Shown piece by piece: positions 1 through 59,120 of a stretch of DNA of 59,120 bases. The stretch covers positions 1 through 59,120 of the IMG/VR virus record IMGVR_UViG_3300023180_000059; one strand, 5' to 3'. The DNA is from a virus. Taxonomy: Duplodnaviria; Caudoviricetes. Made by a program: the position numbers and the translations under genes. Position 1 is the stretch's first letter; every line of letters starts with the position of its first letter. Below the pieces are notes generated by a model. It ran no database searches. It was not told where the DNA came from and worked only from the letters and a program-made list of their open reading frames with translations.

Positions 1-126
1 AATATTACCGAGGGAATAGAGACTACATTCCCTGAACTATCCGATTACGACACCCCTTCATGGGTGAAAGAATCCTACCCACAAAAATCTTTTGATGCTA
101 GTACAATAGACCTTGAGAAGCAAAAG
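1..126. repeat. Terminal overlap identical to 58989-59114 (circular assembly)
   Basis: aatattaccgag...gagaagcaaaag is present at both ends; the reading frame is continuous across the join. Confidence 0.95.
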
Positions 127-318
127 TATTTGTTCCTCATGAATCAACTAGCGCACCCAAAAGCCGATTTAGGAAAGTATCTACAAGGCGATATGTCATT
201 GTTTGACTATTGGGCGAAATACCATTGGGCGGGAGATGAGTCTGATCTAGCGGATAGAAAAGCCAACTTTGATGCAAGGATGGAAGCATATGACAAAAAA
301 CTAACACAACAAAACTAA
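1..318 (+). CDS. C-terminal part of the origin-spanning ~296-aa protein starting at 58416 (lysozyme/transglycosylase-like region)
   Basis: Frame open from nt 1 (NITEGIETTF...YWAKYHWAG) and in frame with the 58416 ORF. Confidence 0.8.
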   Translation, partial: NITEGIETTFPELSDYDTPSWVKESYPQKSFDASTIDLEKQKYLFLMNQLAHPKADLGKYLQGDMSLFDYWAKYHWAGDESDLADRKANFDARMEAYDKKLTQQN

Positions 319-603
319 TTGGTAATGACACCAAAAGAGATATCAGAAAACACAGTAGTAGGTCTATCACTAAAGACTATCGGCGCACTTGCGGGTGCAG
401 TAGGCATTATCACAATAGGATACTTCGATCTTCAAGCCGGGATTGAGGAAGCAAAAGCCTTGCCAGAGCCTGTGATTAGCCGAACGGAATATGACCTAAA
501 AGATGAGCTTGTTCGTGAGACAATCATGAACACGCAAGAGGATGTTGAGGATATTAAGTTGCAATTAGATAAAATAGAAGAACGCTTATTTGAGATGAAA
601 TGA
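319..603 (+). CDS. Membrane-anchored protein with C-terminal coiled coil
   Basis: Hydrophobic TIGALAGAVGIITIGYF followed by a heptad-like tail; coupled to the next gene. Confidence 0.7.
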   Translation: MVMTPKEISENTVVGLSLKTIGALAGAVGIITIGYFDLQAGIEEAKALPEPVISRTEYDLKDELVRETIMNTQEDVEDIKLQLDKIEERLFEMK

Positions 604-959
604 AACACCTAGTCCTAGCCTCAATACTGCTCCTAATACCCTCTTCAGTAAACAACTTTAAAGACGAGAACATAAAAGTCAAAGGGGTTGTCATTGTACA
701 TTATAATGCCGAGTTTAATTCTACCAATAATTATGTTGATGTAGCAAGAGTGAAAGATTGTAAAGTATTTACCGCTTGGATAGACAAAGAACCTAAACTC
801 AAACAAGAACAAGGTATTAGATCAGTACCAACCATCATCCTCTATAATAATGGTAAGGAGTTTAAGCGTTGGGAGGCAGGACTCAAAATGAAATTAGATA
901 TCCACTACTCGGAACTCCAACAAGAAGTTGATAAGTTAACCGGGGCAAATAAATGGTAA
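600..959 (+). CDS. Secreted thioredoxin-fold protein lacking CxxC
   Basis: Signal peptide; VVIVHYNAEFN where FxAxWCxxC would be; GIRSVPTIILYNNGKE cis-Pro motif. Confidence 0.7.
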   Translation: MKHLVLASILLLIPSSVNNFKDENIKVKGVVIVHYNAEFNSTNNYVDVARVKDCKVFTAWIDKEPKLKQEQGIRSVPTIILYNNGKEFKRWEAGLKMKLDIHYSELQQEVDKLTGANKW

Positions 960-960
960 T

Positions 961-2082
961 ATGAGAGCAACTGCCCTAATCACATTTTTTATTTTATCAT
1001 CTCCGGTCTTCGCTCAAAATCTAGTCAAGGACTTTTTTAAGTATAGCACAGTTTATACGAGTGCTATGGCTGCGTCACCTATGGAGGCGCAAACGGAATA
1101 CTTTGTAACTCAAGGTGGTGACTTGCAAGACATCACTATTGAAAACCCATTTGATTATCGCACGACTATTGGTGTTCGCCGTGTAGCAAGGTTTGATTAT
1201 GAGAATCGTCAAAATAGATTCTATGATGGTCACAACCAATCTAACACCTCCACAAGTTCTACAGTGGGATCAGTAAATGGTTTTGAATATCTAGCACAAT
1301 ACGATCAGGGTCGCCAACAAGGTAGAGAGTATATCAATCAACGATACTTCTTGAGATACCTTTCAAAGTATTGGATGATAAAAGGTGAGTACTATGACCA
1401 AGGTCTTGTCAATCTAAACTATACACAAATTGATTCTCGATTACGCATACATGTAGGCGAGTTAGATTTTAGTGCGGGTGTTGCTGCACGCCAACACCTT
1501 CCATATGGATACAATCCAATCGGAGTCTACCTACAAAATAATGCTTGGTGGGAACTTGCATTTGAATACGGATACGAAGACTACTTCTACCAAATCGACT
1601 ACGATCTTGATGGAGAAACGGAGAGTTACGATTGGTATTGGGAAGATATGTACGGCGTAAGAGTTGCTGACACCGATGAGGATTTTAGACGATATATCTA
1701 CGGAGACATTGTTAATGACTACAATAAAGCTCGTTTTGATGAGGTCGGAATTCTTGGTTCTTTATCTGCTATCTTTGGGGTGGATTATTACCACTACACG
1801 GAAGACTTCTGGATTCATTCATGGTCTAATGTGTTGCCTTATCATTCACATATTTTGGGAGACCATATGTTCTCTTACAAGAATTTTGTAGAGCATGAGT
1901 GTGGACCAGAGTGTATGGAGGATATGCACAAAGGAGTACAATGGGTTGATTACTCAACGGGTCTGATCTTGGGACATAAGGTCGGATTGCATTGGGGCTT
2001 CTTCGTGGAGGGCGAATACATGAAGTATTGGGATAGACAACTCTATTCCGTGAAGTGTGGGCTTAACTACCAATTTAGATAA
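961..2082 (+). CDS. Putative outer-membrane beta-barrel protein
   Basis: Signal peptide VFA|Q, aromatic-rich alternating strands, C-terminal GLNYQF motif. Confidence 0.6.
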   Translation: MRATALITFFILSSPVFAQNLVKDFFKYSTVYTSAMAASPMEAQTEYFVTQGGDLQDITIENPFDYRTTIGVRRVARFDYENRQNRFYDGHNQSNTSTSSTVGSVNGFEYLAQYDQGRQQGREYINQRYFLRYLSKYWMIKGEYYDQGLVNLNYTQIDSRLRIHVGELDFSAGVAARQHLPYGYNPIGVYLQNNAWWELAFEYGYEDYFYQIDYDLDGETESYDWYWEDMYGVRVADTDEDFRRYIYGDIVNDYNKARFDEVGILGSLSAIFGVDYYHYTEDFWIHSWSNVLPYHSHILGDHMFSYKNFVEHECGPECMEDMHKGVQWVDYSTGLILGHKVGLHWGFFVEGEYMKYWDRQLYSVKCGLNYQFR

Positions 2083-2084
2083 CG

Positions 2085-2267
2085 ATGAAACATTTGAAAG
2101 TATTTTGGCTCTGGATTAAGGAGACACACAAAAGATTTTGGGCTTATTGGTTTGGCTACACCGAAGCCGATGAAAAAGTTATAGCAGCATTGAGGGAAGC
2201 GCAGTCTCGTATTACGAAGGCTGTGGAAGAAGCCGATGATGTTATAGATGCCTTGAAGGGCAAGTAG
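2085..2267 (+). CDS. Small hypothetical protein
   Basis: 60-aa ORF tightly packed after the previous stop; Trp-rich amphipathic N-terminus. Confidence 0.65.
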   Translation: MKHLKVFWLWIKETHKRFWAYWFGYTEADEKVIAALREAQSRITKAVEEADDVIDALKGK

Positions 2268-2297
2268 TTACCTCAACATTTTTTTAACCTTTTAAAC

Positions 2298-2305
2298 TAT
2301 CTTTG
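2298..2305 (+). promoter_or_regulatory. Bacteroidetes -7 promoter element TATCTTTG
   Basis: TAnnTTTG immediately before ATG 2308. Confidence 0.6.
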
Positions 2306-2307
2306 TA

Positions 2308-2415
2308 ATGCAAGGACAAGACTCTTTTGCCTCATGGGTAAACGAATTAGAAACAGCGGATCAGCCAACATGTAACATTTCAAACCCAGAGGAATGTGAA
2401 GCGTGTGGCTCATGA
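2308..2415 (+). CDS. 35-aa peptide resembling the ribonucleotide reductase alpha C-terminal tail
   Basis: Manual translation MQGQDSFASWVNELETADQPTCNISNPEECEACGS*; below the ORF-track cutoff. Confidence 0.7.
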   Translation: MQGQDSFASWVNELETADQPTCNISNPEECEACGS

Positions 2416-2466
2416 TGTGGTGTGCAACTGAACCCATAGAATGCCCGTGTGGAAAGTGTAAGTGTG

Positions 2467-2637
2467 ATGAAAGTAAAAAGAAAAAGCAAAAACGAAGTAA
2501 TGGTAAAAGCCCCAAGTGGTTACCATTGGATGAATCAGAGAGGTCGCTACTACCTTATGCCTCATGAGGGGAAGTTTAAACCCCATGATGGTGCATCATT
2601 AGAGATGCCTTTCAAAGTGATTACACAACACAAGTAA
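2467..2637 (+). CDS. Small basic hypothetical protein
   Basis: MKVKRKSKNEVMVKAPSGYHWM...; ends before a terminator. Confidence 0.6.
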   Translation: MKVKRKSKNEVMVKAPSGYHWMNQRGRYYLMPHEGKFKPHDGASLEMPFKVITQHK

Positions 2638-2642
2638 AAGAG

Positions 2643-2672
2643 ACCGCTCCAATAGGGGCGGTTTTATTTTTT
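2643..2672 (+). terminator. Rho-independent terminator
   Basis: accgctcc-aata-ggggcggt plus T tract. Confidence 0.75.
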
Positions 2673-2679
2673 ATCTTTG
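2672..2679 (+). promoter_or_regulatory. Bacteroidetes -7 promoter TATCTTTG (probably leaderless transcript)
   Basis: 4 nt between the element and ATG 2684. Confidence 0.65.
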
Positions 2680-2683
2680 TTTC

Positions 2684-3076
2684 ATGGCTACAACCTCCAA
2701 GAAAAAGAACCCTGCGTTATGGAAAAGGATTGTTGCTCGTATCAAGGCGGGTAGCAAAGGAGGTGGTCCAGGACAGTGGTCTGCTCGTAAAGCTCAACTC
2801 GCTGTCGCTGCATATAAGAAAGCCGGTGGTGGCTATAAGGGTAAGAAGTTAAAAAATAATAGCCTATCCAAATGGACAAAGCAAAAATGGACAACAAGCG
2901 ATGGTAAGCCAAGTGAAGGTAAGAAGAGATACCTACCGGCTAAAGCATGGAAAAATCTTACAGCAAGTGAGAAGCGGGCTACAAACGCAGCCAAGGCAAA
3001 AGGAAACAAAAAAGGAAAGCAATTCGTAAAGCAACCTAAAGCCGTAGCAAAAAAGACTGCCCAATATCGTAAGTAG
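2684..3076 (+). CDS. Highly basic DUF5872-like protein
   Basis: GGPGQWSARKAQL...KWTKQKW...RYLP motifs. Confidence 0.75.
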   Translation: MATTSKKKNPALWKRIVARIKAGSKGGGPGQWSARKAQLAVAAYKKAGGGYKGKKLKNNSLSKWTKQKWTTSDGKPSEGKKRYLPAKAWKNLTASEKRATNAAKAKGNKKGKQFVKQPKAVAKKTAQYRK

Positions 3077-3110
3077 AAAAACATTATTTTTGTAACACAA
3101 ACATTATATC

Positions 3111-3875
3111 ATGAAAGTAAAATACGGGAAAGGTGGATCTTCTGATGGGATGTACGCAGAGGCGGGTGCGCTGATCACGGGTCTCGCTAAAAACAAGAAC
3201 TTGCGTGAAGCCATGAAGGCAGAAATCGCAAAGTATGAGAATGGTGGCTCTGTCACAGGAGGTGATAAAGGCGATAAAGGAGCTAAAGGAGAGACCCCAG
3301 GAAAATTCGTGGGCATGGAAATTACCATGGTTAACGATAAGGAAGGCAACGAAAAAAGAGCGAATCAGGCTCTATTAGACTCCCTAATATATAACGAAAC
3401 TACTGGTAATCTTCAAAACGAAGAGGGTGAGCGAATGTATATAGGTAGTGTAGGGCTTCCCCTTTCAAAAGAAGCAGCACTAGAATTAAGACAGGCAGAA
3501 AGGGCATTTGTCGAGTCTTCACAGGAATCTGACCATGCAGAATATGCACGCGAGGTGGGCTATCGAAATCCTAAAGCCGCAGACACTAAAAAAGGACAAA
3601 GGTTAAGAGAGAAAAGAAATGATGAGACTTGGGATAGGCAGAGTGCTGCCCTCGATGCCGAAAGCGATCAATTCGATAATCTATTGGCTCTATATGACAA
3701 ATATAATATTCCTCAAGATCAGAGATTTATTAGAGCAGAGAAAAGCGGTTTAACAGGTGATATTATCTACGTTACCAACAGTACCGATGAGATGAAATCC
3801 GCAAGTAACCGCTGGACTGGAGGAGACCTGCAAAGTAGAACAGGGTATAATAAGGCTGTAAAATACGGAAAGTAG
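3111..3875 (+). CDS. Putative virion cargo protein, paralog A
   Basis: First ~54 aa nearly identical to the 3881 ORF; KYGKGG and KYENGG motifs; TATTTTTG at 3085. Confidence 0.65.
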   Translation: MKVKYGKGGSSDGMYAEAGALITGLAKNKNLREAMKAEIAKYENGGSVTGGDKGDKGAKGETPGKFVGMEITMVNDKEGNEKRANQALLDSLIYNETTGNLQNEEGERMYIGSVGLPLSKEAALELRQAERAFVESSQESDHAEYAREVGYRNPKAADTKKGQRLREKRNDETWDRQSAALDAESDQFDNLLALYDKYNIPQDQRFIRAEKSGLTGDIIYVTNSTDEMKSASNRWTGGDLQSRTGYNKAVKYGK

Positions 3876-3880
3876 TAACT

Positions 3881-4540
3881 ATGAAAGTAAAATATGGGAA
3901 AGGCGGGTCATCCAACGAGATGTATGCCGAAGCCGGTGCGCTGATCACAGGTCTTGCTAAAAACAAAGAGTTGCGTGATGCTATGAAAGCAGAAATCGCA
4001 AAATACGAAGATGGCGGTTCTGTTACAGGAGGCGACAAAGGAAAGAAAAAACCTGGCGGTGGTTCAACCGACATGGACAAGGATGCAATGGATCCGGAAG
4101 TGGTTGGACAACAAGTTAATCTTTCAAGACCCAATCAAGCCGAGTATAAAGCAGCCAGTGTACGAAGAGAGGACTTGACCGATGAGCAATGGGATTATGC
4201 TCAAACCACTTTGGGCGATAGAATTAGCAGGAGGCTTTTAGATAATTGGGCATTAAGTTCTAATGAAAAAGATAAGATTACACAAGCGTGGATCGCGGGT
4301 AGCTCTGAAGGACTGTCCTCCTCACAAACGAAGGTTTATAACAAGTATAAGAATTCTTTCAGGAGCGAACTTCATAGCGATATGATCGATCAAGGTCTTT
4401 ATGAAACCCGTTATATAGATAAAAAAACTCGTCAACTTGTTAGTCCAGAGCTAATTAAATCTATGCAAGAGCGTGGTCTTGATTTTGTCACAGATCAGCC
4501 GGGTCTTAATGCTACTTACACCATTGGGAAAAAACGCTAA
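3881..4540 (+). CDS. Putative virion cargo protein, paralog B
   Basis: Shares the N-terminal leader with 3111; unrelated C-terminus. Confidence 0.65.
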   Translation: MKVKYGKGGSSNEMYAEAGALITGLAKNKELRDAMKAEIAKYEDGGSVTGGDKGKKKPGGGSTDMDKDAMDPEVVGQQVNLSRPNQAEYKAASVRREDLTDEQWDYAQTTLGDRISRRLLDNWALSSNEKDKITQAWIAGSSEGLSSSQTKVYNKYKNSFRSELHSDMIDQGLYETRYIDKKTRQLVSPELIKSMQERGLDFVTDQPGLNATYTIGKKR

Positions 4541-4550
4541 TAGTGAAAAT

Positions 4551-4581
4551 AAAAAGAGGGGCTAACGCCCCTCTTCTTTTT
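4551..4581. terminator. Bidirectional terminator
   Basis: A tract, aagaggggc-taac-gcccctctt, T tract, between convergent genes. Confidence 0.8.
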
Positions 4582-4632
4582 GATACCGATCAGTCAAACC
4601 AAAACCTATAAATCGGTATCGACCCTAAACAA

Positions 4633-4989
4633 TTATTTATTTGCCTTAACCCCTTTCTTCATGATGTCTCCTACAGTCTGTAAGACACCATCATCGTTTT
4701 CAATTACGGCTAGAATCACAACCCAATCATCGTAATCAAATTCTCTTGCTAGTAAGACCCGTTCCCACAAAGCAGGGGCTTGATACCAACTTTCACAAGA
4801 CTCAAATAGATTGTTTTGTAAAGTAAATAAATCATCAGCATTGGACACATCGTATATGTACCAACCCTCTTTGTAAAAGGTGGTTTCGATGTTTGTAGCA
4901 TCAAATACTTCTTGGATTCTCGATGGGACTTCTTGTCCCTTTGCTGTTACTCCTAGGAAAATTAGGACAGCCAACATCATTTTCTTCAT
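4633..4989 (-). CDS. Secreted/periplasmic hypothetical protein (moron-like)
   Basis: Start re-assigned to MKKMMLAVLIFLGVTAKG|Q; lone minus-strand gene in the late arm. Confidence 0.7.
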   Translation of the reverse strand: MKKMMLAVLIFLGVTAKGQEVPSRIQEVFDATNIETTFYKEGWYIYDVSNADDLFTLQNNLFESCESWYQAPALWERVLLAREFDYDDWVVILAVIENDDGVLQTVGDIMKKGVKANK

Positions 4990-5081
4990 GACTATTTTAT
5001 TTAATTGGTTAATTATATTAACAATACTAACACATCTTTTCCACATATGCAACCCCCGGGCTAAAAAAAAGATATAATAGG

Positions 5082-5089
5082 TATATTTG
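5082..5089 (+). promoter_or_regulatory. Bacteroidetes -7 promoter TATATTTG for the scaffold/capsid operon
   Basis: TAnnTTTG upstream of ATG 5113. Confidence 0.65.
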
Positions 5090-5112
5090 TATCATAATTT
5101 AAATTTATCCAT

Positions 5113-6213
5113 ATGGCTAGTTCAGTTCAATCTTCACTTGAGCAGGCAGCATCTGCGATGGGAGTCGAGATTAGTGACACCCCAAACTTTGAATCAGATG
5201 CCCAACCTCAAGAGTCGCAACCGCAAGAAGTAAATGAAGTACAGGAAAGCGTACAAGAAAGCGTACAAGAACCTGTACAAGAAGATATTGAGCAACCCGT
5301 TGCTGAAACGGAAAGTTCTTTGACAAACGAGGTAGACGAAGATGTAGACATTGACTCACTAATGCTACAATACTACAATGAGAAATTCGGCGTAGAACAT
5401 AGTTCGTGGGACGACATACAATCTAGTACACCTCAAACAGAGCCAAATGAGTTGCCAGAAGCAATTAAGATTATTGCCGATTTTGTAGAGCAAACGGGTC
5501 GAAGCCCCGAAGACTGGTTCCGCTACCAACAACTTAACCCATCCGAAATGGATGATATGACTGTGGTGCGTATTAGTCTAGCCCAACAGAATCCTGATCT
5601 TAATCAATCTGAACTAGACCTTTTAATTTCAAGGAAGTACAAACTTGATGAGAATCGTTTTGATAACGATGAGATCGAGTATTCTAAATTGCAATTAAAA
5701 CTAGATGCGAAGACTGCTCGGCAAGAGATTGACAATGTCCGAAATGGATTCAAGCTCCCCGCACAGACAGAGACTGCTCAAGAGGTTCAAAGTCCAATAG
5801 ACGACAATTGGATTTCTTCTATGTCCAACACTGTAGATAATATCGAAGGGTTGACATTTGAATTAGGTGGTGGTGACGAGTTCACCTTTACCTTGGGAGA
5901 AAATTACAAGAGTCAACTAAAGGACAAAAACACTCGATTAGATGAGTTCTTTGACCCTTATGTTAATGATCGGGGAGATTGGAATCATGAATTGTTGAGT
6001 TCTCATAGAGCGGTTATCGATAATATCGAGAACATTGTTCGTGCTGCCTACCAATATGGTTTAGGTAAAGGACAAAAGAAAATCGTTGAGAGAGCAGCAA
6101 ATATTGATGCCTCTTCTCCAAATCAACAAAGTAGAGGAGAAACAAATCAAGTTGAGAAACAAATCATGGATGCCCTATTTAAAGGAGGGGATACATTGAT
6201 GCGATTTAAGTAA
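5113..6213 (+). CDS. Putative capsid scaffolding protein
   Basis: Acidic, disordered N-terminus and helical body, directly upstream of the major capsid gene. Confidence 0.7.
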   Translation: MASSVQSSLEQAASAMGVEISDTPNFESDAQPQESQPQEVNEVQESVQESVQEPVQEDIEQPVAETESSLTNEVDEDVDIDSLMLQYYNEKFGVEHSSWDDIQSSTPQTEPNELPEAIKIIADFVEQTGRSPEDWFRYQQLNPSEMDDMTVVRISLAQQNPDLNQSELDLLISRKYKLDENRFDNDEIEYSKLQLKLDAKTARQEIDNVRNGFKLPAQTETAQEVQSPIDDNWISSMSNTVDNIEGLTFELGGGDEFTFTLGENYKSQLKDKNTRLDEFFDPYVNDRGDWNHELLSSHRAVIDNIENIVRAAYQYGLGKGQKKIVERAANIDASSPNQQSRGETNQVEKQIMDALFKGGDTLMRFK

Positions 6214-6240
6214 TTTGTTTAAAGGCTAAATAAAAATATT

Positions 6241-7599
6241 ATGGCTATTACAGGTGCATTTAACGATGCAGACAGCCCTTCAGTAGGGAACATCCGCCGT
6301 GCAACGATTGATAAGTATTCAGCGTTGGGCGATTATATCGATGAAATCAACAAGCCGGATAATCGTGAGTTGTTGGTTAAAACTTTCGGAGACCAAGGTA
6401 TCACTGGTTTCTTGAAATTGACAGGAGCAGTTAAGTCGGCAGGTACTGCTGATCAAGTACAATGGTGGGAGGAGACTCGTCTTCACTCTGTTCAGAAGTA
6501 CACAGTATCAGGTAGTGCAATCGCTGCGGCTGAATCACAAACAGTTACTGTAGGTAGCAACGATACCAATGTTCGTGTTGGGGATGTTGTATTGCTTCCT
6601 GCTGGTGAGCGAGCTTATGTATCTGCGGTTACCGCTGGTACTTCATTTGTTATCAAGCACTTGTTGGAATCTAACCTTCCAGAGATTGCTGTAGGTAGCG
6701 GTGAGTTCGCAATCATCGGTAACTTGTATGCTCAAGGTACTGATCAACCAAGCCAATTCTTCGAAAGCAATGTCGTGAAGCGTACTAACGACTACATGAT
6801 TTTGAAAGAAGTATACAAGGTATCTGGTTCTCAAGCAACCAACATCGGTTGGATTAACTTGGGTAACGGAGACTACCGCTGGTACTTGAAGAATGAAGCA
6901 GACACTCGTCAGCGTTTCATGGACAAGCGTGAAATGATGATGTTGTTGGGTCAGAAGGTAACACAAAACGATTCTGCATTGAGCGGTATCGCTGGTTCAG
7001 AAGGTTACTTCGCAGCAATCGCTGATCGTGGTATCAATGTTACTGGTGGTGCAATGACTGCATTGAGCGACTTCGATGCTCTTATCAAAGAGTTCGACAA
7101 GCAAGGTGCTAACCCAGAGTACGCTCTATATGTGAATCGTACTCAAGACTTGGCTATCGATGACATGTTGGCTTCAGCAGGTCACACTGCTTCTGGTGGT
7201 ACGACTACAGGTTTGGCTGCTAACTTCGGTGCGTTCAACAACGATGCTAACATGGCAGTTAAATTAGGCTTCAAATCTTTCACTCGTGGTGGTTACACTT
7301 TCCACAAGCACGACTGGAAATTGTTGAACGATCCTACATTGTTGGGTTCAGGTGCTGAATTTATCGGTGCTGCGATTCCTTTGTCAACTGTTGTTGACCC
7401 TAAATCAGGAGACCGCAACCCATCTTTGGAGATGAACTACAAAGCGTCTAACGGCTACTCTCGTGAAATGGAACACTGGATTACAGGTTCTGTTCTAGGT
7501 GCTAGTACTGACGGCAATGACTTTGCACAGTTCAACTACCGCTCTGAAGTATGTTTGGTAACTCGTGGTGCTAACCGCCACGCTTTGATTACTGCATAA
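6241..7599 (+). CDS. Major capsid protein
   Basis: 452 aa, strongly biased codon usage, position after scaffold, followed by a terminator; capsid-like motifs (QWWEETRLH, GFKSFTRGGYTFHKHDW). Confidence 0.85.
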   Translation: MAITGAFNDADSPSVGNIRRATIDKYSALGDYIDEINKPDNRELLVKTFGDQGITGFLKLTGAVKSAGTADQVQWWEETRLHSVQKYTVSGSAIAAAESQTVTVGSNDTNVRVGDVVLLPAGERAYVSAVTAGTSFVIKHLLESNLPEIAVGSGEFAIIGNLYAQGTDQPSQFFESNVVKRTNDYMILKEVYKVSGSQATNIGWINLGNGDYRWYLKNEADTRQRFMDKREMMMLLGQKVTQNDSALSGIAGSEGYFAAIADRGINVTGGAMTALSDFDALIKEFDKQGANPEYALYVNRTQDLAIDDMLASAGHTASGGTTTGLAANFGAFNNDANMAVKLGFKSFTRGGYTFHKHDWKLLNDPTLLGSGAEFIGAAIPLSTVVDPKSGDRNPSLEMNYKASNGYSREMEHWITGSVLGASTDGNDFAQFNYRSEVCLVTRGANRHALITA

Positions 7600-7610
7600 T
7601 CAACTCTATA

Positions 7611-7643
7611 GATCGGGGGAGGGAAACCTTCCCCGGTCTTTTT
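7611..7643 (+). terminator. Rho-independent terminator
   Basis: gatcgggggaggg-aaa-ccttccccggtc plus T tract. Confidence 0.8.
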
Positions 7644-7674
7644 ATTTATTGGTTAATTAAATTCAATTTTTATC

Positions 7675-8499
7675 ATGGCAGCAACTGCTCAAAAGAAAGG
7701 TCCAGGGCGACCTCCAAAAAAGCCTTCTACTGAAAATGTAGCAATCGCTACTGCTCCTCCTAAAGTTCCAAGAAAGGATGTATGGGAGAAAAAAGACAAA
7801 CTATATCGTGTATTATCTGGAGGTGGTATTGTTTACTCATTACCTCAAACAGGTGTTACTATATATGATGAAAGCAAAAACACCATTCGTGAAATTCGCT
7901 ATTGTCCTAACGAAGCCTCTATTTGGCGTGATGAACAAAGTGAGTTTGCACAACGAGAGCATATCATGTTCCGTGATGGTTTGTTGTATGTGCCTTACAC
8001 AAAGCCCAACCTAATCGAGTACCTTACCAAGCACCCGGGAAATACGGAGAATGGTGGTAATCGTTTTGAGTTGGTTGATGATGCGAAGACGGCAGAGGAA
8101 CAGTTATCTACTGAATTCCAAATGCTAGATGCGGTTCAACTTGTTCGAGACAAAGAAATCGATGAACTGCTCCCGATCGCATTATTCTATAACATGAATG
8201 TAAACCGACCTTCAAGTGAGATTAGATTCGACCTGTTGCAAGAAGCTCGATCAAACCCAGCAAGTTTTATTAGTGCGTTTGACAACCCAATGGTTGCTGT
8301 GCGTTCTACAATTAAGACGGCAGAAATGTATCAAATCATCAAGAGCGATGAGTCTGGAACATATTGGTTTGATAGCGGTCGATTAATTGTATCTACACCT
8401 GTGGGTCAAGATAGTATTGATGTACTTGCTCGTTTCTGTATGACGGAAAAGGGTTCTCTCGTGCTATCCGAATTAGAGCAAAAGGTCTCACGACTATAG
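7675..8499 (+). CDS. Conserved phage protein downstream of the major capsid gene
   Basis: 274-aa ORF with IREIRYCPNE and YLTKHPGN motifs. Confidence 0.7.
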   Translation: MAATAQKKGPGRPPKKPSTENVAIATAPPKVPRKDVWEKKDKLYRVLSGGGIVYSLPQTGVTIYDESKNTIREIRYCPNEASIWRDEQSEFAQREHIMFRDGLLYVPYTKPNLIEYLTKHPGNTENGGNRFELVDDAKTAEEQLSTEFQMLDAVQLVRDKEIDELLPIALFYNMNVNRPSSEIRFDLLQEARSNPASFISAFDNPMVAVRSTIKTAEMYQIIKSDESGTYWFDSGRLIVSTPVGQDSIDVLARFCMTEKGSLVLSELEQKVSRL

Positions 8500-8550
8500 T
8501 AGAAATAATTTCACTCGTCACCTAGTGTGTTCGTATTACCTTTCTACTCG

Positions 8551-8582
8551 GAGGGGGCGGTCGATACCGCCCCTTTCTTTTT
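8551..8582 (+). terminator. Rho-independent terminator
   Basis: gggggcggt-cgat-accgcccc plus T tract. Confidence 0.8.
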
Positions 8583-8584
8583 GG

Positions 8585-8592
8585 TATATTTG
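8585..8592 (+). promoter_or_regulatory. Bacteroidetes -7 promoter TATATTTG
   Basis: TAnnTTTG right after the terminator and before the tail genes. Confidence 0.65.
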
Positions 8593-8612
8593 TAGAACAA
8601 TATATCACAGGT

Positions 8613-9353
8613 ATGGCTAGTGTCAATGTCGTTTATAATACATTAAAAGATTTAGCGAATAAGGAGCAAAAAGGGTTTGTAACGCCTAGCGTATTCAACA
8701 ACTTTGCAGCCATCGCCCAAGTCAATGTTTTCAAAGACATCTACGCTTCTTCTAGCAAGGGGCTTGTAGATCGGGTAAGGCGTATAGACCCATCACGCAA
8801 CTTATCAAAAGTCAATAATGTAAAAGAAGATTTATCGGTTTTTTCTAAAACCTCAACTATAACAAAGTCGAATGGTGTATTTGCGAAGCCAGACGACCTT
8901 ATATATCTTATTGGTCTAACCACCAATGGATCAGTATTGCTTGGTCAAAGTACTCGTACCAACATTGAGATTGTATATGACGAGTCAAAGATTGACCACA
9001 TCTTGAAGAGCGATCTTTCTGCTCCTAGCGAGTCGCATCCTATTGCGCTAGTTTCGAGCGATATAGAGGTGTTCCCTTCAAGTGTAAATAAAATTAGAGT
9101 GTCCTACTATAAGTACCCTCAAGGCATTGTGCCTAACACGGGAGCGAAGTCGGTATCACTTCCTAGTTACCAATACAATACTTCGAGCGGTGTGCATGTA
9201 TTTGATGCTGCAAATAGTATTGATTTTGAATTGCCTGATCACTATGTACCAGAACTCGTGGTTGAGTTGGCTAAACTTATCGGCATCAACTTACGAGATA
9301 AAGATGTATTCGGATATGGTCAAGCGGAAGAACTTCAAAAAAAGACTAAATAA
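8613..9353 (+). CDS. Putative tail adaptor/ring protein
   Basis: ANKEQKGFVTPSVFN...FELP motifs; position between capsid and nozzle genes. Confidence 0.65.
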   Translation: MASVNVVYNTLKDLANKEQKGFVTPSVFNNFAAIAQVNVFKDIYASSSKGLVDRVRRIDPSRNLSKVNNVKEDLSVFSKTSTITKSNGVFAKPDDLIYLIGLTTNGSVLLGQSTRTNIEIVYDESKIDHILKSDLSAPSESHPIALVSSDIEVFPSSVNKIRVSYYKYPQGIVPNTGAKSVSLPSYQYNTSSGVHVFDAANSIDFELPDHYVPELVVELAKLIGINLRDKDVFGYGQAEELQKKTK

Positions 9354-10180
9354 TGGCTCGTAATTATACAACATTAGATCAGATTGTTTCGGACTATATT
9401 ATCACTATGGAGGGTGATGATTATGCTAACAATGTTTCCGATACACTGATCCGTACATACGCCAAGCGTGGTATTAGAGAGATGGGCTTTGACATGTCTA
9501 AAAAGTTACGCTCATTAAAGTTGTCTATCAACTCCGCAAACAATACTGTAGAACTGCCTGATGATTATGTTGACCTTGTTAAGTTAGGGGTTATTGGTGC
9601 GGATGGTCTTGTGTATGTGTATGGGGAAAACAAAAACTTACACATTGCTCAAAAATATGATGTAGACACCGGTGATGACCTAGTAGCAGCCAACGCTAGT
9701 GACAGTGATGGCGATGGCGTTTATGACCGAGTAGATGTTGATAGCCCCACAGTAGAGTATGATGGTCTTCGTGGCTATGACTCTTATGTGTTTAGAAACT
9801 ACCTATACGAAAATACAATGGGTGCTTTGTATGGACTTGGAGGTGGTGTGTACACAGGGGAATACCGAATTAACCTAGACCAAGATCGAATAGAGTTGAG
9901 TGCCTCCGATGATATTAGTGAGGTTGTTTTGGAATATGTTTGTGATGAAGCTCGTAGTACCAATCCTACTATCCATGTGTTTATGGAGTCTGCATTGAGA
10001 GCGTATATATATTTTAAAACCATCGAAAAGAAATCGGCAGTTCCATTAGGGGAAAAGGCTCGTGCTAGATCAGAATACTACAACGAAAGACGACTAGCCA
10101 ACTCAAGAATGAAAGCCTTTGGAAAGGATGAGGCACTTAAAACGATTCGTAAGAATTTTAAGCAATCACCTAAATTCTAA
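9353..10180 (+). CDS. Putative tail tubular/ring protein
   Basis: VELPDDYVD and LEYVCD motifs; coupled start/stop. Confidence 0.65.
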   Translation: MARNYTTLDQIVSDYIITMEGDDYANNVSDTLIRTYAKRGIREMGFDMSKKLRSLKLSINSANNTVELPDDYVDLVKLGVIGADGLVYVYGENKNLHIAQKYDVDTGDDLVAANASDSDGDGVYDRVDVDSPTVEYDGLRGYDSYVFRNYLYENTMGALYGLGGGVYTGEYRINLDQDRIELSASDDISEVVLEYVCDEARSTNPTIHVFMESALRAYIYFKTIEKKSAVPLGEKARARSEYYNERRLANSRMKAFGKDEALKTIRKNFKQSPKF

Positions 10181-13100
10181 TGATAAACAAGATTGTACCA
10201 CAATATCTCAACAAGTCAGATGACGAAAGACTAGTCCAGGCGGTTGAGATGACCAATGCAGAGAATATCCGCATATCGTCTGATGATGATGGCGATGCCG
10301 GTATATTGAAAACTATTAAGGGTAATACTGCTATTCGGGCTAAAGCAAGTGCTGATGAGTTTGCAGAGGAGTCTGGTATATATTCTGTAGTGGGTCAAGT
10401 GTCTATTCCCAAAAAGCAACAAGTAATTTATTTTGTCCGTGCTAAAACACCAAACAATAATGGCGGTGTGGATAGCATATATAGATACAATGTAGAAGGA
10501 GTAAACTACGAACTGCTCTTTAGAAGTAGTGTGTTGAACTTCCAAGCGGATACGCTTATCGAAGCCGATGTCACCTTCAATGATCAGGACGAAATGCTTC
10601 TTTACTTTACGGACGGATACAATCCTCCTCGTAAAATAAACATCGATCGATTGACGGCAAACGCCGACAAGATTTGGAAGGATAATACTGATCCCGATTA
10701 CTACACAGATGCGGAGCGTAATGAGTTTATCGAAGTGTGTAAAGCACCTCCTCTAGACCCTATTACATTTGATTATGTAACGGACTCGGACTACAAGCAA
10801 AACAACATAGACAAAAAGTCTTTTCAGTTTGCATACCAATACATTTATTTAGATGGCGAAGAGAGTTCCGTATCTACATATTCGGCGTTGGCTATAAACC
10901 CCAACACATATGGGGAGGGTATTGTAAACTCCAATTTCGTTATATACAACAATAAACTTACCTTGACTTTTACGAGTGGGAACTCGGAGGTTGAGAAGGT
11001 GCGTATACTTGCACGAAAAGGGGGGTCAACTGTTTTTTATAAAATCGGTGAAGTAGACAATCCAACTACTTCTACTGGTACCTTTGACTTCCTAAACGAT
11101 GGAGCATACCCTGCCGTGTCTGCCGCCGATATCGATAAGATATATGACAATGTACCACTCAAAGCAAACGCCCAATCAATATCAGGTAACCGCCTTATGT
11201 ATGGCGATTACATTGAGGGCTTTGACAACATCTCAATCAATGTAGAGTCCTCGGTAGTATACAGAGGTGTAGAAGACCCAGGCGTTATCACCGCTAGTAT
11301 TGAGAACCCTTCTTCGGGAGGACCAGTACATATCCTTCTTGATGGTAGTACCATGGAAAGCTCGTATGATGCAGGAGCAGTTATTGCTATTCGTGTTGTA
11401 TTGACTTCAACATCGGGTGCTATTATCAAGGTGCGTAAAAATTCTTCGGGATATCTATTTACCGATGACTTTGTAAACTCTACTCTAAACTTTGATTTTG
11501 GTATCGGTAAGTACAATGATGCTAACTTCCCAATAGATGTTCCTTTTTCTAATAAGTCTATTACTCTAGATGCATCTATACTTCTAGGTAGTACGATGAC
11601 AAGAGATGAAATTTTAGATGACCTTGCAAGTCAATTTGAATCTACCGATGACATCACCTATTCTCATACAGAAACACTTGTTGGGAGAGATGCGGTAATC
11701 ACCGCTGTTAATACGGACACTAACCCTTCTTCAATTGCCGTTGGAGACACAGTTGAAATTGGATTAGACTTCCCTAGTGTTGTGATTGAGTTTGACGAAG
11801 ACACTTCTTATAGTGTAACTGGAAAAAGAAAGATCGACCTAGACATAACAACACTTCAAGCCAAGGTTAGTGTAGATTCTCAAAGCAGAAGAGTTATTCA
11901 ATATAACGGAGGTAACGCTTCGGGATATGATACGAGAACGCCACAAACACAATCTATTGTAGTAGCCAATATTTATCATGTTAGCAAAACAGGATTTAGT
12001 CTTTCTACTACATTTAATTATGCCTACCAAGCGGGGATAAGTTCTTTCAAGACAAGCGCAATTCATAGTTTTGGTATTGTCTACTATGACAATAAGGGAA
12101 GGTCTTCTTTCGTTCAAAAAATTGATGGGGTTTATGTAGCAGGATTTGGCGAAACCGCTCGTGGTAGTAACAGGGGAGCAGCCCAAGTAAACCTTAAGAT
12201 TAAACATGACCCACCATCGTGGGCAACCAAGTATCAAATTGTTTACGGAGGTAACCAAACATATACCGACTTTGTACAGTATAGTGTTGCCGGAGCGCAC
12301 TACAAGAACAACCTTATATACCTAGACATATCTACCCTAGAGGGAAAAGATATGAGCTACAACAATGAAAAGAACACTGATCTAGAGTACACATTTACCG
12401 AGGGAGATACACTTCGTATTATATCTTATTATGATAGTAGTGAGACTCGCCAATACCTTGATGGCTACACCTTTGGTGTTATTAGGAAAGAGGTGGTCAC
12501 GGACTCTACCGAAGTAACTCCTAATAGGGCTTCTACATATGTAGTTATTCGTGATGAGGATTATGGTACAAAGCCCCTTGACGACTTTAATCTTGCCGAT
12601 GTAAAAGCAGGAAACGATAAGTGGGGACAGCGTGTGATTGTAGAAATCGCATCTCCAAAGACTGTCGAGAATGATACAGTCTACTACGAGATGGGAGCGG
12701 TTTACGACATTACTAGTGGGGCGCATGTTGGTGATAGTACCGATGGCGGATACCCTGTTGTTGAACTTATCCAGGGCGATGTGTACTTTAAGCCTAGACA
12801 CATATTACTATCCGCTTTCGATAGCGGTAGCAGTGAGTACGATTGGGACGACTATGCATCATACGACTTTGATGTGTTGTATGTAGAGTCGGATTCTTTT
12901 AGCGACTTTGTCGATTCCAATTATACTAATAAAGGTAGACCACACGCAATCTTTGAGGAGGCTCGTGAAGTACGCCGTAGGTCAAGCATCACATATTCTG
13001 ATCCATATGTTATGGATAGTAGTGTGCTAACACTTTCTTCTTTCAATTCTTCTACGGCAAACTTTATGGATTATGATGTTCGCCATGGAAAGATCGACAA

Positions 13101-14301
13101 GCTCGTGGATCAGACCGATAGGCTATACATCTTCCAAGAACATAAGGTGGGTTTTGCGCCAGTACAAAGACAACTGCTCGAAACATTAACCAACGGCAAT
13201 GTGGTCGTGAGCAACAATGTGTTGGGTACGGCATCATACTATGCCGGAGACTTTGGCTCTAGTGGATACCCTGGGGCTGTTGTTGACCGCTTCGGTATGA
13301 TGTACTATGTAGATGTAAAGGCTCAAAAAGTTCTTCGCATTTCTCGTGATGGTATCACTCCTATTAGCGATAAGAAAATGGATTCTTTCTTTGATAAAGA
13401 ATTGTCTTCATATATATCTCAAACAGGCAAGACAGAATATGATATCGTTGCAGGCTACGACCCTGATAATGACGAGTACTTGCTCACAGTAAAGAATCGT
13501 GGTTCTTTTACTACATTCACTATAGCATACGACCATAAGCGTGGGAACTGGACCTCGTTCTATTCTTTCAAACCTGATCTATACACAAACATTAACGACA
13601 AGTTCTTGTCATTTAATGGTTCGGCAGTAGTGGGGGCAAGACAGGAGATTCTATGGGAGCATGGCGCAAATTCTAGTTATGGTAGTTTCTATGGTACTAG
13701 TTACCCTGCGAAGTTCTCGGTGATTTCGAACCTAGACCCTAGTGCGGTAAAATCATATGATGCTATTAGTATTGAGGGTAGTAACGCATGGTCTGCTACT
13801 TTGTCTACTAGTGATCAGCAGACAACCATTGCCGTAGCGGATTACGATGAGCGTGAGCGTGAGTTCGTAGCATTTGTGCCTAGAGATACATTGAACTCTA
13901 CCGCAAACTACATTGTAGTAGGGACAGTTGATTCTGTAGACTCGGCTAATACAGGTGTAACATTTAAGGCAAGAATCAATACACAACCGCTCCCTATAGG
14001 CTCTGATCTATACTATGACAATGGCGGTACACTTACGAGCCTATCTCAAACACTTACTAGTGTTAACTCCTCAAAGAAGTTGACCGCTAGTGGTAATGTA
14101 TCCACCCTTTCGGACGGCGATGTTGTGTTACTCAAACTAAACGCAAAAGATGAGGGCGATCAGTTGAGGGACAATTATTGTAAGATGGACTTTGAGTCTA
14201 CACACTACTCATCAAAAGTAGAATTGTTTGCTGTGAATATGCACTTTAATAACGAAAGTCTTCATAGTAATTTAGGGCAACAAAGTGTTGCAAAGAAATA
14301 A
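10180..14301 (+). CDS. Tail nozzle/stabilization protein (P22 gp10-like role)
   Basis: 1373 aa, beta-rich; LNKSDDERLV...NIRI N-terminus, FTDGYNPPRKIN, WTSFYSFKP. Confidence 0.7.
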   Translation: MINKIVPQYLNKSDDERLVQAVEMTNAENIRISSDDDGDAGILKTIKGNTAIRAKASADEFAEESGIYSVVGQVSIPKKQQVIYFVRAKTPNNNGGVDSIYRYNVEGVNYELLFRSSVLNFQADTLIEADVTFNDQDEMLLYFTDGYNPPRKINIDRLTANADKIWKDNTDPDYYTDAERNEFIEVCKAPPLDPITFDYVTDSDYKQNNIDKKSFQFAYQYIYLDGEESSVSTYSALAINPNTYGEGIVNSNFVIYNNKLTLTFTSGNSEVEKVRILARKGGSTVFYKIGEVDNPTTSTGTFDFLNDGAYPAVSAADIDKIYDNVPLKANAQSISGNRLMYGDYIEGFDNISINVESSVVYRGVEDPGVITASIENPSSGGPVHILLDGSTMESSYDAGAVIAIRVVLTSTSGAIIKVRKNSSGYLFTDDFVNSTLNFDFGIGKYNDANFPIDVPFSNKSITLDASILLGSTMTRDEILDDLASQFESTDDITYSHTETLVGRDAVITAVNTDTNPSSIAVGDTVEIGLDFPSVVIEFDEDTSYSVTGKRKIDLDITTLQAKVSVDSQSRRVIQYNGGNASGYDTRTPQTQSIVVANIYHVSKTGFSLSTTFNYAYQAGISSFKTSAIHSFGIVYYDNKGRSSFVQKIDGVYVAGFGETARGSNRGAAQVNLKIKHDPPSWATKYQIVYGGNQTYTDFVQYSVAGAHYKNNLIYLDISTLEGKDMSYNNEKNTDLEYTFTEGDTLRIISYYDSSETRQYLDGYTFGVIRKEVVTDSTEVTPNRASTYVVIRDEDYGTKPLDDFNLADVKAGNDKWGQRVIVEIASPKTVENDTVYYEMGAVYDITSGAHVGDSTDGGYPVVELIQGDVYFKPRHILLSAFDSGSSEYDWDDYASYDFDVLYVESDSFSDFVDSNYTNKGRPHAIFEEAREVRRRSSITYSDPYVMDSSVLTLSSFNSSTANFMDYDVRHGKIDKLVDQTDRLYIFQEHKVGFAPVQRQLLETLTNGNVVVSNNVLGTASYYAGDFGSSGYPGAVVDRFGMMYYVDVKAQKVLRISRDGITPISDKKMDSFFDKELSSYISQTGKTEYDIVAGYDPDNDEYLLTVKNRGSFTTFTIAYDHKRGNWTSFYSFKPDLYTNINDKFLSFNGSAVVGARQEILWEHGANSSYGSFYGTSYPAKFSVISNLDPSAVKSYDAISIEGSNAWSATLSTSDQQTTIAVADYDEREREFVAFVPRDTLNSTANYIVVGTVDSVDSANTGVTFKARINTQPLPIGSDLYYDNGGTLTSLSQTLTSVNSSKKLTASGNVSTLSDGDVVLLKLNAKDEGDQLRDNYCKMDFESTHYSSKVELFAVNMHFNNESLHSNLGQQSVAKK

Positions 14302-14302
14302 T

Positions 14303-14310
14303 TAACTTTG
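14303..14310 (+). promoter_or_regulatory. Bacteroidetes -7 promoter TAACTTTG
   Basis: TAnnTTTG upstream of 14327. Confidence 0.6.
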
Positions 14311-14326
14311 TAAATTATAACTCATT

Positions 14327-15142
14327 ATGGATCCAATAACAATTGCAGCCCTAGCCACAGTTAACCTAGCCACAACGGGTTACCAAATGTACATGGGTAA
14401 CAAAGAGGCGAATAAGGCAGCGGAAGCCGAAAAACAACTTCGTGATCAGGGTCTTCCAAAGATGGAGACCCCCGAAGAGTACTTTGACCTATACGAAAAA
14501 TATAAGGAAGGGAAGGCTTCGCAGTTAGCGATTGAAAACGCTCAAATGAATTTCGCTAATGTGAGCGATACATTGATGAAGGGCGGAGGCGCAAGGGGAG
14601 CTCAAAGTTTGTTACAAGCATCTCGCCAAAACACACAAGATATTTACGGAATTGCTGCGACTCAAGAAGAGAGAGAGTTAATGGGCTTGGAAAAACTAGC
14701 GAATGCCCAAATGACTACGAATCAAATCAACACGCAAAACGAGGCGAACCTATTCATGAACGACCTTGCAGGCACACAGGCAGCCTACCAAGCAGGAAAG
14801 CAAATGCAGGCAAGTGCATTAAACCAACTAGGGGCAACAGCGACAACTGCTCTAATGGGCAATGCACAAATGCAAAACAATCTAGATGTTGCTAACGCTA
14901 AACGGCAAAACCCGAGCGGTAAGCACGGCATGAAGACCCCAGGTGAGTTTAGCCATGAAGAGAATCCTATTGACCTAGTCCAAAATGGTAAGAAGATTGG
15001 TGAGGCTACAGGAGGTGAATACATATTTAATCCCGAGCAGTCGGAAAAGATGAGAGAATTAGCGGAAGCGGAAAAGTCTCCCCTATCTAAATATGTTATT
15101 GGTCTCTTAAATAAATTTGATAACCAAGCGAAAAAGCGATGA
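14327..15142 (+). CDS. Putative internal virion/ejection protein
   Basis: MDPITIAAL hydrophobic start, Ala/Gln-rich helices, C-terminal GEFSHEENP...GGEYIFNP domain. Confidence 0.6.
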   Translation: MDPITIAALATVNLATTGYQMYMGNKEANKAAEAEKQLRDQGLPKMETPEEYFDLYEKYKEGKASQLAIENAQMNFANVSDTLMKGGGARGAQSLLQASRQNTQDIYGIAATQEERELMGLEKLANAQMTTNQINTQNEANLFMNDLAGTQAAYQAGKQMQASALNQLGATATTALMGNAQMQNNLDVANAKRQNPSGKHGMKTPGEFSHEENPIDLVQNGKKIGEATGGEYIFNPEQSEKMRELAEAEKSPLSKYVIGLLNKFDNQAKKR

Positions 15143-16437
15143 GCCTATTAAGTAAACCACTAGACTATAGTTCAGGTACTGCAAAGGCGACAATCGAGGG
15201 TATCCGTAGTCAACTAGAAACGCAACAACGCCGTATCAAAGAGAACGAGCGTGAGCAACAACGATTAGATCAGATTAGCTCAAATATTCAAGGGCAGTTT
15301 TCTGCTATGCGTGGAGGTTTGTCATCTCTAGACCCTGGGAGTAAAAAGATTTTTCAAGAAGGACACATGAAAGCATATGAGACCGAACTTAATAATTGGT
15401 CTCAAAACCCTACACAAGAAAACTTGAATAGGCTCAACACTGTAGTAGCGGGAGCAAAAGAGTTTTTAAAGATTGCCCCGGCTGCATATAGTTCGGACAA
15501 CAACACCCTTATCAATGGGGTGATGAACTACGACAAGTACCAACAAGATCCGGACGAAATGAGAAGTATGTTCGAACAAAAGTGGGGTGGTGAAGTCAAT
15601 GTTCGTTACAATGATGAGACAATGCAAGTTGAAATTGTTGATGCTTCTAATGGTCAAGAAAATTGGGGTAGTGTTTATGGTGGTCGTTATAAGCCTAGTG
15701 AAGAAAACGCTTTGACATTCACACCGAAGAACAACTTCAACTTTACAAGTTCTCAAGACTATGCTTACACCAAGGGTCGCCCAGCCATTGCCGCAGGAAA
15801 CCCCGAACTCTTTGGTAAGAACTTTAGTGCAGAGGTACAATCTAATGATGACCTTAAGAAGAGTATTGCTATACAGTATGGGATGACGTTTAATCTAGAC
15901 CCACAAACTGTAATGGCTGACCCTGAACTATGGGAGACTGCTCAAACAATGTACCTCGAAGATGCTCAAGGAACACTATCTGAAATCGTTGCGGAAAACG
16001 AAAGACAGAAAAGGGATGCTGCTTCTAGAAGCCGAACTAAAAAATATGCGGGTACACGAACAGTTGACTTTAGTGGGACATCTGTAAAACTCGATCAACT
16101 AGCATCGCCTCCACTATTAACAATTCGAGGCGAATACGATGATGATGGTGAAGCGGAAGTTAATAAAGTTCGTTTAGAAGCGTATAAGATAGAAGGTGGA
16201 GAATTGTATGTAGATATAGTCAATATATCATATCAATTTGTTGACATGAGCGGTAATCCTCTTTCGGGGTCTGCACTAGCGGATGCTCAAGCAGACTATG
16301 CTGGTCTTAAGGATATGATTAATAGCAGTTATCAAATAAAAAAGCGTGAGGTTTCACAATTAAAACAAGTTACTGATCCTACCGAACTGTCTGCTTACAT
16401 GAGTGAACTTAAAAGAGCGGGATTAAAAACAAACTAA
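15139..16437 (+). CDS. Putative internal virion/ejection protein
   Basis: Helical coiled-coil protein lying between other ejection genes. Confidence 0.55.
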   Translation: MSLLSKPLDYSSGTAKATIEGIRSQLETQQRRIKENEREQQRLDQISSNIQGQFSAMRGGLSSLDPGSKKIFQEGHMKAYETELNNWSQNPTQENLNRLNTVVAGAKEFLKIAPAAYSSDNNTLINGVMNYDKYQQDPDEMRSMFEQKWGGEVNVRYNDETMQVEIVDASNGQENWGSVYGGRYKPSEENALTFTPKNNFNFTSSQDYAYTKGRPAIAAGNPELFGKNFSAEVQSNDDLKKSIAIQYGMTFNLDPQTVMADPELWETAQTMYLEDAQGTLSEIVAENERQKRDAASRSRTKKYAGTRTVDFSGTSVKLDQLASPPLLTIRGEYDDDGEAEVNKVRLEAYKIEGGELYVDIVNISYQFVDMSGNPLSGSALADAQADYAGLKDMINSSYQIKKREVSQLKQVTDPTELSAYMSELKRAGLKTN

Positions 16438-16441
16438 TAGA

Positions 16442-19400
16442 ATGAACGAAGAAATTCTAGAATATCTACGAGGTCAATTTGGTGACGACTACTTTAACAT
16501 TGACACTCAAGAAGCCTTAACCGACTATGAGAACACTGTTCTTCGTAGGGGCATTATGGCTGGTTACGACCTAGGTGAGTTGCGACCCGCCTTGGAAGAA
16601 CTTCGTGTTGAATTAGTAAAAAAAAAAGAAAGTCAACAAGAGGTTTTTCAATCTTCACAAGACCTCTATCAACAAGCAGTCGAAGAGACTGGGTTTTCGA
16701 AATCGGAAGACTCACCATACGCTGGAGGTCTAGGCTATGATTATAGCGGTACTCGAACATTAGAAAAACTTGACGGAAGTGCTGCCGAGCAAAAGGTAGC
16801 CAATGACGAACTAGATGCTTTAGCCAAGGATGTAGAAAACGCTCAATATGATCAGGCATATCAAACATTTAAGTACCTAGGTTATTCCGATGAAAAGGCA
16901 TCTGAATCTGTAGGCAACCTACACAACATGGCTATTGAGCAGGGTCAACCCATAGGTCAGGTAATGAATAACCTTTACCTTATGGATTTCCGTACTGGGT
17001 TTGAGCAGTACAAAGACGATCTCAATGTGGAAAATGCTGATCGTTATAGGACTATCGTTGATTTTGGGGCTGCCTCACAAGAGGCTACGAATGTAGCGTA
17101 TTGGCTAGATAAAGGCGTTGATATCGATGGTGCTTCAGAAGAACTTGGAATATCTATCAAGTCTCATGATGTATTTCATGAGGACTATCTAACCCCAGGA
17201 GAAGACTACTTTTCTTTTTGGCTAATCGATGAAGAGTCCGCACCTGGTGAAAAGACGGGGGTATACAACGACCTCAAAAGATTTTACAATCGTGCTGCGA
17301 TTAGCAAGATGCAGGCAGATATGCTCGACCCTGTCATGCCTTTGTCCGAAGTAGATTTTGAGCGACTTGCATACTACCAAAAGTTGATGCGTGAAAACCA
17401 TCAAGTTGAATGGGACACAGACAACGCATTCCTTGAAGGTGTTGACATTGTTTTATCTAGTGTTGTATCTCCTATCTTCGAATCCGCTGCGGCGATGTGG
17501 GCAGGGGCTGCAACGAACCCACTTACCTATATGGGTGCGCTTACTGGCGCAGGTACTTTTGTTGGTTTTGGTGCAGAGGGTCTTGCTCTTGAATACTCCT
17601 CTAAAGTATTAGAAGTCTTTAGTGAGTTAGGATACGACACAGCAAACCCCGCTCAACTAGCCAAAGCCTTTGAAAACCCAGAGGTCATGAAGGAAGCTCG
17701 TAATAGAGGTTTGGCTAAAGGTATCCCTATCGCTATTGTAGATGCTATTAGTGCAGGTACAGCAAGTGCTGTATACAAAAACATTATCAAGCAAGGGTAT
17801 AGAAGGTTTACCACATATGCCCTCGCAGAAGGTGCGGAAGGTTTAATGGGTGCTGGTGGTGAAGCATTAGGGCAGTTGGTAGAGACTGGGGAAATCTATG
17901 ATGTGAAGGGAATCGCCTTGGAATTCCTAGGTCAAGGTATACAAACCGCTCCTATAAAAGCCTACACTGCTATCAAGAATAAGGATATGAGTCAAGCGGA
18001 AAGAGACTATCTACGCTTTGCCGTCCTTAATCAGGATGCTCACGAACTTACTACCGCTGCGTCTTCAATGAACTTCAACGAAGTACAAGCAATTAATAAA
18101 AAGATTAAAGAGCAAAGACAGGCTGCTCGTAAGGCGAAGAGTAAAGAGGCTCGTGCAACACACCGCCAAAACGCTCGTCAACTTCAACAACAAAAATACG
18201 AGACACTCAATCGTAATCTAGAGACATTACAAAACCTGCCTGAAAACAAGCGTAAGAAAGTTGTAGAACTTACCGAACGCATGAACGACCATGCTATTGA
18301 ACTTAAGCGATTTAAAAAGGGAGACCCCGGTCGCACGGCAGTCATTGAAGAGATAGGTAAGATATATGGTCAAATTAATGACATCGTAAAAGGTCGTAAG
18401 CCTCGTGAGACTCCAATGGGATCAGAGGTTGCTCCTAATGTAAACCCAACTCCAGTAGATGGGGTGACCCCGGTACCGGGCGCACCTACAGTTGAGGAAG
18501 CATCAACTCCAACAATCACAGAACTAGACGGACAACAAGCCGTGGTAAAACTGCCTAGTGGAATCACTCGTGGTTTAGTTACTATTGACGAGGGTGGTAA
18601 GGTTACTATTGAGGATGCAAAAGGAAATGTAACAGAGCTAGGTAATGTTCAAGATATTGGTGAGCAGTCTCTTGAAGAGGCGGGGTTTGGTTCATTCTTG
18701 TCCGAGCTAAATGAAGACGGATCGTTCTCAATCCGTGGAAAACAATACACTGCTCCTCGTGGTAAGAAGTCAGTAAACCTCAATGAGAATGGAGAGGTTG
18801 TTAGTGTTACCCTAAAGGATTCGAAAGGTCGTAACCGAACCTTCCGTGGTGAGGTTGCCCAAGAGATTGCTTACTTATTTAGTCAACCACAATCTAAACA
18901 AGAAGACACTCGTAGTATTGAGGAGATTATTGTTGAGACAAGTGAAGAGGCTAATGGCGGTCCAGCGGTAGAGACAGTAGAAGAGGTTCAAGGACAAGAT
19001 GAAACTGTAACCCCTAGCGATGAGACTCCCCCGATCCCACAACAAGAAAAGCCTGAACTACCGAAGCCGGCATTGTCTTCTCCCGTGCGTACCATTAGCC
19101 CACGCAATGGTATCTCGGAACGAGTTGCTTCAATAGTCAATGGTCTTGTATCGGCATTGAGTGGTAATATTGGTAAGGATGTACGGATGGTCTTTTGGAA
19201 TAATACTGAAGACCTTAATAATGCCTTGGGTCAAAATGGACTAGAAGCATTCTATGATTTTAGAACCAATACTATACACTTAACTATCGATGCTACGGAT
19301 GCAGTGATTCGTGAAGAGTTTGCTCACGCTGGTTTCGGAGGCATCATGTCGGACGACAAGGTTCGTGGAAGACTATACCAAGAGGTAAGAGACCTCGCCA

Positions 19401-22400
19401 AGAAGAACGATGTACTCGGTGTTGATGTAGAGGCTATCGAACAAGCATATAGAGAATGGGGCAAGTCTGTAGGATTAAGCGAGTCTGCTATTGAGGCTAT
19501 GGTGCAAGAAGAGGTGGTCATGAAAGTACTTGCGAGTTACACCACAAACCTCAACCAAATTGATGCTTCGTTGATAGGTAAGATCAGACGAATCATTAAC
19601 AAAGCACTTACCGCAGTAGGTTTCAAGAAACTTACAATCACCGATGATGTTTCTCTTGTTAAACTAGCGGAGACATTCGCTCTTGCTACTCGCCAAGGAA
19701 AGGCTATTAACCAGCGTGTAAGCCAACCTTATAGAACACAGCCTGTAAGCGATGGTGGTCGTGCTAGTATCCTAATGTTAGCGGATGCCCTAGGTCTAGA
19801 TGCAAAGACTATACAACAATTTAAAGGTGGCTATGGAGAGGCATTTAGTTTCAAGGCAGCGGAATTTTTAAAGAGAAGAGAAGTAGGATACGCTACCCAA
19901 GAAGAAGCTCTTGAGGCACTTGGTGAAATAGAAGATGTAAACCTTTTACCTGAAATTGCGAAGGAAGATTTAGAACTCGGAATGAGTGCTATGGCGACCG
20001 AGGTATTCGATGTCGCTAGTCAATCGCTAGAAGATGGTAAGACATACAATATTGAGACATATATTGATTATAGTCAATATAAGTTAGAGACCGATCTTTC
20101 TATAAAAGGCAAGAGACTAGATGGCAGTCCTTCTTCTAGAAACCTTCGACTACCGATAGTTACAGGTGGATTCTTTATGCCTCGTACAGCAGAAGAATAT
20201 GTTGAGGCACAGGAAAAGGGAACTATAAATCGATTCTTCCCTAAAGATACATTTGATAAATTAAACCCTGGGGAACAACTACCTCCAAGATTCTTCGCAT
20301 TAATGCCTGATCGTGGTACTACAGTTAGAAGGTCTACCAATACTGGTGGTGAGGGTCGCCTCGGTGGTACAGATGGAGTAAGAAAGGATCAGTTCCTTGC
20401 CGAAGAAGTATTAGGTTTAAGTTCCGAAATTCATAAAGAGATACTGCTCCAAGGTATCATGCAGTCGCCGATGATTCTTATCGGAGATGACAGTGTGCTT
20501 TTAGGAATCTATGAGAACGGAGACTTATTAGGTCATGTGTACGCTGAAGATATTGAAGCATATTTAGACGGAGACTCAAGTTTACTTCTTGATGAAGATG
20601 TGGTATTTGAAGACATAGTAATGTCCTCTGCTCCGTTGAAAGGTATGCCTATGGAGGCACTTGATATTTACATGAGTGGCGTTGAAGCAATTGAAAACCG
20701 CAACCAAGCGGAGTACCAACAGTTGCTTGTCCAAATGCATCCAGATAATATCGGATGGATACCGGGACTAGGAACATATAACGGCAACATATATAGTGCG
20801 GTGTATGAAGATGCTGTTAGAATTTACCAAGCGGTTTTAGAAAAAGAAAGTAATAATGGAAACATTGATGGTGCTTTAAAAGAGGCTTCAAAGATTGCGA
20901 AACAATCTATTCGAAAATCCTTAATGCCTCTAGGCGACATCTTATATGCTCGTGAGTTATATAAAGATTCATATGGTGTAGAACCTCCACAGGTTGAGTC
21001 TATTGAGGAACTTGCGGGTTTCTTGGATACTAAACGCATGAGTGAGTTTGATGAGGGCATGATAAAAATCATGTTTGATTTGATTGACCTCGAAGCTCCT
21101 ATGATTAGGCTTGATAACATTGCGTTCTTGGACAACAATGAAAACAGTGAAAGCGTTGAACCTTTGCTAGAAGACTTCCAATATAGTGAACGAGTTCGCC
21201 CTCAAAGAAGGACTTCTTTGGTTAACATTGATAGTAGAGAATACAAGGCGTACACTAGAAACTTTGGATCAGATGTTACTTGGTATTTGGAAGGTGGGCG
21301 TGTTCCTCAAACAATGAATGAACTACTTGCGGATGCAGACAACATTGCTGATCCACTAGAGCGCATCAACTACTTGTCGTACATGACGGAACATATTGTC
21401 AACCGAGCCGGAGATATTGATGCCGAGATAGACAACAAACTGTTCCAACAAAAAGTAAAAGAGAAGATCGATTCTTCTCGTGAGGAATTGTTGAGCGGTC
21501 GTGCTGCTTTGAACCAAGAGTCTATCAACAAACTAAAAGAGGGTATTGTCGCTGGTAAGCGTGTAGGTCAAGGCATTGCTTCTAGTCGTGGTGTATCTAC
21601 GGATGTATCCGACATGTCGGCTTCTTCTGTTCGTTCAATACCTGCGGCTAACAGAAATGTTAGACCTATATATGTAGAACATGCTGTAGCGTTGACTAGT
21701 ACAGAACGCCATCCAATAATGGCGGACCAGGAAGTTCCTCCGTTCATCGACAACATGCCTAAAGAGGATTACTCTAGAGAGGGTATGCTAACACTTTATC
21801 ATGGTGGTTATGGTCTAGAGAATATCTCTAACGACCGACCTCTATACATATCTCCAGAGGAGAGTGAAGCGGCAGACTACCAACGCCTTCAAGATGACCA
21901 AGAAAAATCTGATCCTAAACTTGTAAACCCTGTCTACATAGAAGAGTCAAGGGTAGCATCTCAAGACCAAGCACTAGAGGTAGCACGAAGATTGTTCCCA
22001 GAAAAGATGGCGCAGTATGATGCGACTGGAGATGCTATGTTCTTTATGTTGATAGATATAGAAGGGATGGAGGCGAGAGGCTTTTCTTCAGAGGATATTC
22101 CATTTATACTAAATCAGAAAGAGCGTAAGAAATACTTTACGGCTCTTGAGTCGGCAGGTTTTGATGCGGTATCTTTTATGGATCAGCAGGCAGACCAGAC
22201 TAGAAGTCCTAGGGTTGTGGAGAATATGGTAGTTCTAAATCCACAAACGGCTATGGATAATGGCTCTATGAAACTGCAAAGTCAAAAGGAATGGGCGGAT
22301 GGAATCTATGCTACATTTAAAGAGCGTGTGGTTTCTAATCTTCTATACTTGCATGACCTTGCTGATCCAGAGGTTCGTGAGTACATGCGTAGATGGTACG

Positions 22401-25400
22401 ATGGTGCAAACAAGATTGCGAAGGACATGTCTACCAAATATGGTATTAGCGTAGAACAAGCCTCTGGTATTCTTGCTGCCCTATCGCCGGGTGCGGATTG
22501 GTTTATCAATATCCAAAACGCATACAACATCCTAGAGGTTCTTCACAATAACCAAGATTCTACATTTGATGAAACCATGTACAACATGGCTATCGGAAGA
22601 AAACTAGAATCATATAGACAAACTGGTCCAAATAGTTCTTACTACAAGAAGAAGTTCAAGGGTAAAAAGATGACCCCTTCTAAACTCTTAACGAAAGATC
22701 GAGCGGGATTTGATTCTTTCCAGGAGTCTATGGATATTCTTCGTGGCAGAACACTTTCTAGTATGGATGCTTTGGAGAAAGCCAAGTTCATTCGCTACTA
22801 TAGAGAAGTGTATATGCCTTCTACTGTACAAGTGTACAGCCCTGTTGGTGATGACCTAGGAACATACACTACCAAGAGTGGTAAGCCTAGACAAGTTGTG
22901 ACCCAAAGTTTTTCTAACATGGCGAAAGCCGTAACGATGTTTGAGAATAACGACATCGGTATGATTAGCGAACTGCTCGGAGGTAGCCATAAGATTAGAC
23001 ACTTCTACAATAACATCGCAAACCCTGATGCAACGGATGGTGATGTTACTATGGATACTCATGCGGTTGCTGCGGCGGAGCTCATGCCTTATGGTCAATC
23101 AAGCCCAGCCGTAAACGAGAACTTTGGTGGGGCAGGCATCATGTCTTCTTCGGTCAATGGTTTGTCAGGAAACTATTGGGCGTATCTTGATGCATATGTG
23201 GAGGCAGCAAACCAAAGAGGCATCCTTCCTCGTGAGATGCAGTCTATCACTTGGGAAGTGATTCGATTAATGATGCCTTCAACTCTTCGTGATAATACTA
23301 GTAGATCAGATATAGCAGAGATTTATAAAGGTTATGAAGGAGAACCAATTGAAGATGTACAAAATGAAATTAAAAAATACTTCGATGAAAAAGACACCGA
23401 CACAGAAACCCCAAGAGGAACAAATATTAAGCACCCTAGTTGGTACAGACCTTCTAGTAGCGAAGGAGATATTACGCAAGGGGAAACCTCTAACGAAGGA
23501 GACTTGGCTGGAGGAGATTTATCTAGCGGAACAAGTACCGAAGCAGATACACCCGGAAGTCCTAGCAACGATACCGGAAGGGCTGCACTAAAAATGCGTC
23601 AAGCCACGACACAGTTCGTGGACATGCTTAAGGGTGGTGTGCCTCAAGAGGTGGCGTTTGCCGAGACCATCTTGAAGGCGGATAGAAAAGCCAAGAAGGG
23701 TAAACTCAAGCCAACGGATGAGGGATCAGATTTCTTCTACCAACCACAAAGCATCAATGCTACTAGAGAGCAGTTGATGGGGATGAGTACTGCGGAGATT
23801 GTATCAATGCTAGATACCAATGTCTTGCGTGACATTAGCACACAGGCTGGTAAGATAGACTTCTCTACCGATGGTAACATCCTAGTACTTGCTCAAATAG
23901 AATACCTTGAGCGTTTGAGAAAAGCAGGCGACATGAACGGATACCAAACCGAACTCGCTAAACTTACTCAAATGGGAACAACCTTTGGACAACTGCTCCG
24001 ACAATTTGGGGAAATCAAAGGTCGTACTGTAGAGGGCATGGTATCCCTCATTGCAAAAGAATACGAGAGAAAGGGTACGCCTCTAAAAACAGATGCGCTA
24101 GAAACACTTACTCAAGTCGTAGACGAATACATGCAGGCTAAAGATGGATTTGACCAAGCGGTTGATGAGGTCTTCGATACTGATCCGAGTAACTTCGACC
24201 AAATGGATAAGAAGGTTCAAGAGGCTCAAGAGAGATTAGAGAAAGCCATCGCAGGTATTAACGACTTCCAAAAGTTCAATGCGCCTACATGGGGTTCACT
24301 CCTATCTACCATTATGCAGGGTAACCTTCTTACCCTACGCTCTATTACAACGAACGTCATTGCGAACGCCATCACGCTTCCAATGAGATTAGGTGAGCAG
24401 TTGATTGCTGCGCCGATAGAGTTTATGTTGTCAGGAAATAAGCGTGAGATCAGACCATCTTTCGGTGCTATGATTTACGGAGCGCAACGATCTTTCCATG
24501 GTCTTAAAGAAGCGTACAAATCTATCAAGAGCGGTGTTGCCCCTGGTGATTTTGAGTACACGGCGGGATATCAACTACGACCACTAGTTGCTCTTGCTAC
24601 TGTATTTGGTAAGGGAAAAGAAGGACTACCTCAAGAGTTCCATAGTCAAGCAGACTTCATGAACTACAAGGCAAAGAAACTTGTTGAGGGCATCTTTGGT
24701 CTAACGGCAGCATCAAACTTTAAACTACTTGTACTTGGTGACCGACCATTCTATCGTGGTATGGAGGGATATGAGTTGTACCAACAAGGTAGAAAGTTAG
24801 GGTTGTCAGGAGAATCTCTTGCTCAATTCCTTAAGTACCCTACCGAGGAACACTTGAGACTTGCTCGTGAAAAAGGATTGAAGCTCACCTTCCAAGAGAA
24901 TGATTCTACCCTACTGTTTGGTATGGTGAATACCCAACAAGCACAAAACTTCTTTAGCGGTGCAGGTGGTAAAATGATGGAGAGTGATAAACTAATGACA
25001 AGAATGTTTGGTAATGCGGTTCGCTTTATCGTGAAGTCAAATGTTCCTTTCGTTAAGACTCCATTCAATATCCTATCACAGTCATTGGAGTTGACCATGT
25101 TCCCGATCACATTCTTACAAGCATTCTCTAGAGGAATGTCGGCTCGTGATAGATCAGAGAAACTAGCAACCGCCCTCATGGGATACATGTTGTTCTTACT
25201 TGCTCGTAGATTATATGACCAAGGTGCTGCTAGTGGAGCGGTAGATAAGATGAGTCCGAAGTCTCGTAGCGTAGCCTATGAGGTAGAACCTCCGTTCACT
25301 ATCAATGTATCGGCACTAGGTCGTGAGACAGGAGAGCCTTTCCAACCATCTGATCGTAGAGTAGGTTTCGCTAAACTAGGTTTGCCGGGTGCGATACTCG

Positions 25401-26296
25401 CAGCGTATATTGAGGCGTTCAAGATTATCGATAGAAAGCCTAACTTCTCTAGCGAAGAAGAATTGAAAGAGTTTGGTATCGAAGAGCAAAGTCCAGTGAG
25501 TAGTTTCCTTGAGAAGTCAATGGGTATTACCCTAGGTTCTTTGGGTGCATTGTTGGATCAGTCCTTCTTGACCGGTCTAGAAAATGTAACGAAAGTGTTA
25601 CAAAATACGGAGGATGTAAATGTAGTAACCAAGTACTTCGAGCAGTTGTCTCGTGCTATGGTATCCGTTCCTCTTCCTAACTTGTTCACATCATTCTATA
25701 GAGCGGAGCGTGAGTTCTTGCCAGACTATCGTGACAACACTATCGACAAGAGGTTTAAGAATGTATTGTATGACAGAACCTTTGGTACATTTGGTAGAGG
25801 TGATAACCCTGCTCCTATCCGTATCAATGTGTGGGGTGAGAAGATTAATCAAACTCCTCCAGGAACAAACCCTGTCTTCTATGAATTCCTTGACCCTACA
25901 GGCACAAGACTAGCAACGGATGATCCACTTAAGGTTGAACTATACTCTCTATATCGTAGAACAAACGATGAGAATGCACTACCTTCTATACCTAGTATCA
26001 TATTGAACAAGGAACTATTTAGAAACAAGGGATCAGAAAGATATGAGTTCACTACATCCGAAGTAAATGAACTGCTCATGCTACTAGGTCAAGAAAGAAC
26101 TAAAAGTTTACGAGCGGTTGTTGAGTCTGAAGGCTGGGGTAGAATGTCAGATGAATCTCAAATCGCTGTGGTTAAAAAGATAAATAGTCGCTTTAGTAAG
26201 GGCTACCAAAAATTAGATGATGGTAGTTTAAAAGTGTACAAGTGGTATCGCCGTAGACAAGAAATGATAATGCAAAAGAAGAATGAAGCAAATTAA
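16442..26296 (+). CDS. 3284-aa large polyvalent internal virion protein (zincin-like peptidase, ART-like and HhH glycosylase-like domains)
   Basis: REEFAH ~19310; TLYHGG ~21790; RRWY...AALSP...DTHAV...EMQSITW ~22390-23255. Confidence 0.75.
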   Translation: MNEEILEYLRGQFGDDYFNIDTQEALTDYENTVLRRGIMAGYDLGELRPALEELRVELVKKKESQQEVFQSSQDLYQQAVEETGFSKSEDSPYAGGLGYDYSGTRTLEKLDGSAAEQKVANDELDALAKDVENAQYDQAYQTFKYLGYSDEKASESVGNLHNMAIEQGQPIGQVMNNLYLMDFRTGFEQYKDDLNVENADRYRTIVDFGAASQEATNVAYWLDKGVDIDGASEELGISIKSHDVFHEDYLTPGEDYFSFWLIDEESAPGEKTGVYNDLKRFYNRAAISKMQADMLDPVMPLSEVDFERLAYYQKLMRENHQVEWDTDNAFLEGVDIVLSSVVSPIFESAAAMWAGAATNPLTYMGALTGAGTFVGFGAEGLALEYSSKVLEVFSELGYDTANPAQLAKAFENPEVMKEARNRGLAKGIPIAIVDAISAGTASAVYKNIIKQGYRRFTTYALAEGAEGLMGAGGEALGQLVETGEIYDVKGIALEFLGQGIQTAPIKAYTAIKNKDMSQAERDYLRFAVLNQDAHELTTAASSMNFNEVQAINKKIKEQRQAARKAKSKEARATHRQNARQLQQQKYETLNRNLETLQNLPENKRKKVVELTERMNDHAIELKRFKKGDPGRTAVIEEIGKIYGQINDIVKGRKPRETPMGSEVAPNVNPTPVDGVTPVPGAPTVEEASTPTITELDGQQAVVKLPSGITRGLVTIDEGGKVTIEDAKGNVTELGNVQDIGEQSLEEAGFGSFLSELNEDGSFSIRGKQYTAPRGKKSVNLNENGEVVSVTLKDSKGRNRTFRGEVAQEIAYLFSQPQSKQEDTRSIEEIIVETSEEANGGPAVETVEEVQGQDETVTPSDETPPIPQQEKPELPKPALSSPVRTISPRNGISERVASIVNGLVSALSGNIGKDVRMVFWNNTEDLNNALGQNGLEAFYDFRTNTIHLTIDATDAVIREEFAHAGFGGIMSDDKVRGRLYQEVRDLAKKNDVLGVDVEAIEQAYREWGKSVGLSESAIEAMVQEEVVMKVLASYTTNLNQIDASLIGKIRRIINKALTAVGFKKLTITDDVSLVKLAETFALATRQGKAINQRVSQPYRTQPVSDGGRASILMLADALGLDAKTIQQFKGGYGEAFSFKAAEFLKRREVGYATQEEALEALGEIEDVNLLPEIAKEDLELGMSAMATEVFDVASQSLEDGKTYNIETYIDYSQYKLETDLSIKGKRLDGSPSSRNLRLPIVTGGFFMPRTAEEYVEAQEKGTINRFFPKDTFDKLNPGEQLPPRFFALMPDRGTTVRRSTNTGGEGRLGGTDGVRKDQFLAEEVLGLSSEIHKEILLQGIMQSPMILIGDDSVLLGIYENGDLLGHVYAEDIEAYLDGDSSLLLDEDVVFEDIVMSSAPLKGMPMEALDIYMSGVEAIENRNQAEYQQLLVQMHPDNIGWIPGLGTYNGNIYSAVYEDAVRIYQAVLEKESNNGNIDGALKEASKIAKQSIRKSLMPLGDILYARELYKDSYGVEPPQVESIEELAGFLDTKRMSEFDEGMIKIMFDLIDLEAPMIRLDNIAFLDNNENSESVEPLLEDFQYSERVRPQRRTSLVNIDSREYKAYTRNFGSDVTWYLEGGRVPQTMNELLADADNIADPLERINYLSYMTEHIVNRAGDIDAEIDNKLFQQKVKEKIDSSREELLSGRAALNQESINKLKEGIVAGKRVGQGIASSRGVSTDVSDMSASSVRSIPAANRNVRPIYVEHAVALTSTERHPIMADQEVPPFIDNMPKEDYSREGMLTLYHGGYGLENISNDRPLYISPEESEAADYQRLQDDQEKSDPKLVNPVYIEESRVASQDQALEVARRLFPEKMAQYDATGDAMFFMLIDIEGMEARGFSSEDIPFILNQKERKKYFTALESAGFDAVSFMDQQADQTRSPRVVENMVVLNPQTAMDNGSMKLQSQKEWADGIYATFKERVVSNLLYLHDLADPEVREYMRRWYDGANKIAKDMSTKYGISVEQASGILAALSPGADWFINIQNAYNILEVLHNNQDSTFDETMYNMAIGRKLESYRQTGPNSSYYKKKFKGKKMTPSKLLTKDRAGFDSFQESMDILRGRTLSSMDALEKAKFIRYYREVYMPSTVQVYSPVGDDLGTYTTKSGKPRQVVTQSFSNMAKAVTMFENNDIGMISELLGGSHKIRHFYNNIANPDATDGDVTMDTHAVAAAELMPYGQSSPAVNENFGGAGIMSSSVNGLSGNYWAYLDAYVEAANQRGILPREMQSITWEVIRLMMPSTLRDNTSRSDIAEIYKGYEGEPIEDVQNEIKKYFDEKDTDTETPRGTNIKHPSWYRPSSSEGDITQGETSNEGDLAGGDLSSGTSTEADTPGSPSNDTGRAALKMRQATTQFVDMLKGGVPQEVAFAETILKADRKAKKGKLKPTDEGSDFFYQPQSINATREQLMGMSTAEIVSMLDTNVLRDISTQAGKIDFSTDGNILVLAQIEYLERLRKAGDMNGYQTELAKLTQMGTTFGQLLRQFGEIKGRTVEGMVSLIAKEYERKGTPLKTDALETLTQVVDEYMQAKDGFDQAVDEVFDTDPSNFDQMDKKVQEAQERLEKAIAGINDFQKFNAPTWGSLLSTIMQGNLLTLRSITTNVIANAITLPMRLGEQLIAAPIEFMLSGNKREIRPSFGAMIYGAQRSFHGLKEAYKSIKSGVAPGDFEYTAGYQLRPLVALATVFGKGKEGLPQEFHSQADFMNYKAKKLVEGIFGLTAASNFKLLVLGDRPFYRGMEGYELYQQGRKLGLSGESLAQFLKYPTEEHLRLAREKGLKLTFQENDSTLLFGMVNTQQAQNFFSGAGGKMMESDKLMTRMFGNAVRFIVKSNVPFVKTPFNILSQSLELTMFPITFLQAFSRGMSARDRSEKLATALMGYMLFLLARRLYDQGAASGAVDKMSPKSRSVAYEVEPPFTINVSALGRETGEPFQPSDRRVGFAKLGLPGAILAAYIEAFKIIDRKPNFSSEEELKEFGIEEQSPVSSFLEKSMGITLGSLGALLDQSFLTGLENVTKVLQNTEDVNVVTKYFEQLSRAMVSVPLPNLFTSFYRAEREFLPDYRDNTIDKRFKNVLYDRTFGTFGRGDNPAPIRINVWGEKINQTPPGTNPVFYEFLDPTGTRLATDDPLKVELYSLYRRTNDENALPSIPSIILNKELFRNKGSERYEFTTSEVNELLMLLGQERTKSLRAVVESEGWGRMSDESQIAVVKKINSRFSKGYQKLDDGSLKVYKWYRRRQEMIMQKKNEAN

Positions 26297-26732
26297 AAAC
26301 ACCAAAATTGGTAAGCTCTTAAAAGAGAAAGCACCTCAAGTATTAGATATTGTAGGAGACTTACTCCCTGATCAAGGGGCGTTGGGCGTTGTCAAGAGAT
26401 TGATTGATGACCCTTCCGTTGAAATGAGTGCAGAGGAAAAGCAAGAGTTGAATAACCAAGTGATGGAGATGTACCAACTCGAAGTTGCTGATCGTGATAG
26501 CGCACGGAAACGCCAAGCGGAAATGGTAAAGGCGGGTGCGAAGGACTGGTTGTTCAATGTAACCGGTCTTGTAGGATTGGGAGCGTTCTCTTTCCTTGTT
26601 TGTTCTATCGTATTTTTACATGTACCTGAAGAGAACAAAGAGATATTCATACATCTTATCGGTATCGTTGAAGGTGTGGCTCTATCTATTTTCGGATACT
26701 ACTTTGGATCAGCAATTAAAGAAGACAAATAA
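26283..26732 (+). CDS. Holin
   Basis: Two C-terminal TM segments, DRDSARKRQ motif, GYYFGS end; adjacent to the endolysin. Confidence 0.75.
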   Translation: MKQIKNTKIGKLLKEKAPQVLDIVGDLLPDQGALGVVKRLIDDPSVEMSAEEKQELNNQVMEMYQLEVADRDSARKRQAEMVKAGAKDWLFNVTGLVGLGAFSFLVCSIVFLHVPEENKEIFIHLIGIVEGVALSIFGYYFGSAIKEDK

Positions 26733-27199
26733 TGGAACTAGAAGTATTAAGATTTAGTAGCGAAGCGGATAGCACTAACGGGCTATTGTTTGATATCACT
26801 AATGGTGAGCGTAAGTTCCTATGCTATACCCTAGAGGATGAGCATAGAGATGTAAAGGTTATGTCGGAGACTAGAGTACCGGCTGGTACCTATCAAATCA
26901 CCCTGCGTACCACGGGAGGTCATCATGCTAAATACACAAAGAGGTATGGGGAGATGCACAAAGGAATGCTATGGGTTCGTGAAGTGCCTAACTTTAAGTG
27001 GATTCTTATTCACACTGGTAATACTGATGAACACACTGCTGGGTGTCTCCTTGTTGGTGATACTCAAAAAATCAACTTTGGCGAGAGTGATGGATTCGTT
27101 GGTTCTTCTACTGCGGCGTATAAAAGAATCTACCCTCCGATTGCTAAAGCTCTTGAAGAAGGGGAGGAAGTAACGATTACATATATCGACTTCGATTAG
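26732..27199 (+). CDS. DUF5675-family putative endolysin
   Basis: CYTLED, TRVPAGTY and ILIHTGNTDEHTAGCLLVG motifs. Confidence 0.8.
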   Translation: MELEVLRFSSEADSTNGLLFDITNGERKFLCYTLEDEHRDVKVMSETRVPAGTYQITLRTTGGHHAKYTKRYGEMHKGMLWVREVPNFKWILIHTGNTDEHTAGCLLVGDTQKINFGESDGFVGSSTAAYKRIYPPIAKALEEGEEVTITYIDFD

Positions 27200-27528
27200 T
27201 AACGGAATCCATTGAATCCAAATAAGTGAAGGAAGCTCTCAAACATGTGGGCTAACTTCACATTCTTTGTGGATATAAGAACTCGATATCCCTTGGTATT
27301 CTTACCACGCTTTCGGTGTCTTTGCATCCTCTTGTTAATATGCTTGGTCATCCCAACATAGTGTTCTTTGGGAAGATAGTAGACATGGAAAATCTTTTTA
27401 CGAGTAGTATCGATCTTCCTCTTACACTCTTTGCAATATCTTTGAACGCCTTGCGGTCTTGTATTACTTCTATGGAACTGATCCGTAGGTTTATGTTTTG
27501 TACACCTGCTACATCTATGAAGTTTCAT
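27196..27528 (-). CDS. Zn-finger plus GIY-YIG-like protein
   Basis: CxxC...YCKEC, then VYYL..HYVGMT...RMQRH. Confidence 0.7.
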   Translation of the reverse strand: MKLHRCSRCTKHKPTDQFHRSNTRPQGVQRYCKECKRKIDTTRKKIFHVYYLPKEHYVGMTKHINKRMQRHRKRGKNTKGYRVLISTKNVKLAHMFESFLHLFGFNGFRY

Positions 27529-27757
27529 GAAATTCTTGGAGAGAAGATTTGATTATCTCCAGTTCAAGCCTGATCCTTTGAGTGGTAGATTGTAGTACCG
27601 ACACTATCTTCTCTTGACTTACAACTGGATTGCCTTGGTAATCAAAGAGCTTTTCATAGAGCGCATCAATTTCTTTGTGAGCATTCTCACAAGCAAGATG
27701 ATAATATTTCCCTAGGTCTTTGTGTTCCATGGCAGTTGTTCGATATAATTTAGTCAA
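27515..27757 (-). CDS. Hypothetical protein
   Basis: ORF overlapping its neighbour in the operon. Confidence 0.6.
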   Translation of the reverse strand: MTKLYRTTAMEHKDLGKYYHLACENAHKEIDALYEKLFDYQGNPVVSQEKIVSVLQSTTQRIRLELEIIKSSLQEFHETS

Positions 27758-27784
27758 CTACCATGACAAAAAATATATCACAAA

Positions 27785-28225
27785 CTAGGAGTTATCAACA
27801 ATGTCTTGAACGACTTGGTCTACTTGTGCTTGATTACTAGGGATATAGATAGCGTAGTCACCCATACCATTTTGTTGACAGTAATTAAGGAACATCTTAA
27901 ACCTCAAAGGGAAACTATGTTGACTAGGCACATAACCCTTGGTCTCTATAATAAACCTATGCTTGTCGCTCACAAAGTCGGGAGTGTAGGTGACTGCTCT
28001 GATCACCCTGTTCTCTTTAACACCGAATCCTCTTGAAGACTTCTTACCATACCTCCCCTTGTGTTTGAAGCCGGGAAATATTTCGTAGGTGTCTTCCTCG
28101 TACTTAAAGTCAATACCCGCCTCCTTGAGTTTCTTGTAGCAATACATCTCCAATTTTGATTGGAAGGTAACGCCATCATAGACACTCTTCTTACTATTGA
28201 CCGCTCCTCTTTTCTTCTTTCTCAT
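27785..28225 (-). CDS. PD-(D/E)XK endonuclease (T7 endonuclease I/DUF1064-like resolvase)
   Basis: YDGVTFQSKLE...YTPDF...IIETKG. Confidence 0.75.
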   Translation of the reverse strand: MRKKKRGAVNSKKSVYDGVTFQSKLEMYCYKKLKEAGIDFKYEEDTYEIFPGFKHKGRYGKKSSRGFGVKENRVIRAVTYTPDFVSDKHRFIIETKGYVPSQHSFPLRFKMFLNYCQQNGMGDYAIYIPSNQAQVDQVVQDIVDNS

Positions 28226-30075
28226 AAACTAAATCCATCTTCAAGGCTCATCTTGGGGACATCGTATTTCTTGTAGTCCTCTAGGCGTTGTGAGATAGGC
28301 TCGAATAATTTTCTTCTATCTGCACCTTGCACAACATAGAACCCTGTCTTTTGATTGTTGATTTCAAATTCAATAGGAGAAGATAGGGGGGTGGGCTGAC
28401 CCCCCGTCTCCGTCACACGAACCTTACGAACATGTAGTTCCGTAGTTCTTCTAGTGATCGGGTCTTCTGCCTGTACCTTTCTATGTATGGTTAAGAATCC
28501 GCTACATCTATTCACCCACTTACCACCATGCTCACTATCCTCTGCGTAAGGAGCGATAGGTAGACCCATTGCATCCTTTCTTCTTTGCGCCTCCGTAACG
28601 GCATGGGTGTTTAGCCATACGGCGATCTCGTTGTTGTTTGCAAAGTTGAGCAGTTCACTTGCTGCCTCGTAATGATATTCGTGAATGCCTATCTTATTCT
28701 CTGATCCTATTTGAATCTTGAGACTATTATATGGGTCGATGAACAAAGCATCTACCCCACCTTGCTTCATGCACTTCTCCGTGAAGATAAGTATGTCGGT
28801 ATACGAATACATGTCTCGGTTACCATATATAATGAAGTGGTCTTTGACCCATTCGTATGCATGTTTCCTTTGTTGGTATGTCATCTGGGCGATAGGTCTA
28901 TCAACCGCAAACTCCATGAGCTTCATCTTCACGGAAGCCGTAGTGTTCTCGGAACTATACACACACCATTTCCATCCGTGTTGAATAGCACTGTTCACCA
29001 TGAGGAACAAACAAAAGGTTGTCTTTCCTACATTGCTGTGACCATTTAAGATGACAAACTCTTTTTTGTATCTAAAGTATTCATCGAGGTGTGGGTCTCC
29101 TAGTGATAGACCTATCTCAATATTACCCTCGGCGTATGCGTTAATCCATTTGAAGTCATCCGAGTCCGAAGAGATAAAAGAGTAGTCACCATCATCAACA
29201 TCTGACTTACGCTTGGACATTTTCTCAAGTGCAATAACCTCGTTGATAGGTAGACCCTTACCATACTCGATGCCGATGCGGATGGTTTCTCTCGCCGTTT
29301 CTATCGAGTTGATATCTCTCTTGCTAATCTCTCTTTCTAGAACATGTATAGCCTCATCCTCTTCCATCCGACCTGCTGCGATGTAGCCACCACACAATCG
29401 TGAGGCACGGAGCAGTACATTATGCTTCTCACCATCGAGAGCATTTGCAATCATTGTTGCTACGAGGTTGAACTTTACATAGTCCGTTATAGGTTTTCTT
29501 TCAATGGGCTTCTCGTTCTTCTTTTCTTTAAGTGCCTCATCCGTATAAAAACTTCCGAATCTTTTGACATCATCGTTAACGATCAGGTCCGGGTCATAAC
29601 TTTCGTAACACGCTCTTGATTCATTCTTGCCCGTAGGGTCTACCTCCAACCCATAGGTCTTATCGAAATACTTTTCGAGCGCATTGAAATGGTCACGATG
29701 TCTTTCGGGATTTGTGACTGGAACAAGAGCTTTGATTCCGTCTCCACTTGGAGACACCCAACATGCATAGACATGCTGATCGGTGGCTATGACCCCCTTG
29801 TTTTTTTCAATATCAATATGATCGAAGTCTAAACATATAAATCCACTATGCTCGACCAATCCATTGTCCTTGCGTATAGTAAACACACCGCTCCACAATA
29901 CACATGGTAGTTGGTTTTTTAATTCAGACTTCTTCTTACCATCATCCGTCTTGCGAATCTCCTCGATGAGTTCCTTGCTCTTCCCTTGTTGTATTCGCTG
30001 TAGTGCTACGGAAATATCTTTGTGAAATGGCTGATCCTTCTGATATATGTTCTGGTATATTGTTACTTCCTTCAT
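28222..30075 (-). CDS. Primase-helicase (VirE-N/BT4734-like primase plus DnaB-like ATPase)
   Basis: SGFICLDFDH, WVSPSGDGIK; Walker A GHSNVGKT; Walker B LFIDPYN. Confidence 0.8.
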   Translation of the reverse strand: MKEVTIYQNIYQKDQPFHKDISVALQRIQQGKSKELIEEIRKTDDGKKKSELKNQLPCVLWSGVFTIRKDNGLVEHSGFICLDFDHIDIEKNKGVIATDQHVYACWVSPSGDGIKALVPVTNPERHRDHFNALEKYFDKTYGLEVDPTGKNESRACYESYDPDLIVNDDVKRFGSFYTDEALKEKKNEKPIERKPITDYVKFNLVATMIANALDGEKHNVLLRASRLCGGYIAAGRMEEDEAIHVLEREISKRDINSIETARETIRIGIEYGKGLPINEVIALEKMSKRKSDVDDGDYSFISSDSDDFKWINAYAEGNIEIGLSLGDPHLDEYFRYKKEFVILNGHSNVGKTTFCLFLMVNSAIQHGWKWCVYSSENTTASVKMKLMEFAVDRPIAQMTYQQRKHAYEWVKDHFIIYGNRDMYSYTDILIFTEKCMKQGGVDALFIDPYNSLKIQIGSENKIGIHEYHYEAASELLNFANNNEIAVWLNTHAVTEAQRRKDAMGLPIAPYAEDSEHGGKWVNRCSGFLTIHRKVQAEDPITRRTTELHVRKVRVTETGGQPTPLSSPIEFEINNQKTGFYVVQGADRRKLFEPISQRLEDYKKYDVPKMSLEDGFSL

Positions 30076-30322
30076 GGTGTTCTAGATATAGTTGGTGATT
30101 TAATTCTCTTTTTAGATGTACGATTGCCTTGATAATGTCTTGACTCATGGGGTTGCCGGGTTTTTTCCCCGCCCTCATTATATATGTCAAGGCAGTACCT
30201 AGGTTGTAGTTGTCTTGTTGAAAGTCTAGCACCACATCCATCGCTTCTATCTTTTTGTGCTTCCCTATATAATAAGAAGGCACATCCTTTAAATTATAAT
30301 CCACAGTATCCACTATCACATT
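29942..30322 (-). CDS. DUF3310-like protein
   Basis: PSYY...EAMDVV...NLGTALTYIMRAGKK...DIIKAIVHL; start uncertain. Confidence 0.7.
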   Translation of the reverse strand, partial: NVIVDTVDYNLKDVPSYYIGKHKKIEAMDVVLDFQQDNYNLGTALTYIMRAGKKPGNPMSQDIIKAIVHLKRELNHQLYLEHHEGSNNIPEHISEGSAISQRYFRSTTANTTREEQGTHRGDSQDG

Positions 30323-31154
30323 CATTAAAATCTTCATCAAACAATTGGAACTGCATCTTAAAAGACTTGATATCTTCGTAACGAGTTCCTTTCTTAAACC
30401 TTGCCTTGTCGTTTTCTTGTCGTGCAAACCAATCGAACTTGTTTGGAGACTTTTCCGACATATGTTTCAAGAGCATCTCGTTCCTATGGAAGCAACCTAC
30501 ACAATTATTTAGATAAGCAAAGCGCACAGGCTTGTCTTTCCAATACGCCTCTATCTGATCCTTATATATGTTGTCATGGATCAGTGGGAAAGAACACACA
30601 CGATAAGGCATCTCCTTGTATCGATTACTTAAACCAGTCTTGCTCTTACCTATGATAAACTTTTCCCATTGGTATCCGTCCTCTTGATATCTATTCATCA
30701 TAGAGTTAGCTCGCTTCACTTCATTGGCTCTAAATCCAATACGCATATCCACGGGCAGTTCCATGTTCTCATAACACCATTGCTTGATTGGGTTTACCTT
30801 GAGCTCCGTAGTACAATAGCGTTGAGTTACATTCGGAAGGTATAAGTATTCTCCTCCAGTCTTCTTGTCGCCACGCACAATCACATCATCAAAGGTTGGT
30901 CCAGTTAGCCAATGAATCTCTTGACCAATGAACTGCTCAAGATCGAGTATGGTGTATATGATTTCATCTTGTTCTAAAGTCCCAATGAATTCTTGTCCTA
31001 GTTTGTCGCTCACTAATTGGCGAACCTTTGGATCGGGGAACATGCATTCCTTATCGCTAGTACGAACAAGAGCAAACACATTGTAATCCGCCGGGTAATG
31101 CACGGCTATATATGATGAGGTCTTACCCCCACTTAATGAGTTCACTGTCTTCAT
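30294..31154 (-). CDS. PAPS reductase/DndC-like PP-loop protein
   Basis: SLSGGKTS PP-loop, RYCTTELK, IGFRANEVKR, NCVGCF, C-terminal CDSGYCG. Confidence 0.75.
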   Translation of the reverse strand: MKTVNSLSGGKTSSYIAVHYPADYNVFALVRTSDKECMFPDPKVRQLVSDKLGQEFIGTLEQDEIIYTILDLEQFIGQEIHWLTGPTFDDVIVRGDKKTGGEYLYLPNVTQRYCTTELKVNPIKQWCYENMELPVDMRIGFRANEVKRANSMMNRYQEDGYQWEKFIIGKSKTGLSNRYKEMPYRVCSFPLIHDNIYKDQIEAYWKDKPVRFAYLNNCVGCFHRNEMLLKHMSEKSPNKFDWFARQENDKARFKKGTRYEDIKSFKMQFQLFDEDFNECDSGYCGL

Positions 31155-32206
31155 CGGAATAAAGGTTTTATTTTTTCAGCAATGGCTTGAACGACATCGA
31201 CTGTCACGGCATTACCGCATTGCTTGTATCGTTGGGTCTTGCTAATCTCTTTTACCTCACCATCGAATACTCCATACAAGGTATGATTATCGGGGAAACC
31301 TTGCAACCTTTCACACTCTATCGGTGTAAGCCTACGGATTCTTCCGTACTTAACAAATTGATCAGTGTTACCACCGCTCCCTGTACTTCCGTGAATAGTA
31401 TTCGCTTCATCCTTTAGTGTGCGGTTGACTACCTCGCCATGCTTGTCCCGGCTATAGCCTACTACCTTGGGGTCTTTATAATCACGAGCCATGAGTGTTG
31501 GGCTGATCTCTTTAAAGCCTACTTCTCTAGGGGAGTAATTACTAACCTTTGGCGTTAGCATTTCTACGAGTTGCATTCCCGAGTGGAGGGAGGCTTGACC
31601 TCTTGCTGTAAGCGTTTTGCTAACGGGTCTTCCTGTGCATTCCACCTCTCCATCTTCGCCACTTGACTCGATGAGAGGAAATACTCCTCGCCAATCTCTT
31701 CGGGTTTCTGCAAGATATCCGACAAGGTACACTCTCTCACGATTTTGGGGTAAAAACCACGCAGTGTTGAGCAACTGCCATTCGCAGTCATAACCCCCAA
31801 TGTCGGCAAAGGCTTGGAGGATTCCCGCAAAATCTGCCCCAGCATTTGAGGAGAAAGTTCCTTTAACATTTTCCCAAATAAAAACTCGTGGTCTGCATTG
31901 TTTGATAAGCCGTATTGCTTCAAGGATAAGGCTTGAGCGTTCCCCACCCATCCCTTGTCGCTTCCCAGCAAGGCTAAAGTCTTGACATGGGCTTCCAAAA
32001 GTGATGAGGTCAATTCTTGGAAGGTCTCCTCCGTGAACATCTGTAACTGATCCGACATAAGTTGATGATTTAAATTGGTGTTGGTATACCGCAACGGCAT
32101 ACTTATCTATCTCTGAAAAGTAACTTGTTACTTCGTACCCGGCTTTCTCAAATCCTTTATGGAAGCCACCGATACCACTAAACAAGTCAAGTTGATTTAT
32201 CTTCAT
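31151..32206 (-). CDS. DNA (cytosine-5)-methyltransferase, alpha chain
   Basis: LDLFSGIGG (I), GSPCQDFS (IV), ENV (VI), QNRER (VIII), RRLTPIECERLQGFP (IX), YKQCGNAV (X). Confidence 0.9.
   Translation of the reverse strand: MKINQLDLFSGIGGFHKGFEKAGYEVTSYFSEIDKYAVAVYQHQFKSSTYVGSVTDVHGGDLPRIDLITFGSPCQDFSLAGKRQGMGGERSSLILEAIRLIKQCRPRVFIWENVKGTFSSNAGADFAGILQAFADIGGYDCEWQLLNTAWFLPQNRERVYLVGYLAETRRDWRGVFPLIESSGEDGEVECTGRPVSKTLTARGQASLHSGMQLVEMLTPKVSNYSPREVGFKEISPTLMARDYKDPKVVGYSRDKHGEVVNRTLKDEANTIHGSTGSGGNTDQFVKYGRIRRLTPIECERLQGFPDNHTLYGVFDGEVKEISKTQRYKQCGNAVTVDVVQAIAEKIKPLFR
31564..32058 (-). CDS. Nested alternative-frame ORF, putative methyltransferase beta subunit
   Basis: Open for 178 codons inside the MTase gene; carries ECTLSDILQ...EEYFLS; start uncertain (MSDQLQMF). 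Confidence 0.6.
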   Translation of the reverse strand: MSDQLQMFTEETFQELTSSLLEAHVKTLALLGSDKGWVGNAQALSLKQYGLSNNADHEFLFGKMLKELSPQMLGQILRESSKPLPTLGVMTANGSCSTLRGFYPKIVRECTLSDILQKPEEIGEEYFLSSSQVAKMERWNAQEDPLAKRLQQEVKPPSTRECNS

Positions 32207-32537
32207 GAGTAATATCAATCCTCTCTTTGTAAATTAACTTGGATGCAAGGCTTTCAAAGGTGTAGTTAGGAAGATCGTAGAGCTCCCGATATTTAAAGAG
32301 TATAAGGTTGTCACCTCTTTTATTCGGTATCACTATAATGGCGTAGTCAACATCGGACTTTTCCATTGTGAAATTTAATTCCGAATCCCTATGATTTTGA
32401 ACCTCTATCCAAAAACTATTTTTCTTTCCATCCTTGTCCGTATAAAAGAAGGGGGTCGAAAGTTTTTCGACCTTCAACCCCCAACACATAGCAATCACAA
32501 GGAATATCTTTTCCTTAAGATCAGAATGGTAGGTCAT
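32187..32537 (-). CDS. Hypothetical protein
   Basis: Start re-assigned to MTYHSDLKEK, which overlaps the upstream stop. Confidence 0.6.
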   Translation of the reverse strand: MTYHSDLKEKIFLVIAMCWGLKVEKLSTPFFYTDKDGKKNSFWIEVQNHRDSELNFTMEKSDVDYAIIVIPNKRGDNLILFKYRELYDLPNYTFESLASKLIYKERIDITHEDKST

Positions 32538-32799
32538 CAGCCACCGCTTCTTTCTTGTTATCGTTAGTGTACTCTTTGGTAGCCTCGCTATGAGGATTGT
32601 ATACACTAGCCATTGGCTTACCCGCACGGCTAAAGAACAGTGTTAGGTAAACATACCCCTTTTCAGTCTTGTACTTTTGCAAGTCTTCAAGGTGTGTTGC
32701 ACTTAAGGAAATACGCCAAGAACGAACCTCTCCGTTCTCGCCACGCTTGGGTTCATCAACGAACCCGATCAAGTCTGAATCATACTTTTTCTCTGACAT
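32521..32799 (-). CDS. Putative single-stranded DNA-binding protein
   Basis: Acidic DDLPF C-terminus; located in the recombination module. Confidence 0.7.
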   Translation of the reverse strand: MSEKKYDSDLIGFVDEPKRGENGEVRSWRISLSATHLEDLQKYKTEKGYVYLTLFFSRAGKPMASVYNPHSEATKEYTNDNKKEAVADDLPF

Positions 32800-32816
32800 G
32801 ACAATATAGATTTAAA

Positions 32817-33584
32817 TTAAACTTCAAATTCTGCGAAGAAAGTTTCGGTCGGCGCATCGCTATCGAGATAACTCATAATGCGGTCAATCGCCATCGTATA
32901 CTTCTTCTTTCCTCTCTCTATTGTTTCAGGCGTAGCCCGAACCAACGCTGGAAGATATGGATAAGTTTTCTCTTGTGCAACCCAAAAGTAATCATTGCCT
33001 GGGAAGACCGAGGTGTAGATATACGCTTGGATATCATAGCCAAAAGAAAAGACATCTCTACCAAAGGATTTCACTGATCTACAACTCTTGCTATCGGTAA
33101 TAAACCCTTCGCCCTTACAGTCTAGGAATCCACGAACAGGTATCTCATCGATAAAAGAATTGAATTCTACTTGGACTTCACCGGTGAGGTACGAGTCTTT
33201 CAACCCCGTCTCATCGAGTCTATTTATCATATCGATAGCCACCTGGAAATCCTCTTCGCTCACAATCTCAAGCCCCCGCTTTTTTGCTTCATCACTCATG
33301 TCTTGTTTCCATTTGCGATACTTTGCCGTAGCTCGTGGGGACTTGCCCCCAATCTCTTGAATGATATCGTAGTCATCAAAAGTAACAAACCGCTCATCGT
33401 ATTTCTCTGGTTCAAACAAAAGACAATCGTACACTGATCCAAAGGACAGTGCTTGAGATTCTTTCTTGAGTTGCCCCGCCATGTACATCTCCCATAGGCG
33501 CATGTCTTGGAGGGCATACTTAATAGAGGAGTAGGAAAGATATTCCTTCCCTACTTTATCTACTAGTTGATTAGCGAACTTCAT
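32817..33584 (-). CDS. RecE/exonuclease VIII-like PD-(D/E)XK nuclease (DUF3799-like)
   Basis: LSYSSIK, FGS, RGFLD, DSKS, GYDIQAYIY, WVAQEK. Confidence 0.8.
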   Translation of the reverse strand: MKFANQLVDKVGKEYLSYSSIKYALQDMRLWEMYMAGQLKKESQALSFGSVYDCLLFEPEKYDERFVTFDDYDIIQEIGGKSPRATAKYRKWKQDMSDEAKKRGLEIVSEEDFQVAIDMINRLDETGLKDSYLTGEVQVEFNSFIDEIPVRGFLDCKGEGFITDSKSCRSVKSFGRDVFSFGYDIQAYIYTSVFPGNDYFWVAQEKTYPYLPALVRATPETIERGKKKYTMAIDRIMSYLDSDAPTETFFAEFEV

Positions 33585-34114
33585 TACCCTACAAATTTTT
33601 GTAAGGCTTCTTTTTGCTTCTCGGTAAACGAGTCGCCATACTTACCTATGATTCGATCGAAAGCTCCGCTTTTGTCTTTAGACTTTTTGATGTATTCAAC
33701 GGCATCCTTAAACACATTCTTCTTTGATGTCCCGCTCTCACTAGTTGGGGCACTCTCTTGTTTAGCAATAGCCATTGACACCTCATTGCTTGAGGCAATA
33801 GATGACTCAATACCAATGCCTAGGTTAGCCAATGCACGACCCCATGCCGAGGTCTCACAGTTTTCTACATAAGAAGTCTTATTGATATGGCTACTAGTTC
33901 TATCCTCTTGGGCGAATCCAGTAGCAACGACTGATCCTTTGTCGTTCGTGATAACCGCTCTGATCACACAAGAATCATTGTCCAAGTGAATCATTTCGGT
34001 TTCAAGAGACCACCCCTTGTATTCAGGTGCGGTGCGAAAATAAAGGATACGCTGATTTACCTCAACATATTCCTTACCACGGATGTTCGTGGTTTTGAAT
34101 TGGTGTTTTACCAT
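33584..34114 (-). CDS. Putative single-strand annealing protein
   Basis: GKEYVEVNQRI...ENCETSAWGRAL; lies beside the exonuclease and SSB. Confidence 0.7.
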   Translation of the reverse strand: MVKHQFKTTNIRGKEYVEVNQRILYFRTAPEYKGWSLETEMIHLDNDSCVIRAVITNDKGSVVATGFAQEDRTSSHINKTSYVENCETSAWGRALANLGIGIESSIASSNEVSMAIAKQESAPTSESGTSKKNVFKDAVEYIKKSKDKSGAFDRIIGKYGDSFTEKQKEALQKFVG

Positions 34115-34141
34115 AGTTATTGAATTTAATTATTATGCAAT

Positions 34142-34303
34142 TTACTTTAATCCAGGGTCTTGTGCAAGTCTCTCTAGTTCCCTATAGATAGCCGATAGAC
34201 TGTATACTAAATAGTTTAGTTGCTCATCTCCGGCTCTCACTAATTTATCTTGGAGTTCTCTTTCAACCATCTCAAGATGGATTTTGATCTCATCTATATC
34301 CAT
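34142..34303 (-). CDS. Small hypothetical protein (53 aa)
   Basis: Manual translation MDIDEIKIHLEMVERELQDKL...QDPGLK*; fills the operon gap. Confidence 0.55.
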   Translation of the reverse strand: MDIDEIKIHLEMVERELQDKLVRAGDEQLNYLVYSLSAIYRELERLAQDPGLK

Positions 34304-34305
34304 GG

Positions 34306-34677
34306 CTACATCTTTATTGTTATGACATCTCCTTCACAAATCTCTCCTAGGAGGACTGCCTCTCTAATTTCATCTAGTTTTTCTATGGTTCTTTGGATAC
34401 GCACGGAATCTCGTTTGCCTCGTATAATTCGTTGGGCTTTCTTTCTATCCGTTATATAGATTTCTCCTAGATCAGTAACCTTATAAACTCCCCTCGACTT
34501 TTTCTCCAACAGTCCATTCTCCACGAGCCTGGAAATATTGGAGGAGTAGTACCCCTTGAGCTTTGTTACATTAGAGCCGTTAACCGCTCTAACATATGAT
34601 TGGATTTGAATTAATTGTTCTGGTTCCTCGTTCTTTACGAATTCTAGAATTTTTTGGGTGAGGTTCTTACTCGCCAT
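34306..34677 (-). CDS. Winged-helix DNA-binding protein
   Basis: ISRLVENGLLEKKSRGVYKVTDLG wing motif. Confidence 0.65.
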   Translation of the reverse strand: MASKNLTQKILEFVKNEEPEQLIQIQSYVRAVNGSNVTKLKGYYSSNISRLVENGLLEKKSRGVYKVTDLGEIYITDRKKAQRIIRGKRDSVRIQRTIEKLDEIREAVLLGEICEGDVITIKM

Positions 34678-34849
34678 ACACTCTCTCTTTTAAGTTAATT
34701 AATACTTGCTTCACCGCTCTCATCTTATCGATGTAGAGGGTATTCTCTCTCATAGAAAACATGAAACAAGCATCATCCAAATAGGCTAACGCTTGTTCCA
34801 ATTCCTTACGCTCTTGATCAGTCATACTAGTACTCATCAATTTCGACAT
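34667..34849 (-). CDS. Hypothetical protein
   Basis: Overlapping ORF in the operon. Confidence 0.55.
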   Translation of the reverse strand: MSKLMSTSMTDQERKELEQALAYLDDACFMFSMRENTLYIDKMRAVKQVLINLKERVYGE

Positions 34850-35036
34850 CCTCGTCCGTTAACTCAACGAACTCGTTGCCGTATTCCACAATCTCGTACT
34901 CGCCGATGCTCACCATGTCATGGAAGAACTCCTCGGACTCAAAAAGGTCTATGTCAACACGACCTCTTACTCGTACTTTTACTACCGCCTCTACATATGC
35001 GTGAGCGGTTCTTATTTCTCTATACTCTCTACTCAT
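34827..35036 (-). CDS. Acidic hypothetical protein
   Basis: Start MSREYREIR overlaps the previous stop. Confidence 0.55.
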   Translation of the reverse strand: MSREYREIRTAHAYVEAVVKVRVRGRVDIDLFESEEFFHDMVSIGEYEIVEYGNEFVELTDEDVEIDEY

Positions 35037-35839
35037 ACTATGTGGTTTAAACATTCTACACAAAATCCAAACTTATCGGTATCGTGGGTATTGACATGAC
35101 CACAGTCCTCACACTCGATATCTTCCGGTCCTTCGGTGTTGGAGATTTCCTCCATGCGCTCCGATGTTAGTTCATCATCGTATCCTATAGGATCAGCATC
35201 ATTGTCTATTTCCTCAAAGGCGTTTCTTACTAGTGAGTAGTTGAAGATATCAAAGATGCTATCGGTCTCTCCATCAAGAACAAACCATCCATCTCCATTA
35301 CGAACTTCCTCATCTAATTCCCAATCGGTGTAGTAAACAAAGTCTATTTCAAACGCTAGTTTTAGCAAGTCTTCATCACTCTCTTTGTTATTCAAGGCTC
35401 TATCTAGACATTGAGTAAATTCCTCAAAATCTTCTTCTATTTGAATTTGGTTAGGCTGGGTAAATTTTTGCGCCCAATGTAATATGGACTCTCTATCCTT
35501 TCTACATTCGGCAAGTGTATCTTTCTCTTCCTTGGTGTAGAAATTACCATCGCCCCACAACCAACCTTCATTCATTGGTTTGCTTGTTGCACTACAAACA
35601 CGAGCTCCGGTGTCTAGGACTTCCTTGATATCGCTTTGAGAAATGGTTAGTTCGAAAGGGTCACTATTTCGGTACACGAGGTCTGGGAATCTCTTGAAGT
35701 GAACTCGGTAGATTGTTTCGTGCCCTAGTCTAGGGTTGTGTCCCAAGATAATCCCGATCCCTTGACCATCTTTCTCGGTGTCCCAAATCTTGAACTTGAC
35801 AACTGTGCCGACTGGTATCGGCTGATTTTCTTTTAACAT
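35033..35839 (-). CDS. Hypothetical multi-domain protein with C-terminal Zn ribbon
   Basis: SH3-like start; CEDC...CVEC at the end. Confidence 0.65.
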   Translation of the reverse strand: MLKENQPIPVGTVVKFKIWDTEKDGQGIGIILGHNPRLGHETIYRVHFKRFPDLVYRNSDPFELTISQSDIKEVLDTGARVCSATSKPMNEGWLWGDGNFYTKEEKDTLAECRKDRESILHWAQKFTQPNQIQIEEDFEEFTQCLDRALNNKESDEDLLKLAFEIDFVYYTDWELDEEVRNGDGWFVLDGETDSIFDIFNYSLVRNAFEEIDNDADPIGYDDELTSERMEEISNTEGPEDIECEDCGHVNTHDTDKFGFCVECLNHIV

Positions 35840-36144
35840 GACAAATAAATTTTAGTTAGTGCGATAAATGTAAAGAGGATATTTTTAATGTGCAACACCT
35901 AGGATAACTTTTTAACCCTCTCTCTCTCACTATATATATGTGTGTACCATATTGGTACACCTGCAAACATGCGTTTAGGATTAACTAAAACACCTGGATT
36001 CCAGGTGGTTGGACACCGATGATTCAAGTGATAATTTAACTCAAATGTGGTTGGACACAAGTCTATTTGTATTTTTTTTCGCTCTTCATGTTGTATAGTG
36101 GGATATTTTATTTAGATTTACCTCACTAACTAAAATCCTATATT

Positions 36145-36492
36145 ATGAGTAAGATCAGTCAAATTGCCCTCCGTTTGCTTCAAGAAGCCGTAGTCACTAG
36201 AGGGACAAGTGAAGTAATGGAAGCCATGTACAATAACAAGCATTTCTTCCACACAGTAGTTGATACCTACAACATCAACAATAGTTTAAGCACAACTCAA
36301 TTGCTTGATGCAATTAACGACTACTACGATTTCAATGAGTTCGGAGGACTTACCGAAGATTCCACTCAAGAGATGATGGAGACCCTCATGCCTAGATATG
36401 TTCAATCCATATTCGAGATAGATGTACAAAGTGGTATCCTTGATGAATCCGTAAAACTCCTCACACTCTTTATTGAAGGCGATGAAGAATAA
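36145..36492 (+). CDS. Acidic hypothetical protein (inverted orientation)
   Basis: 115-aa ORF followed by a terminator. Confidence 0.65.
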   Translation: MSKISQIALRLLQEAVVTRGTSEVMEAMYNNKHFFHTVVDTYNINNSLSTTQLLDAINDYYDFNEFGGLTEDSTQEMMETLMPRYVQSIFEIDVQSGILDESVKLLTLFIEGDEE

Positions 36493-36497
36493 AAGAT

Positions 36498-36527
36498 AAG
36501 CCTCACCAATCGGTGGGGCTTTTTCTT
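36498..36527 (+). terminator. Rho-independent terminator
   Basis: aagcctcacc-aatc-ggtggggctt plus T tract. Confidence 0.75.
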
Positions 36528-36528
36528 T

Positions 36529-36550
36529 CTCTCTCTCTCTCTCTCTCTCT
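36529..36550. repeat. (CT)11 microsatellite
   Basis: Read directly from the sequence. Confidence 0.9.
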
Positions 36551-36780
36551 TATAGACAATATAGGGGGTTTTGAGGGAGATTTTTTTTGAAGCTCGAGAT
36601 CGTGCAAAAAGTACAGTTCCAGGGGCGATTGCCTCGATTCCAAATGGAGGTTGAAACACACCTCAATTTCAAGATTAAGAGCGGAGCAAAAACACCTCCC
36701 CATGAAGGGCGAAAAACCGCCCAAGGACTTTCCATGTGAATCTTGATTTCGCCAAATTTCCACCGATCAGGCGCACACAT

Positions 36781-36818
36781 GGGCATAAAAAAACCCCCAT
36801 CGATTTCTCGATGAGGGT
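36781..36818 (-). terminator. Rho-independent terminator (related to 37775-37807)
   Basis: Minus strand accctcatcgag-aaa-tcgatgggggt plus T tract and atgccc. Confidence 0.8.
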
Positions 36819-36832
36819 CTAGTTTTGAACTC

Positions 36833-37516
36833 TTATTGAAGCACCTTACCTCGTGTAAATAAGTAAGGCAATTCTTGTACAAGGTTGACTACATTTTGGC
36901 GATTGTTCATCGCAATCATGATATCCAAAAGTTCACTTTGAATCTCGAATAGTGCATCTTGGTCATGTACCATATCACAAGAATATAGATTGTACTTATG
37001 CTCCAATTCAACCATTCGTTCTAGCAATCTTCCGAATACAAAATTGTCGTTGTAAGTATTCGATTGATTTGCTCTTTTGATACCAATCTTGTAGCCTTCG
37101 TACTTTGCTTTTTGGATAGCAAGTTGCTCCTTTCTTACCTTCTTGTACTCCTTTGGTTCATCCAAATATTGGAGACCAAGTTTCGTGATTTTCACACCTT
37201 CTCGATTGTAAGTAATGAGACCTCTATCCTTGTAAGATTTGAAGTTAGTATCGTAGTGACCGCTCATGTTAGATGGTAGTTTAGGTAGTAACCCTTTTAC
37301 CTCTAATGAAGCCACATATCTAGCGATGTCGTGATGGATGTAATTTACAGTACTCGTTGGTACTCCATTTGCAATCATCTTCAACATCAAATCCGACTTC
37401 TTCTCTTCATTCTTGCCGTTCAAGATTGCAATCATCTTCATGGTTGTTTTCTTACCATTGAAGCCTTGTGCGTTCATTACTTTCAAGTAAGTGAATAGTT
37501 CATTAATCGTTTTCAT
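36833..37516 (-). CDS. Early protein with a winged-helix-like segment
   Basis: GHYDTNFKSYKDRGLITYNREGVKITKLG resembles the 34306 protein; has its own promoter and terminator. Confidence 0.7.
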   Translation of the reverse strand: MKTINELFTYLKVMNAQGFNGKKTTMKMIAILNGKNEEKKSDLMLKMIANGVPTSTVNYIHHDIARYVASLEVKGLLPKLPSNMSGHYDTNFKSYKDRGLITYNREGVKITKLGLQYLDEPKEYKKVRKEQLAIQKAKYEGYKIGIKRANQSNTYNDNFVFGRLLERMVELEHKYNLYSCDMVHDQDALFEIQSELLDIMIAMNNRQNVVNLVQELPYLFTRGKVLQ

Positions 37517-37572
37517 AACAATAAAGATTTGTGCCCCTCCTAGGAGGAGCGGTTAGATTTAGTTGTGCCCAC

Positions 37573-37616
37573 ATGTCAAAGAACTCGACCGCCGAAGCGA
37601 TACCCCAATATAGCAC
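37573..37616 (-). promoter_or_regulatory. Extended -10-like promoter, hairpin and boxA-like GTTCTTTGACAT
   Basis: GTGCTATATT, cgc-ttcg-gcg hairpin, GTTCTTTGACATGTGGGCA; repeated at 38875-38925. Confidence 0.6.
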
Positions 37617-37774
37617 CTTATATCTAATTACGCAACACCAAAGTTCCGCTCTTAATCTTGAAGCACCGCCCATGTAAATCTCAAAAAGCACCGCCCAGAA
37701 GCAAAGCTCATGAAAAATCCTAGTGTTTATAAGGGTTTGCGGAAATGTCCAACAAGATCTCGACACGCATTTTT

Positions 37775-37807
37775 GGGCATAAAAAAACCCCCACCGATGG
37801 TGAGGGT
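37775..37807 (-). terminator. Rho-independent terminator
   Basis: Minus strand accctcacc-atc-ggtgggggt plus T tract and atgccc. Confidence 0.8.
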
Positions 37808-37813
37808 TAGTTC

Positions 37814-38080
37814 CTAGTATCTCCGTACAACTCCGAAGGCATCAAGGATAGCCATTCCTTCGTTGTATTGAGATAATGTGAGTTTCTCATGGTATTCACT
37901 CAAGAATTCATCTAGACTTAAATCACATTCGTATTGTCCATCGACTCGATGTTTGTCTTTGATGATTTCATCAAGGTCATCCATGTACCTTATTGCTTTC
38001 TCGTGAAGAATATCTTCTAGCACTTCATCGAGGTTTACCATGATGAACTTCCACATTGCATCTTTTTCTTTCGTTGTCAT
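37814..38080 (-). CDS. Early hypothetical protein
   Basis: Start re-assigned to MTTKEKDAMW after the conserved leader. Confidence 0.65.
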   Translation of the reverse strand: MTTKEKDAMWKFIMVNLDEVLEDILHEKAIRYMDDLDEIIKDKHRVDGQYECDLSLDEFLSEYHEKLTLSQYNEGMAILDAFGVVRRY

Positions 38081-38162
38081 GATTACTTTCTTTTGAAGAT
38101 TTGTATTACCTCCCCTACTTCTAGAAGCAAGGGAGCGAGGATTAGGATCAGGACTACACACA

Positions 38163-38819
38163 TCATAAGTCCATACCGAATTTGAGTTCTTTTGCTAGTT
38201 GAATATTAGCAAGTTCCATAGTGTCACAATCGAACTCAACTCGTACACCTAGCGCATCGAACTTCTCCGACATTGGTAGTGCCTCAAACATGATTTCAAG
38301 GTCATGGATGTTCTTGCCTAATTCAATGGAGTGGATGAAGGCTTTGAATAGTTTCAAATCATTCTCTTCAAAAACCCCTAGGTCTCCTTCCCTTAAATCT
38401 CTTAAGTCTAATGGATGAAGACCATACTCAATTGTGCAAGGCGACCGCTCAATGTCCAACAATAAGTTGTGCGACATTCGGTGTTCTAATCTCTTTAATA
38501 CTCGTATCAAGTAATTGTCCTTCTCATCGAGTTCACAAAAGAAAGTTCCATTGTCCGCAATCGCCCCATTGATTTGGTCATCATCGAGGTTTTTAGCACA
38601 ATCCAGGAACTCATTCAACATCTCTTCCGCTCGTTGAAGTTCATTTAAATCCACATAGAATGCTTCATTGAACTCCTTTATACAAAGGTCATCGATAGTG
38701 ATGAAATCTTTGTCCGAAAGTTTCTTTGTCTTTATAATCTCTTTTGAGATTTCCGCTACCACTTGTTGGTAGGTTTCGAGTGATGAATTAATCATCGTTG
38801 ACAAATTAGTTTGTCTCAT
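38163..38819 (-). CDS. Early acidic hypothetical protein
   Basis: Start re-assigned to MRQTNLS after the conserved leader. Confidence 0.7.
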   Translation of the reverse strand: MRQTNLSTMINSSLETYQQVVAEISKEIIKTKKLSDKDFITIDDLCIKEFNEAFYVDLNELQRAEEMLNEFLDCAKNLDDDQINGAIADNGTFFCELDEKDNYLIRVLKRLEHRMSHNLLLDIERSPCTIEYGLHPLDLRDLREGDLGVFEENDLKLFKAFIHSIELGKNIHDLEIMFEALPMSEKFDALGVRVEFDCDTMELANIQLAKELKFGMDL

Positions 38820-38874
38820 AATAAATAAAGATTTAGCCCATGAAGGAGAACCCTCCATAGGTGGTTAGAAAAAT

Positions 38875-38925
38875 GCCCATATGTCAAAGAACATCGTACC
38901 GATTGGTACACAGTTAAGATAGCAC
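38875..38925 (-). promoter_or_regulatory. Extended -10-like promoter, hairpin and boxA-like GTTCTTTGACAT
   Basis: GTGCTATCTT, gtacc-aatc-ggtac hairpin, GTTCTTTGACATATGGGCA. Confidence 0.6.
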
Positions 38926-39444
38926 ACATAGGATAAAATTCATAGAGGCGGTAGATAATTTCTCCAAGTATTTTTGATTTCTCACAAGGGGCTATAAATC
39001 AACACAATAAACCCTGGCTCATAAACCAATGATTCACTTGGAGATGGGTAAGCGTGTGATACCTAGTTAGATATATTCTCGATACCAAATGGGAGGGGGG
39101 TGTGATTGTCAACCAAGGAGGGGTACGCGCCCTAGATTCGCAATGTACTAGGGTTCAACACGATGCGGTCTAATGGTTAAACTAGTGGTATAGGTGGCGA
39201 GGTACAAACGCCTGATCCACAACGCATTAGTTGGTAAAACGCCAAAAGTTTTCCGAGTTCCGATTTGGACTTTGAGGGGGTGGGTTTGGATTATCGTTTC
39301 GGTTCTCACTCGCACTCGTCACGCTATAGCGTATAATCCCCCCGGTCTTTAGGACTGATTTAATTATTCGGATCGTGTTCTGATCGTTGGTATTTTGTTG
39401 GAGCAGTTAAGCCAGACAAGAAATATTTTGTCTCGTTTGACACT

Positions 39445-39474
39445 TGATTATATCAAAAAAAAGTTGTAACTTTG
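39445..39474 (+). promoter_or_regulatory. Bacteroidetes sigma70 promoter (TTG...TAACTTTG)
   Basis: TTG at 39445 and TAACTTTG at 39467-39474. Confidence 0.6.
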
Positions 39475-39477
39475 AAA

Positions 39478-39545
39478 TGCTTCAAGCATACAAGCATGGC
39501 GGTTGGCTTTGGAGAGCCACCGCAAAACCAAGTATGTAGAATGCA
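39478..39545 (+). ncRNA. Candidate small structured RNA
   Basis: Long hairpin directly after the promoter; only a 20-aa micro-ORF is possible. Confidence 0.3.
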
Positions 39546-39634
39546 CCCTGGTATAGGAAGTTGTATTAGGGGATACTATGTCTAATTTTTAATGGGGGAA
39601 TCATGTGCGAATGTGGGCACGAAGGGAGTCAATG

Positions 39635-40183
39635 TTATTGTGACTTCTGGGACGATGTCGAGTCTGGGGACTTGATCTTATTTGTATGAACTGTTCTTAA
39701 TTGAGAGTTCTTTATTTCGTAGAGGGGAGCTTGGGTAGTGAATACTGATCCATCATCCCTTTTTCTTTTTTCTCCTTTGGGGAAGTAATCGGCTACTTCT
39801 AGGAATTCGGTTTTAAATATCCAACCACATAGTGTGTACACGCTTGTCTTTTTATTTATAGAGCAAAAGATTAGGAGGTCGGATTCTAGATTCTCTTGGT
39901 ATCCTACGAAGTTGTTTACATAATGAGGTTTAGGGTCTACTGTCCTCCCCATTGTTTTGACATCGATCTTGTACCCTTTATATAGAAGGTCGTAACCCCC
40001 GTCAAACCCGGGTTTAAATTCGACTGGGAGTTGTAGGATCAGAGCGGTCATATATTCTCCTAATAGACCAATGTACTGTTCTTCTTTGCTCCCATTGAAA
40101 GAATGTCTTTCTCCGAGGTTTTTTTCTTTGAGGATGTCCCAGCAAAAGTCTTTTAGGGACTGTGGTATTTCTAGGGATGTCAT
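39635..40183 (-). CDS. PD-(D/E)XK restriction-endonuclease-like protein
   Basis: GLLGE...DGGYDL...IDVKT. Confidence 0.6.
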   Translation of the reverse strand: MTSLEIPQSLKDFCWDILKEKNLGERHSFNGSKEEQYIGLLGEYMTALILQLPVEFKPGFDGGYDLLYKGYKIDVKTMGRTVDPKPHYVNNFVGYQENLESDLLIFCSINKKTSVYTLCGWIFKTEFLEVADYFPKGEKRKRDDGSVFTTQAPLYEIKNSQLRTVHTNKIKSPDSTSSQKSQ

Positions 40184-40596
40184 AGTTCGTTATAGAATCG
40201 TTGTACCATGAGCCTACCTTTTTGAGCGAGGGCATACCGCACACGATAATTGTATTTTGTTTCTGATCTAAACATCTGCCCAAGGACATCCTTCTTTGGG
40301 GTGAGCTTATCAAAATGTTTGTATATATATTCTCTTTTGAGTAGTGGGTAGAGTACTTTACTCGGCAGTTGTTTTTTAGATTGCCCGTACTGATCGCATA
40401 TCCAATCGATGGTAAAGAATTCAAGGTCGTAGATAAAGAGCATAAAGTCGATCTCTGGTCTAGATATATCGTACTGCTCCTTAAACCTCTTATAAACCTT
40501 CGAGATATTTTTGAGGTGGTTTTGTTTTATGTATCGCTCTGGTTGTTTGCTAAACTCCCGGAACTGCTTCGTTGGTGCTACATGGCTCTTCGGCAT
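40180..40596 (-). CDS. MarR-like winged-helix protein
   Basis: EIDFMLFIYD...LLKREYI...RYALAQKGR. Confidence 0.6.
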   Translation of the reverse strand: MPKSHVAPTKQFREFSKQPERYIKQNHLKNISKVYKRFKEQYDISRPEIDFMLFIYDLEFFTIDWICDQYGQSKKQLPSKVLYPLLKREYIYKHFDKLTPKKDVLGQMFRSETKYNYRVRYALAQKGRLMVQRFYNEL

Positions 40597-41002
40597 GGCT
40601 AAATGTGATTTGCGGTTCTAGGTCGTTTATTGGTATGACCGACATTGTTGATTCTATCTTTCTTATGATTGATATAAGGTCTCGTTTACTTAAAAAGAAA
40701 AGAGGGTCTACCCTTTCACCTATAGCGGAATCGAGCCTATTTTTACTGATCTCATAAACCTCGGAGTATAACTCACTGTCTGGTGAGAACAATAGGTTGG
40801 TATCGTGTATTCTCCATGCGTGTAGTATGGTGGCGTGATTATACCCTGTGATTCTTCCTAATTCCGAGCAACCGAAGAATGGCTTACATGCATTTATGTA
40901 TGCATATTTGTATATGACATTCTTACGCTCCCTAGAATTAGTGATTCCATATTCTTCATTAAAGAGCTTCCAATCCATGGACACCTCAACACTTCTATTC
41001 AT
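40550..41002 (-). CDS. HTH protein resembling the DnaA C-terminal domain
   Basis: SELGRITGYNHATILHA. Confidence 0.65.
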   Translation of the reverse strand: MNRSVEVSMDWKLFNEEYGITNSRERKNVIYKYAYINACKPFFGCSELGRITGYNHATILHAWRIHDTNLLFSPDSELYSEVYEISKNRLDSAIGERVDPLFFLSKRDLISIIRKIESTMSVIPINDLEPQITFSHAEEPCSTNEAVPGV

Positions 41003-41010
41003 ATATAAGT

Positions 41011-41018
41011 TATATTTG
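41011..41018 (+). promoter_or_regulatory. Bacteroidetes -7 promoter TATATTTG at the strand switch
   Basis: TAnnTTTG upstream of 41044. Confidence 0.6.
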
Positions 41019-41043
41019 CTTTAGGTACTAAATCTACGAGAAA

Positions 41044-41340
41044 ATGGACGACCATCAAAGTCGAAGAGAGGAATTTTTACTACTGTGTAACGATGTGCTA
41101 GGCACATTGCGGGCAGTTGCGGAGGAACTCGAACTTGATGATGATGTGGTGTTTATTGCGATGGCTGGGTTGTACGATGAGACAACAAATCGTGTTGAAG
41201 CAATATATGATGCTCAAGCACCTAGCGATGAGGTACTGATCACTGGTCTCGACTTTTTAGACGGGATGATATGCCAGGAAATTGAAGATAACGAACCTAG
41301 AGAGGGAACTATTGATTGGTGGATCAATAGACTAAATTAA
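41044..41340 (+). CDS. Acidic hypothetical protein
   Basis: First ORF of the late arm. Confidence 0.65.
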   Translation: MDDHQSRREEFLLLCNDVLGTLRAVAEELELDDDVVFIAMAGLYDETTNRVEAIYDAQAPSDEVLITGLDFLDGMICQEIEDNEPREGTIDWWINRLN

Positions 41341-41345
41341 ATTGT

Positions 41346-41573
41346 ATGATCAGAAAGATTATCGTGGGCATCAATCCCAAGGATGCTATGGCTTACTATG
41401 TAGGTATGAAGGTTGGGAAGATGGTCATCAGCAGTATCGTTGTTGATGAAAAATATTTAATAAGACATAATATTCGGAGATATTTAATATATTTAACAGG
41501 AGATGAGGGGGTTATGTTATGGAAGAACATAGAAGGTCTCCCCGTCGTAGTTGAATATAATTTGAATTTCTAG
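41346..41573 (+). CDS. Conserved phage hypothetical protein
   Basis: IRKIIVG...AMAYYVG...LWK...PVVVEYN. Confidence 0.7.
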   Translation: MIRKIIVGINPKDAMAYYVGMKVGKMVISSIVVDEKYLIRHNIRRYLIYLTGDEGVMLWKNIEGLPVVVEYNLNF

Positions 41574-42157
41574 TGAAAATGATGAAGTCTATTCTTGTGC
41601 GTATACCCAAGCGTTTCAAGGATACAATCAAAGTAAACGATGAGGAACTATATCTAGAGACAAAGTTCGATGAGTTTGCTCATAGGGTAATGGAGGGCGA
41701 AGTTCTAGGCACTCCTATAAAGTATGAATGCCCTTTTGAAAAGGGAGATACTATCTACTTCCATCACCATGTCGTGGTGGAGAAAGCACAGCGTATAGCG
41801 GTTTTTGAGGGCGATGATGTCTACGAGGTTAGGTATCATCCTAGCGATTCTATTAATTCCCAGGCATTCGCCTACAAGGATAAGGAGGGGAAAATCCATC
41901 CATTATCTAATTGGGTACTCCTAGAGCCAATACGCCCGGAGAAAAAGTTGAAGAGCGACATTTTAGAGATTGTAAGTTTTGAGGAGGAACTTGCTTCCGA
42001 AGGCATTGTGACCTTCTTGACTAGTGAGATGGTGGAGAATGGTTTGCGTAAGGGCGATCGGGTACGATTCTCAAAGCACTCGGACTACGAAATCCAAATC
42101 GATGGTACACCATATTGGAGAATGCGTATGTCTGATCTAGAATTGGTGTATGGCTAA
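41573..42157 (+). CDS. GroES-like co-chaperonin with two tandem domains
   Basis: GEVLGTP..KGDTIYFHH and PLSNWVLLEP..GIV..KGDRVRF..YEIQIDG. Confidence 0.7.
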   Translation: MKMMKSILVRIPKRFKDTIKVNDEELYLETKFDEFAHRVMEGEVLGTPIKYECPFEKGDTIYFHHHVVVEKAQRIAVFEGDDVYEVRYHPSDSINSQAFAYKDKEGKIHPLSNWVLLEPIRPEKKLKSDILEIVSFEEELASEGIVTFLTSEMVENGLRKGDRVRFSKHSDYEIQIDGTPYWRMRMSDLELVYG

Positions 42158-42440
42158 AAAGGAATTCACAACGATTGGAGCATCCGAAAAGCTCATGAAG
42201 AGCATGGAGGTTGCAATCGAAAACATGATCGGAGAAATCCGCAAACCTATCGACCCCGATCTAGGGGGTACGCAAAGGAAGGCGGAACTACAGTCTATAA
42301 AACAAACGGCGGTAGATTGTAAGGAACTGATCATAGAGAGACAACGCCTAGAACAAATGGTAAAAGATTTGAAAAGCAGTGGAGAAATCTCGGAAGAAAA
42401 AGATTACGGAGGAGGATTCGCAGAAAGGTTCTCTAAATAG
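42150..42440 (+). CDS. Putative terminase small subunit
   Basis: Helical protein ending GGFAERFSK, upstream of the large terminase. Confidence 0.45.
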   Translation: MAKKEFTTIGASEKLMKSMEVAIENMIGEIRKPIDPDLGGTQRKAELQSIKQTAVDCKELIIERQRLEQMVKDLKSSGEISEEKDYGGGFAERFSK

Positions 42441-42475
42441 AGACCCTAGATATATCTTCCTATATTGGGACGATT

Positions 42476-42625
42476 ATGACATACAAGATAACGACAGGGA
42501 TGTGTAGTTGTGGGTCTTTAGACTTCAAGCATACCTGCCCATATAGAGAAAAACACGAGCAAGATATAGAGACCTTGTGCGATTGCTGCGAGGCTTGTAT
42601 TGAGGCTTGTGCAAATGAATGTTAA
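42476..42625 (+). CDS. 49-aa Cys-rich (9 Cys) probable metal-binding protein
   Basis: MTYKITTGMCSCGSLDFKHTCPYREKHEQDIETLCDCCEACIEACANEC*. Confidence 0.6.
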   Translation: MTYKITTGMCSCGSLDFKHTCPYREKHEQDIETLCDCCEACIEACANEC

Positions 42626-42643
42626 CCAATTAAATTTAATCCT

Positions 42644-42967
42644 ATGTCAGTGAAGACAAAGTACCAAGTATTTCAAGATGCAGTAAAACTGCTCGTACTT
42701 TACCAGGCATCGCTCGATGCTATGGATGATTTCAAAGGGACTACCCTTTATAAGCATGATGTTAAGAAGCTCATGAACAACCTCGAAAAGAAGATCGAGT
42801 TCATGATTAGAAAACCATTGGATAAAGTTGACTCTGATCCAGAGACGAGTGAATTATTTTCTGCTCTTCAAAAAAGAGTAGAGATGATTAACACTTTAAC
42901 GACAGAGGAATTGGCTCAATTAAAGTGGGTAATAGAAGAACACAGGGAAGAGGAGACTAATTCGTGA
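42644..42967 (+). CDS. Hypothetical protein
   Basis: 107-aa helical ORF. Confidence 0.7.
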   Translation: MSVKTKYQVFQDAVKLLVLYQASLDAMDDFKGTTLYKHDVKKLMNNLEKKIEFMIRKPLDKVDSDPETSELFSALQKRVEMINTLTTEELAQLKWVIEEHREEETNS

Positions 42968-42982
42968 TTCACGAATCGCAAA

Positions 42983-43316
42983 GTAAGGGTATAACCTCAC
43001 AAGATTTGATTTCGGTAAGGCTATAACCTTACAATGATGCAGAACGATAGGGTTTTGTGTCTTTAATAGAACACTATGTCAAGTAAACTGCACAAGATGC
43101 TTGACACCTTTAACACCAAAGAGAAATGACAACAGAAAGAATTAAAGAAATACAAAACAAGACTGCTTACCCCGAAAGTGCAAGTGTACAACAAGCCTTA
43201 TTACAAGTTTGGAATGAAGTAGCGCAGAAATACGAAACCTTTAACACCAAAGAGAAATGAAAAAAGTAAGGGCATAACCTTACAACGCAGTGTACAAAGT
43301 AAGGGTATAGTGTGAC
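42983..43316. repeat. Four GTAAGG-N6-CCTTAC-like palindromes in two pairs
   Basis: Copies at 42983, 43015, 43266 and 43299. Confidence 0.8.
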
Positions 43317-43480
43317 AAAGTGTAAAATGAAAAGCACTCAAAGTGTAAAATAAGCCGATTGAATGGTGCTTATTTACACCATTAAGGTATGTTTAAGCAT
43401 ATAAAGATGGGCTTATCCATCAAATTATAAGCGCACACATATAAAAGTAGGCGCAAACCTTTAACACCAAAGAGAGATGA
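43106..43480 (+). repeat. Three copies of 24-nt ACCTTTAACACCAAAGAGARATGA
   Basis: 43106-43129, 43237-43260 and 43457-43480 (1 mismatch). Confidence 0.9.
43126..43260 (+). CDS. 44-aa micro-protein bounded by the 24-nt repeats
   Basis: MTTERIKEIQNKTAYPESASVQQALLQVWNEVAQKYETFNTKEK*. Confidence 0.65.
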   Translation: MTTERIKEIQNKTAYPESASVQQALLQVWNEVAQKYETFNTKEK

Positions 43481-43575
43481 TAGACTTTAAATGGATGGTA
43501 ATAATACTGACTTATCTCTTGGCAGTATTTTTTATTTACTTAACGGGAAAAGGAGATGAAAAGATCGATAATTGA
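43477..43575 (+). CDS. 32-aa single-TM micro-protein
   Basis: MIDFKWMVIILTYLLAVFFIYLTGKGDEKIDN*; starts at the ATGA of the repeat. Confidence 0.5.
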   Translation: MIDFKWMVIILTYLLAVFFIYLTGKGDEKIDN

Positions 43576-43613
43576 ATTGTGTAATCGAGACCTTGAAGAA
43601 AACGGAATAGAAA

Positions 43614-43715
43614 ATGATTAGCGTAGTACTTATATCGATAATGTCTTTTTATATTGTAAGGAGAGAATATCTACAAACAAAAGAATTAAAGAAGAAACTC
43701 AAGCGATATGAGTAG
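43614..43715 (+). CDS. 33-aa single-TM micro-protein
   Basis: MISVVLISIMSFYIVRREYLQTKELKKKLKRYE*. Confidence 0.45.
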   Translation: MISVVLISIMSFYIVRREYLQTKELKKKLKRYE

Positions 43716-44454
43716 TTTCTGGGATGAACAAAGAAAAAAGATAGGAGCAGTTTCCTTAAACTCATTCCGTTTAGACAACACTATTCGGCAGATACCTTTA
43801 TTTGAGGTGAAGGAGTATAAGGAGTATACTGATCACGCTCGTAATTTTAAAAGAAAAGATTACGATTGGTACTATGCTATGACCCAAGGTAAAAAGGGAT
43901 ATGGTAATAGCCGTAATGGATTTGGTTCAAACTCTACACTTTTCTTTGAAGATTCTGTTTTGGTAGACGGACATCGGTTTTCAAAACATGCTCTTAAGAG
44001 TTTTCATCATTACAATACCTATGAATTAAACACTCACAAAAGAATCAATGATTTCGATAGAATCATTGAGTTGGGTGGTGGTGCCGGGGATTTTGCTCGT
44101 CTTGTTTTAGAACTGGGATATACGGGCGATTATATTATCTATGACCTTCCAGAAATTTCTCGTGTTCAAAGATTTAATCTAGAAGGTTTTAATGTAAGAT
44201 GCACATCGAATTACTCGCTTCCAAGAAACCGAGTGGAAAACACATTGTTTGTTTCTACTTGGGCATTGTCCGAGTGTCCCCTAGATGTTAGGCAACAATT
44301 CTTGCAGAATAACCCGGCACCTAACCATCTGATCATATACCAAAAAAAAATATTTGGAGTAGACAACGAAGAGTATTTTAAAAGTTGGGAAGGTAAAAGA
44401 ATAGACATCCCTTGGATTCCTTGGGATGGAGGTAGTAAATATTTAATTAAATAA
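43708..44454 (+). CDS. Class I SAM-dependent methyltransferase, putative sugar O-methyltransferase
   Basis: IIELGGGAGDFAR, YIIYDLPE, LFVSTWALSE. Confidence 0.7.
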   Translation: MSSFWDEQRKKIGAVSLNSFRLDNTIRQIPLFEVKEYKEYTDHARNFKRKDYDWYYAMTQGKKGYGNSRNGFGSNSTLFFEDSVLVDGHRFSKHALKSFHHYNTYELNTHKRINDFDRIIELGGGAGDFARLVLELGYTGDYIIYDLPEISRVQRFNLEGFNVRCTSNYSLPRNRVENTLFVSTWALSECPLDVRQQFLQNNPAPNHLIIYQKKIFGVDNEEYFKSWEGKRIDIPWIPWDGGSKYLIK

Positions 44455-44463
44455 CTTTATATC

Positions 44464-44658
44464 ATGAGTTATATTACAGACCCGATCGCAAAAGAAGTAA
44501 TAGACTGTGTGTTGCGCCGTAACGCAAAGATGTTTACTGAACTCGGTCAAGACAGTACGCCAGAGGAATACGCAAGTGCTAGGCAATTAGAAAAAGAGCG
44601 TTTGCTTCGTATCCGAAAATTTGATCCCGATAAAATTGATAGAATGTTGATTGAGTAA
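44464..44658 (+). CDS. Small hypothetical protein upstream of terminase
   Basis: Its stop overlaps the terminase start. Confidence 0.65.
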   Translation: MSYITDPIAKEVIDCVLRRNAKMFTELGQDSTPEEYASARQLEKERLLRIRKFDPDKIDRMLIE

Positions 44659-46774
44659 TGGCTGGAATAAAAGAGGTTAAAGGATATGACGACTCCGTAA
44701 TTAATATCTGTGCAAACGACAGTGAGGGTGATATCATAGAACTTTCCGGGCTATATATACAACTTCCTAAAGTTCCCGATATGGGAACTATTTTGTTTTC
44801 CGAACTACCTAAAGAGGATCAGTGTTGGAGGAGGATACCCATGCCCCAAGAGATGTCTCGTATACGCTCCATGGATGAGTGGTTGGAAATGCCTAAAGAG
44901 TTTAGGAATAGATACCTTCCCTACATCCAACAAGAATTTGAGCGTAGGAATAATGGGGTTTGGTTTATGAATAATGGTGTACCCACCTATCTAACAGGTA
45001 GACACTACATGATGCTCCAATGGTCAAAGCTCGATATTGGATATCCATATTACTTGGAATTTCAACAAAGACTTTTTGTTCATCAAAAAGCATGTGAGGT
45101 AGACCCCCGATCACTAGGTCAAGTATATACCAAGTGTCGCCGTAGTGGGTATACTAATATGAGTGCATGTACGCTAGTAGATGAGGGAACACAGGTAAAG
45201 GAAAAATTACTTGGACTACAATCCAAGACGGGTAAGGATGCTCAAGAAAATATCTTCATGAAGAAGATTGTTTCAATATTTAAATCCTACCCATTCTTTT
45301 TCAAGCCTATTCAAGATGGTACGACCAACCCTCGTATGGAGCTTGCGTTCCGAGAACCCGCAAAACGAATCACCAAGAAGAATAAAACTGCTCAACAAGG
45401 CGAAGCCCTTAACACCATAATCAATTGGAAGAACACAACGAATAACGCTTACGATGGTGAGAAACTACACATGCTTTATTTAGATGAGGCAGGTAAATGG
45501 GAGAAGCCTACCGACATCCGTGAGGCATGGCGTATCCAAAGAACATGTCTTATTGTAGGTCGTAGGGTGATTGGGAAATGCTTGATGGGTTCTACTGTGA
45601 ATCCAATGAATAAGGGAGGAAAAGAATATAAAGAACTCTGGCAAGACAGTAGTCCCTACCAACGAAATAAAAACGGAAGGACTCGATCGGGTCTATATAG
45701 AATATTCATTCCTTCCTATGAAGCACTCGAAGGGTTTTTTGATATATACGGAAATCCAGTAATTGACGACCCGGACCAACCTATCGAAGGTATTGACGGA
45801 GAGTTGATCGATATGGGAGCAAAGACATTTTTAAAAAACGAAAGAGACTCTTTAAAGAATGACCATTCGGAATTAAACGAGGTTATTCGACAGTTCCCTT
45901 TTACGAGGACGAAGCCTTCCGTGATAGTATACAGGGGTCTCTTTTTAATCTTACGAAGATATATGAGCAGATAAGTTATAACGACAACCTTTTTCCTAAT
46001 CCAATTGTAAGAGGTAACTTTGTTTGGAAAGACGGAGTACAAGACACGAAGGTTGTCTTTAACCCAGATATTAATGGGCGGTTTCATATATCTTGGCTTC
46101 CCCCAGCCGATATGCGAAACAACATGGTTATAGAGCGAGGTATCAAGAAACCTGGAAATGCTCATATCGGTGTTGGCGGGGTCGATAGTTACGACCTCGA
46201 TGCTACGCTTGATGGTAGAGGTTCTAAAGGTGCTATGCATCTTTATAATAAATTCAACCTTGCCTGCCCTTCTAATATGTTTGTGGTCGAATATGCATCA
46301 AGACCTCCACTAGCAAAAATATTTTACGAGGATGTATTAATGTGTTCGGTGTTCTATGGTTACCCACTGCTCATAGAAAATAACAAGTATGGTATCGTAA
46401 GATATTTTGAGCAACGAGGATATGATGGTTACATCATGGATAGACCTCAACATCTAACCTCAACTTCTGCCCGGGTAAATGTAAAGACCAAGGGTATCCC
46501 ATCTAACTCGGCGGATGTTATCCAAGCTCATGCTCAAGCCGTGGAAGAATACATACACAACTATGTAGGGACAAATGATAATGACGGGAGTATTGGTAAC
46601 ATGTATTTTTCTCGAACCCTAGAAGATTGGATCGGGTTTAAGATTGATAATCGTACAAAATACGATTTAACAATTTCGAGTGGTCTTGCTTTATTGGGGG
46701 CACAAAAAGTCAAGCAAGAAAAAAAGCAGTCGGACTTTAGCGAGAAAAAGTTTTTTAGAAGGTACAAGCTCTAG
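44658..46774 (+). CDS. terL: Terminase large subunit, interrupted by a -1 frameshift at ~45902
   Basis: KCRRSGYT Walker A and LYLDEAGK Walker B in the first frame; GGVDSYD, IENNK and KYDLTISSGLAL nuclease motifs in the second frame, which is open from before 45905. Confidence 0.85.
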
Positions 46775-46805
46775 TACCCTAGGGTATTGACCTTGTATTA
46801 ATTGG

Positions 46806-46813
46806 TATATTTG
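46806..46813 (+). promoter_or_regulatory. Bacteroidetes -7 promoter TATATTTG
   Basis: TAnnTTTG upstream of the portal gene. Confidence 0.65.
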
Positions 46814-46837
46814 CATGAATAACTATTATCTCACGAA

Positions 46838-49276
46838 ATGTTTGATAATCCACAAGAAAACGAAAGGTACGGCAACTTTCCTGATCCATTGGCTTCACCT
46901 GAAATTAAGGCGAGTAATTCCTATGGGTTAAAATACGCCAAGGCTATTGAGGGTCAATGGGGGAGTTCGGATGACGAGGGTTCGTTATATTACCGAAGAA
47001 AAAAAGAATTTGAGACCAATCGTGATTATGCGAATGGTACTCAAGACACATCTCGATACAAGCAAATTCTAAACAGTCTCGACCCAAATAATGGGGATGG
47101 ATCGTTATTGAATCTTGATTGGTCACCCGTACCGATCATCCCAAAGTTTGTCAAAATTGTAGTCAACAAAATCTTGTCGGCTGATCCGTATCCAAATGTG
47201 GAGGCAGTCGATCCTTTGTCACAAACAGAGAAGGACAAGAGAAAAAATAAACTCAAAGGTCAAATCATGACCCGCGACTTCTTGATGAAAGCCAAGGAGA
47301 TGGGGGTAGACATGGACTATGACCCGGAGGCTATCCCCGAAAGTTTAGAGGAAGCCGAAATATTCATGGACACCAATGTTAAAACCGAAGCAGAGGTTGC
47401 TGCACAGATAGCAACGAAGATGACTTTGGATTGGAACAATTTCCATGACACCACATATCGTAGAGCGGTCACTGATCTTGTTACAAATGGTATGGCGGTC
47501 GTTAAAAGAAACAACGACCCTAACTATGGTATCGTAGAGGAATATGTAGACCCGTCTTATTTCATCCATAGTTACACCGAAGACCACAACTTCGATGACA
47601 TGGTTTATGCTGGACACATTAAGCGCATCACCATCCAAGAACTAAAGCGTATTGCAGGAGATCAGTTCGATGAAGAGACCTACGAGAAAATAGCAAAAAC
47701 TGTTCGAAACCGATTCCAAAACAATCCGAGTAGACTTACACATTCTTACTACGATAAGAACCTACAACGAGCAACATACGGATACGATGAGTATTTCGTT
47801 GAGGTGCTAGACTTTGAATTCTTATCTATAGACAAGATGTTCTTTGAAGAGAAAGAAACTCGTCATGGACACACAGGGTTCTACTTTAAAGGAGCGGAAT
47901 ACAAAGCACCTGCGGAAAGCGTGTTCTCACGCCAACCTTATTGCATGACCAACACAACTCTTTATGGAGGAACATTTGTTATCGGGACGAAGCACATCTT
48001 CAACTACGGAATCAAGAAAAATATTCCGAAGAATATCCATGACATTACAAGGACTCGATTGTCTTACAATGTTATAAGCACGAACCTTCGCCGTATGATG
48101 CCGAAGTCTTTGGTTTCAGGCATCATTAGTTTCGCCGATCAGTTGCAGTTGTCTCATTTGAAACTACAACAAGCAATTGCTAAAGCAAAACCAGATGGTC
48201 TAATCATTGACATCGAAGGATTGGAGAATGTGCAGTTGGGTCGTAGTGGAAGCCTAGAGCCTCTAGAATTACAAGACATCTACGAACAAACGGGTGTTTT
48301 CTACTACCGAAGTAAGAACCCAGAGGGTGGATTCCAAAACCCACCTGTTCGAGCAATCGACAATCAAATTAGAAACATCAACGAGCTTATTGGTATATAC
48401 AACCATAACCTACGCATGATTCGTGATGCTACAGGTATCAACGAAGTAATGGATGGTACATCTCCTAAAGGGGATCAGTTAGTGGGTGTTCGCCAACAAC
48501 AACTTGCGGCGGGTAACAACGCAATATATGATATCACTCATTCAGCACAAGTTCTCTACAAGCGTGTTGCTGAAGATATCATTAAGTGTTTGCAAATCAT
48601 TCCGCAAGAAAGCGTTCTATATCGAATCTATGCAAACGCTATAGGAGAGACAAACATGAGTATCTTAAATAGTTTTAAGGACTTACCTATGTACAACTTT
48701 GGTGTTCGTATTGTTTCGGCGATGGACGATCTCGACAGACAATACATGGAGCAAAACATCCAGATTGCTTTAGGACAACAAGAGATAGACCTAGAGGATG
48801 CTATTGCTATTCGCAACCTTCGAGATATAGATCAGGCTGAAAGACTGCTCATTCTACGAAGAAAAAAACGACTCAAGCAAAAGCAACAGGCTCAAATGCA
48901 AAATATCCAAGCACAAGCACAAGCCAATGCTCAAACACAACAACAATCCACACAATTGGAGTTGCAGAAGAAGCAGGCTGAAGTACAATTGGAAATGCAG
49001 AAGATTCAGATGGAAGCCAAGATTAAGGCTCAAATGATGCAGTTGCAACATCAATACGATAAAGAGATTCAAGCAATGAAGTCTCAAATTGTGTTGGCGC
49101 AAACACAAGGAGGTAATTCATTCCGTCAAAACCTTGAGTCTATGAAGGAAGATCGAAAAGATGAGCGTGTTGAAAAACAAGCGGTTGAGCAGTCTAAACT
49201 AATCTCACAACGCCAAGGCAAAAGAGACGAGTTGGAGGACACGGATGATTTGGCTCAAATTTTTAACAATCAATAA
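46838..49276 (+). CDS. Portal protein
   Basis: 812 aa after terminase; PIIPKFVKIVVN, IRDATGINE, Gln-rich C-terminal barrel. Confidence 0.85.
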   Translation: MFDNPQENERYGNFPDPLASPEIKASNSYGLKYAKAIEGQWGSSDDEGSLYYRRKKEFETNRDYANGTQDTSRYKQILNSLDPNNGDGSLLNLDWSPVPIIPKFVKIVVNKILSADPYPNVEAVDPLSQTEKDKRKNKLKGQIMTRDFLMKAKEMGVDMDYDPEAIPESLEEAEIFMDTNVKTEAEVAAQIATKMTLDWNNFHDTTYRRAVTDLVTNGMAVVKRNNDPNYGIVEEYVDPSYFIHSYTEDHNFDDMVYAGHIKRITIQELKRIAGDQFDEETYEKIAKTVRNRFQNNPSRLTHSYYDKNLQRATYGYDEYFVEVLDFEFLSIDKMFFEEKETRHGHTGFYFKGAEYKAPAESVFSRQPYCMTNTTLYGGTFVIGTKHIFNYGIKKNIPKNIHDITRTRLSYNVISTNLRRMMPKSLVSGIISFADQLQLSHLKLQQAIAKAKPDGLIIDIEGLENVQLGRSGSLEPLELQDIYEQTGVFYYRSKNPEGGFQNPPVRAIDNQIRNINELIGIYNHNLRMIRDATGINEVMDGTSPKGDQLVGVRQQQLAAGNNAIYDITHSAQVLYKRVAEDIIKCLQIIPQESVLYRIYANAIGETNMSILNSFKDLPMYNFGVRIVSAMDDLDRQYMEQNIQIALGQQEIDLEDAIAIRNLRDIDQAERLLILRRKKRLKQKQQAQMQNIQAQAQANAQTQQQSTQLELQKKQAEVQLEMQKIQMEAKIKAQMMQLQHQYDKEIQAMKSQIVLAQTQGGNSFRQNLESMKEDRKDERVEKQAVEQSKLISQRQGKRDELEDTDDLAQIFNNQ

Positions 49277-49293
49277 GTTAGTACCTTTGCAAT

Positions 49294-49680
49294 ATGGCTC
49301 TTACGATAAACCTCGATACCGCTCAAAGACTAGACATCACCTGTAGAAAGGGCGATAGTTTTAATCTTGAGTTGACCTTTACGGACGACTCTGGAACCGC
49401 TATTGACCTATCTGATTATTCATTTAAAATGGATGTGCGTGAAAGCGACACGGCTTCTAGTACAATATTAGAAGACACCTCTTTTTCATATACAGTGAGT
49501 GGAGATGATAGCAACACGCTAACAGTTGCTGCCGCCGGGTCTACCATGGAGGGAGTTGATGGAGGCATGTATGTATATGACATCCAATCAGATTCTGATG
49601 GGGACGATGACTCTTCCACAGGGACAATTAAAACATGGCTGTACGGAATATTTAAAGTGAACGAGGACATCACACTATAA
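49294..49680 (+). CDS. BppU-like structural/adaptor protein
   Basis: KGDSF..L...IDLSDY...YVYDIQ...GIFKVNEDIT; TACCTTTG promoter at 49282. Confidence 0.65.
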   Translation: MALTINLDTAQRLDITCRKGDSFNLELTFTDDSGTAIDLSDYSFKMDVRESDTASSTILEDTSFSYTVSGDDSNTLTVAAAGSTMEGVDGGMYVYDIQSDSDGDDDSSTGTIKTWLYGIFKVNEDITL

Positions 49681-49985
49681 TGGCTAAAATAACAGTAAAA
49701 CAAGGGGATTCTTCTGCAATATCAATCAATAGTAGGACTGTAAACCCTACGAAGATTAGTATTTCAGGCATCGCTACAAGTAGCGGTGGCGATAAGACCT
49801 ATACTCACGATCAGAGTTCTGCTTCGGATACTTGGGTAATCACCCATAATCTAGGTAAGAACGCCTCGGTTACTGTGGTCAATTCCGCCAATACAGTCAT
49901 TTTGTGTGAGGTTACTTATGATTCTTTAAATCAAGTCACGCTAACCTTTGACTCGGCTACCGCCGGAAAAGCGTATCTAAATTAG
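49680..49985 (+). CDS. Tail-fibre-associated small structural protein
   Basis: YTHDQSSASDTWVITHNLGK...VTLTF...GKAYLN. Confidence 0.65.
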   Translation: MAKITVKQGDSSAISINSRTVNPTKISISGIATSSGGDKTYTHDQSSASDTWVITHNLGKNASVTVVNSANTVILCEVTYDSLNQVTLTFDSATAGKAYLN

Positions 49986-50018
49986 TATTAAATTTGTAGG
50001 ACAATAAAAATATAAACC

Positions 50019-51506
50019 ATGGCTTTAAAAATTGTATCGGGGATAGAAGTAACGAGTATATCGTTAAGCTCGTATCTAGACCTAGCGAAGAATGAACTTC
50101 GCAACGCAACAATCCAAAATCTTTCTACGACAGAGATTGGCGCAATCGCTAGTCCAGTGCAAGGACAGTTTGTGTATGACAGCACACTTGATAAATTAAA
50201 AGTGTATGACGGATCGGCTTGGGTTTTAGTAGGTGCTGCCCCTGATGACACTTCTATTGAGTTGTCAAGCAATACGCTTTCTATTAAAGCCGGTGGTGTA
50301 GATACCACAGAACTTGCTGATGACGCAGTAACCGCTGCGAAAATTGATGACAATGCAGTAGGTATTGCAGCGTTGAATGTAACGGATGGTACGAACGGAC
50401 AGGTTCTTACTACCAATGGATCGGGAACACTATCGTTCACAGACCAAATTGATGCTGATGTTACAGTTGAAAACCTCACGACAAAGTTGGCTCAAATTAG
50501 TGGGAACTATACACTTGGGGATGCTACCGATGTTACCGCAACTTTTGCAGGTGGCGTTACTATTACTGGAGACTTAACAGTAAATGGTACGACTACAACT
50601 GTTAACTCTACGACAACGACACTTGATGACCCAATCATCACATTGGGTGGAGATTCTGCGCCAACGGGTGACGACAACAAAGACCGCGGGGTTGAGTTCC
50701 GTTACTACGACACTGCGGCTCGTCTTGGTTTCTTCGGTTATGATGACTCGCTTCGTAAGTTCGTAGCATATGTAAACGCCACTAATGATGCTGAAACATT
50801 TAGTGGTGACTTTGTACCAGCTCAATTTGCTGAAATTCAAGGTACTACAATCAATGCTACAAGTCAATTCCAAATTAATGGAAGTGCAATTACATCTTCT
50901 GCGGCTGAACTAAACATCCTTGATGGTGTTACCGCATCTACTGCGGAAATCAACAAGTTGGATGGTGTTACCGCCTCCACCGATGAATTGAATATTCTTG
51001 ATGGTGTAACGGCAACCGCTTCTGAACTTAACATTCTTGATGGCGTAACGGCTACGACTGCAGAGTTGAACTATGTAGATGGAGTTACTTCTGCTATCCA
51101 AACACAATTGGATGGTAAGCAACCAACTATCACAGGTGCTGCTACTACCATTGATGACACAGACTTAACTGCGTCTCGTGCATTGGTTTCAAATTCTAGT
51201 GGTAAGGTTGCTGTATCAGCAGTAACATCTACGGAACTAGGATATCTAGATGGTGTTACCTCTGCAGTACAAACGCAACTTAACAATAAGCCTGACTTCT
51301 ACAGCGGTAGTGTTACAGTCTCTAGTGGATCAGGAAGTGTTTCATTTAGCACCCACGGAATTGGTTGGCCGGCATTCGTACAATTGTATGATGAAAATGG
51401 TCGCCTAGTACTTGCCGATGTTCAACAAACAACTGAAGGCGAGAACGATATCACGATTACTGCATCTGATGCGAGCTACACTGTAGTTATTCAGGGCGCA
51501 GCATAA
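50019..51506 (+). CDS. Tail fibre protein with 13-aa ELNILDGVTA repeats
   Basis: Five tandem repeats at ~50900-51090; GDLTVNGTTTTVNS motif. Confidence 0.75.
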   Translation: MALKIVSGIEVTSISLSSYLDLAKNELRNATIQNLSTTEIGAIASPVQGQFVYDSTLDKLKVYDGSAWVLVGAAPDDTSIELSSNTLSIKAGGVDTTELADDAVTAAKIDDNAVGIAALNVTDGTNGQVLTTNGSGTLSFTDQIDADVTVENLTTKLAQISGNYTLGDATDVTATFAGGVTITGDLTVNGTTTTVNSTTTTLDDPIITLGGDSAPTGDDNKDRGVEFRYYDTAARLGFFGYDDSLRKFVAYVNATNDAETFSGDFVPAQFAEIQGTTINATSQFQINGSAITSSAAELNILDGVTASTAEINKLDGVTASTDELNILDGVTATASELNILDGVTATTAELNYVDGVTSAIQTQLDGKQPTITGAATTIDDTDLTASRALVSNSSGKVAVSAVTSTELGYLDGVTSAVQTQLNNKPDFYSGSVTVSSGSGSVSFSTHGIGWPAFVQLYDENGRLVLADVQQTTEGENDITITASDASYTVVIQGAA

Positions 51507-51539
51507 TTGTGAAATTTAGTAAATTAGTATCCTAACATG

Positions 51540-51567
51540 AGGGGGAGGGAATACCCTCCCCTTTTTT
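51540..51567 (+). terminator. Rho-independent terminator
   Basis: ggggaggg-aata-ccctcccc plus T tract. Confidence 0.8.
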
Positions 51568-51577
51568 ATAGAATCAT

Positions 51578-54562
51578 ATGGCTCTCAAAATAAATTCTAC
51601 TGTAGACCTAACTGGCAAACTACAAGTTGCTGGGTCGGATGTTATAAACGCTTCTGGCGAATGGACTGGCTCTAGTTCAGGCTTAAAAGGAGAGCCTGGA
51701 GACAAAGGACAAAAAGGAGCAGGGGGTGCTAACGGAAGTGATGGATCTGACGGGAGCAAAGGTCAAAAAGGTGAGGTTGGAGACAAGGGTCAACCCGGTG
51801 CTGATGGAAGTAACGGCTCGGCAGGTACGGACGGAAGCAAAGGTCAAAAAGGGCAAAAGGGCGAAGTCGGTGCTGACGGGAGTAATGGATCAGATGGTGT
51901 TGACGGCTCTAAAGGTCAGAAGGGGGAGAAAGGACAAAAGGGTGAAGTCGGTACTGACGGAAGCGATGGTATTGATGGAGATAAAGGACAAAAGGGCGAT
52001 AAAGGTCAAAAGGGTGAAGCCGGATCTAATGGTTCGGACGGAACGGATGGAAGCAAAGGAGACAAGGGGGATCGTGGTAGTGCAGGTTCTGATGGGAGCA
52101 ACGGATCAGACGGAGCAAAAGGAGAAAAGGGTCAGAAGGGGCAGACCGGGAACCAAGGTCCAGCAGGTAACGATGGAAACTTTGGAGGTGCTTCCTTCAA
52201 CTACAATTTTAGTGGGGAAACTGAATTAGTAGACCCTGGAGATAGTAATATTCGTTTTAACAACACAACACTTTCTTCGGCAACAAAATTATTATTAGAC
52301 GACACGGATGCGAGCTCTACCGACATCCAATCATATTTAAGAACTATTGACGACAGCACTTCGACTGTTAAAGGTCATGTTCGTGTTTCAAAAGAATTTG
52401 ATAGTACAGCATACGCACTATACCAAATAACTGCTCTAGGCGAAAAAACAGGATATTTTGAGGTTACTGTTTCACATGCTTCTTCTTCTGCGTCTAGTCC
52501 GTTTGGGGACAGTGATTCTTTAATTGTAACATTTGCTCGTACTGGAGACCAAGGAGATAAGGGTCAAAAAGGTGAAGCGGGAACAGACGGCACTGACGGG
52601 AGCAAAGGACAGAAGGGTGAAGCGGGTGCTAATGGTTCGGACGGCTCTAACGGAAGTGACGGAGATAAAGGTCAGAAAGGACAAAAGGGCGAAGCCGGAG
52701 TAGACGGAAGCAACGGATCAGACGGAGCGGACGGCAGTAAAGGAGAGAAAGGTCAGAAAGGCGAAGCCGGCGCAGACGGAAGTAACGGAAGCGACGGGGA
52801 CAAAGGACAAAAAGGTCAAAAGGGACAAACAGGTAGCAACGGAACGGCTGCTACTATTGCTATTGGAGAAGTTAGCACGGGCACTGAAGGAAGTGAAGCA
52901 AGTGTAAGTAATAGCGGTACATCTACAGCAGCCACATTTGACTTTTCAATTCCTGTTGGAGCAACAGGTAGTAAGGGACAAAAAGGCGAAGCCGGTGCAA
53001 ATGGAAGCGATGGAACGGACGGCGACAAGGGGCAAAAGGGTGCTGCTGGTAGTAACGGAAGTGACGGAAGTGACGGAAGCAAAGGCGAAAAGGGAGAGAA
53101 AGGTCAAAAAGGTCAGACAGGAACGGCTGGTACCGATGGCTCGGCTGGTACCGATGGGAGCAAGGGAGACAAGGGTCAGAAGGGTGAAGCCGGCGCAGAT
53201 GGTAGCAATGGTGCTAACGGATCAGATGGGGTAGATGGTAGCAAAGGGCAGAAGGGTCAAAAGGGACAAACCGGTACCGCTGCTACTATTGCTGTCGGAG
53301 AGGTTAGTGCTGGTGCAGAAGGCACAGAGCCGAGTGTGACAAACACAGGGACTTCTAGTGCTGCAACATTTAACTTCACTATTCCTGTTGGAGCAACTGG
53401 TAGTAAAGGTCAGAAAGGAGAGGCTGGTTCTAATGGTTCAGATGGAACGGACGGCGACAAGGGGCAGAAAGGCGAAGCCGGGTCTAATGGTTCAGATGGT
53501 ACTGATGGTAGCAAGGGGCAGAAAGGCGAAGCCGGGTCTAATGGTTCAGATGGAACGGATGGTTCTAAAGGGCAAAAAGGAGAGGCTGGTTCAAACGGGT
53601 CAGATGGTAGTGATGGTAGCAAAGGTCAAAAAGGTGAGGCTGGAGCCAATGGATCAGATGGTAGTGACGGAACAGATGGATCGAAAGGGCAGAAAGGTGA
53701 ACCCGGCGCAGATGGTGGTGCCGGACCCGAAGGACCAGCCGGTGGTGACGGGAGTAAAGGTCAGAAGGGTGAACCTGGATCAAATGGTAGTGCCGGATCC
53801 GATGGTACTGATGGGGATAAAGGACAAAAAGGAGAACCTGGTGCAGACGGCGGTGCCGGACCCGAAGGACCAGCCGGGGGCGATGGGTCTAAAGGTCAAA
53901 AGGGAGAACCTGGTAGCGATGGGTCTAATGGTTCAGATGGTACAGACGGAAGCAAGGGACAAAAGGGTGAACCTGGTGCCGATGGTGGTGCTGGACCCGA
54001 AGGACCAGCCGGGGGCGATGGAACGGACGGCGACAAGGGGCAAAAGGGCGAACCTGGAGCCAATGGATCAGACGGCTCGGCTGGTAGTGATGGTGCGGAT
54101 GGTGACAAGGGGCAAAAGGGTGAACCTGGTGCAGATGGTTCAAATGGCTCGGACGGGGCAAAAGGAGAACCTGGTGGATTTACAACCAACTCAAACGCTC
54201 AAGTAAGTAGCCTTGGTGTAGGTACTGCGGCTTCAGGAACGAGTGGACACATTCGTGCTACTAACGATATTGTTGCATACTACTCTTCCGATGAGCGGTT
54301 GAAGGCTAATGTAAAACCCATTGAGTCTGCTCTAGATAAGGTACGCTCTATAAGTGGTGTTGAATTTGATTGGATTGAAAATAGCGACCTACACCCTAAT
54401 ACCGGACATGATGTAGGTGTTATAGCTCAACAAATTATGAAGGTGCTTCCAGAGGTGGTTACACAAAGAGATAATGGTTACTATGCCGTGCGCTATGACA
54501 AAGTAATAGCACTGCTCATCCAAGCAATTAAAGAGTTAGACGAGGCTTGTCCTAAAAAGTAA
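51578..54562 (+). CDS. Collagen-like tail fibre with C-terminal peptidase S74 chaperone
   Basis: Long Gly-X-Y blocks (GSKGQKGEAG...); YSSDERLKANV...GVIAQ chaperone. Confidence 0.9.
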   Translation: MALKINSTVDLTGKLQVAGSDVINASGEWTGSSSGLKGEPGDKGQKGAGGANGSDGSDGSKGQKGEVGDKGQPGADGSNGSAGTDGSKGQKGQKGEVGADGSNGSDGVDGSKGQKGEKGQKGEVGTDGSDGIDGDKGQKGDKGQKGEAGSNGSDGTDGSKGDKGDRGSAGSDGSNGSDGAKGEKGQKGQTGNQGPAGNDGNFGGASFNYNFSGETELVDPGDSNIRFNNTTLSSATKLLLDDTDASSTDIQSYLRTIDDSTSTVKGHVRVSKEFDSTAYALYQITALGEKTGYFEVTVSHASSSASSPFGDSDSLIVTFARTGDQGDKGQKGEAGTDGTDGSKGQKGEAGANGSDGSNGSDGDKGQKGQKGEAGVDGSNGSDGADGSKGEKGQKGEAGADGSNGSDGDKGQKGQKGQTGSNGTAATIAIGEVSTGTEGSEASVSNSGTSTAATFDFSIPVGATGSKGQKGEAGANGSDGTDGDKGQKGAAGSNGSDGSDGSKGEKGEKGQKGQTGTAGTDGSAGTDGSKGDKGQKGEAGADGSNGANGSDGVDGSKGQKGQKGQTGTAATIAVGEVSAGAEGTEPSVTNTGTSSAATFNFTIPVGATGSKGQKGEAGSNGSDGTDGDKGQKGEAGSNGSDGTDGSKGQKGEAGSNGSDGTDGSKGQKGEAGSNGSDGSDGSKGQKGEAGANGSDGSDGTDGSKGQKGEPGADGGAGPEGPAGGDGSKGQKGEPGSNGSAGSDGTDGDKGQKGEPGADGGAGPEGPAGGDGSKGQKGEPGSDGSNGSDGTDGSKGQKGEPGADGGAGPEGPAGGDGTDGDKGQKGEPGANGSDGSAGSDGADGDKGQKGEPGADGSNGSDGAKGEPGGFTTNSNAQVSSLGVGTAASGTSGHIRATNDIVAYYSSDERLKANVKPIESALDKVRSISGVEFDWIENSDLHPNTGHDVGVIAQQIMKVLPEVVTQRDNGYYAVRYDKVIALLIQAIKELDEACPKK

Positions 54563-54565
54563 AAC

Positions 54566-55534
54566 ATGGCTTTACAGAGTAGTGGACAAATAAAATTCTC
54601 TGACCTGAACACGGAGTTTGGTAGAACATCTACGGAGGAAATAAGCCTCAATGATGCTTCTACTGGAGTGGTGGATGTAATCAACACAAACAGTTCAAGC
54701 AAACCAGATGGCGTTAAGCCTCATGCAATTAGTGAGTTTTACAGTTACGACCATAATGCAGCACCACCATATTCAAATACACACTACTATACCAATGATG
54801 GTGTGAATGATTACATTAAGGGTACTTGGAGTGGTCAGACATCGCTGCACGATAATGACTGGAGTATTAGTTTTTGGTTGAAACAAAATCAGTCAAGCAA
54901 AGCATCGCAGCAGTATGTGGATTGGAATGCTAACTCAACACTAAACAGTGGGAACACAACAAATAGGGTGATGTTTAATTATAACGGAAGCCTTAATCGA
55001 ATCATGCTCCGTATTAGAACAAGTGCATCAAACTTTGACAGACAATGGGCTTTGCATGATAATTCTAGTGTGACTGGTATTACAAGTTCTAGTACTGGCT
55101 GGACCTCGGGTCAACGAGGGAATGTAAATAGCGATGGTTTTTGTCATTTAGTAATTACATACGATGCCTCACAAAGCACTTCTACGAATGCTTTAAAAGT
55201 ATATTGGAACGGAAGTGAACTAACAAGTCAAGCCGCAGCAAACAACGGCTCTAGAAACTCTGCTACATTTGCATCTTTGTCTTTGTGTGCTGCACAGCAT
55301 AATATTAGTGGTGGTAATGCTAATGTGGAAATTGATGAGTGGGCATTCTATAATGATGTCTTAACAAGTTCCGAGGCAACGACACTCTACAACTCTGGAA
55401 CTATTGCATCTCCACACACGCTACACACTAACAACTTAAGCGAGGTAGTACAATTTGCTGGAAGCAATTCTATTAATACATATTCTAACAAGTACAGTGG
55501 TACAATCACTGGTGGCTCAACAACTGCATACTAA
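54566..55534 (+). CDS. LamG/ConA-like lectin adhesin (fibre tip)
   Basis: MALQSSGQI..S..NTEFG adaptor; DGVNDY, WSISFW, HLVITYD, IDEWAFYN..LT..E...LYN. Confidence 0.75.
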   Translation: MALQSSGQIKFSDLNTEFGRTSTEEISLNDASTGVVDVINTNSSSKPDGVKPHAISEFYSYDHNAAPPYSNTHYYTNDGVNDYIKGTWSGQTSLHDNDWSISFWLKQNQSSKASQQYVDWNANSTLNSGNTTNRVMFNYNGSLNRIMLRIRTSASNFDRQWALHDNSSVTGITSSSTGWTSGQRGNVNSDGFCHLVITYDASQSTSTNALKVYWNGSELTSQAAANNGSRNSATFASLSLCAAQHNISGGNANVEIDEWAFYNDVLTSSEATTLYNSGTIASPHTLHTNNLSEVVQFAGSNSINTYSNKYSGTITGGSTTAY

Positions 55535-55767
55535 TGAAGTACTACCTGCTTACCCCAGAACAATACGAGCTTCATAGCCACGAAACGGATCAGTATGTTG
55601 CTTGGTCTTTTGATAATTCTAAATGTATCATAGAGTGTGAAGACTCTTGCGACATTACCGATTCCCTTTTGACCTTTAATAGTGCTAACGAATGCAACGA
55701 ATGGAGGTACAACGAAGAAACCGAAGAGTGGAGAAACTGGATTAGCGAAGAGGATTATCTTTGGTGA
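55534..55767 (+). CDS. Small acidic hypothetical protein
   Basis: Coupled to the LamG gene. Confidence 0.65.
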   Translation: MKYYLLTPEQYELHSHETDQYVAWSFDNSKCIIECEDSCDITDSLLTFNSANECNEWRYNEETEEWRNWISEEDYLW

Positions 55768-55818
55768 TGTCACAATAATCGTTTAAATTAGTGACAATTA
55801 AATCTAATAAATTGTCAT

Positions 55819-58056
55819 TTGAATATTGTCTTCCATGTTGGATACTCCAAAAGTGATTGGAGTCCAAAATCAATCGATCTTACAGGCCTTGGCGGAACAG
55901 AGCAGTGCGTTATGTACCTCGCCCAAGAACTATCTTTCCTACATAATGTATATGTAGTTGGTGATGTAGAAAATGGTAACTACGGATCAGTAGAGTACAT
56001 AAACATGAACCACGACATGTATAACGATGTCAAGGCTATGGACATAGATGTGCTGATCGGAGTTAGTTATGTAAACTTCCTTGTTGAATTTGAAGGTTGT
56101 CGAGTAAATAAATATGTTTACTGGGCGCACAATACCGACCCCTTTTGGTGGTGGAAGGGAGAAGAACTGCCCAAGTCTATACTAAATCGTATAGATGGTT
56201 TTGTGTTCCTAACGAACTGGCATCATGATGACTTTTGCTCTAGATATGAGATTCGTCCCGATCAAAGTAAATACATTATTGGTAACGGCGTGAGGACTAA
56301 AAACTTCTACCCATCGGATAATAAAGAAGATGCTTTTATATATACCTCACATGCCGAGCGTGGTCTTAAGACTGTGTTAGAAGATGGGTTTGTGGATTCT
56401 ACAGGCTACCCACTTCGAGTGGCTACACCGCAATATGGATCAGAGTATCTAGAGAAAAACTTTGACCGAAAGCAATTCGAATATCTAGGAAGTCTGCCTC
56501 AATCGGATTTGTACTATGAAATGTCAAAAGCTCGTTATTGGTACTACCCTACACATTACAACGAGACATATTGTATAACGGCTCTAGAGATGCTAGGGCA
56601 TGGCGTTATCCCTATTGTAGATAATCCAATAGCAGGTCTTAAAGAAACCCTACAATCCTTTTACATAACTCGTGATGAATATCAAGCGGGTTCGTATTGG
56701 TGGAATACCGAAGAGGTAAACAAATATGTTTCTTCGAGAGATTGGTCTATAGTAAAAGACGAATGGAACGAGGTATTAGAATACACAATACCAAAGGTTA
56801 AGTCATATATCATTAGTCTTAATTATCTACCAAACTTCACTGATAAAGCAAATGAGATTGTAGACTGTGATGCCTCGTTGTATAGAGGTGTAGACAACAA
56901 AGAAAAAAAGCCATCTTTCGAATACAAACTATTTGATTGGAAGATCGATAGCGAAAACACATGGTATAATAGACCACTCAAGCAAGGAGAGGTGGGCTGT
57001 ATGTTGTCACATATATCTGTGTTAAAAGAAGCCTATGATTACGGCGAGGATTATGTCTTGATTTTAGAGGAGGACTTCAAGCCTATAAAACCACTACAAC
57101 TAGAACAACTGCCCAATTATCCTTGGGATATTTTGTTCCTAGGAAGAAACCCTATAACGGATGACCAAGAGGTTGTCAATGAGCAGTTTGTTGTTCCTGG
57201 ATATTCATACAACGCCCATGCAATATTGTATCGTAGATCGGGAATCGAAAAGATACTTCAAGGGAAACCCGAAAACTATATTATGCCGTGGGACGAATAT
57301 CTAGCAGCAACATATTCTGATCACCCAAGAAAAGACCTCAACTTTATTTGGAAGGACATAAAGGCTCTTTCCTACAAGGAAGAAATTGTTGGACAAACAA
57401 GTAGTGTTATCACATCACAAACGGAAAACACCCCATTTGTCATAGAGTCTAAAGACTATCTTTTAGATGGTAGTGATTGGGAAGCGTGGAAACAAAGATG
57501 GCTTTCCTATGAGGCTCTAACAAAAGAATGGGACTTGATAGTAGACGAACCTATCATGAATGTATTTACATTTCCTTTATTTAACGAAGACTTTTGTAAG
57601 CGTGTAATAGAGTATGCGAATGAGATGGATGAGTGGGAAACGGATCGTCATGACTACTATCCTACTATTGATGTATTACTTGAAAAGATAGGGCTTAACG
57701 AACTGTATGCCAGGGTTTTAAAAGAGTATGCAGACGAGTGTGCTATACACATGTGGGGGCTTGAAGGTAAGAATTGGAGAAACCTTGAGAGCGAAAACTT
57801 CATGATTAAGTACACCGAAGAAAAGCAAGGACACTTAAGCCTCCACCACGACTATTCTGATCTCTCGTATGTGTTAGCGTTAAACGAAGAATACACTGGT
57901 GGGGGTACATATTTTGTACGGCAAAAGGCATTACACAAAGGATTTACGGGACACATATCTTTACATCCTGGTGCTATAAGCCATAAGCATGGAGGACGAC
58001 CCGTTCATAAGGGTGAGCGATATATCATAGTATCGTTTTGTAGATTTCCTCGATAA
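55819..58056 (+). CDS. Trifunctional GT-B glycosyltransferase, GT25 (COLGALT-like) and PLOD-like 2OG-Fe(II) lysyl hydroxylase
   Basis: GLGGTE...ETYCITALE (GT4-like); RPLKQGEVGCMLSH...LEEDF...WDILFLGR...PWDEYL (GT25); FPLF...PTID...HHD...GGGT.F...HPG..SH.H...G.RYIIVSF (PLOD C-terminal domain); TTG start. Confidence 0.85.
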   Translation: MNIVFHVGYSKSDWSPKSIDLTGLGGTEQCVMYLAQELSFLHNVYVVGDVENGNYGSVEYINMNHDMYNDVKAMDIDVLIGVSYVNFLVEFEGCRVNKYVYWAHNTDPFWWWKGEELPKSILNRIDGFVFLTNWHHDDFCSRYEIRPDQSKYIIGNGVRTKNFYPSDNKEDAFIYTSHAERGLKTVLEDGFVDSTGYPLRVATPQYGSEYLEKNFDRKQFEYLGSLPQSDLYYEMSKARYWYYPTHYNETYCITALEMLGHGVIPIVDNPIAGLKETLQSFYITRDEYQAGSYWWNTEEVNKYVSSRDWSIVKDEWNEVLEYTIPKVKSYIISLNYLPNFTDKANEIVDCDASLYRGVDNKEKKPSFEYKLFDWKIDSENTWYNRPLKQGEVGCMLSHISVLKEAYDYGEDYVLILEEDFKPIKPLQLEQLPNYPWDILFLGRNPITDDQEVVNEQFVVPGYSYNAHAILYRRSGIEKILQGKPENYIMPWDEYLAATYSDHPRKDLNFIWKDIKALSYKEEIVGQTSSVITSQTENTPFVIESKDYLLDGSDWEAWKQRWLSYEALTKEWDLIVDEPIMNVFTFPLFNEDFCKRVIEYANEMDEWETDRHDYYPTIDVLLEKIGLNELYARVLKEYADECAIHMWGLEGKNWRNLESENFMIKYTEEKQGHLSLHHDYSDLSYVLALNEEYTGGGTYFVRQKALHKGFTGHISLHPGAISHKHGGRPVHKGERYIIVSFCRFPR

Positions 58057-58086
58057 GATTATATTTGAAACTATAAATAGAATACA

Positions 58087-58335
58087 ATGGCTACCAAGAA
58101 GATTACAAAGTCTTTGCTCGAAAACGCTCAAAAGACCATTCAAGAAAAGACAAGTGTAGAAGGAGAGATTAAAAATCTAGCGATTACTCTTTCTCGCATT
58201 CAATACAGCATGAATGAAAAAGTAAAAACACTTGATAAAGTTCAAGAGAAACTCGTATCTTTGGAAGAGAAGATCAAAGACAAGTACGGAGACATAAAAT
58301 TCAACATCAACACTGGAGAAATCGTTGATGAATAA
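58087..58335 (+). CDS. Small coiled-coil protein
   Basis: Ends KYGDIKFNINTGEI; TATATTTG promoter at 58060. Confidence 0.7.
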   Translation: MATKKITKSLLENAQKTIQEKTSVEGEIKNLAITLSRIQYSMNEKVKTLDKVQEKLVSLEEKIKDKYGDIKFNINTGEIVDE

Positions 58336-58372
58336 AAGCATTCTCATGACAATGAGGATTTAGTTGGTTAGT

Positions 58373-58404
58373 GAGGGGTCGCATTTTGTGACCCCTTTCT
58401 TTTT
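58373..58404 (+). terminator. Rho-independent terminator
   Basis: aggggtcgc-attt-tgtgacccct plus T tract. Confidence 0.75.
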
Positions 58405-58415
58405 ATCTTTGTGGA

Positions 58416-58988
58416 ATGGACAGTAAGTTGAGAGAAAGAATCAAGAGACTCCTAAAAAAGCATGGTCTTAAAGGGGTAAACAAACCAAAACGCACACCAA
58501 ACCACCCCACAAAGAAGGGTATGGTGTTGGCTAAAGAAGGCAATAAGGTTCGTATCATACGATTCGGTGATCAGAAGATGGGGCATAATTACTCCGCTGC
58601 CGCTCGTAAATCTTTCAAAGCTCGTCACGGAAAAAACATCAAGAAAGGCAAAATGAGTGCTGCCTATTGGGCAGATAAATTCTTTTGGGCTGGATCAGGA
58701 GGAAGCAAGAAGTCTCCTCCAAAATCACAAAAGGTTAAGAAGTATGAGGACGGCGGTGCTGTGCCTCCTCCAGGACAAGAACTAACCTACCAAGAACTGC
58801 TCGAATTTGTAGTGAAAAAGAAGGGCGGTACTACGGAGCAGTTGGAAGATATGATGAATAGAATCATCTATCACGAGAGTGGTGGCGACCCCACCAAGAA
58901 ACAAACCGGAGGCGGACCGGGTCGAGGTGCTTTCCAATTTGAATCTCAAGAGGGCGCAGGTGGTATCACCGCAGTAAATAGAGCGTAC
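58416..58988 (+). CDS. N-terminal part of the origin-spanning protein: basic DUF6321-like domain, KYEDGG and lysozyme-like domain
   Basis: IIRFGDQKMG...RKSFKARH...SAAYWA; IIYHESGG...GRGAFQFE; missed by the ORF track because there is no stop before the window end. Confidence 0.75.
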
Positions 58989-59114
58989 AATATTACCGAG
59001 GGAATAGAGACTACATTCCCTGAACTATCCGATTACGACACCCCTTCATGGGTGAAAGAATCCTACCCACAAAAATCTTTTGATGCTAGTACAATAGACC
59101 TTGAGAAGCAAAAG
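58989..59114. repeat. Terminal overlap identical to 1-126
   Basis: Direct comparison of both ends. Confidence 0.95.
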
Positions 59115-59120
59115 ATTTTT

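What the first reader, a model, noticed from the sequence alone, without database searches (positions are those of the whole stretch)
43076..43575. Micro-gene cassette array joined by a 24-nt stop/start repeat (TFNTKEK*)
Seen: ACCTTTAACACCAAAGAGARATGA three times. It encodes the C-terminus TFNTKEK* of one unit and supplies the ATG of the next (ATGA). Units: MSSKLHKMLDTFNTKEK* (43076), a 44-aa protein (43126), a non-coding palindrome block (43261-43456) and a TM micro-protein (43477). Inference: a standard junction that lets coding and non-coding cassettes be gained, lost or shuffled by recombination while keeping translational coupling, like an integron without an integrase. The phage exonuclease and annealing protein could mediate it.
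Basis: partly seen in the sequence, partly recalled or inferred. Interest (0 to 1): 0.74.

Follow-up and report, generated by a model that had tools for sequence, protein, structure and literature searches.

The report
Universal stop/start junction of phage gene cassettes
A 25-base sequence that ends one small gene and starts the next is shared letter for letter by well over a hundred uncultured marine and salt-marsh phages, and it marks the points where their small accessory genes have been swapped.

Summary
ACCTTTAACACCAAAGAGARATGA occurs three times (43106, 43237, 43457; 0 expected by chance).

It is not private to this genome. The flanks are almost fully shuffled: 133 different upstream/downstream combinations at 136 sites. 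Homology between contigs ends at the element 13 times more often than at ordinary gene starts.

The element is 25-26 nt long, unstructured and always co-oriented with genes. It is fused to an ATG. It carries a TGA that overlaps the ATG and a TAA 12 nt upstream in the ATG frame. Downstream genes are tiny (median 52 aa) and mostly of unknown function. Carriers belong to several phage lineages of 27-212 kb, probably infecting Bacteroidota. No isolate genome has the element.

Best reading: a portable, Shine-Dalgarno-independent start and translational-coupling junction whose identity also gives recombination a foothold for cassette exchange. The translation role and the recombination enzymes are inferred, not shown. 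The only indel against the nearest relative is bounded by a different, palindromic repeat. Nothing supports an integron-like site-specific mechanism.

Closest known: start-associated sequences (SAS) of mycobacteriophages and PeSL cassettes of T4-type phages. I rate it a new variant of a known kind.

The parts
43104..43129 (+). Junction element, copy 1 (26 nt including the two 5' bases). It supplies the TGA stop of the 17-aa micro-ORF and the ATG of the 44-aa ORF.
43235..43260 (+). Junction element, copy 2. It supplies the TGA stop of the 44-aa ORF. Its own ATG opens only a very short frame (ATG AAA AAA GTA AGG GCA TAA, 6 codons), so here the start is not used by a real gene.
43455..43480 (+). 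Junction element, copy 3 (G variant). It follows non-coding DNA and supplies the ATG of the 32-aa hydrophobic micro-protein.
43076..43129 (+). 17-aa micro-ORF MSSKLHKMLDTFNTKEK*. It may be a leader cistron. It recurs at 94% aa identity in L036, L061 and L017.
43126..43260 (+). 44-aa cassette gene. Its first 31 codons are 89% identical in DNA to the start of the 93-aa gp002 of Cellulophaga phage phi13:2. After that it runs into the junction tail, so it looks like a truncated gene fused to the element.
   Evidence: the same cassette has other neighbours in L014 and L034
43261..43456 (+). Non-coding regulatory-looking block. It holds palindromic repeats at 43263-43285 and 43296-43318, CAAAGTGTAAAAT twice (43316-43328 and 43339-43351), a hairpin at 43362-43383, and TAAGCGCA/TAGGCGCA at 43428-43435 and 43448-43455. 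Each of these modules sits directly against the element in other contigs.
43477..43575 (+). 32-aa hydrophobic micro-protein MIDFKWMVIILTYLLAVFFIYLTGKGDEKIDN. Relatives lie behind the element in 9 loci, with 4 different upstream contexts.
42980..43034 (+). Two copies of the palindrome-bearing repeat AAGTAAGGGYATAACCTYACAA. Copies 42981-43002 and 43264-43285 bound the 283-nt segment that the closest relative, L027, lacks.
32817..33584 (-). PD-(D/E)XK exonuclease (Pfam DUF3799; PHROG exonuclease VIII). It is a candidate recombination partner. Homologs occur in 13 of 20 element-bearing records.
33584..34114 (-). 176-aa protein directly upstream of the exonuclease gene. It is probably a Rad52/Sak-like single-strand annealing protein.
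   Evidence: Z 7.7-8.9 to RAD52 and phage 80alpha Sak over 97-101 residues; borderline

Best explanation
The repeat is a portable gene-junction element of about 25 nt, (W)A-ACCTTTAACACCAAAGAGAR-ATG-A, used by uncultured phages that probably infect Bacteroidota. It sits in front of small accessory genes that lie in arrays. It does three things at once. It ends whatever comes before it, with a TGA that overlaps the ATG in one frame and a TAA 12 nt upstream in the ATG frame. It offers an unstructured, adenine-rich leader without a Shine-Dalgarno sequence. And it provides the ATG of the next gene. Any gene placed behind it is therefore started in a standard context, either by re-initiation after the upstream gene or de novo after a promoter block or a tRNA gene. 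Because the same 25 nt are kept nearly letter-perfect in many phage lineages, they also act as shared homology at which cassettes are exchanged, duplicated, truncated or lost. That exchange probably uses the exonuclease and Rad52-like annealing gene pair that usually lies 1-3 kb away. SHOWN: the element, its spread, its fusion to start codons, its two stop codons and how upstream genes use them, the shuffled flanks, and the excess of homology breakpoints at it. INFERRED: that it promotes or couples translation, and that homologous recombination by the phage's own enzymes does the shuffling. Its 5' half probably derives from the C-terminal coding end (..YYNETFNTKEK*) of one abundant small-gene family found in these arrays.
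For: Spread and flanks. Among 141 unique sites there are 99 upstream and 102 downstream flank clusters, and 133 combinations at 136 sites. 24 of 25 multi-member downstream clusters have 2 or more unrelated upstreams, and 23 of 24 upstream clusters have 2 or more unrelated downstreams.

Breakpoints. 379 of 1084 informative homology ends lie in or within 5 nt of an element, against 42 expected (maximum 60 in 200 randomisations). That is 1.62 ends per element site against 0.12 per ordinary ORF start. Of 324 shared segments, 207 end at an element on at least one side, and 31 are bounded by elements on both sides (median 217 nt).

Link to the start codon. In a scan anchored only on the 5' 17-mer, 126 of 141 sites have ATG in register, and 118 of those 126 are followed by A.

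Stop codons. Of 131 sites, 53 upstream ORFs of 30 aa or more end at the TGA, 15 end at the TAA, and 6 lie in the open frame.

Nucleic-acid rather than peptide constraint. The common variants change the peptide (N to K, K to R). The 5' 9-mer is exact at 37 of 75 sites with non-coding upstream and at 36 of 59 with coding upstream.

Conservation gradient. Among 128 degenerate copies, positions -16 to +3 vary by 16% or less. The exceptions are C-12 and C-9, which change mostly to A. The 5' AACCT varies by 23-37%. Adenines at 0, -6, -12 and -13 favour initiation in Flavobacterium johnsoniae (PMC6847099, passages).

Structure. The element has none: -0.5 kcal/mol, z about -0.4. Predicted pairing is lower at the start region, 0.36 against 0.52 in the flanks.

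Arrays. Up to 15 consecutive small genes each carry a copy (L066). In L004 and L084 the element directly abuts a tRNA 3' end.

Same-sample evidence. Contigs identical to the 44-aa cassette have a depth of 311, 83.5 and 109, against 9.5, 3.8 and 2.4 for the backbone contigs in three DNA runs. Contigs break at the element's edges. 25 of 78 IMG/VR loci have the element within 150 nt of a contig end, against 2.3 expected.

Recombination genes. The DUF3799 exonuclease is in 13 of 20 carrier records and in 5 of 5 records rated at least 90% complete. The window's portal protein is found in only 3 of 20.
Against: No experiment or read-level event shows recombination at the element. The runs were available only as contigs, and the joints between copies had sides of only 20-33 letters.

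The one indel between the window and its closest relative, L027, is bounded by the palindromic 22-23-nt repeat, not by the element.

117 of 324 shared segments end at no element.

The A/G position lies 4 nt from the 3' edge, so simple crossing-over inside the element should keep it linked to the downstream cassette. It is not: 32 of 50 pairs match, against 35 of 56 for upstream-sharing pairs and a background of 0.53.

Position -3 is G and position -12 is C, neither of which is the preferred adenine.

Most genes of this phage start without the element, so it is not needed for translation in general.

Copy 2 in the window starts no real gene.

The background frequency of DUF3799 among phages that lack the element was not measured.

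Loci were de-duplicated only by exact 60-nt flanks, so related populations may inflate some counts.
Confidence: 0.58

Rival explanations
1. The element is an operator on the mRNA for a shared trans-acting factor. That factor could be a translational repressor or activator, or an endoribonuclease acting on start regions, in the manner of T4 RegA or RegB (recalled). It would switch all cassette genes on or off together. Shuffling would then be a side effect of ordinary phage mosaicism at gene boundaries.
For: About 20 consecutive positions that include the ATG and the following A are kept nearly invariant. That is more than a Shine-Dalgarno-less start region is known to need (PMC6847099 passages). 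The element is absent from host genomes: only 8 hits, all in MAG contigs. It is used by only a subset of each phage's genes. Variants tend to be uniform within one array, for example the TTTAAAACC...GAGAGATGA form in L066.
Against: No candidate factor was identified. Carriers span several lineages of 27-212 kb, so one common factor gene would have to travel with the arrays. A/G identity between array neighbours in the same locus is at background level, 16 of 29. This reading does not by itself explain near-identical cassettes in unrelated contexts.
Confidence: 0.15
2. The element is a passive footprint. It would be the conserved 3' end plus overlapping start of one tandemly duplicated small-gene family (MKTP...YYNETFNTKEK), spread by duplication and illegitimate recombination, with no function of its own.
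For: That family is the commonest single partner, lying upstream at 19 and downstream at 12 of 149 sites. Its members carry protein-level variants of the tail, such as YYNETFNTKQK, YYNETFNTNEK and YFEETFNTKENG. This shows the tail is native to the family.
Against: 122 of 149 sites have no member of the family on either side. The element is letter-perfect while the family's genes have diverged strongly. It is kept equally well behind promoter-like blocks and tRNA genes. 126 of 141 sites keep the ATG in register.
Confidence: 0.1
3. The element is the recognition site of a dedicated site-specific recombinase or nuclease, making an integron-like cassette system. Cassettes would be excised and inserted as units.
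For: All copies are direct repeats in one orientation. 31 shared segments are exactly element-to-element units with a median of 217 nt. One cassette gene is an HNH+NUMOD4 homing-type endonuclease (L072).
Against: No integrase or recombinase appeared among the 54 window ORFs scanned. The element forms no hairpin and has no dyad symmetry. Upstream joins fall at variable points of the neighbouring modules. Only 1 of 81 cassette proteins is a nuclease.
Confidence: 0.07
4. The element is a phage-specific promoter of about the size of T7-type promoters, giving near-leaderless transcripts for each small gene.
For: It is 24-26 nt long, asymmetric and repeated in front of genes. It can overlap the end of the upstream gene. 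It often follows promoter-like or operator-like modules.
Against: The ATG is part of the element at a fixed distance of zero. Fifteen consecutive copies about 200 nt apart would be an odd promoter layout. The element lacks the TAnnTTTG box (consensus recalled) that precedes this phage's late genes. It is shared by lineages that do not share structural genes, and nothing suggests they share a polymerase.
Confidence: 0.05

Closest known systems
Start-associated sequences (SAS/ESAS) of cluster K mycobacteriophages (Pope et al. 2011, PMC3203893; passages read)
   Same: Both are short asymmetric repeats in one orientation, sitting within a few bases of start codons of non-structural genes from different gene families. 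Both sometimes contain the stop codon of the upstream gene, strongly prefer ATG, and are absent from host genomes. Function is unproven in both, with translation initiation the suspected role.
   Different: SAS is 13 bp long, contains the Shine-Dalgarno core AGGAG, lies 3-7 bp from the start codon and is confined to one phage cluster. The element here is 25-26 nt long and has no Shine-Dalgarno pairing. It includes the ATG and two stop codons and is shared by several lineages. It is also demonstrably a hotspot of homology breakpoints. There is no sequence similarity to SAS.
PeSL (promoter-early stem-loop) cassettes of T4-type phages (Arbiol et al. 2010, PMC2839356; Comeau et al. 2014, PMC4122927; abstracts and outlines read)
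   Same: Both are conserved short elements between small genes of unknown function in hyperplastic regions. In both, insertions, deletions and replacements between phages are bounded by the elements, and shuffling is ascribed to homologous recombination between copies.
   Different: A PeSL is a sigma-70-like promoter plus a terminator hairpin and acts in transcription. The element here has no hairpin and no host-type promoter box, and it lies at the stop/start overlap. PeSL mini-circles were shown physically; nothing comparable could be tested here. The palindromic repeats at 42980-43034 and 43263-43318 behave more like PeSLs, and they bound the indel against L027.
Integron gene cassettes (attC sites with an IntI integrase; recalled knowledge)
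   Same: Both are arrays of co-oriented, mostly promoterless small genes of unrelated function with a standard junction, and the content differs between relatives.
   Different: There is no integrase and no folded attC-like hairpin. The junction overlaps the coding ends and the start codon, and the carriers are lytic-type phage genomes.
Overlapping stop/start (ATGA) translational coupling and the synthetic 'bicistronic design' leader (Mutalik et al. 2013; recalled, not read)
   Same: In both, a short upstream cistron ends on a stop codon that overlaps the start of the gene of interest, which gives that gene a context-independent start. The window's 17-aa micro-ORF plus copy 1 has exactly this layout.
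   Different: The engineered version relies on a Shine-Dalgarno sequence inside the leader cistron, and none is present here. About 44% of natural sites have no upstream ORF.

Membership tests
Start-associated sequences (SAS) of mycobacteriophages | Asymmetric short repeat immediately upstream of start codons, in one orientation | tested here: met
   126 of 141 sites have ATG in register. All multi-copy loci listed are co-oriented.
Start-associated sequences (SAS) of mycobacteriophages | Contains the Shine-Dalgarno core and can pair with the 16S 3' end | tested here: not met
   The 16S 3' end of a Flavobacteriales MAG reads ..GGAACACCTCCTTT. Only AAAG of the element can pair with it.
Start-associated sequences (SAS) of mycobacteriophages | Sequence consensus GGGATAGGAGCCC, confined to cluster K phages | tested here: not met
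   The sequence is different. Carriers are probably Bacteroidota phages of several lineages.
PeSL regulatory cassettes of T4-type phages | Composite of a sigma-70-like early promoter and a stem-loop terminator | tested here: not met
   The element folds at -0.5 kcal/mol with z about -0.4. No TAnnTTTG or sigma-70-like hexamers were seen in the element on inspection.
PeSL regulatory cassettes of T4-type phages | Indels and replacements between phages are bounded by the element | tested here: met
   379 of 1084 homology ends lie at the element against 42 expected. There are 1.62 ends per element site against 0.12 per ordinary ORF start. However, the indel against L027 is bounded by another repeat.
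PeSL regulatory cassettes of T4-type phages | Element-to-element mini-circles | not testable with these tools
   The runs were held only as contigs, and the joints had sides of 20-33 letters.
Integron (attC / IntI) | Tyrosine-recombinase integrase next to the array | tested here: not met
   No integrase or recombinase family appeared among the 54 window ORFs scanned against PHROGs. The other contigs were not scanned for one.
Integron (attC / IntI) | Junction site is an imperfect palindrome that folds as single-stranded DNA | tested here: not met
   There is no dyad symmetry and the RNA-parameter fold gives -0.5 kcal/mol. DNA energy parameters were not run.
Shine-Dalgarno-less start region of Bacteroidia (Baez et al. 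2019, PMC6847099) | Adenines at 0, -3, -6, -12 and -13; low structure; no extra AUG nearby | tested here: inconclusive
   The element has A at 0, -6 and -13 (and also at -11 and -14), but G at -3 and C at -12. C-12 changes to A in 47 of 128 degenerate copies. Predicted pairing is lower than in the flanks. There is no second ATG in the element. No expression data are available.
Rad52/Sak-type annealing protein (for ORF 33584-34114) | Rad52-like N-terminal beta-beta-beta-alpha DNA-binding fold, with the gene next to an exonuclease gene | tested here: inconclusive
   The AlphaFold2 model has a mean pLDDT of 74.7. Foldseek's top hits are Mgm101, Sak and RAD52 at E 2.6e-3 to 3e-2. VIA-align gives Z 7.7-8.9 over 97-101 residues, with dsRNA-binding domains close behind at Z up to 7.6. 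There is no Pfam hit. Atlas clusters carry PF27148 Slr1353_N. The gene overlaps the DUF3799 exonuclease gene by 1 nt.

The most novel reading that the evidence does not exclude
The element defines a common 'socket' for a shared pool of gene cassettes that runs across lineages of marine and salt-marsh Bacteroidota phages. Any small gene that carries it can be plugged into any carrier genome and is expressed at once, without a Shine-Dalgarno sequence. On this reading the letter-perfect conservation is maintained because a specific trans-acting factor, either a translation factor or RNA-binding protein or a recombination protein, recognises it. This would be an integron-like gene-sharing network that works without an integrase.
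Probability: 0.2. Interest if true: 0.85.

Novelty: new variant of a known kind. Interest (0 to 1): 0.66.

Why it matters
First, the element gives a concrete sequence handle on how phages of Bacteroidota trade small accessory genes across otherwise unrelated genomes. The element can be searched for directly, and it pulls out the hypervariable arrays of genes of unknown function.

Second, Bacteroidia ribosomes ignore Shine-Dalgarno sequences. How start sites are chosen and how genes in operons are coupled in this phylum is still open. A natural, portable 25-nt start/coupling module with built-in stops in two frames is directly testable in Flavobacterium or Cellulophaga reporters, and it could serve as an expression part for this phylum.

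Third, it explains a practical nuisance: metagenome contigs of these phages break at the element (25 of 78 loci against 2.3 expected).

Fourth, together with SAS, PeSL and similar unpublished junction arrays noted earlier in this scan, it suggests that standard junction sequences are a general feature of phage accessory-gene arrays.

Tried and rejected
Shine-Dalgarno pairing. The 16S 3' end of a Flavobacteriales MAG (..GGAACACCTCCTTT) pairs with only AAAG of the element, so this was rejected as the mode of action.

Host signal. The genome-contig scan gave 8 stretches on 7 contigs, all from MAGs and none from an isolate genome. Rejected.

Cultured phages. A 31-nt query against 50,697 phage records gave only 3 weak partial matches. 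The phi13:2 locus that shares the start of the 44-aa gene has no element.

Known RNA families and tRNAs. None were found in the window.

crAss-like phi14:2 early promoters. The preprint reports no common early motif (passages), so there is nothing to compare with.

Read-level rearrangements. All four runs were Logan contigs. The joints between copies (for example 43123 to 43461, and 43352 back to 43234) had sides of 20-33 letters and 'between: not known', so they cannot be assigned to this genome. In the RNA-library run X11, contigs lie on 42979-43480 only and none on 42600-42975 or 43493-44000. DNA carry-over cannot be excluded, so I draw no conclusion about transcription.

Linkage of the A/G position to one flank. 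No clear linkage was found.

Unbiased profile of all ORF starts near elements. With 646 ORFs the profile was too diluted by false ORFs to be useful.

Sequence-based naming of the 176-aa protein. There was no Pfam hit, no PDB sequence hit, and only a PHROG of unknown function.

Split terminase as a possible intron. Rejected: it is a 1-nt frameshift relative to L049.

Literature. Searches for the literal motif strings and for Cellulophaga phage promoter/motif terms found no description of this element. Supplements of the papers cited were not opened.

Earlier-scan look-ups. Look-ups by place and by sequence found nothing.
Full report
OBSERVATION. The 24-mer ACCTTTAACACCAAAGAGARATGA occurs at 43106, 43237 and 43457 on the + strand. 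No further site appears with up to 3 mismatches, and 100 shuffles gave none.

The window is a whole viral genome of about 59 kb, with a 131-nt terminal direct repeat. Its host is probably a member of the Bacteroidota, on four grounds:
- Late genes are preceded by TAnnTTTG-type boxes (consensus recalled) and lack Shine-Dalgarno sequences.
- 93 nt of the 44-aa gene are 89% identical to Cellulophaga phage phi13:2.
- The few genome-collection hits include Flavobacteriaceae, Flavobacteriales and Saprospiraceae MAGs.
- The runs that hold the region are salt-marsh and seawater metagenomes.

HOW WIDESPREAD. The 80 loci listed by name carry 68 different dataset numbers. Scans anchored on only the 5' 17-mer or only the 3' 16-mer also hit the limit, at 125 and 122 loci.

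By contrast, 185,579 species genomes gave 8 stretches, all on MAG contigs, and 50,697 phage records gave none. I found no paper that holds the motif.

Carriers are not one lineage. The window's portal protein has a homolog in 3 of 20 larger carrier records, and in 2 of the 5 rated at least 90% complete. Those records range from 25 to 212 kb.

ANATOMY. Over 141 unique sites, conservation starts sharply at -2/-1 (A or T, then A) and ends after ATGA.
- Anchored on the 5' 17-mer alone, 112 of 141 sites continue AGARATGA. 126 have ATG in register, and 118 of those 126 are followed by A.
- The element carries TGA overlapping the ATG in one frame and TAA 12 nt upstream in the ATG frame. The third frame is open.
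- Of 131 sites with enough upstream sequence, 53 upstream ORFs of 30 aa or more stop at the TGA, 15 stop at the TAA, 6 run in the open frame, and 57 have no such ORF.
- Where there is no ORF, recurring promoter-like or operator-like modules sit directly against the element. These include the TAGGCGCA direct repeats, CAAAGTGTAAAAT, the GTAAGG..CCTTAC palindromes and a GGGGTCTTTTTT run. All but the last are also present in the window's non-coding block.
- In L004 and L084 the element overlaps the last three bases of a tRNA gene.
- Downstream ORFs are small: median 52 aa, range 6-217, with 129 complete out of 149.
- Only 2 of 81 distinct downstream proteins of 40 aa or more pass a Pfam cut-off, one MazG-like and one HNH+NUMOD4. 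3 of 15 hit a PHROG.
- Some contigs hold long arrays. In L066, 15 consecutive small genes each have a copy. The window's three copies are therefore a small instance of a much larger phenomenon.

NUCLEIC ACID OR PEPTIDE. The TFNTKEK tail is not what is conserved.
- The commonest variants change it (AAC to AAA gives N to K; AAA to AGA gives K to R).
- The 5' 9-mer is exact at 37 of 75 sites without an upstream ORF and at 36 of 59 with one.
- The tail does seem to come from one gene family. Proteins starting MKTP(M/I)QEL end natively in ..Y(Y/F)NETFNTK.. with protein-level variation. This family is the commonest single neighbour, lying upstream at 19 and downstream at 12 of 149 sites, but 122 sites have no member on either side.
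- I therefore read the family as the likely source of the 5' half, not as the explanation of the element's spread.

SHUFFLING. Flanks were clustered at 75% or more identity over 60 nt, giving 99 upstream and 102 downstream clusters and 133 combinations at 136 sites.
- 24 of 25 multi-member downstream clusters have at least two unrelated upstreams, and 23 of 24 upstream clusters have at least two unrelated downstreams. One cassette (MNYIKIAKWF..) is letter-identical behind four unrelated contexts.
- In an all-against-all comparison, 379 of 1084 informative homology ends lie in or within 5 nt of an element, against 42 expected.
- Per site, that is 1.62 ends at elements against 0.12 at ordinary ORF starts in the same loci.
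- Of 324 shared segments with two informative ends, 31 are element-to-element units (median 217 nt), 176 end at one element, and 117 end at none.

Evidence from within single samples agrees.
- In three DNA runs, short contigs identical to the 44-aa cassette have depths of 311, 83.5 and 109, where the contigs carrying the backbone have 9.5, 3.8 and 2.4. Contigs stop at the element's edges, with many different loose ends. The tool warns that contig depths are not copy numbers. I take them only to show that the cassette and the element sit in other, more abundant genomes of the same samples.
- IMG/VR contigs end within 150 nt of the element in 25 of 78 loci, against 2.3 expected.

RESULTS THAT CUT THE OTHER WAY.
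- The closest relative, L027 (about 93% nt identity in flanking genes), lacks window 43003-43285. This 283-nt indel is bounded by the 22-23-nt palindrome-bearing repeat (42981-43002 and 43264-43285), not by the element. At least two classes of repeat therefore mediate rearrangements here.
- The A/G position is not linked to the downstream cassette, as simple crossing-over within the element would predict.
- No read-level recombination event could be assigned to this genome.

WHAT IT PROBABLY DOES.
- Position and geometry point to a start and coupling function. The ATG is included, stops lie in two frames, there is a strong bias to the ATGA overlap, and the element has no structure. Predicted pairing around the start is lower, 0.36 against 0.52.
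- The conservation gradient fits. Adenines at -14, -13, -11, -8, -7, -4, -2 and -1 vary by 2-5%. The two variable internal positions drift from C to A. The 5' AACCT varies by 23-37%.
- This is consistent with the determinants reported for Flavobacterium johnsoniae, namely A at 0, -3, -6, -12 and -13 plus low structure (PMC6847099, passages). The element has G at -3 and C at -12, so the match is partial.
- It cannot act as a Shine-Dalgarno site. Bacteroidia ribosomes are reported to ignore such sites anyway (abstracts in the listing).
- Most genes of this phage do without the element. It is therefore a special device of the small-gene arrays, not a general requirement.

WHO MIGHT RECOMBINE IT.
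- The window encodes a PD-(D/E)XK exonuclease (Pfam DUF3799). Overlapping its start by one base is a 176-aa gene.
- The model of that 176-aa protein (pLDDT 74.7) is closest to RAD52, phage 80alpha Sak and Mgm101. Foldseek gives E 2.6e-3 to 3e-2. VIA-align gives Z 7.7-8.9 over 97-101 residues, with dsRNA-binding domains close behind. This is a borderline match, supported by gene order.
- DUF3799 genes are present in 13 of 20 carrier records and in 5 of 5 rated at least 90% complete, usually 1-3 kb from the element.
- The baseline frequency in phages that lack the element was not measured, so this is suggestive only.

COMPARISON.
- In behaviour the element combines features of two known kinds. 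Like the mycobacteriophage start-associated sequences, it is start-linked, in one orientation, absent from hosts and of unknown function. Like the PeSL cassettes of T4-type phages, it marks recombination points in regions of genes of unknown function.
- It is a member of neither family. It has no Shine-Dalgarno core, no promoter-terminator composite and a different sequence, and it crosses phage lineages.
- It fails the defining features of integrons: no integrase in the window and no hairpin site.
- Earlier AI notes of this scan describe similar junction arrays in other uncultured phages. I did not test those notes and do not count them as evidence.

VERDICT. The feature is real, non-random and widespread. 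The mechanism, both translation coupling and homologous recombination by the phage's enzymes, remains inferred. I rate it a new variant of a known kind, with interest 0.66.

Noticed in passing
window 44658-46774 (shift near 45905): The large terminase gene is read in two frames, 44658-45974 and then up to 46774. The relative L049 has one continuous frame through ..VIRQFPFTEDEAFRDS.. . The window therefore has a 1-nt frameshift, either an assembly error or a real or programmed shift. It is not an intron.
   Followed up: partly
window 16442-26296 (+): A giant 3284-aa ORF lies in the structural arm. Its only PHROG matches are two families of unknown function, around residues 1960-2190. Its size recalls the virion-packaged RNA polymerases of N4-like and crAss-like phages, but this was not tested.
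   Followed up: no
window 51578-54562 (+): A 994-aa tail-fibre gene is made largely of collagen-like Gly-X-Y repeats. At the DNA level there are 38 copies of a 9-nt-periodic unit.
   Followed up: no
window 1-131 and 58989-59119: A 131-nt direct terminal repeat at 98% identity shows that the window is a complete or circularly assembled viral genome.
   Followed up: no
window 42980-43034 and 43263-43318: Four copies of a palindrome-bearing 23-nt repeat (GTAAGGnnATAACCTTAC core), arranged in pairs 32-33 nt apart, look like operator sites. Two of them bound the 283-nt indel against relative L027. The same pairs sit directly against the junction element in other contigs.
   Followed up: partly
window 36519-36550: A run of CT dinucleotide repeats (CTCTCT...) lies in an intergenic stretch of the leftward arm.
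   Followed up: no
L066 (IMG/VR contig of 63.6 kb), locus positions about 970-4830 on the minus strand: Fifteen consecutive small genes (32-140 aa) are each preceded by a variant of the element. This is the longest array seen. The variant TTTAAAACCAAAGAGAGATGA is nearly uniform within the array.
   Followed up: partly
L001, L007, L015, L019, L044, L066, L108 and others: A family of 70-110-aa proteins starts MKTP(M/I)QEL, has a central EKEKE motif and ends in a native ..YYNETFNTK tail. It has no Pfam or PHROG match. It is the likely evolutionary source of the coding half of the element.
   Followed up: partly
L004 2928-3003; L084 62-303: Phage tRNA genes (Arg-tct; an Arg/Leu/Met cluster) end exactly where the element begins, sharing the bases ACC with it.
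   Followed up: yes
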